Source: a virus
Strand: one strand, 5' to 3'
Virus record (IMG/VR): IMGVR_UViG_3300033072_000542
Length of the DNA stretch: 64,000 nucleotides
Shown: positions 1-64,000 of the stretch, in pieces
How the letters are laid out: every line of letters starts with the position of its first letter
Position numbering within the stretch: the first letter of the stretch is position 1
Notes under the pieces: model-generated
The model's input: only the letters and a program-made list of their open reading frames with translations
Databases searched by the model: none
What the model was told of the DNA's origin: nothing
Made by a program: the position numbers and the translations under genes

Positions 1-3000
1 CGCTAGAAACTGTATAGTATTTACCACTATCTACACCATAGATGTATTTACCTGCAAGTGTTTTACCTGTCTCATTAATCAATGAAACGTTGGCTGATCC
101 AACTTCACTCACAACAACAAAACCTGGAGAGTATGATGAACCACCGGTAATCAAACTTGACAAGTTTGCTGCCAAATCAGAAATGGTGTTTGCAATCAAA
201 ACTGCTTCACCAGTTACCAATGTAGTATTAGTATTCAATGTAACTCTGTTAGGAACAACAACATATTTGTTCACATTGGTGTCATCAAAGAAAGAATACA
301 TCACAGTAGACGGACGCAATCCTTGCGAAGAGAACAATACTTGTTTAGACTTCATGTATGGCTGAATTGCCAAATCTGTAACAAAACTTCCAACATCAAC
401 CTGTGATGAAGATGTTGAGATTTGTTGCTGATTGAATTCTGCGCCAGCAGTTAAGTATGTGTTGTCGTTAACAGGCGCAACCATGCCATAGGTTCTACCA
501 CCTAGATGTGTTGATTTTGCTGATGTTCTATCAGTTGAACGAATTGTTTTATACCACTTACTATCAGCAATTTTAGCAAAAGGACTATTCTTATCGTCAG
601 CCCAATTTTGGTTTGAATCTGCAACATACTTGAATGCACTATTAATAAAATTAAATGCATTATCTAAACCTTCTGTTGAATTCAAAGTTACTTTAGCAGT
701 AACATTACTATCAACATCACCAGTGAACTCTGGGAATAGTTTTGTAGAACCTTTGAAACCAGCAAACAAAGCATTAGCAATTGGTAAAGATTTTGTTGCA
801 TATGGCTGTGATGCAAACAATGATTGTGTATAGGATACCATCATTGCTTTCTTAGTTCCTGCACCAACAATTGTTGCTGATCCTGATGATACAGAAGTGT
901 TAGCCTTCATACCAATCGTTCTCATCAATGATGCTGGATATAATCTACCAGAATCAATCAAATTACGATTATCGTTACCAACATCATTTACTGTGGCTTG
1001 ATTTGTAGTTGAGGTGAAGTTATCAACAAGAATACCATATTTACTACGTTCAAGACCATTGTTGTCCAAAACTTTAGTTGCGGCTGCATCCTTCTCTAAT
1101 GTGCTCAATGAAACATAATACTCAAGACCACGAATTCTGTCATCAAACGCCTGAATATCTTCCATTGTGTAACGGCGATGATTCTTGAAATCTGCACGAA
1201 TGTCTTTTACAGATTCTGTATAAGCAGGAATAGTCAATGTGTAAATCAACATGTCTTCCTGTTTAACTGGAGGAGCAAGAGGAGCAATAGCAGACTTTCC
1301 TGTTATGACAGCAAATTCTTTTGATGGTTTAACTACAACTTGGTCAATACGTGACAAATAGTAATCGTAGTTCATTGTGATTTGTTCCAATGGCTCAGGA
1401 TTCAATGCACCAGAAAGTGTTGAACCACCAATAGAACGTGTAGGTCTAAAGTCGAATGAACCACGTAGAGAACTGATTGATCCTTCTTCAGGATTTACAA
1501 AATTAGAAATGTCTGCATATGTGAAGTTTGATCCTGTCTGTAGATATGAATCTACTGTGAACAAACCATCACCGCTACCAGCAGGTGCTGAAATGTGTTT
1601 CAAATATTTGTATTGAACAAATACACGACCTGTGGGTGCTGAGTGACCACGTTTCAATTTAATTGTAGCGTGGTCATAGTGTGTTTTTCTTTGACCATTA
1701 TCAAAGTCGTAATGGTCTGTAATATTATATGCTGTGGTTAGCATAGCAGTTGTTACGTTAGATGTGCTTGATTTGGAATCATAGATACCAACAATTTCAT
1801 ACACATCAGGAACTTGCAAACTGACTGGCTTACCCGGTGTTCTAAGGTCAGTCAGAATAGCATCATTATCAAAGTTTGTTGCACCAACTGAGGTGAAGAT
1901 GGAACCACCACTAAATGTTGTAACTTCTCCGGAAGTGTTTGCGGCTTCTAGTGTATTTGCGCCACCCATTTCATATGGAACTTTAGCATGTAGATTTGCA
2001 CCAGTAATCAACGGAATTAATTGCTTACCACGGGTAGAACCATTTGAGCCACTTTCTGCGTTATTAACTTTTGTGGTAATCAAGAAGTCAACGTTAACGT
2101 TTGGTACTACCAAGTTAACAGTAAACTGTGTTGAGGAAACTGCCGTAACAGTAAAGTTATTATTCGCAAGACTTAGAATTGTGTTAGCGGCAATACCATA
2201 TTGTGTATTGCTTGATGTACCACTACGAACAAAACAAATAATGTTGTTTAGAATTTGTGAATCTGAAATAACACCTGGTGTTCCAGTAAATGCGAATGTA
2301 TCTGTTCCACCAGCATTAATTGTAATTGTTCCTGATGGATTTGTTGTTCTATTGTAGTATGGCTTTCTAACATACAAATCCATGTTAGAAATTGATGAAC
2401 CTTTAATTGCTTCGTATGGTGTATTGAACACAAGACTTGAACGTTTTGGTTCATTGATACTTGCAAATCCTGTAGATGTTTCTTTAGAATCGGAGTTGAT
2501 GTTACCACCAAATGCAAGATATGTGCCATCACTAGATACCAAAGATTCAGCATTACGGAAGTCAGATTCAATAGAGAATGAATTTCCGTTAGATACGCTA
2601 GGTATCATTGAAAGTGCTGTGCTTAATGTGATTGTGTTTGCTGATGCATCTGATGATGTAATTAGTCTAGGTGTATCACTAGACAACGAACCAGATGTGA
2701 TTCGGAAATACATGTTTGCATACGCATTAGAACCGATGCTATTCGGGAAACCTGCAGGCAATTTAATAACAGATGTTGTTGAACCTGTTGGAACCGTTCC
2801 TGTTATAGGTGCAGTATTTGCATCAAATGTATTGACTGTAAATGAATGTGTTGTACCATCAGCATTATCTGTGGAATCATTATAACGAATCATGTCTGCA
2901 CGAATTGTGCCAATCTTTGTAGCATTATATGCAGTTGTGCTCGACAAATTGATACTTGCATGTGGAACACAGTGGATATCCAAAGAAGGGAATGTTGTAA

Positions 3001-4121
3001 TATCTAATGTACCACGAACAGAATCCAATACTACCGAACTCTCATAGTTGGTAGGCAAATCATAATCCGCAACATTCGCCACGGCTCTTGCACGGTCAAT
3101 TTCAATTGTTGTAGGTGCAATAGTCTCAAACTCATAACCACCAACATAGGCTTTACCTGGATCCAAAACAACATTAAACTTGCCGTTAGCAGAATCACCT
3201 TCTTCTAGGGAAATTACGAATGGATCAATTGTGTAATTGCCAGATTCGTCATATGTGCGGCGAGCCAATGTTTTTTCAATTTCACTATAAACAGCATAAT
3301 CAATTTCTTTTGTTTTAACATCCTCAACGATACGAATAATCTCAAAGAATGATGATGTGTCAACAGAATCTAATGTTCTCTTAGATAATGTAGTTTCAAT
3401 TTGGAAACGATTTGCACCAGGCGCTTGATAGTTGAATGCGTCCTGTGCTGGATCCAACAAAGACGTATCATCAATTTCATCAATGATTTTTTCTGTAAAT
3501 TCAATACCAATCTTGTATGATGGTTTAGAGTTGACGGTTGAAGAACCATAACCAACACGATAGAATAATTCTACAACCAAGAATTGTGGTACCACTTTGA
3601 CGAATTGTCCTTTGAAGTAGTATACACCTTCCTGCAAACTTGCAACAAAAGAACCACCAACTGCGTTAGTAGTTTTCAATTGTGCAAAAATATTTTGACC
3701 TCTGATTTTAATTTCATCAGATTCTGCGAATACATCACCACTCAAATACTTGACAATCAATATAGGATTAGCAGTTGTTGTATCAACAGCAATAACCTTA
3801 GCACGAACATTCTTTGTGGAATTGTATGTAACGATTGTTTTATTCAAAAAATCTGAAACAACAATATCAGTATTGTTATATTGACTTTCCAAAACAATAT
3901 AGTTGGCTTTTCTGTCTAAAGAAATCTTACCACCAATGATTGGACTACCACTTTTGAAAATATGGTTACCAAACTTTTCGATTTGATTAGCGAGGATTGT
4001 TTGTAGTTGTGTTAACTCACGTGCTTGAACCGAATAACCAGGACGGAACAAAACACGCATGAAGTTTTTATCTTCATCAAAGTCATCGTAGTATGGGTCG
4101 TAATTGAAAAGAGTTGTCATT
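1..4121 (-). CDS. Large virion structural protein (>1370 aa, 3' end outside window), baseplate/tail-fibre class
   Basis: Manual reverse-complement translation from ATG at 4119-4121 (RBS GAGGAATAA upstream) gives an uninterrupted frame MTTLFNYDPYYDDFDEDKNF... across the whole region. The listed plus-strand ORFs here are shadow frames. Position at the end of the baseplate operon. Confidence 0.6.
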
Positions 4122-4130
4122 TATTCCTCG

Positions 4131-5459
4131 TTAGAAACTCAAGATGAAACGAATACGTTCCGTTTGTGCAGGGTCTCTTGTAATTGGTAACTTGTCAGAT
4201 ATGTATAAGATTTTTCCAGAGTATAATTCCAGCGTTGGTCCAGTAACGGAATTCACAACACGAATTGAACCAGAATTAAATCCTTTAAGTGCTTGATTTG
4301 ATTGAATTGTTCCACGAACATTATTCAGATACAATAAGTTTTGAACTTCATCGAACGATATAACCTCAGCACTAAAGGTTCTATCTGCATATGTTGTGCC
4401 TTGATAAACAATTTCATCATTATTAAAATCTCCTACACCAGGAGAAACTTTAATCTTTGTGTATAATGTATAACTCGTGTCAGTTGCAATTTCGCCTGTG
4501 CTTGCAACTCTAGGATTTTGCAACAATACAATTTCACGGAATTCGTTATCTGTAGGAAGATTTCCTTCCTCATTTTCCGCAAATTCAACATTAAACATAA
4601 TTGTTTTTGCTGACAGTTCATACACAGGATCATATCCATGTCCATCAGGAGGAGCAATAGAAACACTGGCAGCACCAGATGTTCCAACACCGCCAGTAAC
4701 ATCGGTGATTATGATATCAGCATATGTATAATTCATGCCTCTATCTTGAATGATAATATTCTGTATTTTACCACCAGAAACGTTTGCTTTAAGAACTGCA
4801 CCTGAACCATCACCATCAACAGTAATAATTGATTGAACTGTGCCGTCGGTATAATTATTACCAGAATTAGTTACAGTAACAATGTCGATAGAACCACCAA
4901 CTGCGGCAGCCTTAACGAATTTATTTGTTGAAACTGGCATCCAATCATCACTCAAAAACTTTTGTTTCTGTGTAGATGTTAGTGTATACATATACTTCCA
5001 CTTATATCCGTCGGCAGTCTGAACGTATGGTTCTTCAAGTGATGTTGTAGACAGAGATAATTCTGGCTCAGTCGTTGATGCGATTCCAGTGGAAACGTTG
5101 GATAGACACTTAAAAACTTGGTCTTTAGAATTCAACACATAGAAATTCGATGATGACTGATATGTGTTATAAACTGTATTGGATGTCCAATCATTTCTTT
5201 CAACAACGAGAGATGCATTTTCCAGACCTATCTGTTTAGCAAAAGCACCTCTTCGAAAGTAAGAACTGTTTCTATCCTCAGTATCAATAGGTGTCGGTGC
5301 AACCTCTGTTCCAGAATTCCATGGCTCATTTGCACCAATAAATGCATAGATGTATGATTTTCTAGATTCCGGAAGATATGAATTAGCACTCAAATCCAAC
5401 AAATTGTAGATTTGTTTCGCCAATAAAATTTTTAAGTTTTTAGTGATTAATGCAGCCAT
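4131..5459 (-). CDS. Baseplate wedge structural protein (gp8-like by size and position)
   Basis: 442 aa ORF in operon with gp6/gp7-like genes. Ser/Thr/Asn-rich structural composition. Confidence 0.45.
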   Translation of the reverse strand: MAALITKNLKILLAKQIYNLLDLSANSYLPESRKSYIYAFIGANEPWNSGTEVAPTPIDTEDRNSSYFRRGAFAKQIGLENASLVVERNDWTSNTVYNTYQSSSNFYVLNSKDQVFKCLSNVSTGIASTTEPELSLSTTSLEEPYVQTADGYKWKYMYTLTSTQKQKFLSDDWMPVSTNKFVKAAAVGGSIDIVTVTNSGNNYTDGTVQSIITVDGDGSGAVLKANVSGGKIQNIIIQDRGMNYTYADIIITDVTGGVGTSGAASVSIAPPDGHGYDPVYELSAKTIMFNVEFAENEEGNLPTDNEFREIVLLQNPRVASTGEIATDTSYTLYTKIKVSPGVGDFNNDEIVYQGTTYADRTFSAEVISFDEVQNLLYLNNVRGTIQSNQALKGFNSGSIRVVNSVTGPTLELYSGKILYISDKLPITRDPAQTERIRFILSF

Positions 5460-5466
5460 GTCTTAT

Positions 5467-8241
5467 TTATCTAATTTTTCCAACGTTTGCTGTTAAATAT
5501 CTACCATTTCCTAAAATGGTTGTGCGAGTTGTGATTGTGGTGTTATTAACTGTGTTTGCGATTATTGTAGAATCAAATACAATATTTGCTGTAACCGAAG
5601 TTGAGGTCAAATTGATAGTCGAACTCAAATATGCCAAAGTGGAATTTGCCACTTGTGTTACTGTTACTGTGTTGCCAGTAGATAATTCAAGAACATCACC
5701 CTCTTGCAAATCATTGATGAAGTTGACGCTATTTGCGGCACCAAACAAGATGTTTGAACCATTAACAACATTAACTGTATTCTGTAACGTTCTTGTTAAT
5801 CCACTCAAAATAATGGTATCTCCAACATTTATGGTGTTGGCTAATCTGGCACTACTATTTGTGGAAACAATATTTTTTGCTCCATACGCAACATTAAATG
5901 TATCACCGTATGTGCTGAATGTTATATATCTGATAGTTTCACCATAATCCACGTTGATAGGATTATCATCTATTCTTGTGACAAATGTTTTTGTGCCCAA
6001 CGGATGAACGATATCTTGGAGAGGCTTTTTGAATCTATTATAGTCAGTCTTAGATTTAATGATATAAGAGAAGTTATGGTATTTGTTACCATCCTGAATC
6101 TTCTTATCCGCACTAATTTGACCATCAGTATTCAGATAGATACCAGGATATCGAATCAAACCATTTTCAAATTTGGCTGAGGCTTTTGCCTTTCCGTCAC
6201 CATAGAATGTTGATGAAACTACATTTGCTGTGGTCAATCCATCATCAGATATCAGCAATTTTGTTTTATCTAATGTTCCCTTATAATCAAACAAACGTAA
6301 GAATCCTGTTGATGCAACGTATGAATCAACCTTCGCACTAAATGTTGTGTTTGTATTGGAAGTTCCTTGGTATATCAAAGTATTGGAAACAAAAAGTTGT
6401 CCAGTTGTCACATTGGATAATGTTAGGTCGGCATTTCGCAATGAAATGATTGGTGAATCTGTGTAATCGTATCCATAACTATAGATTCTCAATTTAGAAA
6501 TAGCACCGATTCTAGATGTTGTCATATCGAATGCTTCACCATCACCAGTAATTTCAGATATACTTAATACTGCATTAGCACCAGATGATGTGTCAATCGT
6601 AATTGTTGGCAATTCTGTTGAAGAATATCCTTCACCACCAATAATATAGTCACCATTATCTTGAAATTGAACTGCCTTAATACCATTATTGGCATGAACT
6701 TCAGTAATCATGGCGTTTGCGCCATAACCAGAACCACCAGTAAATACCAAATATTCACCAACTGTATATCCATCGCCAGGATTTTCAATTTTAATTCTAC
6801 CTAATGATCCAAGATTTTTAATATCTCGGCGCATAATCTTATATAAAGAAATGCCTGGAATATCATTTGAGAATGATTGGTTGAATGTTACACGACCAGA
6901 TGTGACTGCGGTAACAATTCTAGTCGCCTCAAATCTATTTTTCAAAAAGATTCTAGCCAAATCACCAACTTCGAAAGATAGCGTCAAATCTGTTGATGTG
7001 CTGGTAATGTAATTTGTGTCCTTCAGAATATTTGCGCCAGTTAAAACCAAAACATCCTCTTCATCTTCCAGATACAAACTATAAATGTCTGTTGAAGGTT
7101 TTGCTCTATATCCACCACCCTGATTGGTCAAAGTGACTGATGCGATAGAATATAAATTTAATGATTGTTGGTTTGTGACTTGAAGAATGGTATTCGAATT
7201 TATTGAAGCGATAGACTGTGTGTAAATTGTTTCAATAATCGTGTTGGACACATTAATCACACGATAATTTGCTTTGTCCATCAAATCAATTTTTGCTGTG
7301 GCTTCTGTACCCAATGGAGCATTATCGAAGCCACCAATAAATCGGAAGATGGATGAATTGGCATATTCCGTTGGATTTCTAAATCCAAATCCACCATTCG
7401 TCACCATCAAATCTGTAACACCACCTTTTGTGGTTTCGCCAACATATGCAATAGCACCAATAGGTGTATTAGAGTTTGGATTCAAACCACCAACAATAGT
7501 TACAGGATCACCAGCATAACCTATTGTCGGATCATATGGATTATAATATAATCCTCTATTCTGTGGATCAATACTAATTTCAGATAGAGCACCAATCAAA
7601 CGACCAGAAACTGTAACGTCAGTAACACCATTATTGTATGTTGCTGTAACAACTTCACCAGTTTGAAATAAACGTTCAACGTTCGACACATAAACTTCAA
7701 TATAAACGATACCGAGTTGACGATCCACTGAGCGAATAACTCTTTCAACGAGAGCAGTTGATTTGGAAGTTTGACCTGTCAGAATACACTTTTCAATATT
7801 ATAAATGTTTTCGTCTGTGGTATCAATTCTCAATGCTAATGGAAGAACCCATTTACCATCTGAAGTTTTTAGAATATCTTCTTTAGGATAGTAAATGTCA
7901 ATATTCTCATTGTATAGTGCTTTGAACAAGAACTTAACGGAATCTGGTGTTCCACTTGAGCGATAGAACTGATGGATAAGTTTCAAGAAGAGTGCTTTGT
8001 CACCAGCAATATCTGTAGGGAAATAAGGTGTTAAATCTTTTCGTATTTGCTCAATGTAAAAATCATCAGCAGTATCAATATCTGTGGATTTTTGGAGTGC
8101 GTCCAACTCATAGGAAACTTGATTGTTAGTTTCCAGCCACTCATAATACTTCTCTAAGAATGTGACGAAAATGGGATAATCGTCACGGACGAAACTCGGT
8201 AATTGTTGTTTTACCAGTTTAGATGTTAGAACTTCTTGCAT
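5467..8241 (-). CDS. Baseplate wedge structural protein (gp7-like by size and position)
   Basis: 924 aa ORF directly downstream of the gp6-like gene, with stop/start overlap at 8241. Confidence 0.45.
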   Translation of the reverse strand: MQEVLTSKLVKQQLPSFVRDDYPIFVTFLEKYYEWLETNNQVSYELDALQKSTDIDTADDFYIEQIRKDLTPYFPTDIAGDKALFLKLIHQFYRSSGTPDSVKFLFKALYNENIDIYYPKEDILKTSDGKWVLPLALRIDTTDENIYNIEKCILTGQTSKSTALVERVIRSVDRQLGIVYIEVYVSNVERLFQTGEVVTATYNNGVTDVTVSGRLIGALSEISIDPQNRGLYYNPYDPTIGYAGDPVTIVGGLNPNSNTPIGAIAYVGETTKGGVTDLMVTNGGFGFRNPTEYANSSIFRFIGGFDNAPLGTEATAKIDLMDKANYRVINVSNTIIETIYTQSIASINSNTILQVTNQQSLNLYSIASVTLTNQGGGYRAKPSTDIYSLYLEDEEDVLVLTGANILKDTNYITSTSTDLTLSFEVGDLARIFLKNRFEATRIVTAVTSGRVTFNQSFSNDIPGISLYKIMRRDIKNLGSLGRIKIENPGDGYTVGEYLVFTGGSGYGANAMITEVHANNGIKAVQFQDNGDYIIGGEGYSSTELPTITIDTSSGANAVLSISEITGDGEAFDMTTSRIGAISKLRIYSYGYDYTDSPIISLRNADLTLSNVTTGQLFVSNTLIYQGTSNTNTTFSAKVDSYVASTGFLRLFDYKGTLDKTKLLISDDGLTTANVVSSTFYGDGKAKASAKFENGLIRYPGIYLNTDGQISADKKIQDGNKYHNFSYIIKSKTDYNRFKKPLQDIVHPLGTKTFVTRIDDNPINVDYGETIRYITFSTYGDTFNVAYGAKNIVSTNSSARLANTINVGDTIILSGLTRTLQNTVNVVNGSNILFGAANSVNFINDLQEGDVLELSTGNTVTVTQVANSTLAYLSSTINLTSTSVTANIVFDSTIIANTVNNTTITTRTTILGNGRYLTANVGKIR

Positions 8242-10313
8242 TAAACTTGTACCGTTTTAACAATAATACTTGTTGGATCTTCGGTGTCTAGCACCAACAT
8301 TTTATTTAATTTTGATTGAATGATGTTAGATGCTGGCTTGAAATGCATCAGAATGTCACCAAAATCATTATTAACTGCGATTGGTGCGAATTCTGAGATT
8401 ACAATTTTACCCAGAACATAGTCGATTGTTCCAGCGACACCGCCATTCTTAGATTGATTAATAATAACTTTAGTGCTTTGGCTACTTACTTCATCAGTTT
8501 TGTAGTATGCAATTCTAAGTTGACCATATCTACCTTCCAGAACCGCGGATGCTTCAGCGAGTTGACCACCTCCGCCAACAATACGAATAGCGGCAGTTGT
8601 GTAACCGATACCAGGACTTGTAACGTCAATCTTGGATAGTTTGCCATTCACAATAGTTGCTACTGCGGTAGCACCTTCACCATCACCAATAATTTCGATT
8701 GTTGGTGTAGTTGTATATCCATAACCAGTATTTGTTACTGTAACAGATTCTAAACCTGTATATGATGATGGAATCTCCTCAAAGAAGCACTGGCGTGAAA
8801 CACCATTCTCATCGACCATGGTGAAGTCTGGTGAAGAGTAGAAGTTATTGGTATTCACACCACGACTAATCTCAAATCCAAAATCTAATGTGTATGAATC
8901 ACTATTAGTCAAAACTGGACGAAACTTTTTAGCAACATATAAATCCACCTCATCCGAGATGAATGATTTGTCATAGTTGTAAATTGTTGCTTCAAGCCCG
9001 GTGTAATTAAAATATGTGTTAAATTTATTTAAGTTCGTTGTCGAATATGATGTGATTAAATTTCTCACAGCAGTTTTAATTTGATTATCTGTTAAAGATG
9101 TTTTGGCTTTATTATAATAAATTGTAGCATCAACAGTCAAATAATTGTAATCAACATCAACGATTTCTGGTGCAACAGTCAAAACACTAATAGGTTTAAG
9201 AATATTTTGTTTCACATATTCCTTCTCCGTTTGTGTAACTTCGAATCCCAATTTAGGCTTTGCAGCCACAAATACTTTACCATAAACTGGTGGATTTTGT
9301 TCTTCTCCGCCCCAAACGTTTACGGCTTCAAATGCAGGATATTTTTGTTGAATCAAACGAATGTAGTCGTTCTTAGTTACTGCACGGTTTTGTGCAAGTA
9401 GTGATAAAGGTGCGGCAAACTTGATTTGGTCCACAGTTTCACGAACTGTGCCGCCCGAAGCACCACTCAAAGATACCACATCAACGTTTGTATATCCACC
9501 AATGCTAGTTGAAGCGATGAAATTATTTGCTTTATTCGATGCTTCACCAGAAGTAATCAAATACTCAAGTGTGACGATAGCACCATCATTCAATTTTTTA
9601 CCTAGAATTCCATCACCAAAGAAAACTTCATAGTTTCCATTTTGTCCTTCTTGGAGGAAATAAACTTCGGATGTGCTAGACAAGTCCAATTCATTCGATG
9701 ATAGAGTATGAACAGTAATATCAGTATTTCCAAATGATGGACGAACAGAAACTTTTAATGTGCTTGTATCCGCATTCACATCAGGAATAGTAAATATTTG
9801 TTTTGGATTTGACGATTCGTTATGGGTGTAATTGTATGTTACATACTCACCTTCATAGATTGGCACAGAATTGAATGTGAATGTGTTACCACTTTTGGAT
9901 ACATTTCTAGATTCTAGTGTGATGAAATTGTATGCTTTACCATCAATTTGATTGGAAATCAAAACATAGTTCTTTGGTAGTGTTAATGTTCCGCTTCCAC
10001 CTGTTCCAGTATCAACCACAATATTAACAATTGCTCTCGGTGCAGTTATCGAACGTGGTGTATATCCAATACGTTTCGCATGTGAAACTACAGAGTTACG
10101 CAAGACTGCTGAATCCATAAATGATTCGTTGGCAATCATATTCAAATAATATGCGTTGTAGTGGGTGTTGTATGCCAAAATGTCCATCAAGACATTTAGA
10201 CCAGAACCTTCAAAATCATAGTCTTGGAATTCCGACTGTGATTTTAGGAATGTTTTTAGGTTGGTTTTGATTGTATCAAAATCAAGTGCGGTTACGTTTA
10301 AGCGGTCTGCCAT
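8241..10313 (-). CDS. Baseplate wedge subunit, gp6-like (baseplate J family)
   Basis: 690 aa ORF immediately downstream of the gp25-like gene. Size and synteny match T4 gp6. Confidence 0.55.
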   Translation of the reverse strand: MADRLNVTALDFDTIKTNLKTFLKSQSEFQDYDFEGSGLNVLMDILAYNTHYNAYYLNMIANESFMDSAVLRNSVVSHAKRIGYTPRSITAPRAIVNIVVDTGTGGSGTLTLPKNYVLISNQIDGKAYNFITLESRNVSKSGNTFTFNSVPIYEGEYVTYNYTHNESSNPKQIFTIPDVNADTSTLKVSVRPSFGNTDITVHTLSSNELDLSSTSEVYFLQEGQNGNYEVFFGDGILGKKLNDGAIVTLEYLITSGEASNKANNFIASTSIGGYTNVDVVSLSGASGGTVRETVDQIKFAAPLSLLAQNRAVTKNDYIRLIQQKYPAFEAVNVWGGEEQNPPVYGKVFVAAKPKLGFEVTQTEKEYVKQNILKPISVLTVAPEIVDVDYNYLTVDATIYYNKAKTSLTDNQIKTAVRNLITSYSTTNLNKFNTYFNYTGLEATIYNYDKSFISDEVDLYVAKKFRPVLTNSDSYTLDFGFEISRGVNTNNFYSSPDFTMVDENGVSRQCFFEEIPSSYTGLESVTVTNTGYGYTTTPTIEIIGDGEGATAVATIVNGKLSKIDVTSPGIGYTTAAIRIVGGGGQLAEASAVLEGRYGQLRIAYYKTDEVSSQSTKVIINQSKNGGVAGTIDYVLGKIVISEFAPIAVNNDFGDILMHFKPASNIIQSKLNKMLVLDTEDPTSIIVKTVQV

Positions 10314-10315
10314 TT

Positions 10316-10720
10316 TTATCTAGTTCTTTGTAAGAAAAATTGTATGGATATTGGTTCGGTACGATTGACGATGTAGAATTGCATACCGATACTATAAGAG
10401 TTATTGTCCACATCTGGTGAAACTGTTATTGTTTCCACAATAACTCTAGGCTCATAATTATTGATTGTCTGAAGAATCTCACGCTGGATAGCGGAAGCGG
10501 TGATGTTGTCCATATTTTCGAACAACAATCTCTGAATATTTGAACCAATCTCTGGCTGGAATGGTCTCTCATAGTGATTTGTGAGAATCAAATTCTTCAC
10601 AGAATTGATAACTGCCATTTCGTCCACGTGTTTAGTCACATCCTTTCTGACTGGATGCGCTGTGAATCGTAGGTCTAGGTCTTTGTATTGACGGACTTTA
10701 TTTGCTTGAATTATTGCCAT
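10316..10720 (-). CDS. Baseplate wedge subunit gp25-like (GPW/gp25 lysozyme-like)
   Basis: 134 aa. Motifs RPFQPEIGSNIQRLLFENMDN and NNYEPRV align to T4 gp25 (RPFDPEFGCDLSDQLFENMTP, RNYEPRI). Confidence 0.8.
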   Translation of the reverse strand: MAIIQANKVRQYKDLDLRFTAHPVRKDVTKHVDEMAVINSVKNLILTNHYERPFQPEIGSNIQRLLFENMDNITASAIQREILQTINNYEPRVIVETITVSPDVDNNSYSIGMQFYIVNRTEPISIQFFLQRTR

Positions 10721-10730
10721 CTGTTATTTA

Positions 10731-11555
10731 TTAAGTATTTGCCAGATTATTTACCAGTGTCTCAGTTCCAATATAATTATTTACGAGGAATGTTTGTGTG
10801 TTTCCTAGATTATTAAATCTGTTTAGGACCAAATAATCATTCACAACTTCAACGGATTTTGCATAAAAATTCCAGTCATGTGTTCGTCTAGTGTTAATCA
10901 AACTGTTTGCAGTATTGATATGACTGGCGATTGTCACGGCTTGAGCCTGTGTCAGATAGCACTTACTATTTGGTCTAACCAAAGAACTGATTGTCACGTA
11001 GTCCTGATTGATTGTTGTGTTATTTGCCGAAAGTTCATTTCCAATAAACAAACTGGTAAATGAACCTAACATAGGAGTTGTGTTGGAAACACCATCACTC
11101 ACATTAGTAATCCTCAGCATCTGTTGACCTATCGAAACTGCCAAGTCGTAGTCTGGAATAGAAGCCGCATTAGCGGATTGGACTCCAAGACCTGAGATAT
11201 TGTCTGTGTGTGACTTGAATGCAGATAGTTCAATAATATAATTATTTGCCGCATCCGATATCGCTTGCACATAAGACACATTAGTTATCAACGGAAAATT
11301 GTTTGCTGGATCATTCGTTGTGATTGCTTTGATAGCAGTCACATTGGATGTTAGTGTCGTGCAAACACCGGAATGTGGATTTTTCACATATGTGCTTTTA
11401 TTTACAGAACCAGTTCCTAGAGCAGTCAACTGCCAATCAGGAATAGTAACTGGTGCCGCATTTAGTGTTTTCAAAGCACCAGAAGTCAAATACTGTGCAT
11501 CACCAAATGCATTAGTATCAAAGTTGAATCCTAGTCTGCCAAAAACACTACTCAT
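10731..11555 (-). CDS. Baseplate structural protein (hypothetical)
   Basis: 274 aa ORF in the baseplate operon. RBS ACGGAG. An upstream TAATAAATA late-promoter-like motif is present. Confidence 0.4.
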   Translation of the reverse strand: MSSVFGRLGFNFDTNAFGDAQYLTSGALKTLNAAPVTIPDWQLTALGTGSVNKSTYVKNPHSGVCTTLTSNVTAIKAITTNDPANNFPLITNVSYVQAISDAANNYIIELSAFKSHTDNISGLGVQSANAASIPDYDLAVSIGQQMLRITNVSDGVSNTTPMLGSFTSLFIGNELSANNTTINQDYVTISSLVRPNSKCYLTQAQAVTIASHINTANSLINTRRTHDWNFYAKSVEVVNDYLVLNRFNNLGNTQTFLVNNYIGTETLVNNLANT

Positions 11556-11583
11556 AATAACTCCGTATTTAAGTTCATATTTA

Positions 11584-12378
11584 TTACATCAATGGAATAG
11601 GTGGTCCACTAGGACCTTTTGGTGTTGGATGTGTGTGGACATCATATGTCAATCTGATTGCTTCCATTGTGCCACGAACGTCTTGAGTGATGATACCACT
11701 AATCAATGGCGCATTCACACTAGCCGTAGCAGTTATCACACCAGGTAATCCAGCAGATGGAAATCCAGCAGAGATACCACCCAAAGTTGAAATGCCAGCA
11801 ACTGGATTTGTTGAGCCAGGAACACCAGCATGAATACCTGTGCCTGCTGTAACTGCGCCACGTGAATACACAGATTCACCCGCAATACCACCATCAACTT
11901 CTAGGTCTGATAGAATATCAACCTCATCTTTAGCAACGATTCTTAGTGTTCCTCCACCAGCATTAATATTAATATTACCACCTGATGTTTGACGAATCTT
12001 TTTCTTCACAACTTGTTCAAAATTACCTTGAACTTCTTGATAGTAGTTACCCTCGATGCGTTCAACCTTATCACCTTTAACATTAACAACACTATCACCT
12101 TCAATAGTGACGGAACAGAAACCACTAATCTTAACATAATTGTTCATGGCGACAATCTCATAATTATCACCCACGATTTTATTTACACGTGTTCCGTCTG
12201 GTTGAACTTCCGTGAAAGTTCCAGTTCTATGTTGTGTTCTAATACGCTCTGCACCAGGAGTATCATCCCATTCCTGAAAGTGTCCAGATTCTGTTTCTGT
12301 AACGTTGTTGTATGGATATTTGGACGCAAATGACGATTCAGGTTCTGTCCATGAATATGTTGTAGGATCGACTGCCAT
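11584..12378 (-). CDS. Baseplate central spike / beta-helix tip protein
   Basis: 264 aa. Gly/Val-rich repetitive C-terminal half. Ends with an HTHPTPKGPSGPP motif that resembles the metal-binding apex of gpV/gp5-type spikes. Confidence 0.45.
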   Translation of the reverse strand: MAVDPTTYSWTEPESSFASKYPYNNVTETESGHFQEWDDTPGAERIRTQHRTGTFTEVQPDGTRVNKIVGDNYEIVAMNNYVKISGFCSVTIEGDSVVNVKGDKVERIEGNYYQEVQGNFEQVVKKKIRQTSGGNININAGGGTLRIVAKDEVDILSDLEVDGGIAGESVYSRGAVTAGTGIHAGVPGSTNPVAGISTLGGISAGFPSAGLPGVITATASVNAPLISGIITQDVRGTMEAIRLTYDVHTHPTPKGPSGPPIPLM

Positions 12379-13658
12379 TAAACTAATGCTCCTGAGTATG
12401 AATTACTATTGTGTTCTTGCGAATCAGGAAATAATTCTGTTATCAATTGTTTTGCCTCAGTATCACTTAATGGTTGTGTTGGATTAGACAAAGCACCAAT
12501 CACAGTTGCTGGTGCGGCATATAATTTTGCTGTTTGTGTCAACAATTCTTTTGTTGCAGATATTGCTTCGGATGCGGCTGATGATACTTCAGAGAATGCA
12601 CTTCCAGTGTCACCTGCACCACTAAAATCTGATACAATCAGTCTAATACCTTCAGCCAATTCAGCATATGCTTCAGTCAAACATTTCTTAAACATAGCAA
12701 GCAATTTCTCAGGCAAACTTAGGAGATATTGTATCAACGCATTTATTTTTTTAACATATTCCACAAACACGGCAATGAAGTCGTTTATTTCTTCCAACAT
12801 TTCTGCGGCACGTTTAATCATTCTAGCGAAGGTTTTAATTTGTTCTGCCAATGCTGATCCACCTGGAGTTGATCCAAGTGCTTTCATTACTGCTTGTATT
12901 GCTTTACGAATTGCTTGTGCTATTTGTCCTGTTCCAATTCTGGCCGCAGCCATACTATGTCTAACATAGATTGCAACATCACAAACATGCTCTCTGTTTG
13001 CATTAGACACTTCAATACCAGTGTTGGTAATAATACCACGTGCAAGTGCGGGAAGAACGGGTTCGTTATAACGTTCAGTTTTTACACCAGATGGTGGATT
13101 AGGAGATGCCGCAATCTGTCTCTGGCTTCGTCTATCACGAAAACCTCTTTGTGGTTTAGAATCAACAGCCTGTTTCAAGTCATCAATTTGTTTTTGAACT
13201 GCCGCAATTTTTGCTTTCTGTTGCTGTATCTGTCTTACTGCGGAAGCATTTTGACCACCAGTGGCAGTCATCAACATCAATGTTGAATTTAGTGTTGCTA
13301 GTTGTTTTTCTAATTCAGCAATCTTGGCAACAGAACCATCATCAACGCTAGGTTGCTCAGATTGTATACCAACATAAATTCCTGTAACGACAGGCATCTG
13401 TGAATTGTAACCATCTTGGAAGAAACCATGCACCCATTCACCATCTTTTGGTAATGCAAAATTGCGAGCACCGTTTATAGGAGCAACAACTTGTGCCCAT
13501 GGCAAATCTTCAGTAGGAACAAGATTTGTATCGTCTGTATGTAGACCGATGATGCGAACACGAAGTCTGCCCATTTTGGCAGGATCATCCCTACCTTCAA
13601 CGACACCAACGAAGGTTACGTGGCCATCTCTTCCTGCGAAATTGTTATCTGTTGTCAT
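12378..13658 (-). CDS. Baseplate hub subunit gp5-like (N-terminal OB-fold, coiled coil)
   Basis: FVGVVEGRDDPAKMGRLRVRIIGLHTDD...DLPWAQVV matches the T4 gp5 N-terminus (FVGVVEDVMDPSLIGRVRVRVVWGLHTP...DLPWAQVM). No lysozyme motif was seen. Confidence 0.75.
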   Translation of the reverse strand: MTTDNNFAGRDGHVTFVGVVEGRDDPAKMGRLRVRIIGLHTDDTNLVPTEDLPWAQVVAPINGARNFALPKDGEWVHGFFQDGYNSQMPVVTGIYVGIQSEQPSVDDGSVAKIAELEKQLATLNSTLMLMTATGGQNASAVRQIQQQKAKIAAVQKQIDDLKQAVDSKPQRGFRDRRSQRQIAASPNPPSGVKTERYNEPVLPALARGIITNTGIEVSNANREHVCDVAIYVRHSMAAARIGTGQIAQAIRKAIQAVMKALGSTPGGSALAEQIKTFARMIKRAAEMLEEINDFIAVFVEYVKKINALIQYLLSLPEKLLAMFKKCLTEAYAELAEGIRLIVSDFSGAGDTGSAFSEVSSAASEAISATKELLTQTAKLYAAPATVIGALSNPTQPLSDTEAKQLITELFPDSQEHNSNSYSGALV

Positions 13659-14977
13659 GTTTTATAATTAGTTGAATCTGTGGCAACTTCAAGAATTGTC
13701 TCATGTTTATCATATCGGATCAAGTGTCTAACACCAATGATGATGTATTTACCACTCAAAGATTTATCACCATTTTCCATATTTTTTGTATCTATGTTGT
13801 ATCTATGTGGTATATTTAATTGAACACATGAACCAGCATACAAACCAAAGTTACCTGGCATAGTGATACGAATTCTCTTCTGCATCAAATTATCAAAAAT
13901 CATTTTTCTCTGAAGGATGTAATTATCTGTATCATCCACAATATTTGCAGACTTCACATCAGTAGACTTCAGATATGGATTTACAGTTCTGGCAGATTGG
14001 AAAGGATAAACAGTCACACGTGAATCATACATCTGTGTTGCCAGTTTATTCTCAGAATTCTTTATTTTGGTATTAATAGGATAATCATTCGCACGTTTAG
14101 TAAATACATCATCATACGACACTTGATTTGTTTTGATTGTTCTTGTCAGAGTATCGAAACCAATAAACTTACCAGCGTAAACACCAGACTGGATGTTGTG
14201 TGCATAGTTGAAGTTGGATAAAACTTTGTAGTCACGGGCACCAAGAATCTCATCACCAACAGTTTCTTGTGATAAGTTTTTGACACCAAAGTTGATTGTA
14301 TATAATGAATCGTATGACAACATCAAAGACAACGGTAGAAAATTGAAACCATATGGTGCTTGCCAGAATACAAAATCTGGCTTACCCTCAAATGAAACCG
14401 CACGTTTAGTCAAATGATTGATTGTGTCTAGAGGACTTCTATTTGCTGGTGGAACAGAATGGATTCCTTTTGTAGGAACAATTGTCGCCATATGAGGAGT
14501 GCTGTCTGGAACTTTCAAATCATTCGTAAGAATTTTCTTAATGATATTTGAATGTGTATCAGTATACGTATTATGCACTCGCTTTTGTTCAGATAACAAA
14601 AACTCAGGTGACACAAAATGAAGTGTGTATAACTCCGAGTTTTGATTCACAGTCTTTCTATCTGTCAATTTATAAATTGTAAATTTATGTGTAAAGAACA
14701 TGAATTTACTTTGTGGCGCAATCGTGCTAGGATCATTATTCATGTCAATGTCTTTGACAATATCGACTTCAATAGTCTCACTACCATCAAAGTTAATTTT
14801 GGATGCAAGACCGACACCATCACGTATCAGAATGTTTCCTGACATACATGGTGTTAACATGTTATCAAACAAACTGAGTTCTTCGAAAATACCACGAATG
14901 TCTATTACTTCTTTACCATCATTGTAACTGATGGTAAGTTTTCTAATTTCAAATTGTGTGCTTTGTAATAATGACAT
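13655..14977 (-). CDS. Baseplate hub subunit gp27-like
   Basis: 440 aa ORF upstream of the gp5-like gene. N-terminus MSLLQ... is similar to T4 gp27 MSMLQ.... Synteny gp27-gp5. Confidence 0.5.
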   Translation of the reverse strand: MSLLQSTQFEIRKLTISYNDGKEVIDIRGIFEELSLFDNMLTPCMSGNILIRDGVGLASKINFDGSETIEVDIVKDIDMNNDPSTIAPQSKFMFFTHKFTIYKLTDRKTVNQNSELYTLHFVSPEFLLSEQKRVHNTYTDTHSNIIKKILTNDLKVPDSTPHMATIVPTKGIHSVPPANRSPLDTINHLTKRAVSFEGKPDFVFWQAPYGFNFLPLSLMLSYDSLYTINFGVKNLSQETVGDEILGARDYKVLSNFNYAHNIQSGVYAGKFIGFDTLTRTIKTNQVSYDDVFTKRANDYPINTKIKNSENKLATQMYDSRVTVYPFQSARTVNPYLKSTDVKSANIVDDTDNYILQRKMIFDNLMQKRIRITMPGNFGLYAGSCVQLNIPHRYNIDTKNMENGDKSLSGKYIIIGVRHLIRYDKHETILEVATDSTNYKT

Positions 14978-15618
14978 TATCTAAAAATATTCTGAAATTC
15001 TTGTTCAACCGAAGCAACATACTCAGGCTTCAAAATCTTAATCGTTCTCTTTTTATCATTAGCGTCAATTTCATACTGATAGTATGTCTTCAAATCTTTG
15101 GTAACTTTAACTGTGATTGTATTACCACTATCTAATGTGTATGTTGTGGTAGTTGTAGATAATGAATTGTATGTGTTAGCATCAATCTGTATTGTCTTCT
15201 TATACACATCCGTAGTTGAATTATCCGTTTGTGTTTCTATTTTGTAATACGAATGATTGTTTGTTTGTGCCCATTCCAAACCAGTTTGACCTATCATAGT
15301 ATTAGCATTACCAACATATTTGTATTCGATGATATCATGCAACGCACGTGTTTCAACTGGCCAATCCATCTGTGGATTGTAGATATCGTTCATAGCCAGA
15401 ATGATCCAGTGGCGCTCGGCAGAACCATAAACTTTGTGTGCCAAAACTTCAGGTGTTTCTCCATCAACAACAGCATATTCATAAAACAAAGATGTGTTAT
15501 TTTTGAACGAATCTTCAAATGAGAATTTATTTGTTAAATTGGTAACAAGTTGAACTGCATTTGGATCATCCGAAAATGCATAGTATGTCTGAGGAAAGTA
15601 ATTAAAATATTTTGCCAT
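14977..15618 (-). CDS. Hypothetical structural protein
   Basis: 213 aa ORF in the baseplate operon. Confidence 0.4.
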   Translation of the reverse strand: MAKYFNYFPQTYYAFSDDPNAVQLVTNLTNKFSFEDSFKNNTSLFYEYAVVDGETPEVLAHKVYGSAERHWIILAMNDIYNPQMDWPVETRALHDIIEYKYVGNANTMIGQTGLEWAQTNNHSYYKIETQTDNSTTDVYKKTIQIDANTYNSLSTTTTTYTLDSGNTITVKVTKDLKTYYQYEIDANDKKRTIKILKPEYVASVEQEFQNIFR

Positions 15619-16802
15619 TATTCATACCAACCCATTTGTTGCGATGGTGTGTTCATTTCAACTTCCACACTACCTTTTTTAACAAAATTATCTTTTGTCA
15701 TAATTTCTGTTTCCTTGAACTGTAGTCCCAAACGAATGGCAACTGGCGTTCCAGTTTTACCCTCTTTTGCAGTCAACTCGCCAGGAACTTCATATGCAGA
15801 GAAACCATTTGGTGCATAGTCAACATCAATTTGTTCCAATACACATGTTGAGATTTCTGGTAAGTTTGGATTCGATGCACCGTTATACATGAATTTGATA
15901 TCAAACTCTGATGGAGGAACAAGATAGAAACCGTTAAATTCTTTTCTAATTTCTGGAGCCTGATGGAATTTTAATCTATTGATTAGTTTCATAACCTCTT
16001 TCGCTTCTTTTTGTGAACGAGGATATAACATAAAATCAAGTCGGAATGTTCTGAATGCTGGAGATGAATATAGTAATTCCAGCATAGGATTTTGAACCAT
16101 ACCAGCGCCAGCGGCAAACAGATATTGACCGGTAGGTCCAAGTTTATTTAATGCAACGTTTGCCAAGTATGGTGTCAAGTTCTTTGCAAATGCTTTGGCG
16201 ATATCTGCTCCAGACTGTCCACTCTTCATAGTTTGAACTGCTGATGCGCCAGCGGCTAATGCGGCTGCTGGTAATCCACCACCCAAAGCGATATCACTAT
16301 ACGATTGATTATGTGTGAATGCTAATGTGTCTGGCATATACAAAGCAATGGTATCTGTAGTTCTACGAATAGTTCTAATTCCATTAATGTTTGTGGCATT
16401 ATTCAACAATGCTCCACCAACTTGACCAGCACCCTCAACGAATTCGCCAAATGCACCAAACTGTTTTAGATTGATAGAATCTGTGCTATATCCCTGTTTC
16501 TTGGCAATCTCAGTAACACCATCAACTACAGCCTTCAAATTAGAACTTGTTGTTGGTGTGGCAAAACTTTTTCTGTTAGCAATAATTGTAGGATCATCTC
16601 CTGTGGCTAATGCACCTTTGTATTGTGTATGAACCTGTTCATTGATATGAATTAGAACGTAGTGTCCTTTATCATAATTTCCGATATCCAATGGATAGCG
16701 AAAGATATTGTTTTCATATTTCTCACCGGCTAAAGATGAAATTGAGGTATTTTTTTCTTTCGGTGTATTGAATTTAATGTCTGATAGCGAGAATAGTGCC
16801 AT
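15618..16802 (-). CDS. Baseplate/tail-tube junction protein (gp48/gp54-class, putative)
   Basis: 394 aa ORF that starts the minus-strand structural operon. An exact TATAAATA late-promoter motif sits about 20 nt upstream. Confidence 0.4.
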   Translation of the reverse strand: MALFSLSDIKFNTPKEKNTSISSLAGEKYENNIFRYPLDIGNYDKGHYVLIHINEQVHTQYKGALATGDDPTIIANRKSFATPTTSSNLKAVVDGVTEIAKKQGYSTDSINLKQFGAFGEFVEGAGQVGGALLNNATNINGIRTIRRTTDTIALYMPDTLAFTHNQSYSDIALGGGLPAAALAAGASAVQTMKSGQSGADIAKAFAKNLTPYLANVALNKLGPTGQYLFAAGAGMVQNPMLELLYSSPAFRTFRLDFMLYPRSQKEAKEVMKLINRLKFHQAPEIRKEFNGFYLVPPSEFDIKFMYNGASNPNLPEISTCVLEQIDVDYAPNGFSAYEVPGELTAKEGKTGTPVAIRLGLQFKETEIMTKDNFVKKGSVEVEMNTPSQQMGWYE

Positions 16803-16817
16803 TTTGATCCTATGAGT

Positions 16818-16825
16818 TGACTACA
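16818..16825 (-). promoter_or_regulatory. T4-type late promoter motif TATAAATA
   Basis: Reverse complement reads cataTAAATAtgtagtcaactcataggatcaaaATG. Similar (T/A)ATAAATA motifs lie upstream of the genes at 10720, 11555 and 17375. Confidence 0.5.
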
Positions 16826-16832
16826 TATTTAT

Positions 16833-17285
16833 ATGTCATATGGAAAGAATACTCTGAAAGGCTGGTTCAAACCTAAGAATCCAGCAAAATACAACGGCAA
16901 TCCCGAAAACATCGTTTTTCGTTCATCCTGGGAATTACGCTGTATGAAATACTTTGATGATAATCCAGCAGTGGTCTGGTGGTCTTCAGAGGAGTTGGCT
17001 ATACCCTACATTTCACCAGTGGATAATAAAAGACATAGATACTTTCCTGACTTCATTATAAAAGTTCAGAAAAAAGATGGTACAGTTATGACTTATGTGA
17101 TTGAAGTTAAACCATACGCACAGACACAAAAGCCTGTTCAAAAGAAAAGAACCAGTAAGAAGTTCTTAGCAGAAGTTGCTACCTACGCTGTCAATCAAAT
17201 GAAATGGAAGGCTGCTGATGAGTTCTGCCACACTCATGGCTGGAAGTTTCAAATTCTAACTGAAAGAGAATTAGGTATAATCTGA
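16833..17285 (+). CDS. Head completion protein gp4-like (PD-(D/E)XK fold)
   Basis: 150 aa, the same length as T4 gp4. Nuclease-like motif YFPDFIIKV...VIEVKP. Divergent from the structural operon as in T4. Confidence 0.55.
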   Translation: MSYGKNTLKGWFKPKNPAKYNGNPENIVFRSSWELRCMKYFDDNPAVVWWSSEELAIPYISPVDNKRHRYFPDFIIKVQKKDGTVMTYVIEVKPYAQTQKPVQKKRTSKKFLAEVATYAVNQMKWKAADEFCHTHGWKFQILTERELGII

Positions 17286-17374
17286 AATACCCAACAGCCT
17301 ACTTATAAGAGTTTATGTTGGTAAAAACAATAAATTATGGCAATCTTGTGATTAAAAAAGGTAATAAATAGAGC

Positions 17375-17953
17375 ATGGCTTATCTAATGGACAGAATCAA
17401 CGAACAACTGGCTAAAACCGGTTACGATGCCCGCACTCGTCAGGCAAGAGATTGGTTGCGCTTAAAAATGGGCGAACTGAAACCAACACCTCAAAAACTG
17501 ATGCAAGATAAGTTGAGACAGACAAACTCCAGTTTTGTTGGTCATATGTATTTTTTCTACTATGATCCTAAGTTGAAGGATGAGTTGCCATATTACGACA
17601 GGTTCCCGTTGGTCATACCAATTCAACCATACCCAGACGGTTTTTTAGGGCTGAATCTACATTACATTCACCCAAAGCAACGCATCATTCTTTTAGACAA
17701 ACTGAGTGAACACGCCTCAGATAAAAACTTTGATATCAATACCAAACTGAGATTAAACTACCAAACTCTGGTAGCATTCTCAAAAGCGTATGAAGCAACA
17801 CCATGTATCAAGCGTTATCTAGGTTCTCACGTTCAATCTCGTTTCGTTGAGATTTTTGCTGACGAATGGGATATTGCGGCTTTATTGCCTGTCGAACAAT
17901 TTCAGAAAGCAAGTTCAAGTAAAGTCTGGGCCGACTCTAGGAAAAAATTCTAA
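17375..17953 (+). CDS. Hypothetical virion/assembly protein
   Basis: 192 aa ORF. TAATAAATAGAGC motif just upstream of its ATG. Confidence 0.35.
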   Translation: MAYLMDRINEQLAKTGYDARTRQARDWLRLKMGELKPTPQKLMQDKLRQTNSSFVGHMYFFYYDPKLKDELPYYDRFPLVIPIQPYPDGFLGLNLHYIHPKQRIILLDKLSEHASDKNFDINTKLRLNYQTLVAFSKAYEATPCIKRYLGSHVQSRFVEIFADEWDIAALLPVEQFQKASSSKVWADSRKKF

Positions 17954-18742
17954 ATGGCATTTCAACCAAACCAATTTATATCTAATATTAAAGCCAAAGG
18001 TGGTCTAGCAAAGCCAAGTCGCTTTCAGATAGTATTACCTATTCCAACATATATCAACGGGTTTGTTGGTCAATCCATTCTGGAGAAGTTGACAAACTTG
18101 CCAGCAAACTTGACTGCTGAGTTACAAGACATATTTGCATTAGAGAAAAAAGATGCACAATCTAGAACAGCGAATCCTTCACTATCACGTTATTTGGGTT
18201 TACAATGTGAATCGTCAGAATTGCCTGGCAAAACACTAATCACGGCTGACGCTAAGATTTATGGACCTGGATATAAAGTTCCATACCAATCTCAATACAA
18301 TGAAACAACACTAACATTCGTTTGCACGAATGAATTTTATGAACGTAAGTTATTCGATAGATGGATTGAGGCTATTATGCCTACAGATACGAATAACTTG
18401 AGATTCGCTAAAGATGATGCAACACGTTATATGACAAATATTCAGGTGTTACAGTATGATGATTTTGTCAGACAAATTTATGCTGTGGAAATGATTGATG
18501 CATTTCCTATTGGTATTTCATCACAACCATTGAGTTGGTCAGAGGATGGTTTTCATCGTGTGTCTGTGCAATTCACATATCAAAAATTTAGAACAATCTA
18601 CGATAGCACAATCAATATTGCTGACCAAGTTGCAGAGAAAATTGGTGGCAGTCTTGGTGAAAGATTACTTAAACCTATCAATCAAGTCAATCAAGAGATT
18701 ACACAAAAAGTTGGCGGTATCGCCACAAGAGTTTTATTATAA
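17954..18742 (+). CDS. Tail tube family protein (gp19/gp48/gp54 family)
   Basis: N-terminal AKPSRFQIVLPIP resembles the T4 gp19 ARPNLFQVEISYL motif. Confidence 0.5.
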   Translation: MAFQPNQFISNIKAKGGLAKPSRFQIVLPIPTYINGFVGQSILEKLTNLPANLTAELQDIFALEKKDAQSRTANPSLSRYLGLQCESSELPGKTLITADAKIYGPGYKVPYQSQYNETTLTFVCTNEFYERKLFDRWIEAIMPTDTNNLRFAKDDATRYMTNIQVLQYDDFVRQIYAVEMIDAFPIGISSQPLSWSEDGFHRVSVQFTYQKFRTIYDSTINIADQVAEKIGGSLGERLLKPINQVNQEITQKVGGIATRVLL

Positions 18743-18757
18743 TTATTTGGAGATATT

Positions 18758-19495
18758 ATGAGTTTACCGAAAATTGATGTGCCGGTTTATAGCACGAAAT
18801 TGATTTCCAATGGGAAGACCGTTAAGTATAGAGCGTTCACAGTCAAAGAGGAAAAGTTGTTCCTCATGGCAAATGAAAGTGATGATGTGGATACAGTTAT
18901 TGATTCAATCAAACAAGTGTTGAATAACTGTATCATTACCAAAGGAATTGATGTTAATGAACTTCCTTTGTTTGATATTGAATATTTGTTTTTGAAATTA
19001 CGTGCAGTTTCTGTAGGTGAAGTTGTAAACTTGAGATATAAGTGCAATAACATCCTACCGAAGTTGGATGGTGAGGAAGAGAAAAAGTGTAATCATGTGG
19101 TAGAGATTGATTTGAATCTAAATGAAATTACACCAGATTCTGTTAAGATAGAAAAAACTATTCCAATCACAGACAACATGGGTATAACAATGAAATACCC
19201 AACATTTGATTTGTTAAAAGAATTTGATGTGAATCAGGAAGTTGATTCTATTATTAAGATGACAGTTAAATGTATTGATTTCATTTATGATAAGGATAAC
19301 GTTTATTATGCTAAAGATGCAAAAGAAGATGAGTTGATTGAATTTGTGGAAAGTATGCAATCTAAAGACTTGGAGAAAATCAAAGAGTTTTTTAGTTCTA
19401 TGCCGAAGTTGAAAAAGAAACTGGATTTTAATTGTATTAAGTGTGGTTATAAAGAAGATATTGAATTAGAAGGAATACAAAGTTTTTTCGGTTAA
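18758..19495 (+). CDS. Hypothetical baseplate-assembly protein with C-terminal zinc ribbon
   Basis: 245 aa. C-terminal CxxC pair (CIKCGYKEDIELEG). Upstream Cys pair KCNNI...KKCNH. Confidence 0.35.
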   Translation: MSLPKIDVPVYSTKLISNGKTVKYRAFTVKEEKLFLMANESDDVDTVIDSIKQVLNNCIITKGIDVNELPLFDIEYLFLKLRAVSVGEVVNLRYKCNNILPKLDGEEEKKCNHVVEIDLNLNEITPDSVKIEKTIPITDNMGITMKYPTFDLLKEFDVNQEVDSIIKMTVKCIDFIYDKDNVYYAKDAKEDELIEFVESMQSKDLEKIKEFFSSMPKLKKKLDFNCIKCGYKEDIELEGIQSFFG

Positions 19496-19683
19496 CGTTT
19501 GGTTATGAAACTCTAACTAATCATTTCCAAACGAACTTCGCATTAATGCAACACCACAAATACAGTTTAACAGAGTTAGAGAATATGGTACCTTGGGAAA
19601 GAAGTATTTACGTAAATATGTTGATGCAGTATTTGGAACAAGAAAACGAAAAATTAAAACAAGCGCAAGCGCAGAGGCGATAA

Positions 19684-21333
19684 ATGGCAACTAAGAATAG
19701 TAGATTATCAGAAATTCTAAAACAAGAATACAAAACCAGCGGAGCAGTTGGTGGTTTAGCATCGGCTGCTGGAAAACGTGTGCTTGAAAAATTAGATATC
19801 AGAAATGCACTATTTGGTGGTTCAGGTGTTGGATCACTTATTGGTAGAAAAATATTTGGTAAAGGATATTCTGCCATTTCAGATAAACCATCGACAGACA
19901 AACTATCATCACAATCTGCACCTATCTTAGCCGCACAGTCTGATAAGTTAGATGTGATTGGTATTAACACACAAATCACAGCAAAGAATTCTATGGCTCT
20001 TCCATCCATGGCAAGAGATATGAACGTGATGCGCCAAAACATCATTAAGATGGTGAAATTGCAAGGTGGAACTCCAACAAATAAAGCGGATGCATTTTTC
20101 TCTAAAGCGAAAGATAGAGAATCAATGTATGAGAATCTTTTCAAGAAAGATAACAAAGCGCCAACAAAAGTGGAGACCAAAAAAGAAGAAGGTGGTCTAG
20201 CAAGTTTTGTTACAAAATTGTTAGGTCCTATTGGTATTATCGTTGCTGGCCTAGTTGCCGCAGTTGAAACTGGAATATCAGCATTAAAAACATCTTTTGA
20301 TATCTTTAAGTCTGCACTAGGTGGTTTAGCGGAATGGATTTTGAAAAATGTTTTGGGTAGAAGTGTTCCAGTTTCTGCAGGAACACCTGCGACAGGTGCG
20401 GCGTTAGCGACAGGAGTTATTAGTGGTGTTGCAGTAGGTGGTGCATTAGCAACTGGTGCGGCAACATCCGTTATGGCATCAGAATCACAAAAAGCAAACA
20501 GAAAAGCACTACAGGAAAATTCGATGTTGGGTGCTATGGGTGGAGATACATCATTCGCATCAGCAATTTTGGATGCACAAGAAAATGCACGTGAAGAAAA
20601 AAATAAACTTGGTGCAGAAAGAATGAAAAATTACAAACCACGCAATACAGATACTGCCGCTTCTAAGGTTACTGCCGATGATGATGCTAAAATCAATGCT
20701 GAAAAATATCTTGGTGCACCGATGAGTTCAACAGATTGGGATTTATTGAAGCGTACCGTATATGCAGAATCGTCACGTAATGAACAAGAATATGCCAACG
20801 TTATGGCAGTTATTTTGAATCGTGCTAGAAATTCAGGTAAGACTATTCCAGAAGTTTTGTTTGAAAAAAATCAATTTCAAGCAGTTACTGGTGCACGTGG
20901 TGAAGGTCCAAGTTCCAATTTCAAACAAGGCCCTGATGCCCGTTCAGCACAAATGATTATGAGTAGCACAAACTCACTACAGAATATATCCACAAGTTTG
21001 GACTCATTTACTGCCGCTAATGCGGCCGCATATGGTGCAGTTGGTGGCCAAGCAAAGTTTAACAAAAAGATGGCTGAAATGCAAGCCGCAAATGGAAAAA
21101 CTGTTGGTGCAACAGTATTCGCTGAAAACTTATATCGTCCTTCAGGTAAAACCATTAATGATACAAGCACTATGATGGCATCTATGTCACGTGAAGCATT
21201 AATGCCACAATCACCTAATATTAATATCACAGCACCGCAAGCACAACAAGCACAACAACATGCACCAATTACTATTGCCGCAGCCGATGTGATGGACACA
21301 GACTTCGGTAAATTGTTAGCAAGAATGTATTGA
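19684..21333 (+). CDS. Tail tape-measure/hub protein (gp29-like) with SleB-type cell-wall hydrolase domain
   Basis: 549 aa. Ala/Gly-rich with a hydrophobic segment. Residues ~330-420 (DWDLLKRTVYAESSRNEQEYANVMAVILNRARNSG...FQAV) match the SleB/CwlJ Hydrolase_2 signature. Confidence 0.5.
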   Translation: MATKNSRLSEILKQEYKTSGAVGGLASAAGKRVLEKLDIRNALFGGSGVGSLIGRKIFGKGYSAISDKPSTDKLSSQSAPILAAQSDKLDVIGINTQITAKNSMALPSMARDMNVMRQNIIKMVKLQGGTPTNKADAFFSKAKDRESMYENLFKKDNKAPTKVETKKEEGGLASFVTKLLGPIGIIVAGLVAAVETGISALKTSFDIFKSALGGLAEWILKNVLGRSVPVSAGTPATGAALATGVISGVAVGGALATGAATSVMASESQKANRKALQENSMLGAMGGDTSFASAILDAQENAREEKNKLGAERMKNYKPRNTDTAASKVTADDDAKINAEKYLGAPMSSTDWDLLKRTVYAESSRNEQEYANVMAVILNRARNSGKTIPEVLFEKNQFQAVTGARGEGPSSNFKQGPDARSAQMIMSSTNSLQNISTSLDSFTAANAAAYGAVGGQAKFNKKMAEMQAANGKTVGATVFAENLYRPSGKTINDTSTMMASMSREALMPQSPNINITAPQAQQAQQHAPITIAAADVMDTDFGKLLARMY

Positions 21334-21340
21334 CGTAAAA

Positions 21341-21362
21341 AACCCCTCGCAAGGAGGGGTCA
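21341..21362 (-). terminator. Rho-independent terminator (bidirectional) between convergent gp29-like and gene 32
   Basis: Hairpin cccctc-gcaag-gagggg followed on the minus strand by TTTTTTA. Confidence 0.7.
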
Positions 21363-21386
21363 AACGTTTCTCTGAGAAAGGAGCGT

Positions 21387-22277
21387 TTATTCGTCAGCGA
21401 GTGATTTGAAATAATCCAAATCATCATCATTGATATCTGCGGCTGGCGCTTTAGCACGAACTGGTGTTGGTGCAGCCTTAGTTGATAGTTCAACATCTTC
21501 CGCACGAATGCTAGGAACTGCATCACCTTCAAAGCCAAGAACTTTATCCAAACGTGCTTTTAGTTGCTCGTATGATTTGAAGTTTTTCTTGTCTGTGAAA
21601 TCCTTCAATGAATGTTCTTGTTTGTAGATTGATTCCAATTTGTCATCATCACCATCAAACAAAGCAGAAGGTTCAGCAAACTCAGACTTGTCATAGTTGC
21701 GATAGCCTTCAACATTACGAATCTTCAATTTGAAGTTTGCACCGTCCCAGAAATCGAATGGGTTAACTGGTGTTTCATCTGCAAATTCTGGATTCATTGC
21801 TTCAGAGATTTTATCAAAAATCTTCTTACCGAATTTGAATAAACGAACAGTACCATCATTCTCTGGATGTGCTGGATCAGAAACAACGTAGATATTAGCG
21901 ATGTAACTCAAGCGGCGCTTTTGTTTACGAACGATATCTTTGTTTGCTTCAATACCTGAATTCCACAAAGTAGAATTGTGTTCACAAACGGGACACTTAT
22001 CACCTGTAGTAGTCAAGCAGTTATCAATGAACCAACCACCTGGTCCTTGAAAGCCGTGGTCGAAACGGCGAACCCATGGTAGTCCATCTTCACCGTCAAC
22101 ACCTGGTGCAGGCAAGAAACGAATTGTAGCCATTCCGTTGCCAGATTTGTCTACAGTTGGTTGCCAGAATCGGGTGTCATCTTTGGAGCCAGCCTCAGCA
22201 GTTTGTGTGGTGGTCTCAATAGCCTTTGTGAGTTTTTCTAGGCTATCACGGTTGCGTTTTAGATTAGCGAAAGACAT
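21387..22277 (-). CDS. 32: Single-stranded DNA-binding protein gp32
   Basis: GNGMATIRFLPA, DPAHPENDGTVRLFKFGKKIFDKI and WDGANFKLKIRNVEGYRNYDKSEF align to T4 gp32. Zn ribbon CPVCEH. Acidic C-terminal tail. Confidence 0.9.
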   Translation of the reverse strand: MSFANLKRNRDSLEKLTKAIETTTQTAEAGSKDDTRFWQPTVDKSGNGMATIRFLPAPGVDGEDGLPWVRRFDHGFQGPGGWFIDNCLTTTGDKCPVCEHNSTLWNSGIEANKDIVRKQKRRLSYIANIYVVSDPAHPENDGTVRLFKFGKKIFDKISEAMNPEFADETPVNPFDFWDGANFKLKIRNVEGYRNYDKSEFAEPSALFDGDDDKLESIYKQEHSLKDFTDKKNFKSYEQLKARLDKVLGFEGDAVPSIRAEDVELSTKAAPTPVRAKAPAADINDDDLDYFKSLADE

Positions 22278-22339
22278 AGTATTTTCCTTGTATAAATTGT
22301 ATGCGTTGTATTAAAATTGTCCACATGATTCATAGTGTA

Positions 22340-22834
22340 TCATGTATTTAGTAATCTTTCAATGCGGTCTTCCAACATCATTAAAGTATTACCAATTTCT
22401 TTATGAAGAATGCCAATACCACCAGCCGCATTAAAAGACTGGATGATATCATGCGTATCGTCAATAAGAATTGTGTTTGGTGTAGCATATTCAGCCTTGT
22501 GTTTACGTCCAGCAACAACGTTAGCCTTCAGTTTAGCAAGTCCATTATTATCTAACCATACACGCTTTTGTCGTGCAACCTCATCGTGATTTTTTACACC
22601 ACCTGATGAAGTCAACAACTCAATTGGTAGTTTTGTCTTGAAACAAAAATCTATCAATTGTTTTCCACCTGGATACCATTCCAAAGTTTCAAATTGTCTT
22701 GTATCAATGAAATGTTGCCAGTGTAGATTGAAATCTTTACGGTCACGCATTGAACCTGGGAGTTCATTGTATAACTGAAAGTAACGGCGTTCAAAGTTAC
22801 AGAGAACACCATCCATATCTAAGTAAATAATCAT
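22340..22834 (-). CDS. 5'(3')-deoxyribonucleotidase (HAD superfamily)
   Basis: N-terminal MIIYLDMDGVLCNF matches the HAD motif I (DxDGV) of NT5C-type nucleotidases. Confidence 0.6.
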   Translation of the reverse strand: MIIYLDMDGVLCNFERRYFQLYNELPGSMRDRKDFNLHWQHFIDTRQFETLEWYPGGKQLIDFCFKTKLPIELLTSSGGVKNHDEVARQKRVWLDNNGLAKLKANVVAGRKHKAEYATPNTILIDDTHDIIQSFNAAGGIGILHKEIGNTLMMLEDRIERLLNT

Positions 22835-23412
22835 TTTAATTCTTTCAAAGCAATTTCACGAAACTTGGTTCGGTCAAACATAATAAAGGGTGTGTATTTT
22901 GTCCACTTTCTGCTTAATGCCGGAAAGCGAATATCATCATTGATTCTTCTTTCCCATACAGGAAGAAATTTCATAAATGAATTCAAAATACACAAAGTCT
23001 CATCTTTAATTTCACCATACAATACCATATTAAGGAGTTTGGGATACTCACCTTCGGTATGTAATAGTTCATTAATACTTCCATGTTCGGCTATTGTTGC
23101 ACAATCATTTTTGAAGTGATAACTCAATGCTTGAATGATTGCCATACGATCCATGTGGAATGTTCGTGCATCATCACTAAGCAAAGAACCTGCCCATGTT
23201 TTCTCATCTACAAACATATTTGAAACGATGAATTCTTGGTATTCATTTCTATCATACTTTCTGGAAAGTTTATAGAAGTGATACTTGTCTCTTCGTTTCT
23301 CAAATGCTTCAATACTGATATTACACTTGCCGTTATACTTAAAATAATCATACTCTGTGGTGAAGTGAAGTTTCAACACATGATAAAGAGAAAATGCTTC
23401 ATAGCCTGTCAT
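22831..23412 (-). CDS. 59: Helicase loader gp59
   Basis: EKRRDKYHFYKLSRKY matches T4 gp59 QKRRDKYFFQKLSEKY. 193 aa. Adjacent to gene 32 as in T4. Confidence 0.8.
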   Translation of the reverse strand: MTGYEAFSLYHVLKLHFTTEYDYFKYNGKCNISIEAFEKRRDKYHFYKLSRKYDRNEYQEFIVSNMFVDEKTWAGSLLSDDARTFHMDRMAIIQALSYHFKNDCATIAEHGSINELLHTEGEYPKLLNMVLYGEIKDETLCILNSFMKFLPVWERRINDDIRFPALSRKWTKYTPFIMFDRTKFREIALKELK

Positions 23413-23431
23413 AACAAAATTATATCACAAA

Positions 23432-23653
23432 TCAAATAGGAAGTCTGGTAGACTTAGGCAACATATTTAATTCCTGTGCATCAATCTCAATCTTTGCCTT
23501 GAGGTCTTTGTTTACCAGTGATGAAGCCAGTTCAATCTCCATACCAGTTTGTTCACAGTAATCAATAATTGCTTCCATGTAATTGTAATCTGTTCCAGCA
23601 ACGATTTCTTCAATCTTCAACTGGAACTGATACATTTCATCTTTTGTTGGCAT
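23432..23653 (-). CDS. Late transcription co-activator gp33-like (putative)
   Basis: 73 aa acidic protein placed between dsbA-like and 59 as in T4. Weak similarity: YNYMEAIIDYCEQTGME versus T4 gp33 MSYLEATTAFLEENS. Confidence 0.35.
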   Translation of the reverse strand: MPTKDEMYQFQLKIEEIVAGTDYNYMEAIIDYCEQTGMEIELASSLVNKDLKAKIEIDAQELNMLPKSTRLPI

Positions 23654-23925
23654 TACTTAACGATAGTTTCGTAAAGTTGTTCGAACTGTTCGTGTGTTGC
23701 TACTTCCTCATCATAGTTTTGTTTGTGATAAACTTTGACAAGACGATTAACGATTCTCTTAGGCAATTTCAAATCGTCACACACTTTTTTTACTGCTTCT
23801 TTAATGAAGTCTTTTTCACCTTCCATACGAATCATGGAATTAGAACACTCTTTGATAGCATCAAGCAATTTCTTGCGGTCTGCTTCACTAGAGATTTGAT
23901 TAATTGAAAATTGTTGCATAGCCAT
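23653..23925 (-). CDS. dsbA: dsDNA-binding protein DsbA-like
   Basis: The internal ATG (M55 of the listed ORF) gives a ~90 aa product. DDLKLPKRIVNRLVKVYHKQ resembles T4 DsbA. T4 synteny dsbA-33-59-32. Confidence 0.45.
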   Translation of the reverse strand: MAMQQFSINQISSEADRKKLLDAIKECSNSMIRMEGEKDFIKEAVKKVCDDLKLPKRIVNRLVKVYHKQNYDEEVATHEQFEQLYETIVK

Positions 23926-23935
23926 TATATACTCC

Positions 23936-24937
23936 TTAAACGAAACCCATTTTGCTACCAACTTTACGATTGTTGGTAGTTCCTTCAACTTTTTTATTGA
24001 AAACTTCTGCAATGCTATACTTACCTTCAGGCTTTGTTTCATATGAAACACCCAAACGTGCAGCCAACTTTTCTGCTTGTTCAGCATTCAATTGGTCAAA
24101 CGACAATACATCGAAACAACGACCTGGACGAATCAACGCAGGATCAACGTCACGGATGCTTGGCAAGTTAGTTGAGAAAATCAATTTCTTACCTTTAGTG
24201 GTAACCAATCCATCACCAACGTTCAAGAAACGGTGCATCATTGTGTTACCATCACTACGTGCTTTCAGGAAGTTATCTGAATCTTCCAGCACCATCACAC
24301 CAGTCTCATCTTCAATGAAACGTGCGAACAAATAGTCTTTCTCCAAGATTTGTGCATCGTATGTAACGATGGCTGAGGAGTTACTGTGAGCCAACAAACC
24401 ACGAATGAATGTTGTCTTACCAGTTCCTGGTGGTCCAATCAACAACAGAATGTTGGCGCTAGATTCCAAGAAGCGGTCATAGTAGTCTGCCAACTTTTCA
24501 TCCTTCAAGAAAGGATACATTTCATCAACAGGCAAACGTTCAGTATTCAATGGAACATTAACTGAGTTACCATCACCTGAATAAACCCATTCAATGTATG
24601 ATGTAACTTCTTCAAAGTTCTTCAAGAAAATATCTGATGCATTCTTGAGAAAAATCTCATCACCGAAGATATTGATATTGATTGTGTTTGAGTTTACATT
24701 GTAACGAATGAAGTTATCACCTTCAGTCACAATCATACCAGATGATTCGTTGAATTCTAGGATGTGGTCACCATCAAATTCATCTTCAATGAATTCGTGG
24801 CATTTAGCACGACCACCAAGAAGTTTCAACTCACGGCTTAATGTTGATTTGCCTGCTTGTGTTCTCGCATCAATTAGTTGCGAATACAAGTAATCACTAT
24901 AATCACTTGCGCCAATAAAAATCTTTTCATTACTCAT
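23936..24937 (-). CDS. AAA+ ATPase (unknown function)
   Basis: Walker A ILLLIGPPGTGKTTF. The likely true start is the internal ATG at 24937 (RBS AGGA, 6-nt spacer); the Arg-rich N-terminal extension of the listed ORF is probably not translated. Confidence 0.55.
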   Translation of the reverse strand: MSNEKIFIGASDYSDYLYSQLIDARTQAGKSTLSRELKLLGGRAKCHEFIEDEFDGDHILEFNESSGMIVTEGDNFIRYNVNSNTININIFGDEIFLKNASDIFLKNFEEVTSYIEWVYSGDGNSVNVPLNTERLPVDEMYPFLKDEKLADYYDRFLESSANILLLIGPPGTGKTTFIRGLLAHSNSSAIVTYDAQILEKDYLFARFIEDETGVMVLEDSDNFLKARSDGNTMMHRFLNVGDGLVTTKGKKLIFSTNLPSIRDVDPALIRPGRCFDVLSFDQLNAEQAEKLAARLGVSYETKPEGKYSIAEVFNKKVEGTTNNRKVGSKMGFV

Positions 24938-25089
24938 CTTGTGTCCTGCTACCTCTTCACTACTCCATGTCCAACCATTAAAAATACGTGTGCGTTTTAT
25001 CCGTCTACCAGAACGCACACCAACTCTTCGTGCGGCAATAACGGGTCTATTCATACCCATACTTGCTAGAATGCTATCTATACTTGAAC

Positions 25090-25308
25090 TCACTTTTTAC
25101 CTGTCATTGCATAAGCGATACACACGGGAGTTGAATTTGTATCATAAGTGCATTTCACCGAAACTGGATCAACACCCTTAGCGATAGCAGATTCAATATT
25201 TTTTGCCATGTTGTTTTGCTTGTTTGTTTCATAATTAAACGCACCAATGATTAGTGCGACTGCAACAATTGTAACACAGGTTGCAATAGTAATCAAGTCT
25301 TTATTCAT
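25090..25308 (-). CDS. Small membrane protein
   Basis: 72 aa with a hydrophobic N-terminal helix. Overlaps neighbouring genes by 4 nt. Confidence 0.35.
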   Translation of the reverse strand: MNKDLITIATCVTIVAVALIIGAFNYETNKQNNMAKNIESAIAKGVDPVSVKCTYDTNSTPVCIAYAMTGKK

Positions 25309-25862
25309 ATGATTCCTTTGTTTCTATCAATTTTGTCCGAATTGCGTTTATAGAAAATATGTCTTCCAATCTTTTCCACTTTCTGAAGTTTTGACCAACC
25401 AGGATTAACATAGTCGGCATGATAGTATGTTGCGCCTTTTGTTACATCATTCATCCTCTCAAAGTTGATAACGAGATTTGTAGCAATTTGCAATATCTCA
25501 TTATACAACGGAGTTTGTTTGATTGTCAAGCGCCTGTTGGTATATGTTGAATCACAATACCAGGAAAACTGACATAGATTACCAGTTTTTTGTTGAACAA
25601 CACCACAAATATCATCGGCATAATTACCGGTTTGTAGTCTGTTTAATGTTACGAATCCTACGGCTTGTTTGCCTTCATACGATTCGTGTCCAGCCTCAAA
25701 GTAAATGTTCTCTGCTAGGCAACTAACTTGTTTTTGTAGTTCCGTAGTCAATACATTATAACTCGCTTTAATTGGTAATTCAGGCTGTCTGATATTTACC
25801 ATTGACATAGTTAAGATAACTGCTGATAGCAATATACTAAAAAGTATAGGCATACTTCGCAT
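25305..25862 (-). CDS. Secreted SleB/CwlJ-family cell-wall hydrolase
   Basis: Signal-peptide-like N-terminus. AENIYFEAGHESYEGKQAVGFVTLNRLQ matches the SleB Hydrolase_2 signature. Confidence 0.55.
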   Translation of the reverse strand: MRSMPILFSILLSAVILTMSMVNIRQPELPIKASYNVLTTELQKQVSCLAENIYFEAGHESYEGKQAVGFVTLNRLQTGNYADDICGVVQQKTGNLCQFSWYCDSTYTNRRLTIKQTPLYNEILQIATNLVINFERMNDVTKGATYYHADYVNPGWSKLQKVEKIGRHIFYKRNSDKIDRNKGII

Positions 25863-25904
25863 ATTTTTCCTTTCTGTGTGTTAATGGACCTTTCGGTCCG
25901 ACCA

Positions 25905-26168
25905 TCAGGATTTCTTCGGCTTTGTGGCGTCAGGCAACATGGACACAAACGCATTCAGCGTTGATGCCTTGTCAATAATTTCTTTTTCTGATGGATATTT
26001 TGGATAGCCTGGATGTTTTGGTGTCTCTGCACCTTTTGATTTTGCAACATCACAGTCCATTGCGAACTGGTTGGCTATTTTTTCTCGTTCGCCGAAATAG
26101 TCTGATTCAAGCATATCTTTTGCCATCTTCAGTAATTCTAAGCGAATCTCAAACGGACTCATACTCAT
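25905..26168 (-). CDS. Hypothetical protein
   Basis: 87 aa. RBS AGGAG upstream. Confidence 0.35.
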   Translation of the reverse strand: MSMSPFEIRLELLKMAKDMLESDYFGEREKIANQFAMDCDVAKSKGAETPKHPGYPKYPSEKEIIDKASTLNAFVSMLPDATKPKKS

Positions 26169-26194
26169 GTTTTCTCCTGTGTTGTGTATGTGTA

Positions 26195-26488
26195 AATGGT
26201 GAGTTATTCTGTTACGAGGAAACTCACCGAAACCCTAGTCAGCGTTTAGGCTGCCAATGCGAACTTTTCATCGTTTGCGTTTACTTTATTTAGTTTTTAT
26301 ATCTACTCTGATAAGTTGTCCACTTCTTTACTCTTTGCCCTGTCGAAACCAAGTGCATCCCCATCAGAAACACATCAGAGGTCTTTTTACAAAATACTCC
26401 CAGTCCAATGTGTTTTTGGTGGAGATGGGGGGATTCGAACCCCCGTCCAGAACACCTTTCGAGTTGCTTCATACAACCATATTTTTAT
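26195..26488 (-). ncRNA. ssrA: Two-piece (circularly permuted) tmRNA (ssrA)-like gene
   Basis: Acceptor piece ...GGACGGGGGTTCGAATCCCCCCATCTCCACCA occupies about 26418-26480. A self-complementary spacer follows. The coding piece starts GGGGATGCACTTGGTTTCGACAGGG at 26362, with G3-U70 and a GGGGAUG/CAUCUCC acceptor pairing. The tag frame GCA AAC GAT GAA AAG TTC GCA TTG GCA GCC TAA (ANDEKFALAA) is at 26246-26278. A GGTGAGTT...AACTCACC hairpin follows. Confidence 0.7.
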
Positions 26489-26713
26489 TTATTCAATCAC
26501 AATCTCATTCTCATCACAAGAGGTCATTTCACCATCACAATAAATGCTATACTTAAAACCACCATCAGGAAATGGTGTATCTTTTGTCCATGAAGGAACA
26601 TACATGATAACACTATTTGTTAGCCAAAACTTATCTTCAGATTCAAACACTTTCCATTTGAACTTGCTTGTGCCATTCTTATGATCCACATTATAGCGAA
26701 TGTAATATCTCAT
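26489..26713 (-). CDS. Hypothetical protein
   Basis: 74 aa ORF. Confidence 0.3.
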   Translation of the reverse strand: MRYYIRYNVDHKNGTSKFKWKVFESEDKFWLTNSVIMYVPSWTKDTPFPDGGFKYSIYCDGEMTSCDENEIVIE

Positions 26714-26714
26714 G

Positions 26715-27914
26715 TCAAGTCTCTAGATGGTAAAATTTACTCATCGTCAATGGTAATCCAGTAAAACCTCTGACACCAAGTTTTATCAAGTCCGTAAATC
26801 TACTATAATATTCCCTACTGCCATGTTTCCATATTGACGATACATTTTTGTCCATATCATTTATCCACCAATTATCTAGCGGACGATTACCCAAAAAGCC
26901 TTCTTTAGGTGAAATGATACTGGGCTTCCAGTCAGGATATACAGTTTCATGGAAGTATTTGTATTTCAGATTTCCAGGATATTTCTTACTCTCACAATAA
27001 ACATGTGGACGGTGTCCCATCTTAAAGTATGGCTCTCTAGGCTCAAAATAATCAGGACTGTTTAGTTTTTCAACATATCTTTTTAGGATATGTGCTTGTT
27101 TAATAATTAACTTCACATCATCAGGACTGTGATAAAAAAACTCCAAGAAGTTTCTACCTTTCAAATCTGGATCAGCCATAATCATGCCTGCGGTATCACA
27201 CGAAAATATATCATTGAATCCCATAGAATATTTGTTTTCGTGTAATCTTAATGTTGGCTTATCGGTCCCATAAATTACACAAACTTTTTTACCATCGAGA
27301 ATCATATCCCAAATATGTTTGGTGTGCTTTATCCAGAAACCTCGATAAAGTGGTGCTGAAGGAAAACTGTTTGCACCAAACAATATTTCATGCTCATCAC
27401 GTTTACGAAACTCTTTCCATATGGTATTCAACATTTCAACTTCATCCAAAATCGTAATCTTCATTTTGGATGATCCATATCTTTTCAAAATTTCATCAAC
27501 TTGTGGCTTAACGTTGTGGAAATAATCTAAATTGTGGCATGTTCCTTCCACAACACCTGTTGATTTGTAACTATTGAAATTTACAATCTCATCCAATTTG
27601 ATATTGTATTTTAGGAATGTGTCAAGAATATTTTGACTATCTGGTCCACCACTATATGATAGAACCAGATAATCGTTGGTATCTCTGAGTTGTTGTGCTC
27701 TACGGCGGTAGAATTCTCCTATACCAACTTCAGGTTCAGGTTCAGTTGTCCAATCATACGTGTCAAATATGTCATCATTGAAATAAAATTTCAATTTCTG
27801 ACCAGTTCGCCTAGATTCAAATAATGCAAACTGTTTGTGTAAGAAACGTTGATTTCCAACTTCATAATGTCCAAGTCTATCAACAGAATTGACAGACATA
27901 TCAGTAATAATCAT
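26715..27914 (-). CDS. PP-loop ATP pyrophosphatase family protein (paralog 1)
   Basis: SGGxDS motif LSYSGGPDSQNILDTF. 399 aa. Confidence 0.5.
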   Translation of the reverse strand: MIITDMSVNSVDRLGHYEVGNQRFLHKQFALFESRRTGQKLKFYFNDDIFDTYDWTTEPEPEVGIGEFYRRRAQQLRDTNDYLVLSYSGGPDSQNILDTFLKYNIKLDEIVNFNSYKSTGVVEGTCHNLDYFHNVKPQVDEILKRYGSSKMKITILDEVEMLNTIWKEFRKRDEHEILFGANSFPSAPLYRGFWIKHTKHIWDMILDGKKVCVIYGTDKPTLRLHENKYSMGFNDIFSCDTAGMIMADPDLKGRNFLEFFYHSPDDVKLIIKQAHILKRYVEKLNSPDYFEPREPYFKMGHRPHVYCESKKYPGNLKYKYFHETVYPDWKPSIISPKEGFLGNRPLDNWWINDMDKNVSSIWKHGSREYYSRFTDLIKLGVRGFTGLPLTMSKFYHLET

Positions 27915-28786
27915 TCTGAAATAATTTCTTTGATATAGTTTTCAGGTGATGTGATGGATTGTTTTCCGAAATGGATGTCCATCTTCTTTCTAACTTCTAG
28001 CGATTCATTGCTACGCATATATTCTGCGATTGCTTTACGAAGTTTTTCAACCTCTTGTGGATTAGCAGACTTGTTTGCGAATAGAAAAATGTTATTAAAA
28101 TATCTGTAGTCATTAGGAACAGATAGTCCTAGTTCTCTTAATGTGGGAACATTCGGTAGATAATGTGAACGTTGTGGAGCAAATACTGCTAAACCTACCA
28201 ACTTATTCTCTTCAACATACTGATTGATAACGTTTGGAATGCTAACACCAATATTCAAGTGTCCACCAATCGCATCGGTTGTAATCATAGCACCACTTTT
28301 ATATGGAACTTCCACCACGTTACTTGAGACACTATACTTCTCTGCCATTTGGCGAATCAACTTTCCATTATTACTAGCAGTTGGAATTCCATAAGATAAA
28401 TTATTCGTCTTAGCATAGTCTAATGCTTCTTTGAAATTCTTATAGTTTGGATTTGGTCTAGAGAAAATGACGCCAGGAATTGTTCCCATGTATGCGACAG
28501 GAATCATATCTGTCAATGGATTAGTTGGCCAATTCTGAACTGGACCAAACAACAATACCATCTTATCAGTTTTATTCTCTGCCAAAGCAGCCGCACCAAT
28601 AACACCACCAGCACCAGGCTTCAAATCATATACAACACCATCCAACTGTTTGTTGAAGAATGGTTGCATCTCCAAAGCATACTTGTGAATCAAACCACCA
28701 GAGCCAACAGGCAAAATAACGGTAGTAGGTTCAGAACAAACGTTGAATGTCATAAAAACACTCAACAACATCATCTTAAATTTCAT
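27911..28786 (-). CDS. Periplasmic substrate-binding protein, TctC/Bug-like (putative)
   Basis: 291 aa. N-terminal signal peptide MKFKMMLLSVFMTFNVCS. Size and composition resemble tripartite tricarboxylate transporter binding proteins. Confidence 0.35.
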   Translation of the reverse strand: MKFKMMLLSVFMTFNVCSEPTTVILPVGSGGLIHKYALEMQPFFNKQLDGVVYDLKPGAGGVIGAAALAENKTDKMVLLFGPVQNWPTNPLTDMIPVAYMGTIPGVIFSRPNPNYKNFKEALDYAKTNNLSYGIPTASNNGKLIRQMAEKYSVSSNVVEVPYKSGAMITTDAIGGHLNIGVSIPNVINQYVEENKLVGLAVFAPQRSHYLPNVPTLRELGLSVPNDYRYFNNIFLFANKSANPQEVEKLRKAIAEYMRSNESLEVRKKMDIHFGKQSITSPENYIKEIISE

Positions 28787-30063
28787 TTTATATAATCCTT
28801 TAATAAATCAACAGCGTCAGGAAATGTTTTCTTCCAATCTGTGCCACGAATACTATCTAGTTTGTCTAAAAAAGACACATGATTTTCTATCATCATAACA
28901 CATTCTTCATGCGATTGTGTGCCGATATGTGATTCTAGATAATTACATATAAATTTTTTCCAACCATCAGGAAGATTCGATTCTTGATAAACACGAATAA
29001 CTTGTTGTTTCTGTTCATCAGGAATATATTTCATATCCATGTGAACAGGCGACATTAATGTCCTGAATGAATATTTGTCGTAACCAAGTTTCGAAAAGTG
29101 TTCATAGATTCTTATTGGTGCATATATGTTGTATATACCGACACATGATGAAATGTGTCTGATACCAAAACCTCTCTCTTGTATTTTATTCATGTTGGTA
29201 GTTAGTGTCTCGAAATTACCACCAAAACGAATTAAATTATATCTATCACCAATGTCATCACAACTTACTGATAGAACAATCTGTTTGAACTGCTTCAATT
29301 TATCTAAAATTTTGTCATTAATTACAGATAAGTTTGTGTCATATTCCAGTATAATATGTTTAGCGAGATCCGCTTCGATTAATTTATCCAATAAAATATT
29401 GTGGCCTTTAATAATAAAAGGTTCACCGCCCGTGATATACAAATGTCGTATTCTATGTTTTATCGTTTCGAATTGTTCCCACCATCTAGGTGAATCGTGC
29501 CAATCTAATCTTGCGCCACGATTTTCCTTTTCTATCGTGGCACCATAAATTATTTTCTCATCTTCATACCATTGATTACTATATTTCGAATTGCACATTG
29601 TGCATTTCATGTTACACACATTGGTAAATCTCAAATCTAAACTGATAGGTGTTTCATTTAATGAACCATCTTCCGTCAGATAATCTTTAACGTTATTCAG
29701 ATTGATGGCACCATCAACATCAGGTAACTGAACAAACGACCTGAATATGCGTAGAGAGTGTGCAGTTCCACCATTTCTTGAACTAACATCTTCACGTTTC
29801 CAACATATACCACACATTGGATGTTTTTCGTTTCTAGATTGTGCTAGACGTATTTGTTTGAACTTGTCACCATTTATTGCATCGAGAATACTATGTGTCA
29901 TAAGATTCATAATATTTCCTTCAGAATCCAATAATGTAGTATAATCTTTATTGCTAGAAGAACCATGTATTCCTGCATTGAAGCAACAAATTTTATAATC
30001 GCCAGCCGCATTTATCTGTAGACCAGACCACGGCAAAATACAAAACGTTTCTTTACTAAACAT
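28783..30063 (-). CDS. Radical SAM enzyme
   Basis: CNMKCTMC (CxxxCxxC) and SAM-binding ITGGEPF motifs. Additional N-terminal Cys cluster. Confidence 0.55.
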   Translation of the reverse strand: MFSKETFCILPWSGLQINAAGDYKICCFNAGIHGSSSNKDYTTLLDSEGNIMNLMTHSILDAINGDKFKQIRLAQSRNEKHPMCGICWKREDVSSRNGGTAHSLRIFRSFVQLPDVDGAINLNNVKDYLTEDGSLNETPISLDLRFTNVCNMKCTMCNSKYSNQWYEDEKIIYGATIEKENRGARLDWHDSPRWWEQFETIKHRIRHLYITGGEPFIIKGHNILLDKLIEADLAKHIILEYDTNLSVINDKILDKLKQFKQIVLSVSCDDIGDRYNLIRFGGNFETLTTNMNKIQERGFGIRHISSCVGIYNIYAPIRIYEHFSKLGYDKYSFRTLMSPVHMDMKYIPDEQKQQVIRVYQESNLPDGWKKFICNYLESHIGTQSHEECVMMIENHVSFLDKLDSIRGTDWKKTFPDAVDLLKDYIK

Positions 30064-30413
30064 TATTCAACGTGATGTGTAAAAGTTGATTCTGCGCCCA
30101 ACTCAGCCAATTTATTTTTCAATAAATCCATTCTCGTTTTAACAATCTCATGTTGATTAGCACCCTCAAGCACAGTTCTGGCAGCCTCCAAATTTTCCAC
30201 CGTATCAAATTCAAGTTTAACAACTAGAGTGTCGCCAACCTCTTCTTGTGTGGTACCAACAAAACCTGTTAGTGATTGAACATAATCAAAATAAGGATTT
30301 AGTATTGTTTCTATCTCATTTTGTGTAAAATATTGTGAATAATTCTCTGGAAAAATCCACGGCTTAATTCCCATAGGATTATTATTTGTGATTATTTTTA
30401 CAATTTTCGGCAT
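30063..30413 (-). CDS. Hypothetical protein
   Basis: 116 aa ORF within the enzyme cluster. Confidence 0.35.
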   Translation of the reverse strand: MPKIVKIITNNNPMGIKPWIFPENYSQYFTQNEIETILNPYFDYVQSLTGFVGTTQEEVGDTLVVKLEFDTVENLEAARTVLEGANQHEIVKTRMDLLKNKLAELGAESTFTHHVE

Positions 30414-30422
30414 TTCGTTTCC

Positions 30423-31268
30423 TTAAAATTTATATTTATCGAACAAAGTGAAGAATTGTTCCTTGGTCCAAACTTCTCCAGTCTTTTTGAGTGGCACTCT
30501 ATTGGATGCCATTAATGCAATCTCTGCTATTGTTTCTGGTGAATAGACTGGACGAAGTTTATCACGATATTCAATCTGATAAATTTTCTCTTTATGTCTG
30601 TTCCATGTGATATTATCCCTAGGCATCATGGCGTAGGCAATCTCTGGTGTATACAGAAAGAAGTCTATGTTTTTGCAACCAACAAAACAATAATCGGTAT
30701 AGAAGTCCCATTCATTTGAAATGAGATATACATCATCGGTTATCATATCATCACCATCACCCATGAAATGGTTTCCTGTGATTAGTGTTCCACCCAATTT
30801 CTCTACCATCTCAGCGACAATCAAAACCTGTGTTGCATTATAACCAACACCATTAAACTTTCTATAAATGTGTTCATCATAGAAGTCGATGAGTTGGCGC
30901 TCACTTATTTCAATTATAGTTGGTGTAATTCCTAGTTCGTCACATACTGCATATGCATAATCATTCTCGATTTGCTTACCACAGACAACAATAATAGGAT
31001 GTATATCTATACCATTCCTATGGAAGCAACGTAGAACAAAATCTGAATCCATACCACCACTTAGTGCAAGATATAGTTTGTCGTAGTCTTTTGCTATCTC
31101 ACAACAAGTATAATCTGCGGCTTCCTGATATGACATTTCTTTGAATGGATATAAATTTATACCCATAGAAAAATCTGCGGCTTTATTGGTGAATCTGTCT
31201 GCCAGATTCGTATACAACCATTTATTCTTTGTTAACATTTTTTCTATACCACTCACCCAAGTGAACAC
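30423..31268 (-). CDS. PP-loop ATP pyrophosphatase family protein (paralog 2)
   Basis: LALSGGMDSDFVLRCF SGGxDS motif. 281 aa. Confidence 0.5.
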   Translation of the reverse strand: MFTWVSGIEKMLTKNKWLYTNLADRFTNKAADFSMGINLYPFKEMSYQEAADYTCCEIAKDYDKLYLALSGGMDSDFVLRCFHRNGIDIHPIIVVCGKQIENDYAYAVCDELGITPTIIEISERQLIDFYDEHIYRKFNGVGYNATQVLIVAEMVEKLGGTLITGNHFMGDGDDMITDDVYLISNEWDFYTDYCFVGCKNIDFFLYTPEIAYAMMPRDNITWNRHKEKIYQIEYRDKLRPVYSPETIAEIALMASNRVPLKKTGEVWTKEQFFTLFDKYKF

Positions 31269-32061
31269 AATGATCCTCGTAGCGGTTCATCGCTTTCATC
31301 AATGGAAAATATTTACCCTTTTGCAATTCAGCAGTCGCAACATCTTCTCGGAATACTTCCTCACACGTTTCAAAAATTCTGCGTGTGGTAGCATCGACCG
31401 ATGGATCATAATAGAACTGTGATATCCATTTGAAGCCAAATTCTGTATTGATATCGTTCGGTATCACATTATTGACCATAACACATCCGGGTGAATATTC
31501 AATAAACAAGAATGGGAAAACATACAACCACCAGCCAGTAGGATGTGATTGTAGAATCCATCCATCTCCCTGATCCATCTGTATGTCTTCCAATTTAACT
31601 TGGCGTGACAGGAATGGATGAATACCATCCTCATATACGTGAAGTAAATCTGCCTCAGCATCAAGCAACCACATCCAACTGCCTTCACTTGAGCCTTCCA
31701 GTGAGTGGTGATACACCAAAGATTTTTCACTAGCCAAATCATCAACCCATTTATGGTCAGGCTCAACAAAATCTTTGAAAATCATTCCACTGCGACCAGT
31801 TTCTACCTTACCACAATGCAACTTCTTATCATTGTTTATTGGATTACCATCTTTGTCCCATCTGAAATTGTGGAACTTACACCAAACATCTTGCACCACT
31901 TTACCTGGTGTCTCCAATGGATACATTCTGTGTGGACAGAAACGGTGCATCAAACTGACGCCATCATCCTTTTTGTTTAAGATAAAATCTGGTAAAACCA
32001 AATTGCCCTTCTCAAGTGCTGATATGTGTGCGAAAAATTTTGGTGTTCTAATCTTAAACAT
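31222..32061 (-). CDS. Rieske [2Fe-2S] domain protein (oxygenase-like)
   Basis: CPH-x16-CKFH Rieske motif (CPHRMYPL...CKFHNF). Confidence 0.5.
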   Translation of the reverse strand: MFKIRTPKFFAHISALEKGNLVLPDFILNKKDDGVSLMHRFCPHRMYPLETPGKVVQDVWCKFHNFRWDKDGNPINNDKKLHCGKVETGRSGMIFKDFVEPDHKWVDDLASEKSLVYHHSLEGSSEGSWMWLLDAEADLLHVYEDGIHPFLSRQVKLEDIQMDQGDGWILQSHPTGWWLYVFPFLFIEYSPGCVMVNNVIPNDINTEFGFKWISQFYYDPSVDATTRRIFETCEEVFREDVATAELQKGKYFPLMKAMNRYEDHCVHLGEWYRKNVNKE

Positions 32062-32063
32062 AA

Positions 32064-33152
32064 TTACTTTCTACGACCATTATAAACTTCATAAAAACGT
32101 GAGAATGTGGTATCATCAATTTCGTAACCACAACGTCTTTTCATATTTTCTATTCCAGCGGAATGAAACTTATACAACTTCGATTCTTTATCTGCCAACA
32201 TATATTGGTCTCGCAAACTGACTGTTTTGTTATTGCTTTTTCCAGACTTGAATGCTAATGGTTTTCTCAATTTATAAACTATGTCATGCACACTTTTATT
32301 ACCTACTGTAGCACCGACATCTTTATCATATCCGAAATATTTGTGAATCAGATATTCTTTGTTCAATTCATGTAGTTGTTTTAACAAGACTTCGGGATAT
32401 GTTGGATCCCAATAAAAATTAATTCTATCACAATAATCTGCTTTACCCAATTCACCATAACTGTATGCTGATGCATCAGTAAACTTGAAACCATTTATAG
32501 CAAATCTTCCACCCATCATAGGTTGACCAGAATCATCGTTACCATGGAACAGATATGGTTTATCTCTACCCATAACTATTGCAACTTTTTTATTTTTGTA
32601 TTCTTCAGGAACAACATATTTCTCAATGTCACGCCAATACCAGTGATGTGGACTGAACCAAGTGCCAACATAATCAATCCAATTTTCACCATATTGACTA
32701 ATGCTCAAATTCATCGGATCATCAATTATGTCGGAGTAATCACATATCTGAAAGATTGATTCCAATCCAAGTTCTTTAATGTATGGAAAAACATTATGAT
32801 ATAGTTCACCATTATGATTTTCATCTACACCATATGCAGAATCTTTTTTCAGAGCACCAACAGTAATTATTTTATCAATCTTAATGTTGTTGAAATGGAA
32901 CGTTTCGAGAATTGTGGTTGAGTCATAACCACCACTATATGCTAAAATAACATAATCATAACTATCACGAATCCTCTGTGCTTGTTGTTTGTAGTAATAC
33001 TCCAAAGATTCTGGCGGTTCTATATGCCAATCTATTTTGGAGTAAACATCATCATAGTAATAAAAGAATATTTCTTCACCTGTGTGATGTTTGTGAGCAC
33101 AAGCGTCAATTTTAGATGTGAAAGTTTTTCCACTCTTCGTATAATAATGCAT
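32064..33152 (-). CDS. PP-loop ATP pyrophosphatase family protein (paralog 3)
   Basis: LAYSGGYDSTTILETF SGGxDS motif. 362 aa. Confidence 0.5.
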   Translation of the reverse strand: MHYYTKSGKTFTSKIDACAHKHHTGEEIFFYYYDDVYSKIDWHIEPPESLEYYYKQQAQRIRDSYDYVILAYSGGYDSTTILETFHFNNIKIDKIITVGALKKDSAYGVDENHNGELYHNVFPYIKELGLESIFQICDYSDIIDDPMNLSISQYGENWIDYVGTWFSPHHWYWRDIEKYVVPEEYKNKKVAIVMGRDKPYLFHGNDDSGQPMMGGRFAINGFKFTDASAYSYGELGKADYCDRINFYWDPTYPEVLLKQLHELNKEYLIHKYFGYDKDVGATVGNKSVHDIVYKLRKPLAFKSGKSNNKTVSLRDQYMLADKESKLYKFHSAGIENMKRRCGYEIDDTTFSRFYEVYNGRRK

Positions 33153-33167
33153 AATGAAAAAATAAAG

Positions 33168-34247
33168 TTATAAAGGATTACAGTTGATAAAATAAACTGC
33201 AGGTGATTTTAATATGTAGTAGTATAGTCCCGATGATGAATCATATGCGGCTGCATACCAACTTGCACCGTTTTGCAAAGACAATCTTTGTGTTGAACCA
33301 GCGTGCGCTAAAATACATGTTCCATCACCACCTTTGGCACCATTACTGAATGCACCACCACCATATGAATCACCACCTGCACCACCGCCACCATATCCAT
33401 CTGTGCCAGGATATGATATACTTGTGCCGCCATGTCCACCGCCACCGCCAGCACCGCCAGCGGCACCGCCATTATAGTCACCACCACCTCCGCCGCCGCC
33501 CCCAAAGCGACCTACCCATGATGTGCCAAAATATATGTTTTGTCCATCACCACCATATCCATTGGTGTTTGTTGCATCATCAACACCGCCGCCACCGCCA
33601 CCGCCTGTGCTATTTCCTGATGCACCAGGACTGTGATAACCGCCACCTGCGTTTGCTGGACCACTGGAACCACTAACTCTAGGATATCCACTATCACCAC
33701 CACGATATGTGTTTGTTTCTTGAGCAGTTCCTGATCCTGTCCAATAATAGCGTGATAATCCTCTTTGACCACCAGTCGCCGCAGGTGAATATGAGCCATA
33801 TGTGAATGATGTTTGAATACCATTTCCCGCTCTCAAATAATATTGTGCGGGCTGACCGTATCCACCACCGGTATCACCATAAACACCTGCCGCACCACCA
33901 GCGCCTACTGTTGTTGAAGCGGAGGTTCCAATTTGCCAATCTATCAATCCTTGGTATATACCACCACCACCGCCACCGCCACCGCCACCGCCAACGTTGT
34001 CTGCGGTACCTACTGCACCACCACCTCCTCCACCAACGATGAGGAAATATACGGGAATAGTTGGTGCGGTTTTGCGTTTTCCATAAAAATTACTAATTGA
34101 TATTGAAGATCCTGTTGAAGGAAATGTTCCTGTAGTTCCAGCGTCCGTCCACCAAGTTTGTCCTCTATACGAACTTAAACTTGTGCCATATCCGAACTCT
34201 GCATTTATCTCGGACATTGATAGTGATCCGGAAGATTTGATTGTCAT
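33168..34247 (-). CDS. Glycine-rich repetitive protein
   Basis: 359 aa with poly-Gly runs (GGGGGGGGGGG). Encoded by a GC-rich ggtggcggtgg repeat DNA that differs from the local composition. Confidence 0.45.
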   Translation of the reverse strand: MTIKSSGSLSMSEINAEFGYGTSLSSYRGQTWWTDAGTTGTFPSTGSSISISNFYGKRKTAPTIPVYFLIVGGGGGGAVGTADNVGGGGGGGGGGGIYQGLIDWQIGTSASTTVGAGGAAGVYGDTGGGYGQPAQYYLRAGNGIQTSFTYGSYSPAATGGQRGLSRYYWTGSGTAQETNTYRGGDSGYPRVSGSSGPANAGGGYHSPGASGNSTGGGGGGGVDDATNTNGYGGDGQNIYFGTSWVGRFGGGGGGGGDYNGGAAGGAGGGGGHGGTSISYPGTDGYGGGGAGGDSYGGGAFSNGAKGGDGTCILAHAGSTQRLSLQNGASWYAAAYDSSSGLYYYILKSPAVYFINCNPL

Positions 34248-34273
34248 CTATTTTTCTCCATACAATAGTATAT

Positions 34274-34924
34274 TTATGTGTTTCTACGATAATGGTCCAT
34301 ATACATCTTTAGAGTTTTAACGTGGTCACCAGTTCTCTCAACAAACAACAAAGGCTCCGATCCTTCAACTGCCATGATAACAACAATCTGGTGAATCTTC
34401 ACACCCACCAATTCTTCATACATCAAAGCATATGCGACACATTGTGCGAAATAGTTTGGTATATCTTCCTTGGTTTTCACTCTGCTGGAAGTCTTAAAGT
34501 CAATAACAGATAACTTACCATCAAATTCACCAATACAGTCCACTCGACCTGCCATCTTCAATCTTAACGACCACAATGCACACTCTTGATAGTGAATGTT
34601 GTTGATTCTATTCAGGAGAGGTTTCACAGTATTGAACAATGCAAGTGCATCAGGCATAGGTTTACCCAATGATTCATTGTTCAAATACTTTTCGCAAAGT
34701 GTGTGCATTCGTGTGCCACGACCAGAAGCAATACGTGATATACGATTTGCTTCCTCCGCACCAACACGTTCACGCCATTCATAGATGGCTTTCTTGCCCA
34801 TCGCACCAATAACAGTAGTAACGGAAGGTAGTTTCTCACCTGTTGGTGTGACGTAATATCTTCCGTTGTTTATATTTTCTGTTTTTAAGTCTTCAAGTTT
34901 CTTCGGTGGGCAATATATAAACAT
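34274..34924 (-). CDS. PD-(D/E)XK family exonuclease (YqaJ/Cas4-like)
   Basis: VDCIGEFDGKLSVIDFKTS D...E.K-type motif. 216 aa. Confidence 0.4.
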   Translation of the reverse strand: MFIYCPPKKLEDLKTENINNGRYYVTPTGEKLPSVTTVIGAMGKKAIYEWRERVGAEEANRISRIASGRGTRMHTLCEKYLNNESLGKPMPDALALFNTVKPLLNRINNIHYQECALWSLRLKMAGRVDCIGEFDGKLSVIDFKTSSRVKTKEDIPNYFAQCVAYALMYEELVGVKIHQIVVIMAVEGSEPLLFVERTGDHVKTLKMYMDHYRRNT

Positions 34925-34927
34925 AAT

Positions 34928-35680
34928 TTAGGTTTGTGAATCTTCGTAGTGCATCTTAGCGAGAATGTAATCTTTAACTAATGATGAACGAACGATATCA
35001 TCTGGTGTAAATTCAATTTTAGTAAACGCACCCATGTTCCAAGCAATATCAAAAAACTTCAAAATGCCTGACATATCATTCTTGCGTTTGTTCAAGTCTG
35101 TTTGTCTATAGTCACCGCACCAAATAATCTTAGAACGATAACCAACACGGGTCATAACTGTATCAATCTCTTCGAACGTTAAGTTTTGCATTTCATCAAC
35201 AATGATGATAGCATCATCAAATGACATACCACGAATGAATGATGTTGAAATAAATTCAATGTAACCTTGCTCACTTAGGCGTTGATACGCATCTTTTCTA
35301 TCAAACAAAGTCTCGCAAATTTGAACGTAAGGCTGTTGATAGATTTCCATCTTCTCGTCAACGTCACCTGGCAAGTGTCCCATTTCACGTGATTGAACTG
35401 CCGAACGAACAATAATAATTTTCTTAAAAGGGTTACTCTTATCTAGAACTTCTTCAAGTGCTTTATACAATGCACAGAATGTTTTACCAGTGCCTGCTAC
35501 GCCATGCAATGCAACAAAATAGTCGCCTTGCTTGTATGCATCAAAAAATAATTTTTGATTTTCAGTTAATGGCTCAAAAGTCTTTAGATGGTCAATTCTT
35601 ATTTTTAATGCATTAGACGCTTTTTGTTGGACACTATCATCATCAACAAGTCTAATTTTTGTATTTGCTTTTCTAGCCAT
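34928..35680 (-). CDS. phoH: PhoH-like ATPase
   Basis: Walker A GVAGTGKTF. 250 aa, typical PhoH-family length. Confidence 0.6.
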   Translation of the reverse strand: MARKANTKIRLVDDDSVQQKASNALKIRIDHLKTFEPLTENQKLFFDAYKQGDYFVALHGVAGTGKTFCALYKALEEVLDKSNPFKKIIIVRSAVQSREMGHLPGDVDEKMEIYQQPYVQICETLFDRKDAYQRLSEQGYIEFISTSFIRGMSFDDAIIIVDEMQNLTFEEIDTVMTRVGYRSKIIWCGDYRQTDLNKRKNDMSGILKFFDIAWNMGAFTKIEFTPDDIVRSSLVKDYILAKMHYEDSQT

Positions 35681-35692
35681 GAGTTCCCTTTG

Positions 35693-36010
35693 TTATGTTT
35701 TGACGCCAGTGATCCTCTCCACGTGCTTCTTAACAACCTGTTCGGTCTTGACTTCTTTGATTGATTTGGTTTTATGCTTTGCGGCTAAAGCACTACCAGG
35801 ATGTGCCTCTGAAACTTTCGAGAGGACTTCTTTGAAACCGCTTGGGACACGGTTCTGCGTGGATGATGACACACCAGACACAATCGCTGGTGCAGTCATC
35901 ACAGGTTGAATGTGTGGATTGGCGAGAAGATAATCTTCACGTTCGGAAATCTTCATAAAAGATTCGAACTCTTCGCCAGTCTCAGTATTAATAAAATTAT
36001 ATGTTGGCAT
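35693..36010 (-). CDS. Hypothetical protein
   Basis: 105 aa ORF. Confidence 0.3.
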   Translation of the reverse strand: MPTYNFINTETGEEFESFMKISEREDYLLANPHIQPVMTAPAIVSGVSSSTQNRVPSGFKEVLSKVSEAHPGSALAAKHKTKSIKEVKTEQVVKKHVERITGVKT

Positions 36011-36021
36011 ACTCTATACTC

Positions 36022-36573
36022 TTATATAGCAAAACTATTTGCCGAGAACCAATGTGGAACTGGACGATTTTTCCATTTTGCTAAGTGTGTTTTACCAATG
36101 TTGTAGTATTGGCGATACGATTTGATAGAATCACCAGGCACTTTCAATTCATCTGGCATAGCAGGTGTTGGTTGAGTAAATGGTGCATCAGGAATATTTT
36201 TTGGTGCATCATATAGTGAATCATACAAACGTGAACACGCATGGACTTTACCATAGCGATATTTGTATTCGTCCATCAGTTCATACCATAGTGCAAACAA
36301 CCAATGATAGTTTTGGCGTGATTGTCTTACCCACACAGCACTTGGGTGATTGATATGAGTAGCAGAATAAAGTATGTTATTGCGATGGTCTGGTAAGGTA
36401 TATATTGTCTTTTTTCGTCCAGAAGAAGACAAGCCAACAGACACATTGCCATCAAGAACACGGTGAGCGGTAGATAAGAGTTGTGCATATTCAAGAATCA
36501 TCTTTACGGTATGTTTGTCATTGTGCATTTGAGCACATACACGAGGTTCATGGTCAAGGTAAAAAATATTCAT
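36022..36573 (-). CDS. Hypothetical protein
   Basis: 183 aa ORF. Confidence 0.35.
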   Translation of the reverse strand: MNIFYLDHEPRVCAQMHNDKHTVKMILEYAQLLSTAHRVLDGNVSVGLSSSGRKKTIYTLPDHRNNILYSATHINHPSAVWVRQSRQNYHWLFALWYELMDEYKYRYGKVHACSRLYDSLYDAPKNIPDAPFTQPTPAMPDELKVPGDSIKSYRQYYNIGKTHLAKWKNRPVPHWFSANSFAI

Positions 36574-36730
36574 CAGTCATTCCAGTGGCGAATCACGCCA
36601 GCAACAATAAAAAAGTTAGTAATGATATAGCATAACACAATTGCGGTGCGAATACAAGCAATTTTATCGGCTTCACTATCAGTATCACCAGATTTTTCTC
36701 CTAGTGCTTTAGCCCAAAGTCTCCACATAC

Positions 36731-36760
36731 CATTTCTCCAATAAAAAGGCCCGAGCCGAA
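36731..36760 (-). terminator. Rho-independent terminator
   Basis: On the minus strand, GGCUCGGGC-UUCG-GCUCGGGCC (9-bp stem with G-U pairs, UUCG tetraloop) is followed by UUUUUAUU. Confidence 0.65.
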
Positions 36761-36787
36761 GCCCGAGCCACCAGCGAGTAACAACGC

Positions 36788-37165
36788 TTAAACTTTCTCA
36801 GTTTCAACAACAGGAGCCACAGTCTCGGCTTCAACTGGTGTTGCTTTCAAATCTTTGAGGCCAGAAACAGTATTGATAACAATACCACGGTCAGTCCAGT
36901 ATTTTGTAACACCGTCGGATGTAGGATTCATAAGTTGATATGAAACAACTTTGCGTCCATCTTTAAGAACACGGATAACCGCATCACTACGAATTTTAAT
37001 TTCAAGAATATGTGCGGATAGTTTGTAACTCAACGCACCCAACATATTTTCAAGGTCAACTTTTTTAACCGGTTGACCAGTCATAAGTGCTTGGAAGATA
37101 GGCTCCCACGCTTTCAATCGGACAACTTTGGTTTGCTTAGTAGCAGATTTTGCAGATTTGGTCAT
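36788..37165 (-). CDS. Hypothetical protein
   Basis: ORF 36788-37222. The probable start is the internal ATG (MTKSAKSATK). Confidence 0.3.
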   Translation of the reverse strand: MTKSAKSATKQTKVVRLKAWEPIFQALMTGQPVKKVDLENMLGALSYKLSAHILEIKIRSDAVIRVLKDGRKVVSYQLMNPTSDGVTKYWTDRGIVINTVSGLKDLKATPVEAETVAPVVETEKV

Positions 37166-37237
37166 AATAAACTCCATTTGATTAAGAAACTTAATTATAC
37201 AAGGAAAAATGCCATCTGTCAACCAGATGGCTGGTAA

Positions 37238-37987
37238 TCATGCGGCTTTCAACATAATTGTTGGATACTTAACAAAGCCGGTGGTATCTTTTTTGGCTTT
37301 GCCTTTGGCATACAAACCAACAACAACACCTTTTGGATCCAAGAAACGTAAGTCGGATTCGTCACCGTTAAAAACAGGAAGACCGTTATATGATTCTGGC
37401 ATTGGCTCAGTCTTTTTGATACCGAACACAGTAGCGATATTGTAACCTTGGGCGATAGCCTTAAAAACGTCAGTATCGTTACCATCAGCCGCAGAGAAGG
37501 TCAAGTGATAGTTTGCGATATCTTGGAATTTACGACCAAGAATTTTTGTGTAATCATAGAACTGAACTTCTGGAAAAGCGGCGAAAATATTTTTGTAGGT
37601 AACGCCGTTGCGAACCACATCATATTTTTCAAAAGCCAAATCAGAGGTACCGTTCAAACGAAACACAGGTACCAAATCCAGTTTAGCGGATTGTTTAATA
37701 CCCAATTCAATATCTTTCACCAATTGAGCCATAAACTCGGTGCGATTTTCGAAAAACAATTTTGTCTTACGCTTACGGGCTTCTTGAATAACGTTGGTAG
37801 ATTCACCACGCTTAAACATACCACCACGTCCAGCAGTATTCAAACAAGCGGCCGTGCAACCAGCGGTGCGTTTTGGGCAAGTCTCGTAACCAGACACATT
37901 AGCAGGAGCCAAGTGTAAGATATAGGTATTAAAACCTTGTTTCATACCTTTGAGAACTTTAGGATTACCAGTGGAAAGCAATTTCAT
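37238..37987 (-). CDS. Hypothetical Cys-rich protein
   Basis: 249 aa. N-terminal Cys cluster CPKRTAGCTAAC. RBS AAGAGG. Promoter upstream. Confidence 0.4.
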   Translation of the reverse strand: MKLLSTGNPKVLKGMKQGFNTYILHLAPANVSGYETCPKRTAGCTAACLNTAGRGGMFKRGESTNVIQEARKRKTKLFFENRTEFMAQLVKDIELGIKQSAKLDLVPVFRLNGTSDLAFEKYDVVRNGVTYKNIFAAFPEVQFYDYTKILGRKFQDIANYHLTFSAADGNDTDVFKAIAQGYNIATVFGIKKTEPMPESYNGLPVFNGDESDLRFLDPKGVVVGLYAKGKAKKDTTGFVKYPTIMLKAA

Positions 37988-38018
37988 TTTCGACCTCTTT
38001 CTATCAATCTATGAATAT

Positions 38019-38047
38019 AGTATAGCAGGCTGGTAAAAATTGTCAAG
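38019..38047 (-). promoter_or_regulatory. Sigma70-type early promoter (TTGACA-N17-TATACT)
   Basis: Reverse complement cacTTGACAatttttaccagcctgcTATACT, followed by the conserved leader CATAGATTGAT. Confidence 0.55.
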
Positions 38048-38092
38048 TGTTTTTTTCCCATTGTTGCAAAAATACAACGTAATACTATAGTA

Positions 38093-38440
38093 TTAACGCC
38101 TCATGTTGGCTTGATCCTTGGCTTCCTCAACGCTGAAAATCGGCACGGCATTGGACTTGTGGAGGGTACCGATACCCTTCATGGCAGTCCCGGTGTATAC
38201 TTTGCCATGGATAGGCTTTGTTGTGCTCCCACCAGCCGTTACCATGCTTGGATGGCGTATTGTCTCACGACCAGGAGGGGTAGTAAGTTTTGGAATAGAA
38301 CTGGTAGCCACAGGCTTGGGCTTACCACGACCAAAATTGGTTGACATAGAACTAATCTCGTCAAGCCAGGTCTGGTATTCTGCCACTTGTTTTTTTGTGG
38401 GCTTACGCTTCTTTGAACGGGTGGTGGTGTAAATCATCAT
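38093..38440 (-). CDS. Hypothetical basic protein
   Basis: 115 aa, Lys/Arg-rich. Confidence 0.3.
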   Translation of the reverse strand: MMIYTTTRSKKRKPTKKQVAEYQTWLDEISSMSTNFGRGKPKPVATSSIPKLTTPPGRETIRHPSMVTAGGSTTKPIHGKVYTGTAMKGIGTLHKSNAVPIFSVEEAKDQANMRR

Positions 38441-39382
38441 TTTGCTTTTGCGTGTTTAACTATCCAAGTTTTCCAATTATAGCGGGAAATGTTGGAAATG
38501 TCAACATTATTTTCACGGCACCAGCACCATGCTTCCAAGTAGAACGGAAATTCTTTAGTCATTATGATACCCTCGAAGTAATACTTTTGAATACAGTTTG
38601 ATAATGTGCGATATCTAGGATTTTATAGCCATGCAGTAGTGTAGATTCTACCATAGCCAGGGATTCGTTCAACAATTCATCCGAGTCCTTGGGATAATTG
38701 TCAACATATTTTTTATCATAATCGGTAAGTGTATCTACCATAAATGCGAACTGGTCCATGTTAGCCTTTCAATGTAAAACGGCTCAATACGGCCTGTGCT
38801 TCGGTGAAGTTTTCAATACCACCGACTTCTCTCAATTCAAGTTCTTCCAGAACTAATTCCGCTTTTGCTTTCTGGATTAAATTCAGCATATAGAATAATG
38901 TATCCGTATCCATTGCATCAGCCCACTCAGAAAATTCTTCCTGGGAACAACTTAACAGATACTCAATATTTTCTCGGTCAAAATCATTCATGCTCACCCT
39001 TTCGTTAACATAATAACAATTATAACACAGGTCTGGATATTATGCAACCAGACTGTTGTAAAAAAACAACTTAACCTTGGAGTAGTTGGCGACCGTCGGA
39101 TTCCTTCAGGTCTTCCTCAAATTCCTGCATCTTCAATCGGGCCAGTAATTCTCTCAAATCACGTGCCTCAGATTGGTCAGCCTGAATTCGGGCTTCAACT
39201 TCTTTTATTTGTTTTTGGATTGTGTCCAGAATAGCCATAGTCTTCATCCTCTTTCATTAAACGATAAAACGATTTGTCGTGGTGTTTTTTCTTTTGTTTG
39301 TATTGAAAAGAATCATCTTCATACTTTCGGACTTTAGTCTTACTTGTCTTTTCAATTTTCGTTGCGCCAATCATACTTCCTC

Positions 39383-39964
39383 TTACAAGATTAAATCTGC
39401 TACACCTAGTTTAACAAGTTCTTCGGCGGACATCCAAACGTCACTAGGCGATAACAGTTTGGTTTTTACTTCACGTGCAGACATGCCCGTGGCTTCCTGA
39501 AGAATTTTAGACATACGGTTATTTGTTAATTCGGCTTCTTTTGTGAAAGATTTTAAGTCGTGATGTTTACCTTCGTAGGTATCAGAATACTGGTGACACA
39601 TTATACCACAGTTTCTTGTGATAAAGCGGTAATGTTTAGTGCCTGATGCGAAAATTAAAAATGCAGCCGACATAACTGCACCAACACCAAATGTATGGAT
39701 AGGCTTATTACTGAGGCGCATAATATCAATCAAGCCAAGTGCTTGGTATAAATCACCACCTTGTGAATTGATATAGAGTTTAAGTGGTTCATCGCCTGGT
39801 ATAGAATTTTCATAAATGATCCACTTGATAGCGGCATTAATATTTTCCTCTTCAATATCACCAGTCAAAAAGAATGTGTGATTTTTTAAGAGGACAACGT
39901 CAAAGATTTCCTGTAGTGGAACAGGCAAATCAGCGATATCGTTTTCTTTTCTTTTCCCAGCCAT
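39383..39964 (-). CDS. clpP: ClpP-like serine protease subunit
   Basis: INSQGGDLYQALGLIDIMR and GVGAVMSAAFLIFASG resemble ClpP motifs. Probable start MAGKRKEND. Confidence 0.55.
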   Translation of the reverse strand: MAGKRKENDIADLPVPLQEIFDVVLLKNHTFFLTGDIEEENINAAIKWIIYENSIPGDEPLKLYINSQGGDLYQALGLIDIMRLSNKPIHTFGVGAVMSAAFLIFASGTKHYRFITRNCGIMCHQYSDTYEGKHHDLKSFTKEAELTNNRMSKILQEATGMSAREVKTKLLSPSDVWMSAEELVKLGVADLIL

Positions 39965-40886
39965 AGGCGGATTGGACGATAGAGGCAATGTCATGTTTAG
40001 GTTTGAAATTCAATAAACGTTTTGCTTTAGATATGTCAGCAACAAGAATGTCAGGATCACCTTCACGGGCCGCTTTGATTGTATAATCGACCTGCTTACA
40101 AGTTACTTTCTTGACTGTTTGTATAACTTCTAAAACTGTATATCCTACACCATTTCCTAAATTGATAACTTCGGACGAATTGCCTGCATCAAGATATTTC
40201 ATGGCTTCAATGTTAGCATCAACTACATCCTCCACATGGACATAATCACGCTCGGCAGTTCCATCAACTGTCCTATAATTGTCACCATATACCTCAAAAG
40301 TATTTAGATTTTGGAGTATTCTGGGAATCAGGTGTGTCTCTGGATAATGGTCTTCTCCAAGTTCACCATCAGAATCAGCACCAGCAAGATTAAAGAATCG
40401 GAAGATAATATAATTCAAACCGGAATCTTCAATTGCATTTTCGGCAGCCATTTTACTGTTGGCGTATGGATTGTTGTTTGTTGTGCATTCATCTTCAGGT
40501 AGAGGTAGTGAACCTGGGAAATAAACACCAGCAGTGGATGAGAAAATGATATTCTTGATATCATATTTTTTCATAGCATTAATCACATTAATGGTACCTG
40601 CGGTGTTGTTGAACCAAAACTCTGTTGGATGTTTAACTGATTCACCAACTTCGATTCTACCAGCAAAGTGAAATACAGTATCAACTTTGTAATTGACGAA
40701 TACAGATTCTAATGCGTTTTTATCTGTAACATCGGATTGCCACCAGCGGTCCCAATAATGGTGTCTTGAATGTTGTAAGTCAAGACCAATTACAAAGTGT
40801 CCTTCTTTCTTTAGGCGTTTGCAGAGGTGCGAACCGAGATAGCCTGCGGCACCTGTGACCAAGATAATGGACTGTTTGTTTTCCAT
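39930..40886 (-). CDS. NAD-dependent epimerase/dehydratase (UDP-glucose 4-epimerase-like)
   Basis: VTGAAGYLGSH Rossmann motif and YANSK catalytic YxxxK. Confidence 0.65.
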   Translation of the reverse strand: MENKQSIILVTGAAGYLGSHLCKRLKKEGHFVIGLDLQHSRHHYWDRWWQSDVTDKNALESVFVNYKVDTVFHFAGRIEVGESVKHPTEFWFNNTAGTINVINAMKKYDIKNIIFSSTAGVYFPGSLPLPEDECTTNNNPYANSKMAAENAIEDSGLNYIIFRFFNLAGADSDGELGEDHYPETHLIPRILQNLNTFEVYGDNYRTVDGTAERDYVHVEDVVDANIEAMKYLDAGNSSEVINLGNGVGYTVLEVIQTVKKVTCKQVDYTIKAAREGDPDILVADISKAKRLLNFKPKHDIASIVQSAYGWEKKRKRYR

Positions 40887-41578
40887 GGAAATTTACCGTG
40901 TAGTGTTAGATTGATATGATTACCCGATTCGAAAAAATCTGCCTTGACAGAATTCTCATTACCATCTAGTCGATAGTTGACTGTGTGATGGTTGGTGCAT
41001 TCATATTTTGGGAAGTGTGTTTTTAGTGCATTAAAAAATTGTCTATCAGCGCCCCATTGACCATACCATGCGTGTCCAATACGAACAGCAATATCACGCT
41101 TAATAGCAAAACAGGACGTGTCAATATGGAAGACATGCTTATCAAAGAAGACTGGCCACTTACCAAGACTTTCACAATTGTCTTCACAAAGGAATTCACC
41201 ATTAACATCAACAATTTTTCGTAGTGAATAAACCCAGTCATAGTTTCCTGCCTTCATTGTATCAACAAGAGTTTGGATGTGATTAGGATCAATCCAATTA
41301 TCCTCATCAAGATAGATGATAATGTCAGCGTTCACTAAAAATGAACAGGCCGCATATACACGGTGACCATACCAGCCTTTACCGACATTATCCTCTAAAT
41401 CAACGAAACGCAATTTACTTGCGCCCATAACTTGAGTTTTTACATTTGAACGATACTCTTTACCATCAATAAACACATAATGCAAAACATCGGGATAAGT
41501 TTGCTTATCTACCGAATCAATACATTTAGTTAGGTGCTTACTTCCGATTGTCGGAGTTACTACCGCTACCTTCATCAT
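40811..41578 (-). CDS. Family 2 glycosyltransferase (GT-A)
   Basis: VAVVTPTIG... and YLDEDN DxD motif. Confidence 0.55.
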   Translation of the reverse strand: MMKVAVVTPTIGSKHLTKCIDSVDKQTYPDVLHYVFIDGKEYRSNVKTQVMGASKLRFVDLEDNVGKGWYGHRVYAACSFLVNADIIIYLDEDNWIDPNHIQTLVDTMKAGNYDWVYSLRKIVDVNGEFLCEDNCESLGKWPVFFDKHVFHIDTSCFAIKRDIAVRIGHAWYGQWGADRQFFNALKTHFPKYECTNHHTVNYRLDGNENSVKADFFESGNHINLTLHGKFPWKTNSPLSWSQVPQAISVRTSANA

Positions 41579-41748
41579 CTTCTTTCATAACAATTTTAGC
41601 CGAACCAATTGTGCCTGGCATTTCCATCAATCGCTCATCACTCTGTGGTTTCAAATCACGTTGAAAAATTGCATCCCAACGAGCATCATATTCCGCTTGT
41701 GAAACACTAAACGGTCTTGGCTTACTACCTTTACCACCGTCACCCATT

Positions 41749-42183
41749 TTAATTCTCCAAATTCAAATCAGGGAAGGCTTCTTTAATTAACTTCGGTGTC
41801 AAAAATGGAATCTTCATTTCCTTTCTGATACAACGAACCATCAAGTCGGCTTCATCTTTATGGAGACCTTCCAGAACACTTGCCAACTTCATAGATTGTT
41901 TTTTGCCACCATAACCGGCAGGTCTACGTGGGTGTCCAACAATATACAAATACATTTTTGGAACTTCATTGTGCAAATAGAGCACATTCAATCCAGCAGG
42001 ATCAAGTGAAGGCTTATACTCAGGAATCTCAACATCAAAAACGATAGTTGGATTAAAAGCGGCCATCAAAAACTCTTGCACGTTTTTATCTCCATGTTTA
42101 CGCAACACTTCAATTTTATCCGCACGTTTCTCTGCCTTTTCGAATTCGGCAAAAATTTCGTGATACATTAACTTAAAACTCAT
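41749..42183 (-). CDS. Hypothetical protein
   Basis: ORF 41749-42219. The likely start is an internal ATG just past the rnh stop. Confidence 0.3.
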   Translation of the reverse strand: MSFKLMYHEIFAEFEKAEKRADKIEVLRKHGDKNVQEFLMAAFNPTIVFDVEIPEYKPSLDPAGLNVLYLHNEVPKMYLYIVGHPRRPAGYGGKKQSMKLASVLEGLHKDEADLMVRCIRKEMKIPFLTPKLIKEAFPDLNLEN

Positions 42184-42997
42184 CAATAACTTCCAGTAAA
42201 TTTTTAAGGCGATTAGCAATCATGTAGTTCATAAATTTTTGCTTATTCGCAGGTTTCAATTCTATGTATGTATCTATAATGTTTTTTGACACGGAACCAG
42301 GAATATTCGACAAATCAATCAATTGTTTGTTGCGGTCATAATTGCGCTGGTGTTTTTCTTTGTTTGCCTCAAACTCACGCAAGAATTTTTCGGTGATTGG
42401 TTTTTGACGAATACTATCAACAAACGAATTGTCAGGAGACAACACATTTGGAATACCGTCACCAGAATCACCACGAATAATCAACTCATGCAATTGTTGC
42501 ACAGGATTATCTGTAGTGATATTTTTCTTCAAACTTGGTGAGTATTGTTTGACGTTTGGATTAGTTTGCAACTGGACAAAATCTTTGTCGCTGGACAGAA
42601 TCATAACTGGTTCATTTGGACCATATGCTTGTGTCAATACGCCAATGATATCGTCAGCCTCAGCACCATACACATCAATGACTTTGTATGGCGAATTTTC
42701 TTTCAACTCTTCACGAATTTTACTAAGACATTCAAAGATGGCATTCCAATCATGTCCAGAAGAATCACGATTTTTCTTACGATTGGATTTGTAGTTGGGA
42801 AATACTTCACGGCGCCAGTAATGTTTACTGTCACACGCAATAATTACTTCACCATATTCTCGGAACTTTCGCACGTTTGCACGAATGGTATTGAGAACCA
42901 TGTGACGAACCAGTGCTTCGTCCACTGGCGTTTTTGAGGAACCGATTTGTTCCATAAGGTTGGCAATGACAACCTGATTAAAGTCAAATATTAGCAT
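42173..42997 (-). CDS. rnh: RNase H / 5'-3' flap exonuclease (T4 rnh)
   Basis: ILSSDKDFVQLQTNPNVKQYSP matches T4 RNase H ISSDGDFTQLHKYPNVKQWSP. The C-terminal ...LLEVIDEF matches T4 ...LTNSINEF. Confidence 0.8.
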   Translation of the reverse strand: MLIFDFNQVVIANLMEQIGSSKTPVDEALVRHMVLNTIRANVRKFREYGEVIIACDSKHYWRREVFPNYKSNRKKNRDSSGHDWNAIFECLSKIREELKENSPYKVIDVYGAEADDIIGVLTQAYGPNEPVMILSSDKDFVQLQTNPNVKQYSPSLKKNITTDNPVQQLHELIIRGDSGDGIPNVLSPDNSFVDSIRQKPITEKFLREFEANKEKHQRNYDRNKQLIDLSNIPGSVSKNIIDTYIELKPANKQKFMNYMIANRLKNLLEVIDEF

Positions 42998-43037
42998 AGT
43001 TCACATTATACAAGATTAAGAATAAAAAGTGTGGTAA

Positions 43038-44084
43038 TTATTTCACCACACGCAGAAGGATGGTATCAGCATTAATGCGACCACTCAGAGGACTTTCTTT
43101 GGATGCAATCTCACCCAAAAGATTTTTCAATACAACTTTACCACCTTTCATAACGGTAGGAATCGTTGCCTCTGGTTTGCGTATAATCTTATGAATGGAT
43201 TTTGATTCACTATAATTCAACAATGAAGAATTCTTTACAGACAATCCGCCTGCATCCTCAGCATGATATACGCCAAGTTTACGAGTTTTCACATTAAACA
43301 CCCACAACTGTAACGCACCAATAATATCTCTCGGTGCCACAGACTTCAACTTATATGTATCGTCCTCTTTACAGAAATTAAGTTTGGTTACCAGTTGGTC
43401 TGGTGTTTTTTGTTTACGCTTTGGCTTCTTACGATTCACCTTTGCTTCACCAGCAATCTTCATAGCATCAGTAATAACAGCATCACAAAACGCTACCAAT
43501 TTTTTCAATTGTGGTTTAGTGAAGTTGGAATAACCTTCACGTAAATCCTTATCATCAGTATTCAATACATCATCAAATTCAATACGGCGTTTTTTGAAAT
43601 ACTCAATCAATTTTTGGGCATGAACACCTTTTGCACGGTCATGCATAACAGACATTGGTGCTGGCATAGTCTTAAAATCACTCAGCACATAATCGTCCAG
43701 AGCCGCTTCCAAGTCCACAGCAATCTCACCAACTTTCTCTTTTAGTCGGTCTTGAATGGATACAGTAGGTGTGGCATCAACAGTTACTGGCTCTTCAACT
43801 TGAGTTACCAAAACTTTTTTCATATGAGTTTTAATGAACTTATCACCATACTCACCAACATTGTTGCCATTTGTAACCAAACGACACAACCAGCCTAGAG
43901 TAAGAATGCTCTGGCTGGTATCAACACGACCTGTAAATTTATTTTTCTTTGCATAATCTTGGATGTATTTGATAGCATCTTTGTTTTCCATATTCTGGTG
44001 ATACCAGTTTAAGGCATTCACCAATTGGATGCTAGTCGCTACACCCTCAATGCGTGGTTCTTCAATTCTTGGAAGCCTTGCCAT
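43038..44084 (-). CDS. Hypothetical protein
   Basis: 348 aa ORF. Confidence 0.35.
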   Translation of the reverse strand: MARLPRIEEPRIEGVATSIQLVNALNWYHQNMENKDAIKYIQDYAKKNKFTGRVDTSQSILTLGWLCRLVTNGNNVGEYGDKFIKTHMKKVLVTQVEEPVTVDATPTVSIQDRLKEKVGEIAVDLEAALDDYVLSDFKTMPAPMSVMHDRAKGVHAQKLIEYFKKRRIEFDDVLNTDDKDLREGYSNFTKPQLKKLVAFCDAVITDAMKIAGEAKVNRKKPKRKQKTPDQLVTKLNFCKEDDTYKLKSVAPRDIIGALQLWVFNVKTRKLGVYHAEDAGGLSVKNSSLLNYSESKSIHKIIRKPEATIPTVMKGGKVVLKNLLGEIASKESPLSGRINADTILLRVVK

Positions 44085-44355
44085 TCTTTAATTCCTCAAA
44101 ACTATAATTACGATATGTAGTCAAAACACGAATGCCGTCAGGCATTTCTTTGTATGGTGCGGCTAATGCTCTAGCCGTATCAAGATAGTTGGTAGAATTC
44201 AAAACAACACAACCATCAAACGCTTCTTTCAATTTTTCTTTGTTAATAAACATGGTCATATCATCAGCATAACCATCAAACAAACTATCATAGTCATTTA
44301 AGACCGTGGCACGATAACCATCACTGGTCATCAGCACATAAACTCCTTGTGGCAT
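44062..44355 (-). CDS. Hypothetical protein
   Basis: 97 aa ORF. Confidence 0.3.
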   Translation of the reverse strand: MPQGVYVLMTSDGYRATVLNDYDSLFDGYADDMTMFINKEKLKEAFDGCVVLNSTNYLDTARALAAPYKEMPDGIRVLTTYRNYSFEELKNGKASKN

Positions 44356-44476
44356 TTTACAAAATTACTTCCTGGATTACACTATCGGGACGGGCTAACT
44401 GGTAAACCTCAGCACAAGCCCGTATATTAAACATACCTACAATCTTACCATTATCTATCAAAACGAATTTTTTCAT

Positions 44477-44902
44477 TTACTTAACTTCAAAAGGTTTGTT
44501 CCAGCGACCGATATCAACACTTACATAATATGCGGTATCAAAATAGTCGGTCATCGCATCCGAATTATCGTAGTAGTTTGCAGTATACATCGCCTTAACG
44601 ATTTTGTCAACGATATCCAGAGCCCGACCTGAAAAGTGTTCCTTATACCAGTAAGGATTAACTTGAACGTGATCCTTAGCATCTTGATATGGACCGTAAC
44701 GATTCGCACCAGGTGCAACTCGGCAAACATTATTCATATTAGCAATCAAATCAATTGGAGCGGATTTGATTGTGCAACAAATCGACATATGATTACGAAC
44801 ACTTAAGGTGTATTTTACGCCAGTGCCTTTCAAAGCCTTATCCAAGTTTGCTTTGATAACCGCTTTTTTCTCTTGATTCATATAAGCCATTTTGCAACTC
44901 AC
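44477..44902 (-). CDS. Hypothetical protein
   Basis: 141 aa ORF. Confidence 0.3.
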   Translation of the reverse strand: MSCKMAYMNQEKKAVIKANLDKALKGTGVKYTLSVRNHMSICCTIKSAPIDLIANMNNVCRVAPGANRYGPYQDAKDHVQVNPYWYKEHFSGRALDIVDKIVKAMYTANYYDNSDAMTDYFDTAYYVSVDIGRWNKPFEVK

Positions 44903-44946
44903 TTTCTATCAAACATGTATTAATTATACCAGGATTCTGGAACTTG

Positions 44947-45150
44947 TCAAGCGAATACTTGACTAATTTGGTCAGTTTCCGCCAGAATACGGGTGCGAAA
45001 CTCACCGAAAACCACGATTGGAGCATCTAATACTATAGTATTACTTACTTTGCCACCGTATTTGACACGGCTTTCGACCACTCGGCCAATGTAAGGAATC
45101 TCGCCAAGATACAAGCCAGACACTTTTTTACCCTCTAAATTCCAAGACAT
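44947..45150 (-). CDS. Hypothetical protein
   Basis: 67 aa. RBS GAGGAG. Early promoter upstream. Confidence 0.4.
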   Translation of the reverse strand: MSWNLEGKKVSGLYLGEIPYIGRVVESRVKYGGKVSNTIVLDAPIVVFGEFRTRILAETDQISQVFA

Positions 45151-45177
45151 AGTAACTCCTCATCAATCTATGGAATT

Positions 45178-45205
45178 AGTATAACAGGACTGGTAAGAAT
45201 GTCAA
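45178..45205 (-). promoter_or_regulatory. Sigma70-type early promoter (TTGACA-N16-TATACT)
   Basis: Reverse complement cacTTGACAttcttaccagtcctgtTATACTaattccatagattgatgaggagttactATG. Confidence 0.55.
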
Positions 45206-45225
45206 GTGGTGTTGCAAAAAAACAA

Positions 45226-45933
45226 CTAAATTTTTGCTAGGAACTCGGCCTCTGGAATCCTCGTTTTAGTGCTTTTGCTTCCCAAAACGACCACGATACG
45301 GCGACCGACATCCGTATCCAGCATCATCACAATACATCCACCTGCGGCATTAATGTAGCCAGTCTTACTTACGATAAATTCATGGCGTTGGCCGATGATT
45401 GGATTTGTGTTATTGAAAATCAACCACTTCTTCTTCACTTTGATTTTCACTTGGCTCATTTTACTGGACTCTACAATCAAAGGATAATTTTGTGCTTCAC
45501 GCACAAGTGTTACCAATTCTTCCGCTGTGCTAACATTAAACACACCAAGACCTGTCGAATCAGAAAATTTTGTTTCACTCAAACCTAATGCATATGCTTT
45601 GCGATTCATCATATGAATGCATTTAGTGTAACCTTGTGTGTAGAATTCACATAACGTTTTAGCGGCACGATTATCTGAATGAACTAATGCAAGTTGAATT
45701 AATTCTTTTCTTGTGTATAGACCAATCTTTTCATCCAAATCTTGTTTAGCATCTAAGACAACCATTGCAGTCATCAGTTTGGTGATACTTGCTATTGAAC
45801 GAACTTGCTTTGTGTTTTCACTTTGAATAATTCTACCATCGCCGTCAGCGACAAGCCAACTCTGTGCAGTAATCTTGGCTTCGGATGAAAAAACTGCCAT
45901 TGATAAGATGGCAGTCAATAAAAGTTTAATCAT
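45226..45933 (-). CDS. Secreted D-alanyl-D-alanine carboxypeptidase/endopeptidase (PBP5/S11-like)
   Basis: Signal peptide. SITK (SxxK), SDN and KTG motifs in the canonical order. Confidence 0.6.
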   Translation of the reverse strand: MIKLLLTAILSMAVFSSEAKITAQSWLVADGDGRIIQSENTKQVRSIASITKLMTAMVVLDAKQDLDEKIGLYTRKELIQLALVHSDNRAAKTLCEFYTQGYTKCIHMMNRKAYALGLSETKFSDSTGLGVFNVSTAEELVTLVREAQNYPLIVESSKMSQVKIKVKKKWLIFNNTNPIIGQRHEFIVSKTGYINAAGGCIVMMLDTDVGRRIVVVLGSKSTKTRIPEAEFLAKI

Positions 45934-46069
45934 GTGTTTAGTGATGTTTGTGATACCAATTCAAAATATACATGGCGACAGCAAGAATTATATATGAAAT
46001 GAAATTAATTGTCAATGCACTCCATGCTAATCCCTTCTGTAAAAGGTATTTGAAAATTTGTTTACACAT

Positions 46070-46834
46070 TTATCTTCCAGTATATTTTTTTGGTAATGCA
46101 TCATAAGCACGTTGTTCTGGTGTAGTTGGTATCCATCCATTACCCAAATGTGGATATTTTTGAATTCTATCTTCAACAACAAACGCAAACGTTAATCCTA
46201 TCGCAGCCGCACACAATACTACACCGATGCCCCAAGTCGCCTCAATCCATAATCTATCAATTCTTTTTCTACGTTTAACTGCATTAGCGTGGTCTTCTTT
46301 CATCTTCTTAGCGATAGCGATGGATTGTTCTTCACTAATTTTTTCCATCATAGCACTAACATCAGAATACAATGCACCAAGTTCTGGTGGTGATTGATAT
46401 ACCAACATTTCACGTAACTCAACACCCATTTGTTCCAGTTTCTTACGCATCACAACACGCTGTAATGCTCTCTTGCCCACGGATGCATCACCAAGATAAA
46501 CTTCTTTACTTCTCAACTCTTCCTGTTCAAAGATGGCAATACACTTAGCATAGTTTTCAAAGTATACGGATAGTTGTTCCGCAATTTGGTCATATGCATC
46601 ACCAGGATCTTTTTTCGACAATTCACGGATGCGTTCCTTTTCCTCATGAAGTTGTTTCTTCGCTTCAAGAGGAATTGGTTTGCCTTCATATTGTTTATTG
46701 AATTGTTGGTCGAGGTCCTTGAGAATGTCCTTAACCTCGCCTGCGGCGCCTTTGATATCTTTGTAGAGTTTGCACCCGGCTTTGACGGCAGAGACCGCAC
46801 CATTCGCTAGTGCAAATAGTGTGACTGGATCCAT
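46070..46834 (-). CDS. Hypothetical membrane-anchored protein
   Basis: 254 aa. C-terminal TM segment ATWGIGVVLCAAAIGLTFAFVV. Confidence 0.35.
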   Translation of the reverse strand: MDPVTLFALANGAVSAVKAGCKLYKDIKGAAGEVKDILKDLDQQFNKQYEGKPIPLEAKKQLHEEKERIRELSKKDPGDAYDQIAEQLSVYFENYAKCIAIFEQEELRSKEVYLGDASVGKRALQRVVMRKKLEQMGVELREMLVYQSPPELGALYSDVSAMMEKISEEQSIAIAKKMKEDHANAVKRRKRIDRLWIEATWGIGVVLCAAAIGLTFAFVVEDRIQKYPHLGNGWIPTTPEQRAYDALPKKYTGR

Positions 46835-46991
46835 TATGCGATCCTATGTGTTGGGAGTGGTGTGTTCGATTCAGTAACCGATAATATAGCCATAACAAAA
46901 AGCACCACCACTGGTGACTTTTTGAGCATTTGTTTCCTTTGACCTAAGTCAATACTGGTATTTATATCGTCAGCATGACTGGAAACTTGAT

Positions 46992-47067
46992 GGTCCGCCG
47001 TGCAGGAATCGAACCCACATTCATCGGGTAGAAGCCGATTGTATTATCCATTATACTAACGGCAGAC
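46992..47067 (-). tRNA. tRNA-Arg (anticodon TCT)
   Basis: Cloverleaf by eye. Acceptor GTCTGCC/GGCGGAC, T-arm GTGGGTTCGATTCCTGCAC, anticodon loop CTTCTAC. Confidence 0.7.
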
Positions 47068-47156
47068 ATTTTGAAACATGCTACTTCTTAGCGAGGTTGG
47101 TTTGGAATCCAACTAACATGCTTCAAAATGGGAACTCTTACGAATTCCCCAAACTC

Positions 47157-48587
47157 TTACAGAACCGCGTAGCGGTCATCCATAATAGTTTTAAGCATTA
47201 CTGCTTCTGGTGTGAAAGATTCTAAGTCACCTGCAAGTAGTGGTTTCACAACTGCTGGCGAGAATCCAGACACAAGAGCGGTACCGCTTTTGTCGAACTT
47301 CACAGGTGCATTACCGTATGAAGCATTCAGATTCCAGAATACAACTTTTGGTAGTTTGTATCCTGCGTTCTCGTATTTACGTGCCATCATTTTATATGCA
47401 GAATCATCATGTTTTACACATGCGTTGAATTGCATATCAGACAAAATCAATACCATTTCTGGCATTTCTTTTTCTGGCACGTTACCATTAACTGCAACAC
47501 TCAAAATTTTATCGAATGCTTTGTGCAAGTCGGTTGACATATCCCAATTAGATTTAACCATTTGGTCAATCTTTTGGTTGATGTTACCTTTCAAGTGCAA
47601 CAGTTCTGGTTTGCTTGAGAAAGTCAAGAATGTATCTTTGAACTTTCCGGTGTTTTTGTCTGCAAGATACAATCCCAATGAGACTGCAACTTCCATACAT
47701 GTTAGACCTGATTTAGATGCAGGACCACCAGCACGACAAGACATTGAACCTGAAACGTCAACTAAAGGCAGAATGTTTGCATCACCAACAAAGTTTGGCA
47801 GAGCCTCCCATTGTTTTTGAATTAAATCTAATTCTGTTTTGTCAAAAGTAACGCCATATGTAGCGATGCGACCTTTTAGCACATCATATGGATACACGGC
47901 ACCTGCATTCACCTTAACGTCAGGAGTATCTCCCTTAACCAATGCTTCAACGTATTTCGCATACATTGGTGTGTTACGATTGAATGCTTTTTTGTAACGT
48001 GCATGTGCTACAGATGGAACATGTGAAAAGTTAATTTCATTCCAGTCTTTTGCACACATTTGTGTTTCAACAACCTTAGTCAACGCAACTAAAGATTTAC
48101 GATAGAACTTTGGTGACATTCCGAAGAACTCACGAATTTCTGCCGCAATCTTACCTTGACGAGGAGTCCACTTTGCCGCCAATCCATTACGTGCTCGTAA
48201 CGCATCACCAAGCATTGTGTATGCCTCTGCTTTCAATTCTTTTGAATCAAAAACAAAGATATCATCCCAACGTCCCAATTCAGGAACTTTGTGTAGCAAC
48301 GCTTTGGCTGCTTCAACGTCAGTTTTTTCCAGATACTTTAAGATATCACGGAACAATTGACGTTCACCAGACCCACCACGTGCGTCACGTGCCCAAGCCG
48401 CAACACGCAATGCCAAGTCTTTATCTTGGACATACGCAGCCGTAAATGCAGGGATAATATCCTTACCACGTGACGCACCAATGTTATAGAATAAATCTAC
48501 AACGGCGTTCGCAGTTGATTTACGTGCCTTCATACCATTTGTGGTACGTGCTTCTTGGTTTACTACCGCTTCTACGAATGTTGACAT
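47157..48587 (-). CDS. vWA (MIDAS) domain protein, possible Ro60/TROVE-like RNA-binding protein
   Basis: About 476 aa from ATG (RBS AAGGAG); the listed ORF begins at an upstream TTG. A C-terminal vWA with DxSGSM MIDAS motif (LPLVDVSGSMS) is preceded by a ~280 aa helical domain. Sits inside the tRNA/tRNA-mimic array. Confidence 0.45.
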   Translation of the reverse strand: MSTFVEAVVNQEARTTNGMKARKSTANAVVDLFYNIGASRGKDIIPAFTAAYVQDKDLALRVAAWARDARGGSGERQLFRDILKYLEKTDVEAAKALLHKVPELGRWDDIFVFDSKELKAEAYTMLGDALRARNGLAAKWTPRQGKIAAEIREFFGMSPKFYRKSLVALTKVVETQMCAKDWNEINFSHVPSVAHARYKKAFNRNTPMYAKYVEALVKGDTPDVKVNAGAVYPYDVLKGRIATYGVTFDKTELDLIQKQWEALPNFVGDANILPLVDVSGSMSCRAGGPASKSGLTCMEVAVSLGLYLADKNTGKFKDTFLTFSSKPELLHLKGNINQKIDQMVKSNWDMSTDLHKAFDKILSVAVNGNVPEKEMPEMVLILSDMQFNACVKHDDSAYKMMARKYENAGYKLPKVVFWNLNASYGNAPVKFDKSGTALVSGFSPAVVKPLLAGDLESFTPEAVMLKTIMDDRYAVL

Positions 48588-48919
48588 TATGAACTCCTTT
48601 TCAATCAACAGGTTAATTTTTGCGTTTCAAATTACAAGTTTGATGCTTTTTATTTGCTGAACTTAACCTAAAAATAAACAGAATAGTTTTCTTCTTTTTG
48701 TTTTAAGTGAGAACTCGAAACTCACTTTGAAGGTCCGTCACACGACAACTACCTTCAAAGCCCATACAGGCTCCAGTAGTTAACATCAGTTTCCTTCATT
48801 ACGGCATCGGACATTACTCCGATAAGTAAAAGTTTGCTGAACCTATTCTAAAATCAATAAACAGATTATACACTAAAAACTTTGTAGAGTAAATAGGTAA
48901 ACCGAACGTTTACCAGATT

Positions 48920-48996
48920 TGGTGCCCCAAGCGAGATTCGAACTCGCAGAATTTTGATTTTGAATCAAACACGTATACCGATTCCGTCATCGGGGC
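48920..48996 (-). tRNA. tRNA, anticodon CAA (Leu-type anticodon, short variable arm)
   Basis: Acceptor GCCCCGA/TTGGGGC. T-arm GCGAGTTCGAATCTCGC. Anticodon arm TTTGA-TTCAAAA-TCAAA. Discriminator A, CCA encoded. Confidence 0.6.
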
Positions 48997-49000
48997 ATAT

Positions 49001-49077
49001 TGGTGCGGAAGGAGGGAGTCGAACCCTCAAAACTCGGATTTTAAGTCCGATACGTATGCCAATTCCGTCACAACCGC
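49001..49077 (-). tRNA. tRNA, anticodon TAA (Leu-type, short variable arm)
   Basis: Anticodon arm TCGGA-CTTAAAA-TCCGA. T-arm GAGGGTTCGACTCCCTC. Two U-U mismatches in the acceptor stem. Confidence 0.5.
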
Positions 49078-49078
49078 A

Positions 49079-49642
49079 TCACATTGTTGGACCGTTTCCG
49101 TTTCTGAAACCAACTTCACCACCTTCTTCTTTGATTCGTTTCATAACGTCTTCAAAAAGAATTGGACGAAAATCAGTTTGTTCAACGCAAACACAATGAT
49201 ATCTAGGATCAATTTTATTACCGATACGAACACGACCAGTATGAAGATGGCCGTGAATGTTAACACCAAATCTTCCAAGACTTTCTGGATGAATTGGAAT
49301 ATGTGAAAGAATCATTCCGTTCATTACATGATAAGCACGAAGTTCCCTAAAGAAAACTCGGTATTCATCATCACGAAAAATATCATGGTTACCACGAATA
49401 AGAACTTTATCACCGTTAAGTCTATGCATGATGCTAAGTGCTTTACGATTGATAACAACGTCACCAAGATGATAAACTTTATCGTTTGGTCGGACAGTTT
49501 CGTTCCAACGTTTTACCATTTCCTCATCCATTTCATTTGGATCAGTCCATGGGCGAATCTTTTCACCTGTTACTGAGTCGGTGAATCTACACACACCAGC
49601 ATGACCAAAATGTGTGTCACTTACAAGAAATACTGATGGCAT
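49079..49642 (-). CDS. Calcineurin-like metallophosphoesterase
   Basis: LVSDTHFGH and GNHD motifs. Confidence 0.65.
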   Translation of the reverse strand: MPSVFLVSDTHFGHAGVCRFTDSVTGEKIRPWTDPNEMDEEMVKRWNETVRPNDKVYHLGDVVINRKALSIMHRLNGDKVLIRGNHDIFRDDEYRVFFRELRAYHVMNGMILSHIPIHPESLGRFGVNIHGHLHTGRVRIGNKIDPRYHCVCVEQTDFRPILFEDVMKRIKEEGGEVGFRNGNGPTM

Positions 49643-49658
49643 ATTAAACTCCTAAAAA

Positions 49659-49735
49659 TGGTGCCGCCTCCCGGGATCGAACCAGGTTCCATGGATTTTC
49701 AATCCACCGCAATGACCACATTTGCTAAAGCGGCA
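49659..49735 (-). tRNA. tRNA-Phe (GAA)
   Basis: Acceptor GCCGCTT/AGGCGGC. Anticodon arm GTGGA-TTGAAAA-TCCAT. T-arm CCTGGTTCGATCCCGGG. CCA encoded. Confidence 0.8.
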
Positions 49736-49810
49736 TGGTGCTTCCACCGAGAATCAAACTCAGGTCTCGCCCGTACCAAGGGCGTGTATTATCACTATAC
49801 TATGGAAGCA
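49736..49810 (-). tRNA. tRNA-Thr (GGT)
   Basis: Acceptor GCTTCCA/TGGAAGC. Anticodon arm CGCCC-TTGGTAC-GGGCG. Confidence 0.75.
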
Positions 49811-49817
49811 CGGACTA

Positions 49818-50192
49818 TTATTGTTTAGTCCACTCAATAATCGTATCTTTAGTTACCTTACGTTGTTCACCAGTCCCATACTTTGTTACCATTGCAACGA
49901 TGCGTGGCACAATGTATTGTGTGAAGTAATAAGGTTGCTTGAGATTCTTTTCGCAACGGCTGTATGCTTTACCTGCAAGATATGCTCTTGCTAAGTGTGT
50001 CGCACGTGCTTCATTACGAACGTCAATCTTACGATGATTGGTAAGACTATGAAGTTTCCATGAAAGAGAAGTGTAGTTGGGTTCTTCCTTACTACAATGT
50101 TTCATGTGCTTCTTTATTTTGTTTTCCTCAAAACGAATAATTTGAGGTTCAAGTGCCAAATGTTTGGCTTTAATTTTCAATTCTACTGACAT
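49818..50192 (-). CDS. Hypothetical protein (within tRNA array)
   Basis: 124 aa ORF. Confidence 0.35.
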   Translation of the reverse strand: MSVELKIKAKHLALEPQIIRFEENKIKKHMKHCSKEEPNYTSLSWKLHSLTNHRKIDVRNEARATHLARAYLAGKAYSRCEKNLKQPYYFTQYIVPRIVAMVTKYGTGEQRKVTKDTIIEWTKQ

Positions 50193-50312
50193 AAATTTTC
50201 CTTAATTGTTAAATGATTTTGTTAAAAAATAAAATGAACAACAAGAAAACTTACGGCGGCTTTTTAATCTACAATGAAGAATCTTTCATAGTGATTTCCT
50301 TTCATAAAAAAT

Positions 50313-50387
50313 TTGGTGGCTCTAATGGGAATTGAACCCATATCAATACGTTTTAGAGGCGTTTGCATTACCATCATGCTCTAGAGC
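50313..50387 (-). tRNA. tRNA with CUCUAAA anticodon loop (putative anticodon CTA, amber-suppressor-like)
   Basis: Acceptor GGCTCTA/TAGAGCC. D-arm GCAT-GATGGTA-ATGC. T-arm ATGGGTTCAATTCCCAT. The anticodon loop CTCTAAA sits on a weak or bulged stem. Confidence 0.45.
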
Positions 50388-50407
50388 CATACATGTATAT
50401 ATGTATT

Positions 50408-50482
50408 TGGTGCTTCGTGACAGGATCGAACTGCCGACATTCCACTTGTAAGGAGGCTACTCTACCGCTGAGTTAACGAAGC
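50408..50482 (-). tRNA. tRNA-Val (TAC)
   Basis: Acceptor GCTTCGT/ACGAAGC. Loop CTTACAA. Anticodon stem has G-A and U-U mismatches. Confidence 0.6.
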
Positions 50483-50488
50483 GAAATT

Positions 50489-50563
50489 TGGGGAGTTATA
50501 CCAGAATCGAACTGGTGATAACGGAATCACAACCCGTGGTTTTACCACTAAACTAATAACTCC
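50489..50563 (-). tRNA. tRNA-His (GTG)
   Basis: Acceptor GGAGTTA/TAACTCC. Anticodon arm ACGGG-TTGTGAT-TCCGT. CCA not fully encoded. Confidence 0.7.
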
Positions 50564-50569
50564 ATAAAC

Positions 50570-50683
50570 AGGATACCTTTTACTCTGCACTACCATTGTG
50601 CTAATCTTTCCATCAGGAAAAATATAGGATTCGAACCTATAACAGGAGGCTTTCATTGCATCTTTTGTTGCTGAATGTATCCT
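50570..50683 (-). ncRNA. tRNA-mimic RNA with permuted arm order (YrlA/Y-RNA-like candidate)
   Basis: Closing stem AGGATAC/GTATCCT encloses a canonical T-arm (ATAGGTTCGAATCCTAT), an acceptor-like hairpin ATTTTTC-CTGATG-GAAAGAT and a canonical D-arm (GCAC-AATGGTA-GTGC), in that order. Confidence 0.45.
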
Positions 50684-50687
50684 AAAC

Positions 50688-50762
50688 TGGTGCGGGGTAA
50701 GAGAATCGAACTCTTAACTAAACGTTGGCAACGTCTGATTTTACCATTAAACTAACCACGCA
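50688..50762 (-). tRNA. tRNA-Gly (GCC)
   Basis: Anticodon arm AGACG-TTGCCAA-CGTTT. T-arm AAGAGTTCGATTCTCTT. Confidence 0.7.
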
Positions 50763-50767
50763 AAAAC

Positions 50768-50842
50768 TGGAGCGGGATACCAGAATCGAACTGGTGACTT
50801 GAACTTGGAAGGATCTCGTTTTACCATTAAACTAATCCCGCA
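50768..50842 (-). tRNA. tRNA-Gly (TCC)
   Basis: Acceptor GCGGGAT/ATCCCGC. Loop CTTCCAA. Weak anticodon stem. Confidence 0.6.
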
Positions 50843-50880
50843 TGTTACCCATTTAACGATATGGGCATCGGGGTCTGTTT

Positions 50881-51366
50881 CTAGGCCGCTAGACTTTTCA
50901 ATCTGTCGGCTGCGTATGATGCGGCGAATGCATTTGGCTTAACCAATGGCACAACGTTACACATACCTTTAATATAACCTACCGCTTCGTTAACAACGAT
51001 GCTTGAATTATATAGTTGATTTGGGTTAATGTCAAGGTGAACTTCAATGTCATTCGCAATCATTTCCGACAATTGCAAATACATATCTGCCACTTTGTAA
51101 ACTTCATTCATCAAACGCATACGTGGTTTGTTCCGCAACTTTTCAAAGTCACGTTCACGTGTGATTTGACCAAAGATTTTACAACCGTGTTTGCCATCAA
51201 TATGCACAACGATAGCAATAATGTAATCGGCATACCAATCACCATTTACTTTAACTTTTTCAGAATCGCAACCCAGATAAATTTTGGTATCTGGACCACA
51301 ATTTTCCACGTATGCTCTCACTTCTTCTAAGTCAATTTTTTCGTTATACATATTATTTCCTTTCAA
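50881..51366 (-). CDS. Hypothetical protein (within tRNA array)
   Basis: 161 aa ORF. Confidence 0.4.
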   Translation of the reverse strand: MKGNNMYNEKIDLEEVRAYVENCGPDTKIYLGCDSEKVKVNGDWYADYIIAIVVHIDGKHGCKIFGQITRERDFEKLRNKPRMRLMNEVYKVADMYLQLSEMIANDIEVHLDINPNQLYNSSIVVNEAVGYIKGMCNVVPLVKPNAFAASYAADRLKSLAA

Positions 51367-51371
51367 CGAAC

Positions 51372-51445
51372 TGGCACCCCGTCAGGGAGTCGAACCCCGG
51401 CCCTCAGTTTTGGAGACTGATGTGCTACCGTAACACTTACGAGAT
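51372..51445 (-). tRNA. tRNA-Trp (CCA)
   Basis: A1-U72 acceptor as in E. coli tRNA-Trp. Anticodon arm TCAGT-CTCCAAA-ACTGA. Confidence 0.65.
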
Positions 51446-51454
51446 ATAAACAAC

Positions 51455-51515
51455 AGGATCGTTTTTTACGGTTTAGATTAGAAGTCTAATGTAATTTTTT
51501 TGCTGAACCGATCCT
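51455..51515 (-). repeat. Inter-tRNA hairpin element, copy B (stem AGGATCG/CGATCCT, TTCAGCAAA motif)
   Basis: Same architecture as copies at 52293-52350 and 50570-50683 with compensatory changes in the stem. Flanked by GTTT on both sides. Confidence 0.5.
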
Positions 51516-51519
51516 AAAC

Positions 51520-51594
51520 TGGGTCCCGGCGAACGGAATCGAACCGTTACTGGTTGCGCTGGCCGTGCCTACCACTTACACTACAACCGGGAAA
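51520..51594 (-). tRNA. tRNA-like gene, anticodon arm not resolvable (possible pseudogene)
   Basis: Good acceptor TCCCGGT/GCCGGGA, canonical T-arm AACGGTTCGATTCCGTT, CCA encoded. No inverted repeat is available for an anticodon stem. Confidence 0.35.
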
Positions 51595-51597
51595 ACT

Positions 51598-51671
51598 TGG
51601 TACCTCCACCGAGAATTGAACTCAGAATTAGCGGTTATCAGCCGCTTGTTATACCATTTAACTACAGAGGT
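51598..51671 (-). tRNA. tRNA-Ile (GAT)
   Basis: Acceptor ACCTCTG/TGGAGGT. Anticodon arm AGCGG-CTGATAA-CCGCT. Confidence 0.75.
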
Positions 51672-51677
51672 AAAATT

Positions 51678-51752
51678 TGGTAGGTCCTGAGAGAATCAAA
51701 CTCCCACTTCAACGTTCGTAGCGTTGTGTAATATTCATTTTACTAAGGACCC
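51678..51752 (-). tRNA. tRNA-Arg (ACG)
   Basis: Anticodon arm CAACG-CTACGAA-CGTTG. T-arm GGGAGTTTGATTCTCTC. Confidence 0.7.
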
Positions 51753-51755
51753 ATT

Positions 51756-51830
51756 TGGTGGTGATGAGTAGAGTCGAACTACCACTTTGCTCCGTATGAA
51801 GGAGGTGCACTACCATTATGCTACATCACC
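51756..51830 (-). tRNA. tRNA-Met or Ile2 (CAT)
   Basis: Acceptor GGTGATG/CATCACC. Loop TTCATAC. Confidence 0.65.
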
Positions 51831-51835
51831 ATATT

Positions 51836-51912
51836 TGGATGCGGGTAGTGGTAACGCTCCACTCTCGGTAAGGCTTATGAGACCTTCCGGGTCAACTTGA
51901 CCTACCCGCTAT
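51836..51912 (-). tRNA. Atypical tRNA-like gene (anticodon CAT; non-canonical D and T loops)
   Basis: Acceptor GCGGGTA/TACCCGC. Anticodon arm AAGGT-CTCATAA-GCCTT. D hairpin GGTCAAGTTGACC. T loop AGCGTTA. Confidence 0.35.
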
Positions 51913-51916
51913 AAAC

Positions 51917-51990
51917 TGGTCTCGGTGGAGAGAATCGAACTCCCGACACATGGTCCCAAACCACGAGTTTTACCACTAAACCACACCGAG
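51917..51990 (-). tRNA. tRNA-Pro (TGG)
   Basis: C1-G72 acceptor. Anticodon arm CGTGG-TTTGGGA-CCATG. Confidence 0.75.
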
Positions 51991-51997
51991 TTATATT

Positions 51998-52073
51998 TGG
52001 TGCTCTCTGACGGAATCGAACCGCCTGTCTCCTGGTTACAAATCAGGCGCATCGCCAGCAATGCTTAGAGAGC
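51998..52073 (-). tRNA. tRNA-Thr (TGT)
   Basis: Acceptor GCTCTCT/AGAGAGC. Loop TTTGTAA. Confidence 0.65.
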
Positions 52074-52080
52074 GAAATTT

Positions 52081-52155
52081 TGGTGGAGGCCGAGGAAATC
52101 GAATCCTTCTAGACACTCTCCTTGCAAGGGAGAGCCGTAGCCCACTACTGCCCCC
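52081..52155 (-). tRNA. tRNA-Ala (TGC)
   Basis: G3-U70 pair. Anticodon arm TCTCC-CTTGCAA-GGAGA. Short D-loop. Confidence 0.7.
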
Positions 52156-52205
52156 AAAATAACTGATTACTTATCCTATTATACGCCATCAGTCAAGGCG
52201 AGATT

Positions 52206-52282
52206 TGGTGCCCTAGGAGGGACTCGAACCCTCAGAACTTGGTTTCTAAGACCAATACGTATACCAATTCCGTCACCAGGGC
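52206..52282 (-). tRNA. tRNA, anticodon TAG (Leu-type, short variable arm)
   Basis: Same scaffold as the genes at 48920 and 49001. Anticodon arm TTGGT-CTTAGAA-ACCAA. Discriminator A. Confidence 0.6.
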
Positions 52283-52292
52283 ATTATAAAAC

Positions 52293-52350
52293 AGGATTCG
52301 CTTTTTCTTTTTATTCCAAAAAAAGTTTAATTGTTTGCTGAAAGAATCCT
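52293..52350 (-). repeat. Inter-tRNA hairpin element, copy C (stem AGGATTC/GAATCCT)
   Basis: See copy B. Interior begins TTTCAGCAAAC. Confidence 0.5.
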
Positions 52351-52355
52351 TAAAG

Positions 52356-52434
52356 TGGCTCCGTATCAGGGAATCGAACCCTGCTAACCATTGATTAACA
52401 GTCAAGCCCATGCACCTTGCTCGGGTTCTACGGA
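52356..52434 (-). tRNA. tRNA-Asn (GTT)
   Basis: U1 start, discriminator G, loop CTGTTAA as in E. coli tRNA-Asn. Long D-loop. Confidence 0.55.
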
Positions 52435-52504
52435 ATAAAATAATTACAGGCTGTGAGCATCCTCCATTTAACTCTAACGATTACGTTAGAGCACCTATAA
52501 AACT

Positions 52505-52579
52505 TGGCGCCTCGTAGGAGAATCGAACTCCTGTTCTCCGCTGGACAGGCGGGCATAATAGCCATTATATTAACGAGGC
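52505..52579 (-). tRNA. tRNA-Asp (GTC)
   Basis: Acceptor GCCTCGT/ACGAGGC. Loop CTGTCCA. Discriminator G. Confidence 0.6.
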
Positions 52580-52585
52580 AAATTT

Positions 52586-52678
52586 TGGTGGAGTAACTTG
52601 GAGTCGAACCAAGAATGTTTACCACGAGGGGACGGATTTACAGTCCGCCGATGCACACGCCATAGCATCAATTACTCC
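52586..52678 (-). tRNA. tRNA-Tyr (GTA), type II
   Basis: Acceptor GGAGTAA/TTACTCC. Anticodon arm GCGGA-CTGTAAA-TCCGT. Long variable region. Confidence 0.6.
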
Positions 52679-52688
52679 AAAATCTTTA

Positions 52689-52763
52689 TGGTAGGGGCAC
52701 AGAGAATCGAACTCTGATTTACGGGTTAAAAGCCCGCTACTTTCGCCGTTAAGTTATACCCCC
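52689..52763 (-). tRNA. tRNA-Lys (TTT)
   Basis: Anticodon arm GCGGG-CTTTTAA-CCCGT. Confidence 0.7.
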
Positions 52764-52770
52764 ATGTTAG

Positions 52771-52845
52771 TGGTGCCTTGAGATGGATTCGAACCATCAC
52801 CGTATCAATTATGAGTTGACGGCACTACCTTTATGCTATCAAGGC
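52771..52845 (-). tRNA. tRNA-Met or Ile2 (CAT)
   Basis: Acceptor GCCTTGA/TCAAGGC. Anticodon arm GTCAA-CTCATAA-TTGAT. Confidence 0.7.
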
Positions 52846-53047
52846 ATTCTACCATATGTTAGTGTTACTACGTTATAGTCTGGCCTTAACCGTACCAGAG
52901 TTTGTTTTTAACGTTCAGACTTATTCCCTAAGCGTCCAAAGGGTCTTCGTCTTTCAATCAACCGATGTGTAGTCTAGTGCACCTAACCACACAGAGCGGA
53001 TTCACTATCCTGTGAGCACAGGAATCTTCCGTAACAACACTAACATA

Positions 53048-53122
53048 TGGCACTCCGTACCAGAATCGAACTGGTCTCTCCGCCTTGAAAGGGCAGCGTT
53101 CTAACCGATAAACTAACGGAGT
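53048..53122 (-). tRNA. tRNA-Glu (TTC)
   Basis: Anticodon arm CTGCC-CTTTCAA-GGCGG. Confidence 0.7.
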
Positions 53123-53177
53123 ATTTTTACTCTACAAATTTTTAATGAACATTGTTGATTTCTCAACGTATGCAAGT

Positions 53178-53205
53178 ATTATAACACACTTGCAAATTTT
53201 GTCAA
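53178..53205 (-). promoter_or_regulatory. Sigma70-type promoter for the tRNA transcript (TTGACA-N16-TATAAT)
   Basis: Reverse complement gTTGACAaaatttgcaagtgtgtTATAATact. Confidence 0.65.
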
Positions 53206-53231
53206 CAACTTTTTTCATCGTTGTTGTTTTT

Positions 53232-53309
53232 TTACAACTTGGAGTAGGGAGTGAGATTTGAACTCACGGCTTTACTGGTTTGCAATCAGTTCCCTTGGAC
53301 CGCTCGGGC
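53232..53309 (-). tRNA. tRNA-Cys (GCA)
   Basis: Loop TTGCAAA. Discriminator U. Confidence 0.6.
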
Positions 53310-53313
53310 ATCC

Positions 53314-53553
53314 CTACACTAATTTTTTTCTTGAACTACGGTGATTCTCATCACGGCGCATTGTCCAAGTGTATGATTCACCATCTGGCAAAATCTTATC
53401 TTCAACTGCATCAACACCAAACATGCCTACAATCTCTGTAGTGCCGTCGGTGATAGTTACAAACTCATCAATATATTTTGCCGCTTCCATCGCAATTAGA
53501 AGTGTGTTGAACTCACCTCTAACGAAACCTTCTTTATCAATCACTTTATACAT
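53314..53553 (-). CDS. Hypothetical protein
   Basis: The listed ORF 53314-53688 runs over both tRNA-Ser genes. The real start is probably the internal ATG at 53553 (RBS AAGGA). Confidence 0.35.
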   Translation of the reverse strand: MYKVIDKEGFVRGEFNTLLIAMEAAKYIDEFVTITDGTTEIVGMFGVDAVEDKILPDGESYTWTMRRDENHRSSRKKLV

Positions 53554-53564
53554 AATCATCCTTT

Positions 53565-53652
53565 TGGCGGAGAGTATCGGACTCGAACCGATGCGCCGCT
53601 TTCGCAACGACAGTTTAGCAAACTGCTGGTTTAACCACTCACCCAACTCTCC
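53565..53652 (-). tRNA. tRNA-Ser (GCT), type II
   Basis: Acceptor GGAGAGT/ACTCTCC. Long variable arm CGTTGC-GAAA-GCGGCG. Confidence 0.7.
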
Positions 53653-53659
53653 ATAAATT

Positions 53660-53751
53660 TGGCGGAAAGCGGAGGAGTCGAACCCCATCCCATTTCTGAG
53701 AACCCAGTTTTCAAGGCTGGTCGGCGCACCAACGCACCTGCATCACTTTCC
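53660..53751 (-). tRNA. tRNA-Ser (TGA), type II
   Basis: Acceptor GGAAAGT/GCTTTCC, discriminator G, loop CTTGAAA. Ends match E. coli tRNA-Ser(UGA). Confidence 0.6.
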
Positions 53752-53836
53752 ATTATTTGTTACCATACAAAAACATACTATCAGGAATTCAACCTGAGTC
53801 CGGCTACCGGTGTGACGCTACTAGAATGTTTTTGTA

Positions 53837-53911
53837 TGGCAGGGGTTACTGGATTCGAACCAGTGATACCGATTTCAAAGACCGGTGCCTTAGGCCTCTA
53901 GGCGAAACCCC
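53837..53911 (-). tRNA. tRNA-Gln (TTG)
   Basis: Anticodon arm CCGGT-CTTTGAA-ATCGG. T-arm ACTGGTTCGAATCCAGT. Confidence 0.65.
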
Positions 53912-53949
53912 AACAAATTTACTCTACAACTTTTTAATGAACAGTCTGT

Positions 53950-53978
53950 ATTATACAACGGAACGATGCCGTTGTCAA
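53950..53978 (-). promoter_or_regulatory. Sigma70-type promoter for the tRNA transcript (TTGACA-N17-TATAAT)
   Basis: Reverse complement TTGACAacggcatcgttccgttgTATAAT. Confidence 0.65.
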
Positions 53979-54013
53979 ATTTTTCTTTAGTATATGTTGT
54001 ATTTCAACAACAC

Positions 54014-54047
54014 ATAATAAAAAAGCCCTAGTTTTTAGACTAGGGCT
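54014..54047 (-). terminator. Rho-independent terminator
   Basis: On the minus strand, AGCCCTAG-loop-CTAGGGCT followed by TTTTTTATT. Confidence 0.6.
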
Positions 54048-54258
54048 TGTGAATATTTGGTTAATTTGTGTTACTTAGCGTAACCCTCACATTCACGAAC
54101 CCTAACTCCTTTAATCGCCACATCGCTTGAATTCTCAAGGCAATAAGCACCCCACGAATTCAATCGTGTCGGTTGTGTAAAGGAATGTTTCGTTATCATC
54201 ATAGTATTATATATGCTTTTTTTTCTTTTGTCAAGCGTTTTTTTCAACTTTTTTCAAA

Positions 54259-54549
54259 TTATTTTACTTTTACCGAATGTGCATCACGTGTGCTACCATC
54301 TGGATATCTGTATTTGATATAACCATCTTCACCGATGTATGCTACACCTTCCCAAAAGAATTTTTTCTCACGGAATCGTGCAATCTTCTCTTCCGAATAT
54401 TCAGTCTTATCAAACTGCAATTCACCCAAGTGTTCTTGCCAGTTATCATCAGCATTACGAATGATTAATGGAATATCCGCATCATCTTCAACTTCAACAA
54501 CATGGCACATGCGATACATGGCGATAGTTTCTATAATGTATTTTTTCAT
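54259..54549 (-). CDS. Hypothetical early protein
   Basis: 96 aa ORF. Confidence 0.3.
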   Translation of the reverse strand: MKKYIIETIAMYRMCHVVEVEDDADIPLIIRNADDNWQEHLGELQFDKTEYSEEKIARFREKKFFWEGVAYIGEDGYIKYRYPDGSTRDAHSVKVK

Positions 54550-54926
54550 TCTGTATCCTTCGTGATTTCCAACTCACACTCAATGAACATTTCGCACTCA
54601 TAAGAATTCCAGCCATGGTCTTCTAAATCATAGACTGAGTTTTCTTCTAGAAATTCTTCCAATAATTCTCTTGTTTCAGCATCACAGCCGTCAAAATCAT
54701 AGTCTTCGGAACATCCATCAAAAGTTTCAATCAACTCAGATTCATATCCACAATTGTAGATATCTACACCTTCACTAATGTTTGGCGGATTGTCATCATC
54801 AGTATAGACCGTGAATGAACCACCACGCCAACATGTGTCAACATAGAATGATTGGTCACCGTTCGTCCAGTGTTGACGTTCAATAAGTGATTTTTTCCAC
54901 TTAGGGCTTACTGTCCATGATACCAT
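54546..54926 (-). CDS. Hypothetical acidic protein
   Basis: 126 aa ORF. Confidence 0.3.
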   Translation of the reverse strand: MVSWTVSPKWKKSLIERQHWTNGDQSFYVDTCWRGGSFTVYTDDDNPPNISEGVDIYNCGYESELIETFDGCSEDYDFDGCDAETRELLEEFLEENSVYDLEDHGWNSYECEMFIECELEITKDTE

Positions 54927-54928
54927 GA

Positions 54929-55222
54929 TTATGCCTCAATCACAACAGTTTTGATAGAATCCCAGCGGAATGAACGCCAGCCAGATTTCTCAATATCAAA
55001 CACAGCCAAAACATCTGGTGATTTTTTACGCTCTGTAGTTTCTGCTTTTGGTGCAAAATCTTTTGGCACAATAGTTTCATCTAATGTGCATTTCATAGAA
55101 CGTTCGGTACCATCAGACTTGGTAAAATTTACAGTCAATGGACCAGTTCGCAAGGCTTCAATCAACCATTCTTGGTGTTCAGCGTTGTTCACAAACACAT
55201 TTGAAAATGTGGACTTCATCAT
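54929..55222 (-). CDS. Hypothetical protein
   Basis: 97 aa ORF. Confidence 0.3.
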   Translation of the reverse strand: MMKSTFSNVFVNNAEHQEWLIEALRTGPLTVNFTKSDGTERSMKCTLDETIVPKDFAPKAETTERKKSPDVLAVFDIEKSGWRSFRWDSIKTVVIEA

Positions 55223-55234
55223 ATAAACTCCTAA

Positions 55235-55708
55235 TTAATTTTGATTTGCTAGTATAACACTTGTTTTGATATCTGTCAAGTATTCTTTGAACCATTCTGT
55301 GGTTCTTTCCTTCTTCTTTACCATCGTTCCAAAAAGATTATGTCCAATGAAACCTTTAGCGTATGTCATAGGATCAGCAAAGATAGCCTCAAACTCTTCA
55401 TCAAAATGGAAATGCCCATTTTCATCACGCTTAAAAAATGCAACATGGTATTTTTCACCAATGTCATTACCTTCTACCGGTGCACCAAAATCTTGTTTGT
55501 ATTTAATGAATCTAAACTCAATAGCATCCGTATTCTCATCTTCCTCACGGTCAGATGGTAAAAACAGGAAGCCATCATACTCATCCATTTCAGTATGCTT
55601 TTTCATGCAGGTCTTTCTTAAACTTGGCTTGTTCTTTTTTACGATTGTATGCTTTAGCCAAGGCGACCACACGCATACGATACTTCGGTGTGCGTAAATC
55701 TTTTGCAA
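55235..55708 (-). CDS. Hypothetical protein
   Basis: 157 aa ORF. Confidence 0.3.
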   Translation of the reverse strand: MQKIYAHRSIVCVWSPWLKHTIVKKNKPSLRKTCMKKHTEMDEYDGFLFLPSDREEDENTDAIEFRFIKYKQDFGAPVEGNDIGEKYHVAFFKRDENGHFHFDEEFEAIFADPMTYAKGFIGHNLFGTMVKKKERTTEWFKEYLTDIKTSVILANQN

Positions 55709-56444
55709 CTAAATTTCTTGGCTTTAACATCTTCATTCCTTATATAGCACGACCAGTCATATTGTATAACAACAGGTCAAGTTCCTTTTCAAAATCTCTA
55801 CCTTGTCTTCGTAAGTGAAAAATCTTATCAATCAATTCATCACTATCACCCATTGTTGGTGAATATTTGCCTCTACGTTCCAATTCGTCAATCAAGTCTT
55901 CATCGGAATAGTCATCCATGCTAACATCAACATCAACAGTTACGATTGTCATTTTCGAGCCTTCAAATCACGCATGTAGAAATACCACAATGCACCAGAG
56001 ATAAACAAATAGAAAAGTCCCGAAACAGTTCCACCTTTTTGTAGTTCATTAACACCATCAACAAAGAATACACCGATAAAAAACCAAGTGAGTTCATCAT
56101 CGTATTCCTTGAACCATGCAATAATTCTATCAAACAAATTCATCAACTTCTCCAAAAACTTCATACACCCACGATTCAGGAATTTCCAGAATCAACGCAA
56201 TAGATTCAGCATCATAACCATTCTCAATCAGGTCACGAATCTGTAAATCCAAATCTGACATTTTACTCATTTTACAACTTTCTATATTCAGTAACAGAGA
56301 TATACACGCAAGGAATCAACAAAAGGAAGAACCATGCTGAGTATTCTGTAGCAAGTGAACCGATAACGGTGATATACCACCAATCAAACAAGTTCAATGA
56401 CCGCTCAAAAATAAAACGGTGCATTTCAGTTAAAATTTCTTTCA

Positions 56445-56726
56445 TTACATCCTCGCATCATTCAAAATAAAAAACGGCATATCATCAATCCAAACATCAA
56501 TTGAAATACCTTGGGCAAACATAAAATCATGTTTGTTCTTACGTGAGGTGAAATAGATGTGTTCAACTTGGTGTCCCAGGTATTTCACAACTTCATCACC
56601 TTCCGCAGGTGTTCGCATCGTAACGACATAAACTTTGTGTCCGTGTCGTTTCGCCGAATCAATGAACGTATCCCAGAAAACATTGTCTCTAGTATACGTA
56701 TTATCATAATCTAAACTCAGATTCAT
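56445..56726 (-). CDS. HAD-like phosphatase fragment (polynucleotide 3'-phosphatase-like)
   Basis: 93 aa. N-terminal LDYDNT (DxDxT HAD motif I). Overlaps the upstream kinase ORF by 4 nt (ATGA). Confidence 0.4.
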   Translation of the reverse strand: MNLSLDYDNTYTRDNVFWDTFIDSAKRHGHKVYVVTMRTPAEGDEVVKYLGHQVEHIYFTSRKNKHDFMFAQGISIDVWIDDMPFFILNDARM

Positions 56727-57115
56727 AGCAACCTTGCAAATAGATGGTCAATATTGTATTCAAATCGAGCCGACATTTTCTCCAATACTTCTCGCGGCAC
56801 ATTGTGAACGTTACCGAAAGAACCTTGACACAAAATGATTTGTGGTCGAATATTGAAATCTTTTGCGATATCAAAATATGGCAACAATTCGAATGCGGTG
56901 GTGAATGTATTTGATACAATCACAACATCATACAATCCCAACGCATTCCTAGTCATATGTTGACACCACTCATGTGCTTCCTTGAGCCTAGACATATCAA
57001 AATTATAATCTGGACCCCAAAACATATCAGTTTCTAAGTGTTCACCACGAATGCTTTTAGCAATTGTAGACTTACCCGAACCCGGCAAACCCCGCACTAG
57101 AATCAGTTTACTCAT
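56723..57115 (-). CDS. P-loop kinase, polynucleotide kinase (Pnk) kinase-domain-like
   Basis: LILVRGLPGSGKSTIA Walker A. Confidence 0.5.
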   Translation of the reverse strand: MSKLILVRGLPGSGKSTIAKSIRGEHLETDMFWGPDYNFDMSRLKEAHEWCQHMTRNALGLYDVVIVSNTFTTAFELLPYFDIAKDFNIRPQIILCQGSFGNVHNVPREVLEKMSARFEYNIDHLFARLL

Positions 57116-57552
57116 TTTTTACCTTTAACTGCTTTTTCAGCATTCTTCTCTGCTTCTACAATACCTTCTTCAACGTATTGATCCAGTTTCTGATTGATAA
57201 TTTGTAGAACTTTACCACCAGTCTCTTGCACTTTATCATTCTCTGCAATTTTCTGTGTGGCGTAAGCACCAACCATCATGTATGCAGTTTTCTCAGTAGG
57301 CAAAAGTGTTGCTAGAACGGCACTCAGAATAAAAACTTTCAAACATGTTTTTACATGACCCATTGCCCACTTACCCTTTTCAGCACGTTTTTGGCATTCA
57401 CGCTCACCATGCCAAGATTCTTGTGAACACTCAGCACCACGATAAATCAGAAAACACATACCGAAGAAACCTGAAACGATGGCTGACATAATCAACAAGG
57501 TACCAAAGCCATGTAACAAACTAATCGCATATACAAGCCAAACTAAATCCAT
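57112..57552 (-). CDS. Membrane protein
   Basis: 146 aa. Two hydrophobic helices. Confidence 0.35.
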   Translation of the reverse strand: MDLVWLVYAISLLHGFGTLLIMSAIVSGFFGMCFLIYRGAECSQESWHGERECQKRAEKGKWAMGHVKTCLKVFILSAVLATLLPTEKTAYMMVGAYATQKIAENDKVQETGGKVLQIINQKLDQYVEEGIVEAEKNAEKAVKGKK

Positions 57553-57562
57553 CTTTTACTCC

Positions 57563-58414
57563 TTACTTACCGATACTCATTAGAGTTTTTGTATCAGCAC
57601 CCACAACCGTGCTAGGCAACTGACCATTCCACTTTTCAATCCATTGTAGTTGAACATATTGTTGACCACCATTTGATTGGATCGCTTGTGCTTGAATTGC
57701 AATCGCTTTCGCTTCACCCTCGGCTTGTGCAATACGTGATTTTGCTTCAACTTCAATACGTTGCAAATCTTGTTCTGCTTTCTGCTTTTGTTGTGTAGCA
57801 ATCACCTTTTGTTCAATCGCTTGTTGATATGCACTTGAGAAACCGAAGTTAACCAAACTAATATTTGATACCGTGATATCGAACGGAGCAAGTTTCTCCG
57901 ACAAACGTTGTTGAATTGTATCAGATACTTCTTGGCGCTTAGTTACCAATTCTTCACTTGTGTAGTGTCCAGTCACAGATTTGAATGATTCATTCATCGC
58001 TGGTCCAAGAACTTTCGTGTCAACATCAAGTCCAAATTCTTTGTAGATATGCGGAACTTTACCTGCATTCATGCGATAGTTAATTACAATATCAGTATGA
58101 ACTTGTTGTAAATCTTTTGTGCCAGCCGATGCACCATTCAAATTGGCACGTTGTAATCGCACATCAACATCCTTAACATTACTGATTGGATTCACAAAGT
58201 GAACACCTTCGGTTAGTGCAACAGGATTCACCTCACCTAGCGTAACCTGAACGCCAGTATGTCCAGCGGAAATTACCGTGAATGATTGAAATAGAATACC
58301 AACAACAAAAACGAATGCGCCTGCTAATGCACCCAACGTTTTCTGGTTAAGCAATAGCGTAGCCGCAGTATAAATTCCAATAGCAACAAACAACAAAATA
58401 AAAATAGCCATCAT
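57563..58414 (-). CDS. SPFH/band-7 (prohibitin/HflC-like) membrane protein
   Basis: N-terminal TM. SPFH-like core. C-terminal coiled-coil AEQDLQRIEVEAKSRIAQAEGEAKA. Confidence 0.5.
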   Translation of the reverse strand: MMAIFILLFVAIGIYTAATLLLNQKTLGALAGAFVFVVGILFQSFTVISAGHTGVQVTLGEVNPVALTEGVHFVNPISNVKDVDVRLQRANLNGASAGTKDLQQVHTDIVINYRMNAGKVPHIYKEFGLDVDTKVLGPAMNESFKSVTGHYTSEELVTKRQEVSDTIQQRLSEKLAPFDITVSNISLVNFGFSSAYQQAIEQKVIATQQKQKAEQDLQRIEVEAKSRIAQAEGEAKAIAIQAQAIQSNGGQQYVQLQWIEKWNGQLPSTVVGADTKTLMSIGK

Positions 58415-58660
58415 ACCGATTCTCCATAATAAGACAAAACTTTTTTCATTGCGGCCATAATTTCACGATTATCAAAATAATCGGCTAGTTTATGACCAGG
58501 AACTACATCTGTATCTTCAATCTCTAGTTGTTCCTGCATAAGATATTCACAATGGTTTCTTAAACTCAAAACCACAATTCTATCCGCAGTTTCCATATCC
58601 AACTCTAAAGCCATTTGATTCTCCAATTCTGCTTGGTTGATATCATAATCAACCATTTGT

Positions 58661-59044
58661 TCAATCTGTCGTTTCCGCATTACAAAACTCCGCAAACGCT
58701 TCCCATGTGCCAGTGAATAAAACAGTAGAAGAACTATCTTTCACAACCACTTTTTTCTCATAAACGTGATACTCATAATCTTGCCAGGCATCTTTTGTAT
58801 CCGTAGCCATGATATAGAAGTTACCAGCACCAACTTTGAAATTGGCAACCAATTGTGCGGCTAAGCAACCCATACCATTAAAGAACTTTTCTTTACCACC
58901 AGGAATACCATTGACAAGTTTGCCGGATTTTAGAAAATTTGCCAAGTCAGCACCGTGACCAGAAACATACCCATCAAACTGGCGATACAAACACAAGATT
59001 TTCTTGCGACCATCATACACGAATGTCAAAGAACGGGTACCCAT
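58661..59044 (-). CDS. Hypothetical early protein
   Basis: 127 aa. RBS AAGGAG. Promoter immediately upstream. Confidence 0.4.
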   Translation of the reverse strand: MGTRSLTFVYDGRKKILCLYRQFDGYVSGHGADLANFLKSGKLVNGIPGGKEKFFNGMGCLAAQLVANFKVGAGNFYIMATDTKDAWQDYEYHVYEKKVVVKDSSSTVLFTGTWEAFAEFCNAETTD

Positions 59045-59075
59045 GATTTCTCCTTTTGTTTCAAACTATGGATTA

Positions 59076-59103
59076 AGTATAGCAGGATCCAGTCACTTGT
59101 CAA
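59076..59103 (-). promoter_or_regulatory. Sigma70-type early promoter (TTGACA-N16-TATACT)
   Basis: Reverse complement cTTGACAagtgactggatcctgcTATACTtaatccatag. Confidence 0.55.
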
Positions 59104-60349
59104 GTCAGTAAAAAGTATTAAATTTGTTTGCCAGTCTCAGTATACACAAGCGCAACTGGCATGAGAACCAAAGTATACAATTCCAACAATTCGAGGTCCA
59201 AATCTTTCCAATGCTCCAGCGGTTCAGTCTCTAGCAACTTACCAAAATCCCATCTCTTGAAATGTGACGAAAAACGCCATGCCTGACGGAATGCAAATAT
59301 CTCACCCAACTCTTGTGTTTTACTAATCATAAAAACTCCTACATGAATACAACAAACAACAACAAAGCGCAAATTATAATCAGCGCAACACTATCAGCAA
59401 CATCGGCGGCACCTGAATAGCCGTCATGTTGTTTTTCAAACATATCTTTCCAACTCATTTTGTTTCATCAACTTTTGGAACATCTTTCCATTCCGACCAT
59501 TGATAGACTGCGGTCCGTTCAATACTTTCTTTGTCCCACATTCCTGCACGAACTGCAACATCTTGTTTCGCACGAAACTGTAATACCTTTTCAGGACCAT
59601 CCCAACCAGGACGAATGTGCCAACGTAATTCAAACATATCAACTCCACATTTTTACTGACCAATACAACGGCCAAAAACATGATGCAAAAAACGCCTCAA
59701 TCGCTCTTGTGCCAATACTTGTTTGTAATGTCATACCAAAAGAAACATAGGTGTCAGGAACAGATTTGTATGCATGTCCATATGTTACCACAAACATAAT
59801 TGGATACATTAAAATTATCCAAATTGGGTCAAGGTCAAACTTCTTCATGCTTCATACCAATTGATATCGTCAAGAATTTCAACACTCTCAGCACCATCAT
59901 ACTCATCAATACGGAATCTTGTGCCAATAGGAATCCATTGCACAGTTAGTCCATCGAGACCGCCAAGATATGCTTCAGGATAACGTTTCTCTGCAACAAC
60001 AGCAATTTCAGTTTCCTCAGCACCATCAAGAATCATTCGTGCAATCACAGGATCAAAAACACAATCAGGATAATCATATATCCATGTTGACCAGCCAGCG
60101 CCATAGCCACGTGATACTAACACAGCAACATGCCCATTCTCGATTAATTTTTCAGTCACGAATAATCTCCATTACAAAAAGACAAGACATAATCATACAC
60201 GATTTTTGGTCCGTTGTCAACATTCTGATAAACTGAAAGTGGTGTTTTACCTTGGAACGAAATGTTACAAGAATTCCACCACAAATCAATTACCATTGGA
60301 TCGTTGCCGAGAAGTGGTCTCAGCAACTTATCAACATCCGATTTTATAA

Positions 60350-60799
60350 TTACCATGACGAATGGTATTCAAAAATGAAGTTGTCGGTAATCTTTTCATT
60401 ACTCAACAAACTTTCCAATCGGTCAATCGTATCCTGAACGCCTTCAAAATACCAGTCATCATACTCAACGGTACCAAAAAAGAAACCACTGGCAGTAGGC
60501 AACAACTCACACGCTTTACCTTTGTTTGACATAACTTGTTTACAAAGGTCTACCAATTCTTTTAGTTTCTCATTGGAAACATAATATGTGCCACAGTCAT
60601 CAACACCTTTTTGCACATTCTTAACGAACCAATCGTGAATGGCATTAGCCTTGCGCCAATACATCGCCTCACAAACAACTTCCTGGATTGGAAGGCCAGT
60701 CAATTCGGAAAGTTTATCCAACTCACCACGCAATTCCTTATCACGCTCACTATAATCAGAGACATAACGCCGAGCATTCAAATACATATCCAAACCCAT
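60350..60799 (-). CDS. Hypothetical protein
   Basis: 149 aa ORF. Confidence 0.3.
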   Translation of the reverse strand: MGLDMYLNARRYVSDYSERDKELRGELDKLSELTGLPIQEVVCEAMYWRKANAIHDWFVKNVQKGVDDCGTYYVSNEKLKELVDLCKQVMSNKGKACELLPTASGFFFGTVEYDDWYFEGVQDTIDRLESLLSNEKITDNFIFEYHSSW

Positions 60800-61727
60800 G
60801 ATAACTCCTTATCGTAACGTATATTTAATGGCGGTGGTCAAATTCAACACACCCAAGACAAAGTTAGCCGCAATGAAAAATTTGGCCATATCTCTTTCAA
60901 AAATTTTCGTATTCAACATAGCAACCCAAAAATTGAAAACTGAAATTATCATCGCAACAGTCATTGGCAAAACATTAGGATCCATCAATCAACTCCAAAA
61001 TTTTATTTGCAAAGTATTCTTTGCGATACCGATCCGATGATTCTAACACATGGTCAGCACATGCACGGACAACCAACTCAGCGAACTTTTCCAGTGCATC
61101 AAGATACCATTGTTCATACGCCAGCGGATTATTCATAGACAATCCAGCCTCAGTGTAAAGTTCTTTCACTGGCAGTTTCATACCACCGCTTCCAACTCAC
61201 CGATTGTGATACGGTAAGCAATCCGATACTCGGTAGGCAAAGTGCCCATCTTCAACATAGTTTCCATCAACTCCAAAGAGTCCATGAAACTATTACAATT
61301 ATAAGTGGCACCAAATTTTGATACCAATTTCACAGCATCACCAGTAGTCATTTTGTCTCTCCACGCTTCAACAGAAAAGCAACCATTTGTTCAAAAGCAC
61401 CCATATTAAATCACTCGCTCATCAACAGTTACAGAAACCTTGCGACTACCAGTTACGGCTTGTAGGCGCCCCATATTTGAAATTGAATATTTGCTATTAC
61501 CACGCCATGTTTTCTCGCTAGGACGAGCCTTAGCGGTGGCGTAAACAGTCACCAAAATACCATCTTCATTCACGTAAGTTTTCAAAACTTTCATATCAGG
61601 CTCCAAACAATAAAGCAACATCAACAAAAACAAGTATAACCGAAACGGCCAACAAAGTCAAGAGGATTGGTAATTCGTAGCGATAAAACAACACTTTTTT
61701 CTCTCTTTCTCATCAATCTATGTGTAT

Positions 61728-61755
61728 AGTATAGCAGGATCCATACCAGTGTCAA
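61728..61755 (-). promoter_or_regulatory. Sigma70-type early promoter (TTGACA-N16-TATACT)
   Basis: Reverse complement TTGACActggtatggatcctgcTATACTatacacatagattgatga. Confidence 0.55.
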
Positions 61756-64000
61756 TATAAGAAAAAAGTATTACAAGTGTTTTAGTCAGGTATTAGAACC
61801 CGTTCCAGATAGCCGAGAGTAAAAATATCACCATCGTGCCAATGTGTGAGCCCAAGAAAAAGCCGACAAACATCATATAAGCCCTCGGATAATCCGGTTC
61901 ACGGTCATAAAACAATTTACCAATAAACAAAGTCAGCATCAACAGCACAAAGGCTGAGGCTGATAGTTTAAGAAAAAACAAAGTCATTTTCTTCCTTTTG
62001 CTTTCAAATATTCTTCATCATCAAGGTCACGGAGACCACCACAAGGTTTGTTAATCGCTTTTTGAGTAGCACGATTACCAAGCATTACCAATCCACACTT
62101 ACCACAATACATGAATGCACCAACAGCGTGGAGTTTGCGGTTGAAATTATGTCCGTTCATCTTTCAGGCTTTCATTCCGTTTAGCCACAAACGCATCATG
62201 GTCAGCCTGATTACCAATGCGATAACCACCATCGCCAGAATGAATTTCAGCGCCAGCATTAATCATCGCTCTTCGTTCCAGCACTTCAATTCTAGCAGTC
62301 AAGTGTTCAATCCATGCTCTAGCAGTAGCCATATCCTTTTCTAGGGCTTCTACCTTTTCCTCTAGTGTGCCAATAGCAAGAGACTGGCCATAATCCATAG
62401 CCCAATTTAATGCACTCATACAGTAATTCCATAAATCTGTAAAACACGTGCAGGCGGATGCCCACACGCAACAAAGTATTGGTCTTTGGTATTGGATACC
62501 TTACGAATTACCCAATAACCACGAAGCCGAAAAAACTCCAAATCATCCATCATGCTATCCGAGTATAGGTAGCACGATAGTAGCACTCAGAATCGCCCGA
62601 TGCATACTCCTCGCAGAATTTTCTGGCTTCTTCCTCAGTAGTAAAGTATTCGGTACCCATATCACGTTGACCCCAGCCACGCTCATATTCCCGACACTCA
62701 ACACGATACAGAGGACCGTCCATTGTAACTCTTGCCATAATCAACCTCTCTTTCTATGCTTTAACTTTAACAGGAAAGCCGCCAACTGTCAAGTAAGTAA
62801 AAAGTTCTCATGTCGAGAAAACTTCTCTCACCTCACAAACAATCAAAAGTTTATTGTCATTTTTACCATCCAGCATCAGATTCAACGAATCACTGGCATT
62901 CACATAGGTAAGAAACGGACCATCCAAACACTCGACTTCATCCATTCCGTAGTCATACACAACATAATATAAACGCATTTTATAAGTTTTCATCCTTGTG
63001 CCTCCATTTCACGCATCAACATAATCATTCTCTCAACGAACGTTGGCTTTACGATACCATCAATTTCATCAACCATTTCCTGCAGTAAGTCAATCTGACC
63101 TTGTTTCCAGCGGCGGTCAAAATCATTGTGTGCAGAATCCATAATATCCTTGTGCCAGAGAATACACAACTCCAAGTAAATAGAGAAAATATTCTTAGGC
63201 ATCACATCAACAGCCTCAGCAGGAATATAAGGTATTGTCATTCTTTAACCTTTGATACAACAAAACATGGGTCATACTCTAAACAAGATTCAAACTTACC
63301 AACGAAGTTTTTATTTTCATCCCACAAAGCAATAGTGATACCACCACGCCATGTGTTTTCGATTTCCCAACCATCGTGATTGTAGAAATAGTGCTTAGAG
63401 ATTTCTTGAATTAACCATTCAGTTTCCCAGCGGTCATACTCATCCTCATTCGTCACAGAACGGATATCTCGGTCATACTCAAACGCAATCGCATCTTCAA
63501 CATCCAACTCATCTTTGTGCCAGATATTGGCGATATAGTAAACTGTAATCATCACACAACCTCGTAAACGTGCCAAACAAAAGCACCATCAAAGACGGTA
63601 GCCACATAACAAACATTCTCTGGCACGATATGGCCAGTTCCGTAGATATAAAAAGTCCGATGCTCTGGTAACGCACTATCATCAACCTCAGCCCAAATGC
63701 AAAGGTCACCATTTTGTATTGCCGCAGTCAGCACCTTAGCACCACTTGGTAACTGTAACTCACCATTTCCGATTTTGTATTTGTAAACAGTTTTCATCAG
63801 TAACATTCCTCAACTTCAACATTATGTCCTAGATATTCCAACAACGCTTTGATTCCCGCAGTTCCCATATCTTCATCATTATGGTCCCACCGAAACCGTT
63901 TGTCATCCACGTTAATAGCCCAACCATCACAATACAGTTCAATCTCAACTTTTTTCATCACTCAACTCCAAAATGGTCATTAATCAAATCACACGCTTGA

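What the first reader, a model, noticed from the sequence alone, without database searches (positions are those of the whole stretch)
26195..26488. Circularly permuted (two-piece) tmRNA gene with tag ANDEKFALAA inside a T4-like phage
On the minus strand a tmRNA 3' end (GGACGGGGGUUCGAAUCCCCCCAUCUCCACCA) comes first. It is followed by a ~54 nt self-complementary spacer (AAACACAU...AUGUGUUU). Then comes a tmRNA 5' end, GGGGAUGCACUUGGUUUCGACAGGG. Its GGGGAUG pairs with CAUCUCC and preserves the G3-U70 alanine identity pair. After that a resume codon and tag frame read GCA AAC GAU GAA AAG UUC GCA UUG GCA GCC UAA. The acceptor piece lying upstream of the coding piece is the known permuted ssrA arrangement, but I do not expect it in a T4-like phage, and none of the few phage tmRNAs I know of are permuted. 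It raises the question of whether the phage supplies its own trans-translation tagging RNA, and which host SmpB and protease it would work with.
Basis: partly seen in the sequence, partly recalled or inferred. Interest (0 to 1): 0.85.

Follow-up and report, generated by a model that had tools for sequence, protein, structure and literature searches.

The report
Two-piece tmRNA gene in T4-like phage
This uncultured T4-like phage carries a complete, well-conserved "permuted" tmRNA gene (a ribosome-rescue RNA made as two pieces), but such genes have already been reported in related aquatic phages, so it is a new example rather than a new kind of thing.

Summary
ARAGORN calls a permuted tmRNA at 26155-26509(-) with tag ANDEKFALAA. 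Rfam gives beta_tmRNA 148.8 bits (E 1e-45) and tmRNA_permuted 127.8 bits. Comparison with 17 further unique relatives from viral contigs shows covariation in all main helices: the acceptor stem (G3·U70 invariant), T-arm, P2, the 54-nt spacer helix and a 3' hairpin. Tag codons vary synonymously while the peptide stays A-N-D-x-x-F/Y-A-L-A-A. The window is a T4-like myovirus, distantly related to Melnitz, pelagimyophages and cyanomyoviruses.

The claim of novelty does not hold. Buchholz et al. 2022 (PMC9004378) described a two-piece tmRNA in the T4-like phage Melnitz and counted 53 two-piece forms among 18,146 phage genomes. Here, 51 IMG/VR contigs matched a permuted-tmRNA pattern.

The gene sits at a fixed site (PhoH–exonuclease–tmRNA–ORF87–hydrolase…gp33–gp59–gp32) in a large uncultured clade. 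Relatives transcribe it from σ70-type early promoters close upstream. The window uses a perfect one 216 nt upstream, after a 7.8-kb island replaced the original.

No SmpB was found in the window, so host SmpB, AlaRS and RNase P are presumably used. A phage ClpP gene (39383-39994) co-occurs with the tmRNA in this clade, which is suggestive but not corrected for phylogeny.

Verdict: a new member of a known kind, of moderate to low interest.

The parts
26690..26718 (-). Perfect sigma70-type (T4 early-type) promoter, TTGACA-17-TATAAT, about 216 nt upstream of the tmRNA gene. It is the likely promoter of the pre-tmRNA transcript.
   Evidence: 12/12 match. It is one of 10 perfect sites in the window, all on the minus strand, against 0.1 expected by chance. 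Relatives have equivalent promoters 13-24 nt upstream of the acceptor piece.
26479..26689 (-). 5' leader of the presumed precursor. It overlaps the 74-aa ORF (26489-26713), whose start codon lies upstream of the predicted transcription start.
   Evidence: The promoter's -10 box lies inside codons 7-8 of ORF74. ORF74 has no family match and no homologue other than an identical copy in L109.
26417..26478 (-). Acceptor piece, about 62 nt. P2 closing-helix 5' strand GGUUG 26478-26474; P2a 5' strand UGUUCUG 26454-26448; T stem-loop 26444-26428; acceptor 3' strand CAUCUCC 26427-26421; discriminator A 26420; encoded CCA 26419-26417.
   Evidence: Rfam alignments. Pairing counts over 18 unique family members: P2 outer 98%, P2a 100%, T arm 100% and acceptor 100% paired, with several pair types per position. 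RNAalifold also finds the covariation.
26363..26416 (-). Intervening spacer of 54 nt, removed during maturation. Its base forms a roughly 12-bp helix that continues the acceptor stem and includes the CA of the CCA.
   Evidence: 91% of cells are paired across 18 sequences, most positions show 2-4 pair types, and 0 of 1000 partner shuffles reach the observed value. RNAalifold and the single-sequence MFE fold predict it too.
26195..26362 (-). Coding piece, about 168 nt. Acceptor 5' strand GGGGAUG 26362-26356 with G3; P2a 3' strand 26342-26336; P2 closing 3' strand CAACU 26318-26314; hairpin at the PK1 position 26313-26300; resume codon GCA 26278-26276; tag ORF 26278-26246; 3' hairpin 26228-26198, whose loop CCUCGU (26219-26214) can pair with ACUAGG (26239-26234).
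   Evidence: The 3' end is approximate (the Rfam match ends at 26191), and no intrinsic terminator follows.
26246..26278 (-). Tag reading frame ANDEKFALAA followed by UAA.
   Evidence: ARAGORN. In 17 ten-codon tags the amino acids at positions 1-3, 7, 9 and 10 are invariant while the codons vary synonymously; Leu8 alone uses TTG, TTA, CTA and CTG.
25905..26168 (-). Conserved 87-aa ORF of unknown function, directly downstream and probably co-transcribed (its RBS, AGGAG, follows the tmRNA).
   Evidence: Homologues lie downstream of the tmRNA in many relatives. There is no family match.
39383..39994 (-). Phage-encoded ClpP-family protease subunit, a possible downstream partner of the ALAA tag. 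The functional link is inferred, not shown.
   Evidence: PF00574 at 114.6 bits. Ser, His and Asp motifs are present by eye. It co-occurs with the tmRNA in clade members and is adjacent to it in L022 and L050.
26485..34264 (-). 7.8-kb accessory island inserted between the exonuclease gene and the tmRNA. It is context, not part of the tmRNA, and its right edge removed the ancestral tmRNA promoter.
   Evidence: The closest relative, L055, has only about 1.2 kb here, and homology resumes at window 26484. Relatives have 0-8 kb at this site. Island gene content.

Best explanation
This is a functional, circularly permuted ssrA gene. It belongs to a family of Rfam beta-type two-piece tmRNAs that is inherited at a fixed locus in a large clade of uncultured aquatic T4-like myoviruses.

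Proposed mechanism, with each step marked as shown or inferred:
1. Host RNA polymerase transcribes the gene early from a sigma70-type promoter. The promoter is shown; the timing is inferred.
2. The precursor folds so that the acceptor stem is extended by a conserved spacer helix. This is shown by covariation.
3. Host RNase P cuts 5' of G1 and host 3'-processing enzymes expose the encoded CCA, releasing the 54-nt spacer. This is inferred from how Caulobacter two-piece tmRNA matures.
4. The ~62-nt acceptor piece and ~168-nt coding piece stay joined by the acceptor stem and helix P2. The pairings are shown.
5. Host AlaRS charges the RNA through G3·U70, and host SmpB delivers it to stalled ribosomes. 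This is inferred; no SmpB was found in the window.
6. Translation resumes at GCA and appends ANDEKFALAA. Peptide-level selection on the tag is shown.
7. The C-terminal ALAA is a ClpXP-type degron, and the phage supplies its own ClpP subunit. The gene is shown; the link to the tag is inferred.

The likely benefit is continued ribosome rescue and amino-acid recycling after the phage shuts off host transcription and degrades host mRNA.
For: - Detection: ARAGORN tmRNA* with tag; Rfam beta_tmRNA 148.8 bits and tmRNA_permuted 127.8 bits over the full models.
- Family: 51 IMG/VR contigs with the permuted arrangement, all called permuted by ARAGORN, plus more from ClpP- and PhoH-anchored loci. Family members score 128-163 bits on the beta model.
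- Structure: covariation in the T arm, acceptor stem (G·U invariant), P2a, P2 closing helix, spacer helix and 3' hairpin.
- Tag: invariant amino acids with synonymous codon changes.
- Fixed locus: conserved synteny PhoH–exonuclease–tmRNA–ORF87–hydrolase…gp33–gp59–gp32. 19 of 28 PhoH-anchored loci with at least 9 kb of downstream flank carry a tmRNA on the same strand.
- Expression signals: a perfect promoter upstream; relatives have their own sigma70-type promoters 13-24 nt upstream, and some have terminators downstream.
- Partners: ClpP present; no SmpB or ClpX among the listed Pfam matches for 61 ORFs.
- Precedent: Melnitz and other aquatic phages (PMC9004378).
Against: - There are no expression or processing data. 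Maturation into two pieces, alanylation and SmpB binding all rest on analogy.
- At the PK1 position the window has only a 4-bp hairpin and at most a 3-bp second stem, whereas relatives have a proper H-type pseudoknot.
- The window copy has lost the promoter that its relatives keep just upstream, and it has no terminator. Its expression therefore depends on a promoter 216 nt upstream and on 5' leader processing.
- The host is unknown, so compatibility with host SmpB, AlaRS and ClpX cannot be assessed.
- Only 64 kb of the genome was visible, so an SmpB gene elsewhere cannot be excluded.
- The Pfam bulk scan listed only 25 of 38 matched families.
Confidence: 0.85

Rival explanations
1. The RNA acts mainly as a decoy or inhibitor of the host trans-translation system, for example by titrating host SmpB or competing with host tmRNA, rather than as a productive tagger. 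The CDS-less tmRNA of mycobacteriophage DS6A is reported to work this way.
For: PMC11915505 cites the report that the DS6A form inhibits endogenous tmRNA when expressed in E. coli. No phage SmpB was found, so the phage RNA must compete for host SmpB. PK1 is reduced in the window copy.
Against: The tag frame is intact and under clear peptide-level purifying selection across the family. The resume-codon context (UAAAC GCA) and the stop codon are invariant in the alignment. A pure decoy would not need these.
Confidence: 0.07
2. It is a non-functional remnant: a fragment of host ssrA picked up by imprecise excision or recombination (attP-like), or a decaying pseudogene.
For: Host ssrA genes are common integration sites, and ssrA fragments occur in prophages (stated in PMC9004378). 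The window copy lacks its own proximal promoter and a terminator.
Against: Both pieces are complete with full-length covariance-model matches. Compensatory changes maintain every main helix across sequences 68-87% identical. The gene occupies the same site in many lytic T4-like genomes. Only one of 185,579 species' genomes matched the phage-type pattern with an encoded CCA, although that pattern was strict.
Confidence: 0.03
3. It is a functional tmRNA whose main purpose is selective proteolysis rather than ribosome rescue: with the phage ClpP it destroys host or early phage proteins and recycles amino acids.
For: A ClpP gene lies 13 kb upstream on the same strand. ClpP and tmRNA co-occur: 17 of 27 ClpP loci with enough flank carry a tmRNA, and a PhoH-anchored 2x2 table reads 10/1/2/5 with Fisher p = 0.013. 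The two are directly adjacent in L022 and L050. Buchholz et al. raise amino-acid recycling as one possibility.
Against: The association is not corrected for shared ancestry. A tmRNA without a nearby ClpP (the L052 group) and a ClpP without a tmRNA both occur. No ClpX or SspB was seen in the window. tmRNA tags only stalled nascent chains, so selectivity would need a phage factor that makes specific mRNAs non-stop. This overlaps the best explanation and differs only in emphasis.
Confidence: 0.05

Closest known systems
Two-piece ssrA of Methylophilales (OM43) phage Melnitz and related pelagimyophage or virome contigs (Buchholz et al. 2022, PMC9004378)
   Same: A T4-like aquatic myovirus. The gene is permuted and yields a two-piece tmRNA. 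It lies downstream of an early-type promoter and upstream of the gp33 (late-transcription coactivator) region. The window's gp6 is about 41% identical to that of Melnitz, Mosig and HTVC008M.
   Different: The paper reports the Melnitz tmRNA as alphaproteobacterial-type and coupled to a glutamine riboswitch. The window's tmRNA is Rfam beta-type (148.8 bits), has no riboswitch match even at E <= 10, and was not matched to Melnitz by sensitive blastn.
Bacterial betaproteobacterial two-piece tmRNA (Rfam RF01850; Sharkady & Williams 2004, cited from memory and via PMC11915505)
   Same: It is the best-scoring subtype model, with the same order of elements: P2, T-arm, acceptor, spacer, tRNA-like 5' part, hairpin or PK1, an AND..ALAA-type tag and a post-tag hairpin. 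The consensus tag is very similar.
   Different: The phage genes encode the full CCA (an inserted A relative to the model consensus) and lack the model's terminal GC-rich hairpin. The window's mid-P2 pairs do not fit the model, being marked non-canonical. Only one bacterial genome (Herbaspirillum sp. YR522, 107 bits, odd tag ANEPQFVAYGT) matched the phage-type pattern. The gene is carried by a lytic phage.
Caulobacter crescentus two-piece tmRNA (Keiler, Shapiro & Williams 2000; cited via PMC9004378 and PMC11915505)
   Same: This is the experimentally established paradigm. A single precursor is cut by tRNA-processing enzymes into an acceptor piece and a coding piece, which stay base-paired and function in tagging.
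   Different: It is an alpha-type sequence family and a chromosomal gene of a cellular organism. Processing of the phage RNA has not been shown.
tmRNAs of Stenotrophomonas Menderavirus phages (Marzo, Moby, Mendera and others) and of Synechococcus phage BUCT-ZZ01
   Same: ARAGORN calls them permuted and Rfam places them in the beta type (94.5-94.6 bits). They share 75-85% identity with parts of the window gene.
   Different: They belong to different phage lineages and have different tags (VAANDDSYTVRIAA and ANDETFSMALAA). In Marzo the gene lies inside a tRNA cluster. In BUCT-ZZ01 it is not annotated and lies under a 'hypothetical protein' CDS.
One-piece tmRNAs of mycobacteriophages (cluster C, e.g. 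LordLeafolot) and of phage G
   Same: They are phage-borne tmRNA genes that accompany large tRNA sets.
   Different: They have the standard, unpermuted gene form, unrelated tags, and hosts that are Actinobacteria or Firmicutes.

Membership tests
Permuted (two-piece) tmRNA, Rfam RF04321 / RF01850 | Covariance-model score above the curated gathering threshold | tested here: met
   RF01850 scores 148.8 bits (threshold 84) and RF04321 scores 127.8 bits (threshold 47), both over the full model length.
Permuted (two-piece) tmRNA, Rfam RF04321 / RF01850 | Permuted gene order: T-arm and acceptor 3' strand with CCA lie upstream of the acceptor 5' strand and tag frame, separated by an intervening segment | tested here: met
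   The CCA is at 26419-26417, the spacer at 26416-26363 and GGGGAUG at 26362-26356. ARAGORN flags the gene as tmRNA*.
Permuted (two-piece) tmRNA, Rfam RF04321 / RF01850 | Acceptor stem formed between the two pieces, with the G3·U70 alanine identity pair | tested here: met
   All 7 pairs form in all 18 unique sequences. Position 5 covaries (A-U, C-G, G-C, U·G) and G3·U70 is invariant.
Permuted (two-piece) tmRNA, Rfam RF04321 / RF01850 | T-arm with a tRNA-like T-loop (GGUUCGAnUCC) | tested here: met
   The 5-bp stem is 100% paired, with 4 pair types at position 2 and 2 at position 3. The loop UUCGAAU is conserved.
Permuted (two-piece) tmRNA, Rfam RF04321 / RF01850 | Helix P2 joins the 5' part of the acceptor piece to the coding piece | tested here: met
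   P2a is 100% paired and the closing helix 98% paired, with compensatory variants GGUUG/CAACU, UGCUG/CAGCA, AUUC/GAAU and UGUCG/CGGCA. The middle of P2 is not conserved and fits the beta model poorly in the window.
Permuted (two-piece) tmRNA, Rfam RF04321 / RF01850 | Resume codon and short tag frame ending in a hydrophobic, Ala-rich C-terminus and a stop codon | tested here: met
   The frame reads GCA…GCC UAA = ANDEKFALAA. The peptide is conserved while codons vary synonymously across the family.
Permuted (two-piece) tmRNA, Rfam RF04321 / RF01850 | Pseudoknot PK1 between P2 and the resume codon | tested here: inconclusive
   The window has a covarying 4-bp hairpin (UAUC/GAUA) but only a 3-bp candidate second stem (AGU/ACU). 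Relatives in the L016/L030 subgroup can form a full H-type pseudoknot (manual analysis).
Permuted (two-piece) tmRNA, Rfam RF04321 / RF01850 | Precursor is processed into two RNAs that stay base-paired; the RNA is alanylated and binds SmpB | not testable with these tools
   This needs northern blots or RNA-seq and biochemistry. The only indirect support is the conserved spacer helix and the encoded CCA.
T4-like myoviruses (aquatic cyano/pelagi-type group) | T4-type baseplate and replication/transcription core genes | tested here: met
   gp6, gp7, gp5, gp48-like, gp25 and T4_baseplate proteins; gp32, gp59, gp33 and RNase H. The best relatives are Melnitz, Mosig and HTVC008M (gp6 about 41%) and cyanomyoviruses (gp32 about 58%). 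Head and terminase genes lie outside the window.
Melnitz-type ssrA with glutamine riboswitch | A glnA-type glutamine riboswitch in the 3' part of the ssrA locus | tested here: not met
   No riboswitch family matched at gathering thresholds in the window or at E <= 10 in 25800-27000.

The most novel reading that the evidence does not exclude
In this clade of T4-like phages the tmRNA is one half of a phage-encoded 'tag-and-degrade' module. The phage supplies both the tagging RNA (degron ...ALAA) and a ClpP protease subunit, and the two genes are co-inherited within a few kb on the same strand (directly adjacent in some members). During infection the phage would then control not only ribosome rescue but also the proteolytic fate of tagged proteins. 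A second, smaller novelty is that the spacer of the precursor forms a conserved, covarying ~12-bp helix that sequesters the CCA, which may serve as a processing or timing signal.
Probability: 0.2. Interest if true: 0.6.

Novelty: new member of a known kind. Interest (0 to 1): 0.3.

Why it matters
The finding does not change what is known: aquatic T4-like phages are already reported to carry two-piece tmRNAs. Its value is incremental.

- It shows that a beta-type permuted ssrA is a stable, vertically inherited, structurally constrained gene at a fixed locus in a very large uncultured phage clade. At least 599 IMG/VR contigs share a PhoH 80% or more identical.
- The tag peptide itself is under selection, which argues that phage tmRNAs really tag proteins rather than only mimic tRNA.
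- It yields two testable leads: a conserved helix in the precursor's spacer, and co-occurrence with a phage ClpP.

If the ClpP link held, it would suggest that phages take over the host's quality-control proteolysis pathway, not just ribosome rescue.

Tried and rejected
- Close relatives in GenBank phages: megablast of 14 kb around the locus against 50,697 phage records found nothing. The phage is uncultured and only distantly related to Melnitz, pelagimyophages and cyanomyoviruses.
- Glutamine riboswitch as in Melnitz: not found at Rfam gathering thresholds or at E <= 10.
It returned only Herbaspirillum sp. YR522, in a high-GC chromosomal context with an atypical tag. The pattern was probably too strict, because the Rfam beta consensus does not encode the final A. 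The result therefore does not show that the type is rare in bacteria, and the host remains unknown.
- Sharkady & Williams 2004 (PMC516066) is not held in the library, so statements about the bacterial beta lineage rest on Rfam, PMC11915505 and memory.
- SmpB, ClpX or SspB in the window: none among the listed Pfam matches of 61 ORFs. Only 25 of 38 matched families were displayed (down to E about 2e-11), and only 64 kb of the genome is visible.
- A late-promoter reading (AATAAATA at 26493-26486) and a weak proximal -10 were considered from the sequence alone. I did not pursue them because relatives clearly use sigma70-type promoters.
- My first register for the spacer helix gave 43% pairing. Shifting it by one, so that the helix starts at the CA of the CCA as RNAalifold predicts, gave 91%.
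- A middle-P2 pairing ACUC/GAGU is compensated in L055 (ACUU/AAGU) but absent in other members, so I do not claim it.
- The exact-protein look-up gave sample accessions but no environmental metadata.
Full report
**1. The observation**

- A T-arm and acceptor 3' strand ending in an encoded CCA: GGACGGGGGUUCGAAUCCCCCCAUCUCCACCA, with the CCA at 26419-26417.
- A 54-nt spacer at 26416-26363, whose ends are complementary.
- The tmRNA 5' end GGGGAUGCACUUGGUUUCGACAGGG, starting at 26362.
- The frame GCA AAC GAU GAA AAG UUC GCA UUG GCA GCC UAA at 26278-26246.

ARAGORN calls a permuted tmRNA at 26155-26509(-) with the tag ANDEKFALAA. Rfam gives beta_tmRNA 148.8 bits (gathering 84, E = 1.1e-45) at 26191-26531(-) and tmRNA_permuted 127.8 bits (gathering 47) at 26246-26478(-), both over the full model.

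**2. What the window is**

The window is part of a T4-like myovirus.
- It encodes T4-type baseplate proteins (gp6, gp7, gp5, gp48-like and gp25-like) together with gp32, gp59, gp33 and RNase H.
- It carries 27 tRNA genes at 46991-53912.
- G+C content is about 0.38.
- No GenBank phage is close at the DNA level.
- At the protein level the nearest cultured relatives are Melnitz, Mosig and HTVC008M (gp6 about 41%) and cyanomyoviruses (gp32 about 58%).

So 'T4-like' is right, and the phage belongs to the aquatic T4-like assemblage.

**3. Is it a real, constrained gene?**

A pattern specific to the permuted arrangement found 51 IMG/VR contigs, and ARAGORN calls a permuted tmRNA in all of them. About 25 of these (16 unique sequences including the window, alignment A1) resemble the window gene over its full length at 68-80% identity. 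More relatives came from ClpP- and PhoH-anchored loci, including L055/L113, whose genome is 83-87% identical to the window.

RNAalifold found compensatory changes in the T arm, acceptor stem, P2a and the spacer. I then counted pairings on anchored segments of 18 unique members:
- P2 closing helix: 98% paired. Variants are GGUUG/CAACU, UGCUG/CAGCA, AUUC/GAAU and UGUCG/CGGCA.
- P2a: 100% paired.
- T arm: 100% paired.
- Acceptor stem: 100% paired, with G3·U70 invariant and four pair types at position 5.
- Spacer helix: 91% paired, with 2-4 pair types at most positions, and 0 of 1000 partner shuffles reaching the observed value. It starts at the CA of the CCA.

The hairpin at the PK1 position covaries (UAUC/GAUA, CGUC/GACG, CGAC/GUCG, CGGU/ACCG, CAGU/ACUG). 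In the window its second stem is at most 3 bp, whereas the L016/L030 subgroup can form a full H-type pseudoknot (manual analysis). The 3' hairpin (GGUGAGUU/AACUCACC, 26228-26198) has a different compensated stem in almost every member and a conserved loop that can pair with ACUAGG upstream.

The tag is under peptide-level selection. In 17 ten-codon tags, positions 1-3, 7, 9 and 10 never change amino acid although the codons vary (Ala7 uses GCA, GCT and GCG; Asp3 uses GAT and GAC). Leu8 uses TTG, TTA, CTA and CTG in 16 of 17 tags, with one Ile. Position 6 is always F or Y, and positions 4-5 vary freely.

The single-sequence fold recovers the acceptor stem plus spacer helix, the T arm, a hairpin holding the stop codon, and the 3' hairpin (z = -2.05). 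These results rule out a fragment or pseudogene.

**4. Genomic context**

In relatives the tmRNA sits at a fixed site: dsDNA-binding protein / small regulator / PhoH / exonuclease / tmRNA / ORF87 / cell-wall hydrolase / small membrane protein / gp33 / gp59 / deoxyribonucleotidase / gp32. Melnitz likewise has its ssrA upstream of the gp33 coactivator gene.

The clade is large. At least 599 IMG/VR stretches encode a PhoH of the same type, and the best 80 are 80-96% identical. Of 28 such loci with at least 9 kb of downstream flank, 19 carry a permuted tmRNA on the same strand.

The window differs by a 7.8-kb block (26485-34264) between the exonuclease gene and the tmRNA. L055 has about 1.2 kb there, and homology resumes at 26484, six bases before P2. 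Other members have 0-8 kb at this site, some with divergent versions of the same genes.

**5. Expression signals**

The window has 10 perfect TTGACA-N16-18-TATAAT sites, all on the minus strand, against 0.1 expected. One, at 26718-26690, lies 216 nt upstream of the tmRNA. Its -10 box is inside the 74-aa ORF that precedes the tmRNA, so that ORF is more likely a leader than a gene. It has no homologues beyond an identical copy.

L113/L055, L141, L088, L047, L024, L006 and L162 have sigma70-type promoters 13-24 nt upstream of the acceptor piece. L024 and L026 have intrinsic terminators after the coding piece. The island insertion therefore seems to have displaced the window's proximal promoter.

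No terminator follows the window's coding piece. The ribosome-binding site of ORF87 follows directly. No glutamine riboswitch is present.

**6. Partners**

No SmpB, ClpX or SspB family appeared among the listed Pfam matches of 61 ORFs of at least 90 aa. Only 25 of 38 matched families were shown, and only 64 kb of the genome is visible. The RNA must therefore use host SmpB, AlaRS, EF-Tu and RNase P, which is an inference.

The phage does encode a ClpP-family protein at 39383-39994(-) (PF00574, 114.6 bits), with Ser, His and Asp in the expected motifs by eye. It lies among early or middle genes, not in a head module.

Evidence on a ClpP-tmRNA link:
- Of 27 ClpP loci with at least 8.5 kb of downstream flank, 17 have a permuted tmRNA 1.8-7.7 kb downstream on the same strand.
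- The two genes are directly adjacent in L022 and L050.
- A PhoH-anchored 2x2 table gives ClpP+tmRNA+ 10, ClpP+tmRNA- 1, ClpP-tmRNA+ 2 and ClpP-tmRNA- 5 (Fisher p = 0.013).

This is suggestive only, because the loci are related by descent and both genes also occur alone. I found no paper linking a phage tmRNA to a phage ClpP. Pf16, another T4-like phage, carries SspB but no tmRNA.

**7. Comparison with what is known**

Buchholz et al. 2022 (PMC9004378) described a two-piece ssrA in the T4-like OM43 phage Melnitz, downstream of an early promoter. They found 402 of 18,146 phage genomes with a tmRNA, comprising 133 unique forms. Of these, 53 were two-piece by ARAGORN and 50 of the 53 were aquatic. 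Permuted tmRNAs were present in 17 of 47 Melnitz-like contigs. The tmRNA database paper lists 79 unique phage tmRNAs and 11,946 permuted ones overall (PMC11915505).

The window gene differs from Melnitz's in being Rfam beta-type rather than alpha-type and in lacking a riboswitch. Beta-type forms are widespread in phages:
- the window's family, at 128-163 bits;
- Stenotrophomonas phage Marzo, at 94.6 bits;
- cyanophage BUCT-ZZ01, at 94.5 bits, where the gene is unannotated and lies under a hypothetical CDS.

The one bacterial copy I retrieved (Herbaspirillum, 107 bits) scores lower than the window family. That scan used an overly strict pattern, so it says little about bacteria.

**8. Verdict**

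This is a genuine and very probably functional permuted tmRNA gene, and a new member of a known kind. The most likely mechanism has four steps:
- early transcription by host RNA polymerase;
- processing by host tRNA-maturation enzymes into two base-paired pieces;
- alanylation and SmpB-dependent entry into stalled ribosomes;
- tagging of nascent chains with ANDEKFALAA for ClpXP-type degradation.

The likely benefit is sustained ribosome rescue and amino-acid recycling after host shut-off. The anatomy, conservation, tag selection, promoter and ClpP gene are shown here. Processing, charging, SmpB use, timing and the ClpP link are inferred. Interest is moderate to low (0.3). The covarying spacer helix and the ClpP co-occurrence are the only leads that go beyond the published picture.

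Noticed in passing
window 50314-50388 (-): A tRNA with anticodon CUA (ARAGORN labels it 'tRNA-Pyl'; Rfam tRNA 55.8 bits), which looks like an amber suppressor, sits within the 27-tRNA array. TAG is the rarest stop codon among 66 ORFs (TAA 42, TGA 20, TAG 4).
   Followed up: partly
window 26485-34264 (-): A 7.8-kb accessory island lies immediately upstream of the tmRNA. It encodes a radical SAM + SPASM protein (28783-30063), a TctC-family periplasmic binding protein (27911-28786), a Rieske/ring-hydroxylating oxygenase-like protein (31222-32061), a weak QueC/PP-loop-like protein (30423-31268) and two paralogous unknowns (362 and 399 aa). Divergent versions (27-55% aa identity) occupy the same site in L126/L062, L130, L150/L152, L115 and L142. 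The closest relative, L055, lacks the island.
   Followed up: partly
window 39383-39994 (-): A ClpP-family protease gene (PF00574, 114.6 bits) lies among early/middle genes of a T4-like phage, which would normally use a gp21-type prohead protease. It co-occurs with the tmRNA across the clade.
   Followed up: partly
window 23936-25093 (-): A classic AAA ATPase (PF00004; phrog_14322, unknown function) lies between the hydrolase/TM gene and gp33, about 1 kb downstream of the tmRNA. It is present in about 50 fetched loci but absent from the L052-type relatives. Whether it could partner with ClpP was not tested.
   Followed up: no
window 47157-48608 (-): A DUF2828 + DUF7788 protein (phrog_850, 'RNA-binding protein', E = 6e-141) lies directly beside the tRNA array. 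From memory it is TROVE/Ro-like, which hints at an RNA-handling role.
   Followed up: no
window, ten sites on the minus strand: 25500-25529, 26690-26718, 37194-37222, 38476-38504, 44923-44950, 45987-46015, 51007-51035, 53178-53205, 53950-53978, 54206-54234: Ten perfect TTGACA-N16-18-TATAAT promoters, all on one strand (0.1 expected by chance). This is a clear early-promoter set for this phage.
   Followed up: partly
L001 (Synechococcus phage BUCT-ZZ01, ON615601.1) 2975-3393: A permuted, Rfam beta-type tmRNA (tag ANDETFSMALAA) is not annotated in the GenBank record and overlaps a 'hypothetical protein' CDS. It is a beta-type tmRNA in a phage isolated on a cyanobacterium.
   Followed up: partly
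L054 (Herbaspirillum sp. YR522, NZ_AKJA01000027.1) 1757-2102: This was the only bacterial genome to match the phage-type permuted pattern with an encoded CCA. Its tag is atypical (ANEPQFVAYGT**), it sits in a high-GC chromosomal context, and it scores 107 bits on beta_tmRNA. Whether this genome also has a standard ssrA was not checked.
   Followed up: no
window, several ORFs (listed; coordinates not resolved): Other accessory families are present in the window: SPFH/Band_7, Peptidase_S11 (D-Ala-D-Ala carboxypeptidase), TnsA-like endonuclease, WYL_2, and an epimerase/glycosyltransferase pair at 39930-41578.
   Followed up: no

Follow-up and report, generated by a model that had tools for sequence, protein, structure and literature searches.

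A candidate carboxylate pathway built from two recurrent gene pairs in an apparent operon of an uncultured T4-like phage

Seven co-oriented, mostly overlapping genes occupy positions 26715-33152 on the minus strand of the window (the whole stretch of DNA analysed, 64,000 nucleotides from an uncultured T4-like phage). They encode three PP-loop ATPases, a predicted Rieske oxygenase, a twitch-domain radical SAM enzyme, a TctC/Bug-type protein with a signal peptide, and a protein of 116 aa. We propose, with a probability of about one half, that the block is a single accessory-gene operon restricted to uncultured phages, and that it encodes a phage-specific pathway acting on a small carboxylic-acid metabolite rather than on a polymer, organised as two conserved two-gene modules. 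No earlier report of the seven-gene cluster was found in the literature searched, and the cluster has so far been seen in uncultured phages only.

From the higher to the lower coordinates, the genes encode the PP-loop protein PPA, the Rieske protein, the PP-loop protein PPB, the 116-aa protein, the radical SAM enzyme, the TctC-like protein and the PP-loop protein PPC. Neighbouring genes overlap by 1-4 nt or are separated by gaps of 2-15 nt; the overlaps suggest translational coupling, and no convincing internal terminator was found in the block. Overlapping stops and starts, together with intact catalytic motifs, favour one operon. The initial annotation had described a co-oriented apparent operon between a tmRNA and a glycine-rich protein. 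Every feature that it listed was present on the minus strand at the coordinates given, and both flanks were recovered: the tmRNA (26191-26531) matched the Rfam beta_tmRNA model with 148.8 bits and is of the betaproteobacterial type, and the opposite flank is a gene for a Gly-rich protein of 359 aa. A 74-aa ORF that follows PPC is doubtful as a gene because it overlaps both a perfect sigma-70 consensus promoter and the tmRNA. Profile annotation did not place the proteins of the block in housekeeping families.

The arrangement of these genes was compared across 190 related viral loci. TctC genes lay within 300 nt of a PPA/PPC-family gene in 36 of 41 copies (baseline 10.7%, p=6e-30), an adjacency found in 16 of the 52 PP clusters formed at 60% identity; TctC lies upstream and downstream equally often. 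PPB genes adjoined a Rieske gene in 27 of 43 cases and in 25 of 29 loci (baseline 9.1%, p=4e-18); the pairing spans 14 of the 20 PPB clusters defined at 50% identity. The block divides into two pairs that recur, one joining TctC with the family of the 399- and 362-aa proteins and the other joining the Rieske protein with the family of the 281-aa protein. Both modules are present together in the window and in L001, L008-13, L092, L094, L100, L103, L107, L109 and L112. In many divergent phage contigs the same families again stand next to one another, in varying order and orientation, in agreement with the earlier suggestions that the block lies outside the T4 core and that its genes are functionally linked. 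Further carboxylate-related neighbours in the related loci include DctP/TRAP-type binding proteins, a porin, and pairs of an SDR with a beta-keto-acid cleavage enzyme.

It is unlikely that these genes share no common pathway and are independent auxiliary metabolic genes, juxtaposed by chance in a hyperplastic accessory region, with each pair or single gene serving a different host process. The modules are separable, TctC and PPC occurring alone in L003 and the Rieske gene alone in L089, while radical SAM is missing from L008-13. What adjoins the block varies: here it is the Gly-rich gene, and in L001 a gene for a Trp-halogenase, among others. Transfer RNA genes and accessory genes are generally plentiful in the region, and in related phages unrelated genes such as NadE, methyltransferases and sugar enzymes are mixed in with FolE, QueD and QueE, NadE following the QueE-like gene in 12 loci. 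Since such phage regions are hot spots for accessory genes, some neighbourhoods may be positional only. However, both pairwise adjacencies are far above chance and survive rearrangement and divergence to 20-30% identity, the two modules are found together in nine or more independent arrangements, the genes of the block appear translationally coupled, and all four of its enzyme classes would plausibly take carboxylic acids as substrates.

Within the first module, the TctC-like protein (291 aa, 27911..28786, minus strand, N-terminus MKFKMMLLSVFMTFNVC) was recognised by PF03401 with 82.3 bits (cut-off 27, 5.5e-23). Among PDB sequences it matched BugE (2dvz, 1e-16) as well as TctC (7ndr), Bug27 and a terephthalate-binding protein. 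An N-terminal signal peptide, noted already from the sequence together with the TctC/Bug resemblance, is present here and in every phage homolog inspected, and the protein is predicted to be a true Bug-family periplasmic carboxylate-binding protein. Its canonical GGxxD loop has been lost, having diverged to GGLIH, so the ligand may be unusual. Export of the protein points to uptake of a free carboxylate. Among window ORFs of at least 120 aa, none is predicted to have more than two transmembrane segments, and the window thus encodes no TctA/B. An exported binding protein cannot form a complex with a cytoplasmic enzyme, which counts against the proposed pathway; the link between TctC and the PP-loop proteins is one of adjacency.

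The PPC gene (399 aa, 26715..27914, minus strand; PP-loop SGGPDS at aa 88-93, nt 27636-27653) starts 4 nt inside the end of TctC. PPA (362 aa, 32064..33152, minus strand) carries SGGYDS at aa 73-78, nt 32919-32936. The two are paralogs, with 31% identity over 213 aa (E=2e-23). PPA matched the family profile A1 at 9.6e-98 and returned zero matches in Pfam and PHROG searches. The family is large and unannotated (1,796 clusters at 50% identity) and nearly all viral, with cellular occurrences limited to 3 MAG contigs among 185,579 species representatives. Its nearest folds are the glutaminase-less domains of asparagine synthetase and beta-lactam synthetase, and in BFVD the closest neighbours of PPC and PPA come from uncultured phages and are uncharacterized, with entries labelled 'asparagine synthase' ranking next.

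This fold also bears on a nutrient-augmentation scheme in which TctC boosts the uptake of aspartate or glutamate and PPA/PPC act as ammonia-dependent Asn (or Gln) synthetases for an Asn-rich proteome. BugD and BugE bind aspartate/glutamate, the PDB sequence matched best by TctC, 2dvz, is BugE solved with glutamate bound, the PPC fold is nearest to domains of the asparagine synthetase B type, and phage proteins contain 6.4% Asn. Nevertheless, PPA and PPC gave no match to the Pfam Asn_synthase profile even at E=0.1, and the near absence of their family from cells is at odds with such a role. Asn synthesis would need neither the two to six PP-loop paralogs found per locus, a number that the small-carboxylate reading also leaves unaccounted for, nor the tight linkage to Rieske, PPB and radical SAM genes. 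We regard this scheme as improbable.

In the second module, the Rieske protein (279 aa, 31222..32061, minus strand) is predicted from its motifs to be a non-haem-iron oxygenase of the alpha type. The [2Fe-2S] motif expected from the initial annotation, CPH-x17-CKFH, spans aa 42-64 (C42-P-H44...C61-K-F-H64, nt 31870-31938), and the iron ligands follow as D138-x2-H141-x6-H148 (nt 31618-31650). The full set of cluster and iron ligands is invariant, and PF00355 was matched with 30.7 bits (cut-off 20.3). Neither a beta subunit nor a reductase or ferredoxin is encoded near the gene.

Its partner PPB (281 aa from a GTG start, 30423..31268, minus strand) carries SGGMDS at aa 70-75, nt 31044-31061; homologs suggest that translation actually begins at the ATG at 31238, for a product of 271 aa. 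While each of the three SGGxDS loops was found as first described, the claim that all three proteins are paralogs held for the 399- and 362-aa proteins but not for PPB, which resembles PPA/PPC around the PP-loop only (51 columns in hhalign) and is assigned by sequence to a separate PP-loop ATPase family. Sub-threshold matches to QueC, Asn_synthase, LarE and argG_rel were confined to its N-terminal region, with QueC profiles giving 16.5 bits (cut-off 22) and 14.1 bits (cut-off 150), and its family profile A3 matched NadE/NMN synthetase in the P-loop region (1e-6 to 2e-5).

Elsewhere, PPB-family genes lie directly upstream of QueD (L095/99, L101, L110, L117, L148/150, L170, L171, L191 and L192) in loci where FolE (9e-40) and a QueE-like radical SAM gene (up to 3e-14) are likewise present. 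No protein of these loci has both a PP-loop and the QueC CxxCxxC motif. The QueD-adjacent proteins share 24-29% identity with the PPB of the window, which makes transfer of function risky. In several FolE-QueD-QueE clusters a Rieske gene lies alongside PPB; we know of no Rieske oxygenase in the described deazaguanine pathways, and no paper linking the two was found in the literature searched.

These neighbourhoods lend some substance to the earlier proposal of nucleobase hypermodification. In this scheme the enzymes would produce or elaborate a modified base, with a novel derivative of 7-deazaguanine as the most plausible product, and a transglycosylase of the DpdA type would place it in phage DNA, or Tgt in tRNA; in a variant, the PP-loop enzymes would act on tRNA directly, in the manner of TilS. 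In several lineages PPB-family genes lie intermixed with FolE, QueD and QueE-like genes, as in L110 (FolE, two small genes, three PPB genes, QueD, Rieske, QueE-like), and L150 adds a second Rieske gene and a gene of the YhhQ/Vut_1 family, which transports queuosine precursors. Weak PHROG labels are QueC-like for PPB and QueE-like for the radical SAM protein. The phage encodes 27 tRNAs, including Asp, His and Tyr tRNAs with GUN anticodons, which normally carry queuosine, and PP genes lie within 300 nt of a tRNA or tmRNA in 30 of 84 loci. Against this, the 64-kb window contains no FolE, QueD or QueE-like gene, and no DpdA/TGT-type gene was found among the profile-scanned proteins, a subset of its ORFs. 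PPB falls below the QueC cut-offs and lacks the zinc motif, and tRNA proximity is no higher for PP genes (26%) than for the remaining genes of those loci (25%). With median pI values of 5.5 and 6.9, the two PP-loop families range from acidic to neutral, which fits small-molecule enzymes better than nucleic-acid binders, and the exported TctC is given no role. We consider hypermodification a possible but doubtful explanation.

The radical SAM gene (426 aa, 28783..30063, minus strand) carries CNMKCTMC at aa 150-157 (nt 29593-29616) and GGEP at aa 212-215. Its match to PF04055 reached 53.6 bits, and that to NF033640 (N_Twi_rSAM) 296.5 bits (cut-off 170, 3.2e-88). Cysteines 8/26/27/84/87, the extra cluster seen at first reading, and a SPASM match (PF13186) on residues 8-88 place the predicted twitch/SPASM auxiliary-cluster domain at the N-terminus. 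Close homologs (E about 1e-112) in L055/57/59/70 adjoin PPA/PPC-family genes or lie one small DUF2061 gene away, and in L074 a more distant radical SAM gene abuts a PP gene. The acidic 116-aa protein (30063..30413, minus strand) had no match in Pfam, PHROG or NCBIfam profile searches, and its homologs follow PPB in L001, L008-13, L092 and L094.

A modified peptide had been offered as the other possible product. SPASM radical SAM enzymes typically mature peptides, and the cyclases of lasso peptides are homologous to AsnB; an AsnB-like cyclase or amidase could act with the radical SAM enzyme on a small phage-encoded peptide. The radical SAM protein does match MftC, SkfB and WgkB weakly in NCBIfam, and 8 other loci have, after their PP genes, a conserved ORF about 50 codons long. 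However, these matches span the generic core only, the short ORF is absent from the window and ambiguous as a coding sequence, and the 116-aa protein looks folded, unlike a precursor. The window contains no conserved precursor or peptidase, and Pfam, PHROG and NCBIfam searches revealed neither a leader peptidase nor a RiPP recognition element, making peptide maturation very improbable.

Taken together, these observations are best explained by a model of carboxylate metabolism for which we infer the chemical steps, the substrate and the use of the product. In the first module, TctC would capture a periplasmic carboxylate and pass it to a host TctAB membrane transporter, the phage having no membrane component. 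Judging by fold, cytoplasmic PPC, with PPA as a second copy, would adenylate the carboxylate with ATP, releasing PPi, and attack of the acyl-adenylate by ammonia or another amine would yield an amide, as in the synthetase domain of asparagine synthetase B or beta-lactam synthetase minus the glutaminase. In the second module, the Rieske oxygenase would hydroxylate or oxidise a scaffold using host reductants, and PPB would adenylate and amidate a carboxyl group on it, with the radical SAM enzyme and the 116-aa protein as putative tailoring or accessory components. A possible scaffold is a host-supplied heteroaromatic acid of the 7-deazapurine/pterin route, 7-carboxy-7-deazaguanine or 6-carboxytetrahydropterin. 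This acid is the most specific scaffold candidate, the lead being the PPB-QueD neighbourhoods of other phages.

The components can be set against characterised systems. Orphan Bug proteins abound in Betaproteobacteria, the group whose tmRNA type the phage carries, and TctC resembles them (BugD, BugE, Bug27 and the terephthalate-binding protein) in having a signal peptide, no cognate membrane genes and a gene adjoining that of a metabolic enzyme. It differs in its diverged ligand loop, its consistent coupling to a virus-specific PP-loop synthetase and its encoding by a lytic-type T4-like phage; no homologs were found among 50,697 cultured-phage records. Cyanophage PstS is a phage-encoded periplasmic binding protein, and TctC, like PstS, would plug into a host transporter. 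For PPA/PPC, the nearest known synthetase domains are those of AsnB, beta-lactam synthetase, the carbapenam synthetase CarA and the hydroxyamidotransferase TsnB9, at 7-10% sequence identity. Unlike these, PPA/PPC are essentially virus-only, lack the N-terminal glutaminase and the Pfam match, and possess a unique, conserved N-terminal segment with invariant W55, E58 and P59. The Rieske protein matches the carboxylic-acid oxygenases NagG (salicylate 5-hydroxylase), CntA (carnitine monooxygenase) and terephthalate dioxygenase at 12-16% identity, although it is much shorter (279 aa versus 343-447 aa); its 60-70% conservation extends over hundreds of phage contigs, and cultured phages lack it. The radical SAM enzyme shares with NF033640, a family for which we know of no reaction, a full-length match, CxxxCxxC and the N-terminal auxiliary Cys cluster, and its linkage to PP-loop synthetase genes sets it apart from the family at large. 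Finally, PPB is, like QueC, a small acidic PP-loop ATPase, but it lacks the C-terminal zinc-binding CxxCxxC and scores below QueC thresholds. Its family occupies FolE-QueD-QueE clusters reminiscent of the FolE-QueD-QueE-QueC preQ0 pathway, which serves phage 7-deazaguanine DNA modification with DpdA; the window differs in having no FolE, QueD or QueE-like gene and, among its profile-scanned proteins, no DpdA-type protein. The QueC substrate is itself a heteroaromatic carboxylate, which fits the carboxylate theme of the block.

The block at 26715-33152 comprises seven minus-strand genes whose called ORFs overlap or almost abut. From the upstream end these encode a PP-loop protein, PPA (362 aa, 33152-32064), a Rieske protein (279 aa, 32061-31222), a second PP-loop protein, PPB (281 aa, 31268-30423), a 116-aa protein (30413-30063), a radical SAM enzyme (426 aa, 30063-28783), a TctC-like protein (291 aa, 28786-27911) and a third PP-loop protein, PPC (399 aa, 27914-26715). 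No convincing internal terminator was found inside the block. Its downstream end is marked by a sigma-70 promoter of perfect consensus (12/12; 26718-26690, minus strand), located just past the PPC stop codon and ahead of the tmRNA gene. Because this promoter sits within its start, the 74-aa ORF at 26489-26713 (minus strand) is doubtful as a gene. The tmRNA itself (26191-26531, minus strand; tag ANDEKFALAA) matches the Rfam beta_tmRNA model at 148.8 bits and also the model for permuted tmRNAs, pointing to a betaproteobacterial host for the phage. Betaproteobacteria are known for their many orphan Bug/TctC proteins, and the beta-type permuted tmRNA fits such a host group.

The surrounding DNA is that of a T4-like phage, with gp32, gp59, baseplate genes and RNase H, and it carries 27 tRNAs in addition to the tmRNA. 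Megablast against 50,697 cultured-phage records, with the cluster and with the opening 24 kb of the window as queries, detected no closely related DNA. Walking the sequence past the window end revealed just small early genes. Within the tRNA array, ARAGORN labelled the gene at 50314-50388 (minus strand, anticodon CUA) as tRNA-Pyl of the amber-suppressor type; a similar CUA tRNA lies at 14559-14633 of the related phage locus L003. Upstream of the cluster, a Gly-rich 359-aa protein (33168-34247, minus strand) with a weak PHROG match to tail-fibre assembly occupies a variable slot, which holds four other genes, one of them Trp-halogenase-like, in the 85%-identical relative L001 (a 167-kb contig), and a 243-aa gene in L008-13. 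Further upstream (39383-45933, minus strand), a ClpP protease, an NAD-dependent sugar epimerase/dehydratase, a family-2 glycosyltransferase and a D-Ala-D-Ala carboxypeptidase are encoded, with the T4 RNase H gene interspersed among them.

The motifs named in the initial annotation were all recovered. PPA, PPB and PPC contain SGGYDS, SGGMDS and SGGPDS, respectively, which place them in the PP-loop ATP pyrophosphatase (adenine nucleotide alpha-hydrolase) superfamily, whose hallmark is an SGGxDS loop ending the first beta-strand of a Rossmann-like domain; the Rieske protein contains CPH-x17-CKFH, and the radical SAM enzyme contains CNMKCTMC, GGEP and an N-terminal Cys cluster. Four assignments are backed by profiles: Rieske (PF00355; 30.7 bits, cut-off 20.3), Radical_SAM with an N-terminal SPASM/twitch domain, NF033640 N_Twi_rSAM (296.5 bits, cut-off 170) and TctC (PF03401; 82.3 bits, cut-off 27). 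The radical SAM cysteines are C150/154/157, with the N-terminal set at 8/26/27/84/87 and PF13186 covering residues 8-88; searches of cultured phages with this protein returned distant matches only (22-26% identity). An identical radical SAM protein (P0409) is encoded on a contig of 163,451 bp. PPA, PPC and the 116-aa protein had no matches in Pfam, PHROGs or NCBIfam.

The three PP-loop proteins had been described as paralogs. This holds for PPA and PPC (31% identity over 213 residues, E=2e-23) but not for PPB, which forms a separate family and has in common with the other two just ~50 residues round the PP-loop. Around the PP-loop, S88, G89, G90 and D92 are invariant in the PPA/PPC family (profile A1) and S70, G71, G72 and S75 in the PPB family (profile A3). 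An AlphaFold model of a PPA/PPC-type protein, built from 27 homologs, was confident (pLDDT 90). The protein has the fold of the synthetase domain of asparagine synthetase B, and this fold matches many PP-loop enzymes; every one of the model's top matches adenylates a carboxylate and hands it to a nitrogen nucleophile. At the sequence level, neither PPA nor PPC matched Asn_synthase (PF00733) at E<=0.1, and the PPC family profile found nothing in the PDB even at E=10. No GATase profile matched PPA or PPC as an N-terminal class II (Ntn) glutamine amidotransferase domain, and at 362-399 aa the proteins have just a ~60-residue N-terminal extension. With the glutaminase domain absent, ammonia or another amine would serve directly.

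In BFVD the nearest viral models came from uncultured Caudovirales and are uncharacterized; entries named 'asparagine synthase' rank next. A word-indexed search retrieved ~200 homologs, all metagenomic and all named 'hypothetical', and an exhaustive profile search extended the PPA/PPC family to 1,796 clusters at 50% identity, with matches in at least 599 IMG/VR stretches. Among 185,579 GTDB species representatives there were three matches, all on contigs of metagenome-assembled genomes (MAGs) and probably phage DNA binned with them. By tblastn, cultured phages contained no homolog of PPC, of the TctC-like protein or of the Rieske protein. The PPA/PPC family is thus effectively virus-only and uncultured: a large, unannotated, almost purely viral family with no sequence relative in Pfam, NCBIfam, PHROG or the PDB.

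The TctC-like protein has Bug homologs in the PDB (1e-16). Signal-like N-termini, judged by eye, were present in the window protein and in ~30 phage homologs, which is every one inspected. No candidate for TctA or TctB, the membrane subunits of the tripartite tricarboxylate transporter (TTT), taken as an ORF of >=120 aa with >=3 predicted transmembrane segments, was found in the 64-kb window, and with no polytopic membrane protein there TctC would need host TctAB. ORFs were called and clustered in 84 loci seeded with the PPA/PPC family, of which 38 contained a TctC-like gene. A PPA/PPC-family gene lay within 300 nt of 36 of the 41 TctC copies (any-gene baseline 10.7%; binomial p=6e-30), and the pairing was seen in 16/52 PP clusters at 60% identity. 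TctC was upstream of its PP gene as often as downstream, sometimes on the opposite strand, and in L003 the TctC and PPC genes form a pair by themselves. Two or three tandem PP paralogs were often present in these loci, subsets of which add pairs of SDR and beta-keto-acid-cleavage genes, DUF2061 membrane proteins or a Burkholderiales-type porin. An NAD-salvage link was considered from the NMNAT-Nudix and NAMPT genes beside TctC and PPC in L003; the arrangement occurs in one lineage only and the link was not adopted.

Phage-encoded homologs of DctP/TRAP-type binding proteins (PF03480, 3.5e-51) occur in L017, L019, L020, L024, L034, L037, L048, L056, L067 and L076, and six of these genes adjoin PP-loop genes. 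Unlike the TctC homologs they lack a signal peptide, their first residues being those of the mature protein (for example L024 1205-2161). Porin-like outer-membrane proteins with a signal peptide, read from the sequence by eye, are encoded near TctC/PP genes in L037, L067-69, L071 and L081 (for example L081 14053-14934).

A second conserved pair is formed by the Rieske and PPB genes. Residues C42, H44, C61 and H64 of the Rieske protein are invariant, as is the 2-His-1-carboxylate iron site of its catalytic domain, and it has hundreds of metagenomic homologs at 60-97% identity. Neither the seven cluster genes nor the flanking genes include a reductase or ferredoxin, and these partners would therefore have to come from the host. 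A PPB-family gene adjoins Rieske in 25 of 29 Rieske-seeded loci; overall, 27/43 PPB genes are adjacent to Rieske (baseline 9.1%; p=4e-18), in several orientations and across 14 of the 20 PPB clusters at 50% identity. This pair occurs together with the TctC-PP pair in the window, L001, L008-13, L092, L094, L100, L103, L107, L109 and L112, whereas in L089 the Rieske gene is solitary. Elsewhere, Rieske is found amid fatty-acid-desaturase-like, TauD, RimK and B12-radical-SAM genes. The desaturase-like membrane di-iron genes (45 copies in 17/29 loci, a few kb from the Rieske/PPB pair) cluster in L088, L090 and L096-L115 (for example L108 2682-3416). A ~120-aa protein, judged by eye to be S-adenosylmethionine-decarboxylase-like, adjoins Rieske in L101 (10834-11190) and L103 (8767-9129) and lies ~6 kb or less from it in L104/105 (4078-4440), and small MazG-like proteins, also recognised by eye, flank Rieske in L095, L101 and L102.

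The conserved gene order supports the proposal that the block encodes a coherent, non-core enzyme pathway. A modified peptide had been offered as one possible product; however, neither a precursor peptide nor a leader peptidase for lasso-peptide or other RiPP maturation accompanies the AsnB-like enzymes in the window. A conserved ORF of ~50 codons that follows PP genes in eight loci was considered as a precursor and rejected, being absent from the window and without an Rfam match. This element, labelled c29, has the consensus MM.N.F.HS.KQQQ..LG..AYWS...N.DR.PE...EG.GYA and a codon-position pattern (0.34/0.31/0.41) that is ambiguous between peptide and RNA. It is found at L003 17265-17465, L011 2731-2892 and L023 11171-11356, and also in L038, L039, L045, L049 and L058; in most of its loci it follows PP/TctC genes, and in L003 it is ~6 kb away.

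The other proposed product, a hypermodified base of DNA or tRNA, was considered from two sides. PP genes often abut tRNA-Ile(UAU), tRNA-Arg(UCU) or tmRNA genes, but this proximity was rejected as a sign of tRNA modification since the remaining genes in those loci lie just as near (25% vs 26% for PP genes). The proteins of both PP-loop families have an acidic to neutral pI. The second side is a possible link to deazapurine synthesis. In L095/99, L101, L102 and L110, Rieske and PPB genes lie scattered among the genes for GTP cyclohydrolase I (FolE; 9e-40), a QueE-like radical SAM enzyme (up to 3e-14) and a QueD-type synthase; L110 has the order FolE, two small genes, three PPB genes, QueD, Rieske and QueE-like. 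Seeding with the QueE-like protein yielded 80 further loci, with FolE in 39 and QueD in 49, and a PPB gene lay upstream of QueD in nine of the 80, directly in seven and with one small ORF between in L129/L130. Altogether, PPB-family genes are associated with FolE/QueD/QueE in L095/99, L101, L102, L110, L117, L129/130, L148/150, L170, L171, L191 and L192. L150 additionally encodes a second Rieske protein, a methyltransferase, an AMP-binding enzyme and a member of the YhhQ/Vut_1 family of queuosine-precursor transporters.

PPB falls below the cut-offs of QueC (16.5 bits vs 22 for PF06508; 14.1 vs 150.3 for TIGR00364) and of Asn_synthase (PF00733; 15.8 bits vs 21), and its other PP-loop matches, to LarE and argG-related models, are also sub-threshold. 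It has no CxxC, and hence not the C-terminal zinc CxxCxxC of QueC; its cysteines are at 55, 56, 81, 96, 109, 194 and 198. No protein combining a PP-loop with the QueC CxxCxxC was found in the FolE/QueD/QueE loci. Because PPB sits in these loci without such a protein, its gene context makes 7-carboxy-7-deazaguanine (CDG) or 6-carboxytetrahydropterin (CPH4) a candidate substrate. As heteroaromatic carboxylates, both also suit an oxygenase akin to the salicylate and terephthalate enzymes. FolE, QueD and QueE-like genes, which would supply the preQ0 part of a Dpd-type phage 7-deazaguanine DNA-modification system, are absent from the 64-kb window, ~100 kb of the 163-kb genome lying outside it, and the PPBs of deazapurine loci have just 24-29% identity to the window PPB. 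Hypermodification of DNA or tRNA bases is no more than a plausible sub-case of the pathway reading.

In 12 of the 80 loci the next gene after the QueE-like one encodes an NAD synthase (NadE; PF02540, 1e-43 to 1e-49), which never occurs together with a PPB-family gene (for example L119 8332-9132, L123 10837-11661 and L188 10843-11595); unrelated accessory genes thus do occupy these regions. That PPB might be a divergent NadE was suggested by a profile match (1e-6) and by this mutually exclusive occurrence, but was ruled out, as the hhalign alignment covers just 65 columns round the P-loop.

Taken together, the best explanation of these results, to which we give a probability of about 0.5, is a model in which the cluster encodes a phage-specific small-carboxylic-acid pathway, its chemical steps all read from fold and gene context. 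TctC would capture a carboxylate in the periplasm, the two kinds of PP-loop enzyme would carry out ATP-dependent adenylation and amidation of a carboxylic acid, and the Rieske and radical SAM proteins would tailor the product by oxidative or radical chemistry. The leading, though unproven, candidate for the scaffold is a deazapurine or pterin carboxylate. A more specific version, which we consider rather unlikely, is a virus-exclusive route built from both PP-loop families, the minimal Rieske protein and the twitch radical SAM enzyme, converting CDG or CPH4 of host or phage into a new QueC-independent derivative. This derivative would undergo amidation and hydroxylation, perhaps also coupling to a carboxylate imported through the phage's TctC, and would serve as a previously unknown DNA or tRNA base modification or as an anti-defence metabolite.

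No published description of the cluster or its pairs was found in the literature searched, which covered TctC/TRAP binding proteins in phages, phage twitch radical SAM enzymes, and Rieske proteins with 7-deazaguanine. In a marine virome study (PMC5332604), T4-like genomes were noted to carry as many as 12 radical SAM genes, whose role is unknown. The cluster offers testable targets in its seven soluble proteins and in a small set of candidate acids, and these could illuminate genes that are widespread among freshwater phages with Betaproteobacteria-type hosts. The regular pairing of the PPA/PPC family with an exported nutrient-binding protein would represent a new phage auxiliary metabolism, in which the phage would provide a periplasmic receptor and a cytoplasmic trapping enzyme and borrow the membrane channel of its host. 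The Rieske and PP-loop pair, by its place in the deazapurine-precursor clusters of other phages, suggests that deazapurine chemistry, which has known roles in restriction evasion, may have a branch not yet described.

Follow-up and report, generated by a model that had tools for sequence, protein, structure and literature searches.

A locus in the 64,000-nucleotide stretch of viral DNA analysed here (the window) probably specifies a phage version of the Ro60/Y-RNA type of ribonucleoprotein, one that uses a different RNA handle and acts on tRNA damage; its RNAs would be expressed and bound by the protein encoded beside them. The locus consists of a gene for a 476-aa protein and five small RNA elements (E1-E5), all on the minus strand, at distances from 20 nt to 3.8 kb upstream of the gene and on its strand. 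The first-pass annotation had proposed a Ro60-like protein with tRNA-mimic, Y-RNA-like partners, and this overall reading was supported by gene-linked RNAs on the same strand across phyla and by an RtcB neighbour in Clostridia.

Features of the locus, in window coordinates:
47157..48587, minus strand: protein gene, ATG at 48587, encoding 476 aa (DUF2828+DUF7788)
48594..48599, minus strand: Shine-Dalgarno-like AAGGAG, 6 nt 5' of the ATG, from sequence inspection
48610..48669, minus strand: E5, 60 nt; stem AGGUUAA/UUAACCU, then G-UU-CAGCAA; R1 covariance model 79.1 bits, E5 itself a seed
48680..48849, minus strand: E4, 170 nt; stem AGAAUAG/CUAUUCU, then G-UU-CAGCAA
48865..48893, minus strand: putative sigma-70-like promoter TTTACT-17-TATAAT, from a consensus scan only (10/12 matches)
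48896-48914: terminator-like hairpin ahead of the putative promoter
50570..50683, minus strand: E1, 114 nt; stem AGGAUAC/GUAUCCU, then A-UU-CAGCAA
51455..51515, minus strand: E2, 61 nt; stem AGGAUCG/CGAUCCU; R1 covariance model 76.8 bits, E2 itself a seed
52293..52350, minus strand: E3, 58 nt; stem AGGAUUC/GAAUCCU; R1 covariance model 57.9 bits, E3 itself a seed

A DUF2828/DUF7788 protein with a predicted Ro60-like fold

The open reading frame of the vWA protein was confirmed together with its start codon and ribosome-binding site. It had been assigned the Ro60/TROVE architecture, with DUF2828 as the alternative, and each assignment held in part. By sequence the protein is DUF2828/DUF7788 (PF11443+PF25043; PHROG 850): it scored 163.4 bits against DUF7788 (cut-off 27.1) and 74 bits against DUF2828 (cut-off 29), and matched PHROG 850 over its full length (6e-141). 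The Pfam model search gave no TROVE (PF05731) match at E <=1, vWA_Ro60 (PF25045) reached 12.8 bits (E = 0.11), below its cut-off of 27.7, and a PDB profile search found Ro60 only at E = 0.036, covering the MIDAS start. Structure prediction, in contrast, gave an alpha-helical Ro60/TROVE-like ring domain at the N-terminus and a vWA domain at the C-terminus, whose MIDAS, VDVSGSM, has the DxSxS pattern (D277, S279, S281); these three residues and M282 were invariant in 137 homologues. The predicted structure thus has the order that marks the Ro60 fold, in which a MIDAS vWA domain comes after a ring of helical repeats, and on this model the DUF2828/DUF7788 protein is a Ro60-fold protein with a TROVE-like helical ring.

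Proteins labeled 'Ro-like RNA binding protein' in mycobacteriophage cluster L and 'RNA-binding protein' in PHROG 850 belong to the same family. LeBron gp53 was 32% identical to the window protein over its full length, and three handle RNAs were encoded directly downstream of it. The cluster L and PHROG 850 labels are annotation only, and a search for papers describing partner RNAs for these proteins found none.

Five RNA elements with a common handle

All five elements share a handle, a 7-bp terminal helix whose 5' arm is followed by three nucleotides and CAGCAA and whose 3' arm is followed by GU; in E1, E2 and E3 the 5' stem arm is followed by N-TTCAGCAA. The coordinates and stems of these three were as first annotated. 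What had been described as two half-copies near 48690-48830 proved to be two complete elements, E4 and E5. Exact matches to AG-N6-TYMAGCAA, with no mismatch, were all five on the minus strand, from 48654 to 52350, and an unfiltered covariance-model scan of the 64 kb found no copies beyond E1-E5. None of the five was called as a tRNA (RF00005) by ARAGORN or Rfam. The putative promoter at 48865..48893 would drive E4, E5 and the protein gene, which E5 immediately precedes on the 5' side.

The inserts within the handle were of three kinds. E2, E3 and E5 carried anticodon-stem-loop mimics: UUAGA-CUUCUAA-UCUAA in E2 (51473-51489, anticodon-like UCU), CUUUUU-UUGGAAU-AAAAAG in E3 (52307-52325, 7-nt anticodon-like loop, GGA), and UCAAA-CUUGUAA-UUUGA in E5 (48627-48643, anticodon-like UGU). 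E1 contained a permuted, YrlA-like tRNA core, and its minimum-energy fold bore out the topology proposed earlier, with a closing stem, T-arm, closed acceptor-like hairpin and D-arm; elements of this type were also found in related loci. The insert of E4 was a larger domain of 3-4 hairpins, one of which, GUGAG-UUUCGAGUU-CUCAC, was kept in relatives, and its fold (-48.6 kcal/mol, z = -3.66) was more stable than that of any of 200 shuffles.

E1 was flanked by tRNA-Gly(GCC) and tRNA-His, E2 by a tRNA-like gene and tRNA-Trp, and E3 by a tRNA-Asn-like gene and tRNA-Leu(UAG). E2 and E3 do follow tRNA-like genes, in agreement with the claim that the elements lie 3' of tRNAs, but both of these genes (about 51520-51597 and 52358-52436) went undetected by ARAGORN and Rfam.

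tRNA mimicry was also tested among relatives of these RNAs. A stem of at least 5 bp with a 7-nt YU-NNN-R loop was present in 49 of 124 small elements, compared with 0.8 on average and never more than 4 in shuffles; only some 40% of small elements thus had this canonical anticodon-like loop, and U36/A36 loops may be favoured by the AT-rich composition. Among mid-size relatives, 38 of 57 contained the T-loop motif, and E1-type cores aligned with the tRNA-like core of YrlA. The handle also occurred in a closed form, with a short loop, typically GNNA, within tRNA-like scaffolds. This circularly permuted form was found only beside the gene, which argues for the handle being one three-dimensional RNA object.

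One alternative takes up the refuting case named in the first-pass annotation: the elements would be transcription terminators or hairpins for RNase processing, which would punctuate the tRNA operon without accumulating. Their position between tRNAs, their U-rich flanks and their terminal helix would fit, but the helix is AT-rich, merely 7 bp long, encloses a structured insert of 40-240 nt and has no U run directly after it. Both the strand-specific CAGCAA motif and the inserts resembling tRNA are conserved, tandem copies lie beside the gene in bacteria without a tRNA operon, and closed versions occur within tRNA-like genes. With a conserved single-stranded motif and tRNA-derived inserts these RNAs are not generic terminators, and we consider this explanation very improbable.

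Covariation of the handle and its linkage to the gene

In a looser scan, 73 of 78 related IMG/VR phage loci had at least one match to the stem and CAGCAA on the strand of the gene. A stricter scan yielded 171 unique elements across the 78 loci, and in this set Watson-Crick covariation was found at stem positions 3, 4, 6 and 7. An aligned subset covaried too, although its stems had been selected for pairing. In a less biased check, a matching 7-bp arm accompanied 68% of gene-strand CAGCAA hexamers near the gene, compared with 8-15% in background. G-U pairs appeared in the stems of the bacterial set.

Linkage was assessed in 80 bacterial or archaeal loci from many phyla, with proteins 32-71% identical. 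Strict handles numbered 109 beside the gene on its strand, three elsewhere on the same strand, and none on the opposite strand. The handle was present in 69 of the 80 loci, and in seven of the other 11 the available sequence extended no more than about 300 nt upstream of the gene. Of ten cultured phages examined, nine also had handles flanking the gene, among them Felix O1-like phages, P100, LeBron and 6ec. Protein and RNAs are paired in this way in hundreds of phages and in many bacteria, and we found no published description of it in the literature.

These data bear on the idea that we are dealing with small pieces of selfish or mobile DNA, or with tRNA pseudogenes in decay, whose short terminal inverted repeats gather by chance in tRNA regions. 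Multiple copies, 7-bp terminal inverted repeats, tRNA-derived pieces and an element number that differs between related phages are all in its favour. The orientation, however, is single and strict relative to one gene across phyla, the 'repeats' vary by compensation and tolerate G-U pairs, a circularly permuted form exists, and neither target-site duplications nor a transposase were seen, so this origin is scarcely credible.

In most bacterial loci, as for E4 and E5, the elements sit between a promoter-like site and the gene start, as would be expected if they were leader or autoregulatory sites acting in cis on the DUF2828 mRNA, with the protein binding its own 5' UTR and not free small RNAs. 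Against this, the elements are downstream of the gene in LeBron, Staphylococcus phage 6ec, the Felix O1-like phage fjerdesal and one related locus (L095), and three copies in the window phage lie 2-4 kb upstream with tRNAs and ORFs in between. As many as six copies with different inserts occur in tandem, which is not leader-like. A leader role is therefore quite improbable.

A further possibility is that the elements are stable mimics of tRNA parts that decoy or regulate tRNA-binding enzymes or nucleases without the DUF2828 protein; linkage would then reflect a common pathway or operon, and the handle would be bound by another factor or by none. The tRNA-like inserts and anticodon-loop mimics are well supported, phage elements are scattered across tRNA arrays, some as far as about 4 kb from the gene, and binding of the handle by the protein is proposed from co-location. 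Yet the part conserved across phyla is, in these sequences, the handle and not the insert; the handle follows the gene also in genomes without a nearby tRNA array; and the Ro60 fold is known to bind the terminal stem of RNAs encoded adjacent to it (PMC4201824). We regard protein-independent action as unlikely.

Comparison with Ro60 and Y RNAs

The arrangement shares several features with Ro60 (Rsr) and its Y RNAs. Across phyla, handle RNAs are found with the protein gene and on its strand, as Y RNAs are with rsr, and in both systems the partners lie within a few kb (within about 4 kb here, beside a gene that is not TROVE). In both, the RNA is modular, with a terminal-stem module, putatively protein-binding here, and a tRNA-like module. 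RtcB is a neighbour in some bacteria, as in the rsr system, and tRNA-rich phages carry the present system as they do YrlA. Among E1-E5, E1 alone has the permuted YrlA order of T-arm, closed acceptor stem and D-arm.

There were also differences. The protein family is PF11443+PF25043 and not TROVE, and the conserved 5' motif found by inspection of E1-E5 was NNN-CAGCAA following the 7-bp helix; the GNCGAAN0-1G motif of the YrlA 5' end (PMC4201824) was absent, and Y RNA and YrlA handles have that motif or a GGUCCGA helix. Many partners here are about 55-65 nt long and carry an anticodon-stem-loop mimic alone, and closed-handle versions lie inside complete tRNA-like genes. The likeness of E1 to YrlA (RF02553) held for the tRNA-like core, the only part to align; the score of 30.9 bits was below the gathering score of 69, and the stems of the Ro60-binding module were marked as non-pairing. 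By these model scores, neither the protein nor the RNAs belong to the TROVE or YrlA families. Chen et al. 2014 surveyed only genomes annotated with TROVE proteins, so the DUF2828 set fell outside their survey (PMC4201824).

Resemblance to Dictyostelium Class I RNAs

Class I RNAs (RF01414) are abundant and developmentally regulated, and have been reported as unique to dictyostelids. The handle resembles these RNAs in its sequence elements. Class I RNAs have a terminal 6-bp stem, an adjacent 11-nt motif with invariant U3, C6, C9, A10 and A11, and the termini AAG...CUGU (Kjellin et al. 2021, PMC7919456). Both groups are about 60 nt long, have many gene copies, and are variable outside the conserved termini (A-AG...CU-GU here) and a conserved single-stranded motif straight after the 5' arm (CCUUACAGCAA theirs, N-U-A/U-CAGCAA here). 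A terminal stem and the CAGCAA core are common to both as well. The Dictyostelium spacer is 1 nt longer than the phage and bacterial spacer, the Dictyostelium genes are eukaryotic and have the DUSE promoter element, and their known direct binder is the RRM protein Rnp1A. E3 aligned with the Class I model over its full length at 35.5 bits, and two related elements scored 21.7 (L007:9133) and 28.1 (L103:661), all below the gathering score of 41.5; the other elements had no match to the model, and most phage and bacterial elements had a poor match or none.

A broader reading, which we put forward tentatively and think somewhat doubtful, is that the stem and CAGCAA handle marks a very widespread class of small RNAs whose partners are DUF2828-type Ro60-like proteins, with representatives in archaea and eukaryotes as well as in bacteria and phages. 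In eukaryotes its members would be the Class I RNAs, and in phages the versions with an anticodon loop would disarm anticodon nucleases as decoys. DDB_G0281243, an uncharacterised protein pulled down with DdR-21, one of the Class I RNAs, and conserved throughout the Dictyostelia (bioRxiv 10.1101/2020.04.05.026054), or some other protein of dictyostelids, would on this reading be a homologue of DUF2828/DUF7788.

Proposed function and gene neighbourhood

In the ribonucleoprotein that we favour, the five RNAs would either be co-transcribed with the tRNA array or use a promoter of their own immediately upstream of the protein gene; given their tRNA-like spacing, they may be excised like tRNAs. The two ends of each RNA would pair in the 7-bp helix, leaving NNN-CAGCAA single-stranded after the 5' arm and G-U after the 3' arm, and the co-location of protein and RNAs suggests that this handle is what the protein recognises, much as the terminal stem of a Y RNA is bound by Ro60, a protein that also threads single-stranded RNA through its ring. 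The insert would serve as a display module built from parts of tRNA, taking the form of a 5-bp/7-nt anticodon-stem-loop mimic (CU-NNN-AA), of a tRNA core in which the handle replaces the anticodon arm, or of larger folds. By analogy and from gene context, the particle may act in a tRNA-damage response, the likeliest role in phages being to counter host tRNA-cleaving defences. One conceivable means is a set of anticodon-loop decoys that handle and protein would hold together; another is a Ro-like ring to which repair or processing enzymes that recognise tRNA would be tethered. Since the role of true Ro60/YrlA in bacteria is incompletely known, this analogy in function is a soft one.

The phage genes were located in or beside tRNA arrays, and no RtcB or other RNA ligase was present among the neighbours scanned at the window's locus. 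RtcB lay within three ORFs of the gene in 11 loci, mostly directly downstream, and paired WYL/WCX regulators were upstream of it in 10-11 loci. The operon order in Clostridia, WYL-WYL-RNAs-DUF2828-RtcB, parallels the rsr-yrlBA-rtcBA operon of Salmonella. In Xanthomonas phage XbC2, an RNA ligase was encoded two genes from the DUF2828 gene.

A Ro60-like protein of the DUF2828/DUF7788 family

The open reading frame at 47157-48587 on the minus strand encodes a protein of 476 amino acids. The first-pass annotation had proposed the Ro60/TROVE architecture for this protein and had named DUF2828-type vWA proteins as the alternative. At the level of sequence the alternative was borne out by HMM searches: the protein matched DUF7788 (6e-48), DUF2828 (1e-20), and PHROG 850, an 'RNA-binding protein' family (6e-141). 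There was no Pfam match to TROVE, and the Ro60 vWA model (vWA_Ro60) reached just E = 0.11. A search of the PDB with the single sequence gave no TROVE match, a sequence-profile search of the PDB ranked Ro60 first but with a marginal match confined to the start of the MIDAS, and neither NCBIfam nor PADLOC had a match for the protein. An AlphaFold model built on an alignment of 137 sequences (40-91% identity) had a pLDDT of 91.4 and a pTM of 0.90, compared with a pLDDT of 44 for the single-sequence model. When this model was compared with the PDB using Foldseek, the six best matches were all Ro60/TROVE structures, all of them full-length, among them Xenopus Ro60 with RNAs (E = 9e-9, TM 0.61); the matches after these six were to vWA domains only, with E > 4e-3. 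The predicted structure is a Ro60 fold. Because TROVE was not recovered by sequence and the Ro60 fold was recovered by structure, the product is best termed a Ro60-like protein of the DUF2828/DUF7788 family; the proposed architecture thus holds for the predicted fold and not for TROVE sequence membership.

The family was widespread. In a 90%-identity collection, 7,896 of the 8,000 candidates scored were matches, and 6,121 clusters at 50% identity matched the protein at E ≤ 0.001. It was found in 706 cultured phage records, which included Felix O1-like, Listeria P100/A511-like, Staphylococcus, Campylobacter, and mycobacteriophage cluster L phages, and also in gut Firmicutes and Akkermansia. The mycobacteriophage cluster L homolog carries the existing annotation 'Ro-like RNA binding protein'. 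A literature search returned no paper on the function or RNA partners of DUF2828/DUF7788, though an earlier mention in some related literature is possible.

Handle RNAs in the window

Reading the minus strand and scanning the window identified five elements of one architecture (E1-E5), which are candidate partner RNAs of the protein:

48610-48669, minus strand: E5, 60 nt
48680-48849, minus strand: E4, 170 nt
50570-50683, minus strand: E1, 114 nt
51455-51515, minus strand: E2, 61 nt
52293-52350, minus strand: E3, 58 nt

All five have the same layout: a U-rich stretch, a 7-nt arm beginning AG(G/A), three nucleotides, CAGCAA, an insert, a complementary 7-nt arm ending in (C/U)CU, and GUU. The terminal helix formed by the two arms, together with its flanking motifs, is referred to here as the handle. 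Three elements and two half-copies had been described previously; the three are real, while what looked like half-copies are parts of complete elements, namely both ends of E4 and the 5' end of E5. No additional copy turned up in the 64 kb when a covariance model trained on the small elements was run with no filters. The closing stem was present in the minimum-energy fold of each element tested, and the fold of E4 was far more stable than those of shuffled sequences (z = -3.7). Terminators or processing hairpins would also have a helix and adjoin U-rich sequence, and this reading is very unlikely for elements in which the paired arms enclose a structured insert and the CAGCAA motif is conserved. 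A pseudoknot of CAGCAA(C) with the GUUGU tail was considered and rejected on topological grounds, since the 3' arm and the tail would have no loop separating them.

Conservation of the handle and linkage to the gene

The handle was examined in two sets of relatives. In the first, 78 IMG/VR loci with a protein 56-85% identical, a looser scan found at least one match to the stem plus CAGCAA on the gene strand in 73 loci. A stricter scan, which demands the AG start and GT after the 3' arm and so fixes stem positions 1 and 2 as A-U and G-C, found 171 unique elements, located directly upstream of the gene or among tRNA genes. Stem positions 3, 4, 6, and 7 each showed two to four Watson-Crick types in this set.

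The second set contained 80 bacterial and archaeal loci in which the protein was just 32-71% identical, among them Chloroflexi, Akkermansia, Lachnospiraceae, Ruminococcus, Treponema, a Woesearchaeota assembly, and the isolate Anaerotignum lactatifermentans DSM 14214. Here the gene strand held 109 strict handles in the zone from 1.2 kb upstream to 0.7 kb downstream of the gene (135 kb searched); the rest of that strand (474 kb) held 3, and the whole opposite strand 0. Up to six copies occurred in tandem. Selfish elements would also be multi-copy, but this reading is extremely unlikely given the single orientation relative to the gene across phyla. CAGCAA itself occurred near the gene 220 times on the gene strand versus 38 times on the other, and for 68% of the 220, with no pre-selection for pairing, the arm three nucleotides upstream had a complementary 7-mer, versus a background of 8-15%. 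G-U pairs made up 12 of the 707 pairs in the bacterial set. In an aligned subset there were many double changes in the closing stem and inner hairpin, and the signal collapsed when the partner was slid by one column; this covariation was given less weight because the subset had been selected for pairing.

Nine of the ten cultured phages checked had handles next to the gene.

Handles beside the DUF2828 gene in cultured phages
E. coli Felix O1-like phage fjerdesal: 4, within the tRNA array just downstream of the gene
Mycobacteriophage LeBron: 3, downstream of gp53
Listeria P100: 3, upstream of gp165
Staphylococcus 6ec: 3, downstream
Enterococcus iF6: 3, beside the gene
Campylobacter F371: 2, beside the gene
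Synechococcus BUCT-ZZ01: 2, beside the gene
Klebsiella FBKp34: 2, beside the gene
Vibrio VH7D: 1, overlapping the start of the gene match
Xanthomonas XbC2: 0 under the strict pattern

The handle is thus a conserved, covarying RNA module that is tightly linked to the gene and on the same strand. Many of the elements lie among tRNA genes and might act without the protein, but with such linkage in phages, bacteria, and archaea this is unlikely.

One known RNA was also seen near the gene. In a Micavibrio-binned contig, freshwater-1 RNA (RF02979, 82.7 bits; L103:1007-1068, plus strand) lies 270 nt upstream of the DUF2828 gene. The 13-nt core of its motif was missing from the other 163 loci, and it is probably incidental.

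Closed handles

Many loci without such 'open' handles had a closed, circularly permuted form in their place, in the order 3' arm, short loop (typically GNNA), 5' arm, NNN-CAGCAA. All 36 closed handles were beside the gene on the gene strand, with none elsewhere. Open and closed forms together gave a handle in 69 of the 80 loci, and in 7 of the 11 handle-less loci the sequence was cut about 300 nt or less upstream of the gene.

Closed handles reside inside tRNA-like genes. A Lachnospiraceae assembly (L135:289-800, plus strand) contained three or four of these in tandem, each with a closed handle; three units had an acceptor stem, D-arm, and T-arm, with the handle instead of the anticodon arm or beside an intact one (CUU). 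One such unit was found in L103. In Klebsiella phage vB_KpM_FBKp34 (L169:5003-5116, plus strand) the gene annotated as a 114-nt 'tRNA-Asp' encodes a whole tRNA-Asp(GUC), CCA end included, in which an extra arm between the D-arm and anticodon arm is a closed handle (AACUUCU-UAGA-GAAGUUU followed by UA-CAGCAU). This molecule may both accept an amino acid and bind the Ro-like protein. E1 is the converse, with an open handle and a tRNA-like core whose acceptor stem is closed by a loop. Because two chain topologies would give one presumed three-dimensional object, this is a strong argument for function at the RNA level. Inverted repeats acting in the DNA were rejected, since the motif is strand-specific, G-U pairs occur among the bacterial elements, and the handle also exists in a closed, permuted form.

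tRNA-derived inserts

Many of the parts enclosed by the handle are tRNA-derived. A T-loop motif was present in 38 of the 57 mid-size elements (80-139 nt), which had two arrangements: the order of E1 and YrlA (T-arm, closed acceptor hairpin, D-arm), or the normal order of D-arm, anticodon arm, and T-arm plus a 3-bp mini-acceptor. Seventy-eight of the 124 unique small elements (≤70 nt) had a stem of at least 5 bp with a loop of exactly 7 nt (shuffle mean 11.9). The anticodon-loop signature Y-U-NNN-R, nearly always as CU-NNN-AA, was found in 49 of those 78 (shuffle mean 0.8, maximum 4). The anticodon-like triplets in the small elements were UGU (16), UUU (8), UCU (5), GGA (5), UGA (3), GUU (3), GUA (2), GUC (2), and others; in the window, UGU was in E5, UCU in E2, and GGA in E3. 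E4-type elements had a conserved hairpin, GUGAG-UUUCGAGUU-CUCAC, and usually lay directly upstream of the gene. This is where a cis-acting leader of the mRNA would be placed, a reading that is quite improbable because handle elements as a whole are also found downstream of the gene and inside tRNA arrays.

Comparison with known RNAs

Ro60 and its Y RNAs form a classic but still poorly understood RNA-surveillance particle. The YrlA topology suggested earlier for E1 held for its core: in a model search the T, acceptor-like, and D parts aligned well. The score was 30.9 bits versus a gathering score of 69, however, and the Ro60-binding stems did not align at all. Sub-threshold YrlA matches also adjoined the gene in L106. 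Membership in YrlA was rejected on the low score, the unaligned Ro-binding module, and the absence of the GNCGAAN0-1G motif. By analogy, the system probably works like Ro60 and Y RNA, and E1 like YrlA, with membership in neither family. The survey of Chen et al. was limited to genomes annotated with a TROVE protein (PMC4201824), and the DUF2828 set therefore fell outside it.

The handle also resembled Dictyostelium Class I RNAs, which are about 60 nt long with a terminal 6-bp stem showing compensatory changes, a CCUUACAGCAA motif adjoining the 5' arm, and the ends AAG...CUGU (PMC7919456). E3 aligned over its full length with the Class I RNA model at 35.5 bits versus a gathering score of 41.5 (E = 3.5e-4, in a 4-kb search of all families), but most other elements scored poorly and the spacer differs by 1 nt. 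Every score was sub-threshold and varied between copies, and membership was rejected; the resemblance is treated as a lead only. In the preprint of PMC7919456, four proteins were pulled down with a Class I RNA, including DDB_G0281243, a protein of unknown function conserved in all Dictyostelia.

At gathering scores, Rfam matched only tRNAs and a tmRNA in the whole window. No family covered the elements in 13 bacterial loci searched, and no Rfam 15 family does.

Gene neighborhood

Neighboring genes were grouped by BLAST clustering. An RtcB RNA ligase (PF01139, 2e-58) was within three open reading frames of the gene in 11 of the 80 bacterial loci and directly downstream in 8, and two WYL/WCX-domain regulators were upstream in 10-11 of the 80, which gives the order WYL-WYL-handle RNAs-DUF2828-RtcB. 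In Clostridia this was a conserved operon of a WYL regulator, a WYL/WCX regulator, 1-6 handle RNAs, the DUF2828 gene, and RtcB (loci L132, L114, L129, L137, L138, L149, L151, L157, and others). In Xanthomonas phage XbC2 an annotated RNA ligase is two genes from the DUF2828 gene. This neighborhood parallels the rsr-yrlBA-rtcBA operon of Salmonella, known to respond to tRNA damage (PMC7790460). In L132, the cultured A. lactatifermentans DSM 14214, a group II intron (L132:9285-9381) was inside or near the rtcB region.

Possible function

The expression, binding, and function of the handle RNAs are proposed here from sequence and context. The RNAs would be excised as stable species; with their tRNA-like spacing from flanking tRNAs, RNase P cleaving the following tRNA would leave them with a short 3' tail. 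The protein would bind the handle in the way that Y RNAs are held by Ro60 at their terminal stem, and the particle may act on damaged tRNA. In phages, counter-defense is the favored role. Anticodon nucleases could take the anticodon-loop mimics as substrates or be drawn off by them as competitive decoys; PrrC, PARIS, and the colicin E5- and D-type enzymes are known to target tRNAs for Lys, Thr, Asn, Tyr, Asp, and Arg. Alternatively, the tRNA-like cores could tether tRNA-recognizing enzymes to the ring.

In substance, the earlier proposal of a Ro60-like protein with Y-RNA-like partners is supported by the predicted fold, the linkage of the handle, and the tRNA-derived inserts. The sequences suggest a Ro60-fold family, common in both cultured phages and bacteria, whose partner RNAs are modular tRNA mimics of a separate and apparently undescribed class. 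This points to a second branch of Ro60/Y-RNA biology, with its own RNA handle, that lay beyond the reach of sequence searches. DUF2828/DUF7788 thereby gains a concrete candidate RNA partner that is open to test, and handle RNA genes would account for the conserved stretches left unannotated within phage tRNA arrays. The mimics would be of a new kind, either isolated anticodon stem-loops on a putative protein-binding scaffold or complete tRNAs with the handle as an extra arm, and may be relevant to the arms race over tRNA-cleaving defenses such as PrrC, PARIS, and colicin-like or retron-associated nucleases. If the Dictyostelium link is true, it would provide a first mechanistic lead for Class I RNAs.

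Other features of the window

The window resembles a portion of a large phage genome. A megablast search of cultured phages matched a single tRNA-Gly and nothing else, and the phage therefore has no close cultured relative. The following features were found:

46991-53912, minus strand: 27 tRNA genes
49079-49642 and 50881-51366, minus strand: two protein genes inside the tRNA array, a calcineurin-like metallophosphoesterase and an RNase H-like PF04308 protein
50314-50388, minus strand: tRNA with anticodon CUA within the array, of the amber-suppressor type (ARAGORN call 'Pyl')
51520-51597, minus strand: tRNA-like gene with a 7-bp acceptor stem (UCCCGGU/GCCGGGA), canonical T-arm, CCA end, and aberrant D/anticodon region, missed by ARAGORN and Rfam
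52358-52436, minus strand: probable tRNA-Asn(GUU) with a 4-bp anticodon stem, 11-nt D-loop, and mismatch at the acceptor-stem base, missed by ARAGORN and Rfam
26155-26531, minus strand: permuted (two-piece) tmRNA with tag peptide ANDEKFALAA (beta_tmRNA 148.8 bits; tmRNA_permuted 127.8 bits)

In the window phage and its relatives the DUF2828 gene is inside the tRNA array with the RNase H-like PF04308 protein and the metallophosphoesterase, and the position of the PF04308 gene is conserved (for example, L159 8096-8566). A promoter-like site at 48893-48865, identified by consensus match only and downstream of a terminator-like hairpin, would put E4, E5, and the gene on their own transcript. The tRNA-like gene at 51520-51597 is between tRNA-Ile and E2, at a position with no gene in relatives, while at the position of the probable tRNA-Asn relatives have a normal tRNA-Asn directly before an E3-type element. 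A GOLLD RNA (203.5 bits; L044:2022-2485, plus strand) was found on the 364-kb contig IMGVR_UViG_3300043418_000114, inside a tRNA array that also holds handle RNAs and the DUF2828 gene, and tmRNAs of the permuted type were present in the related loci L012 and L102.
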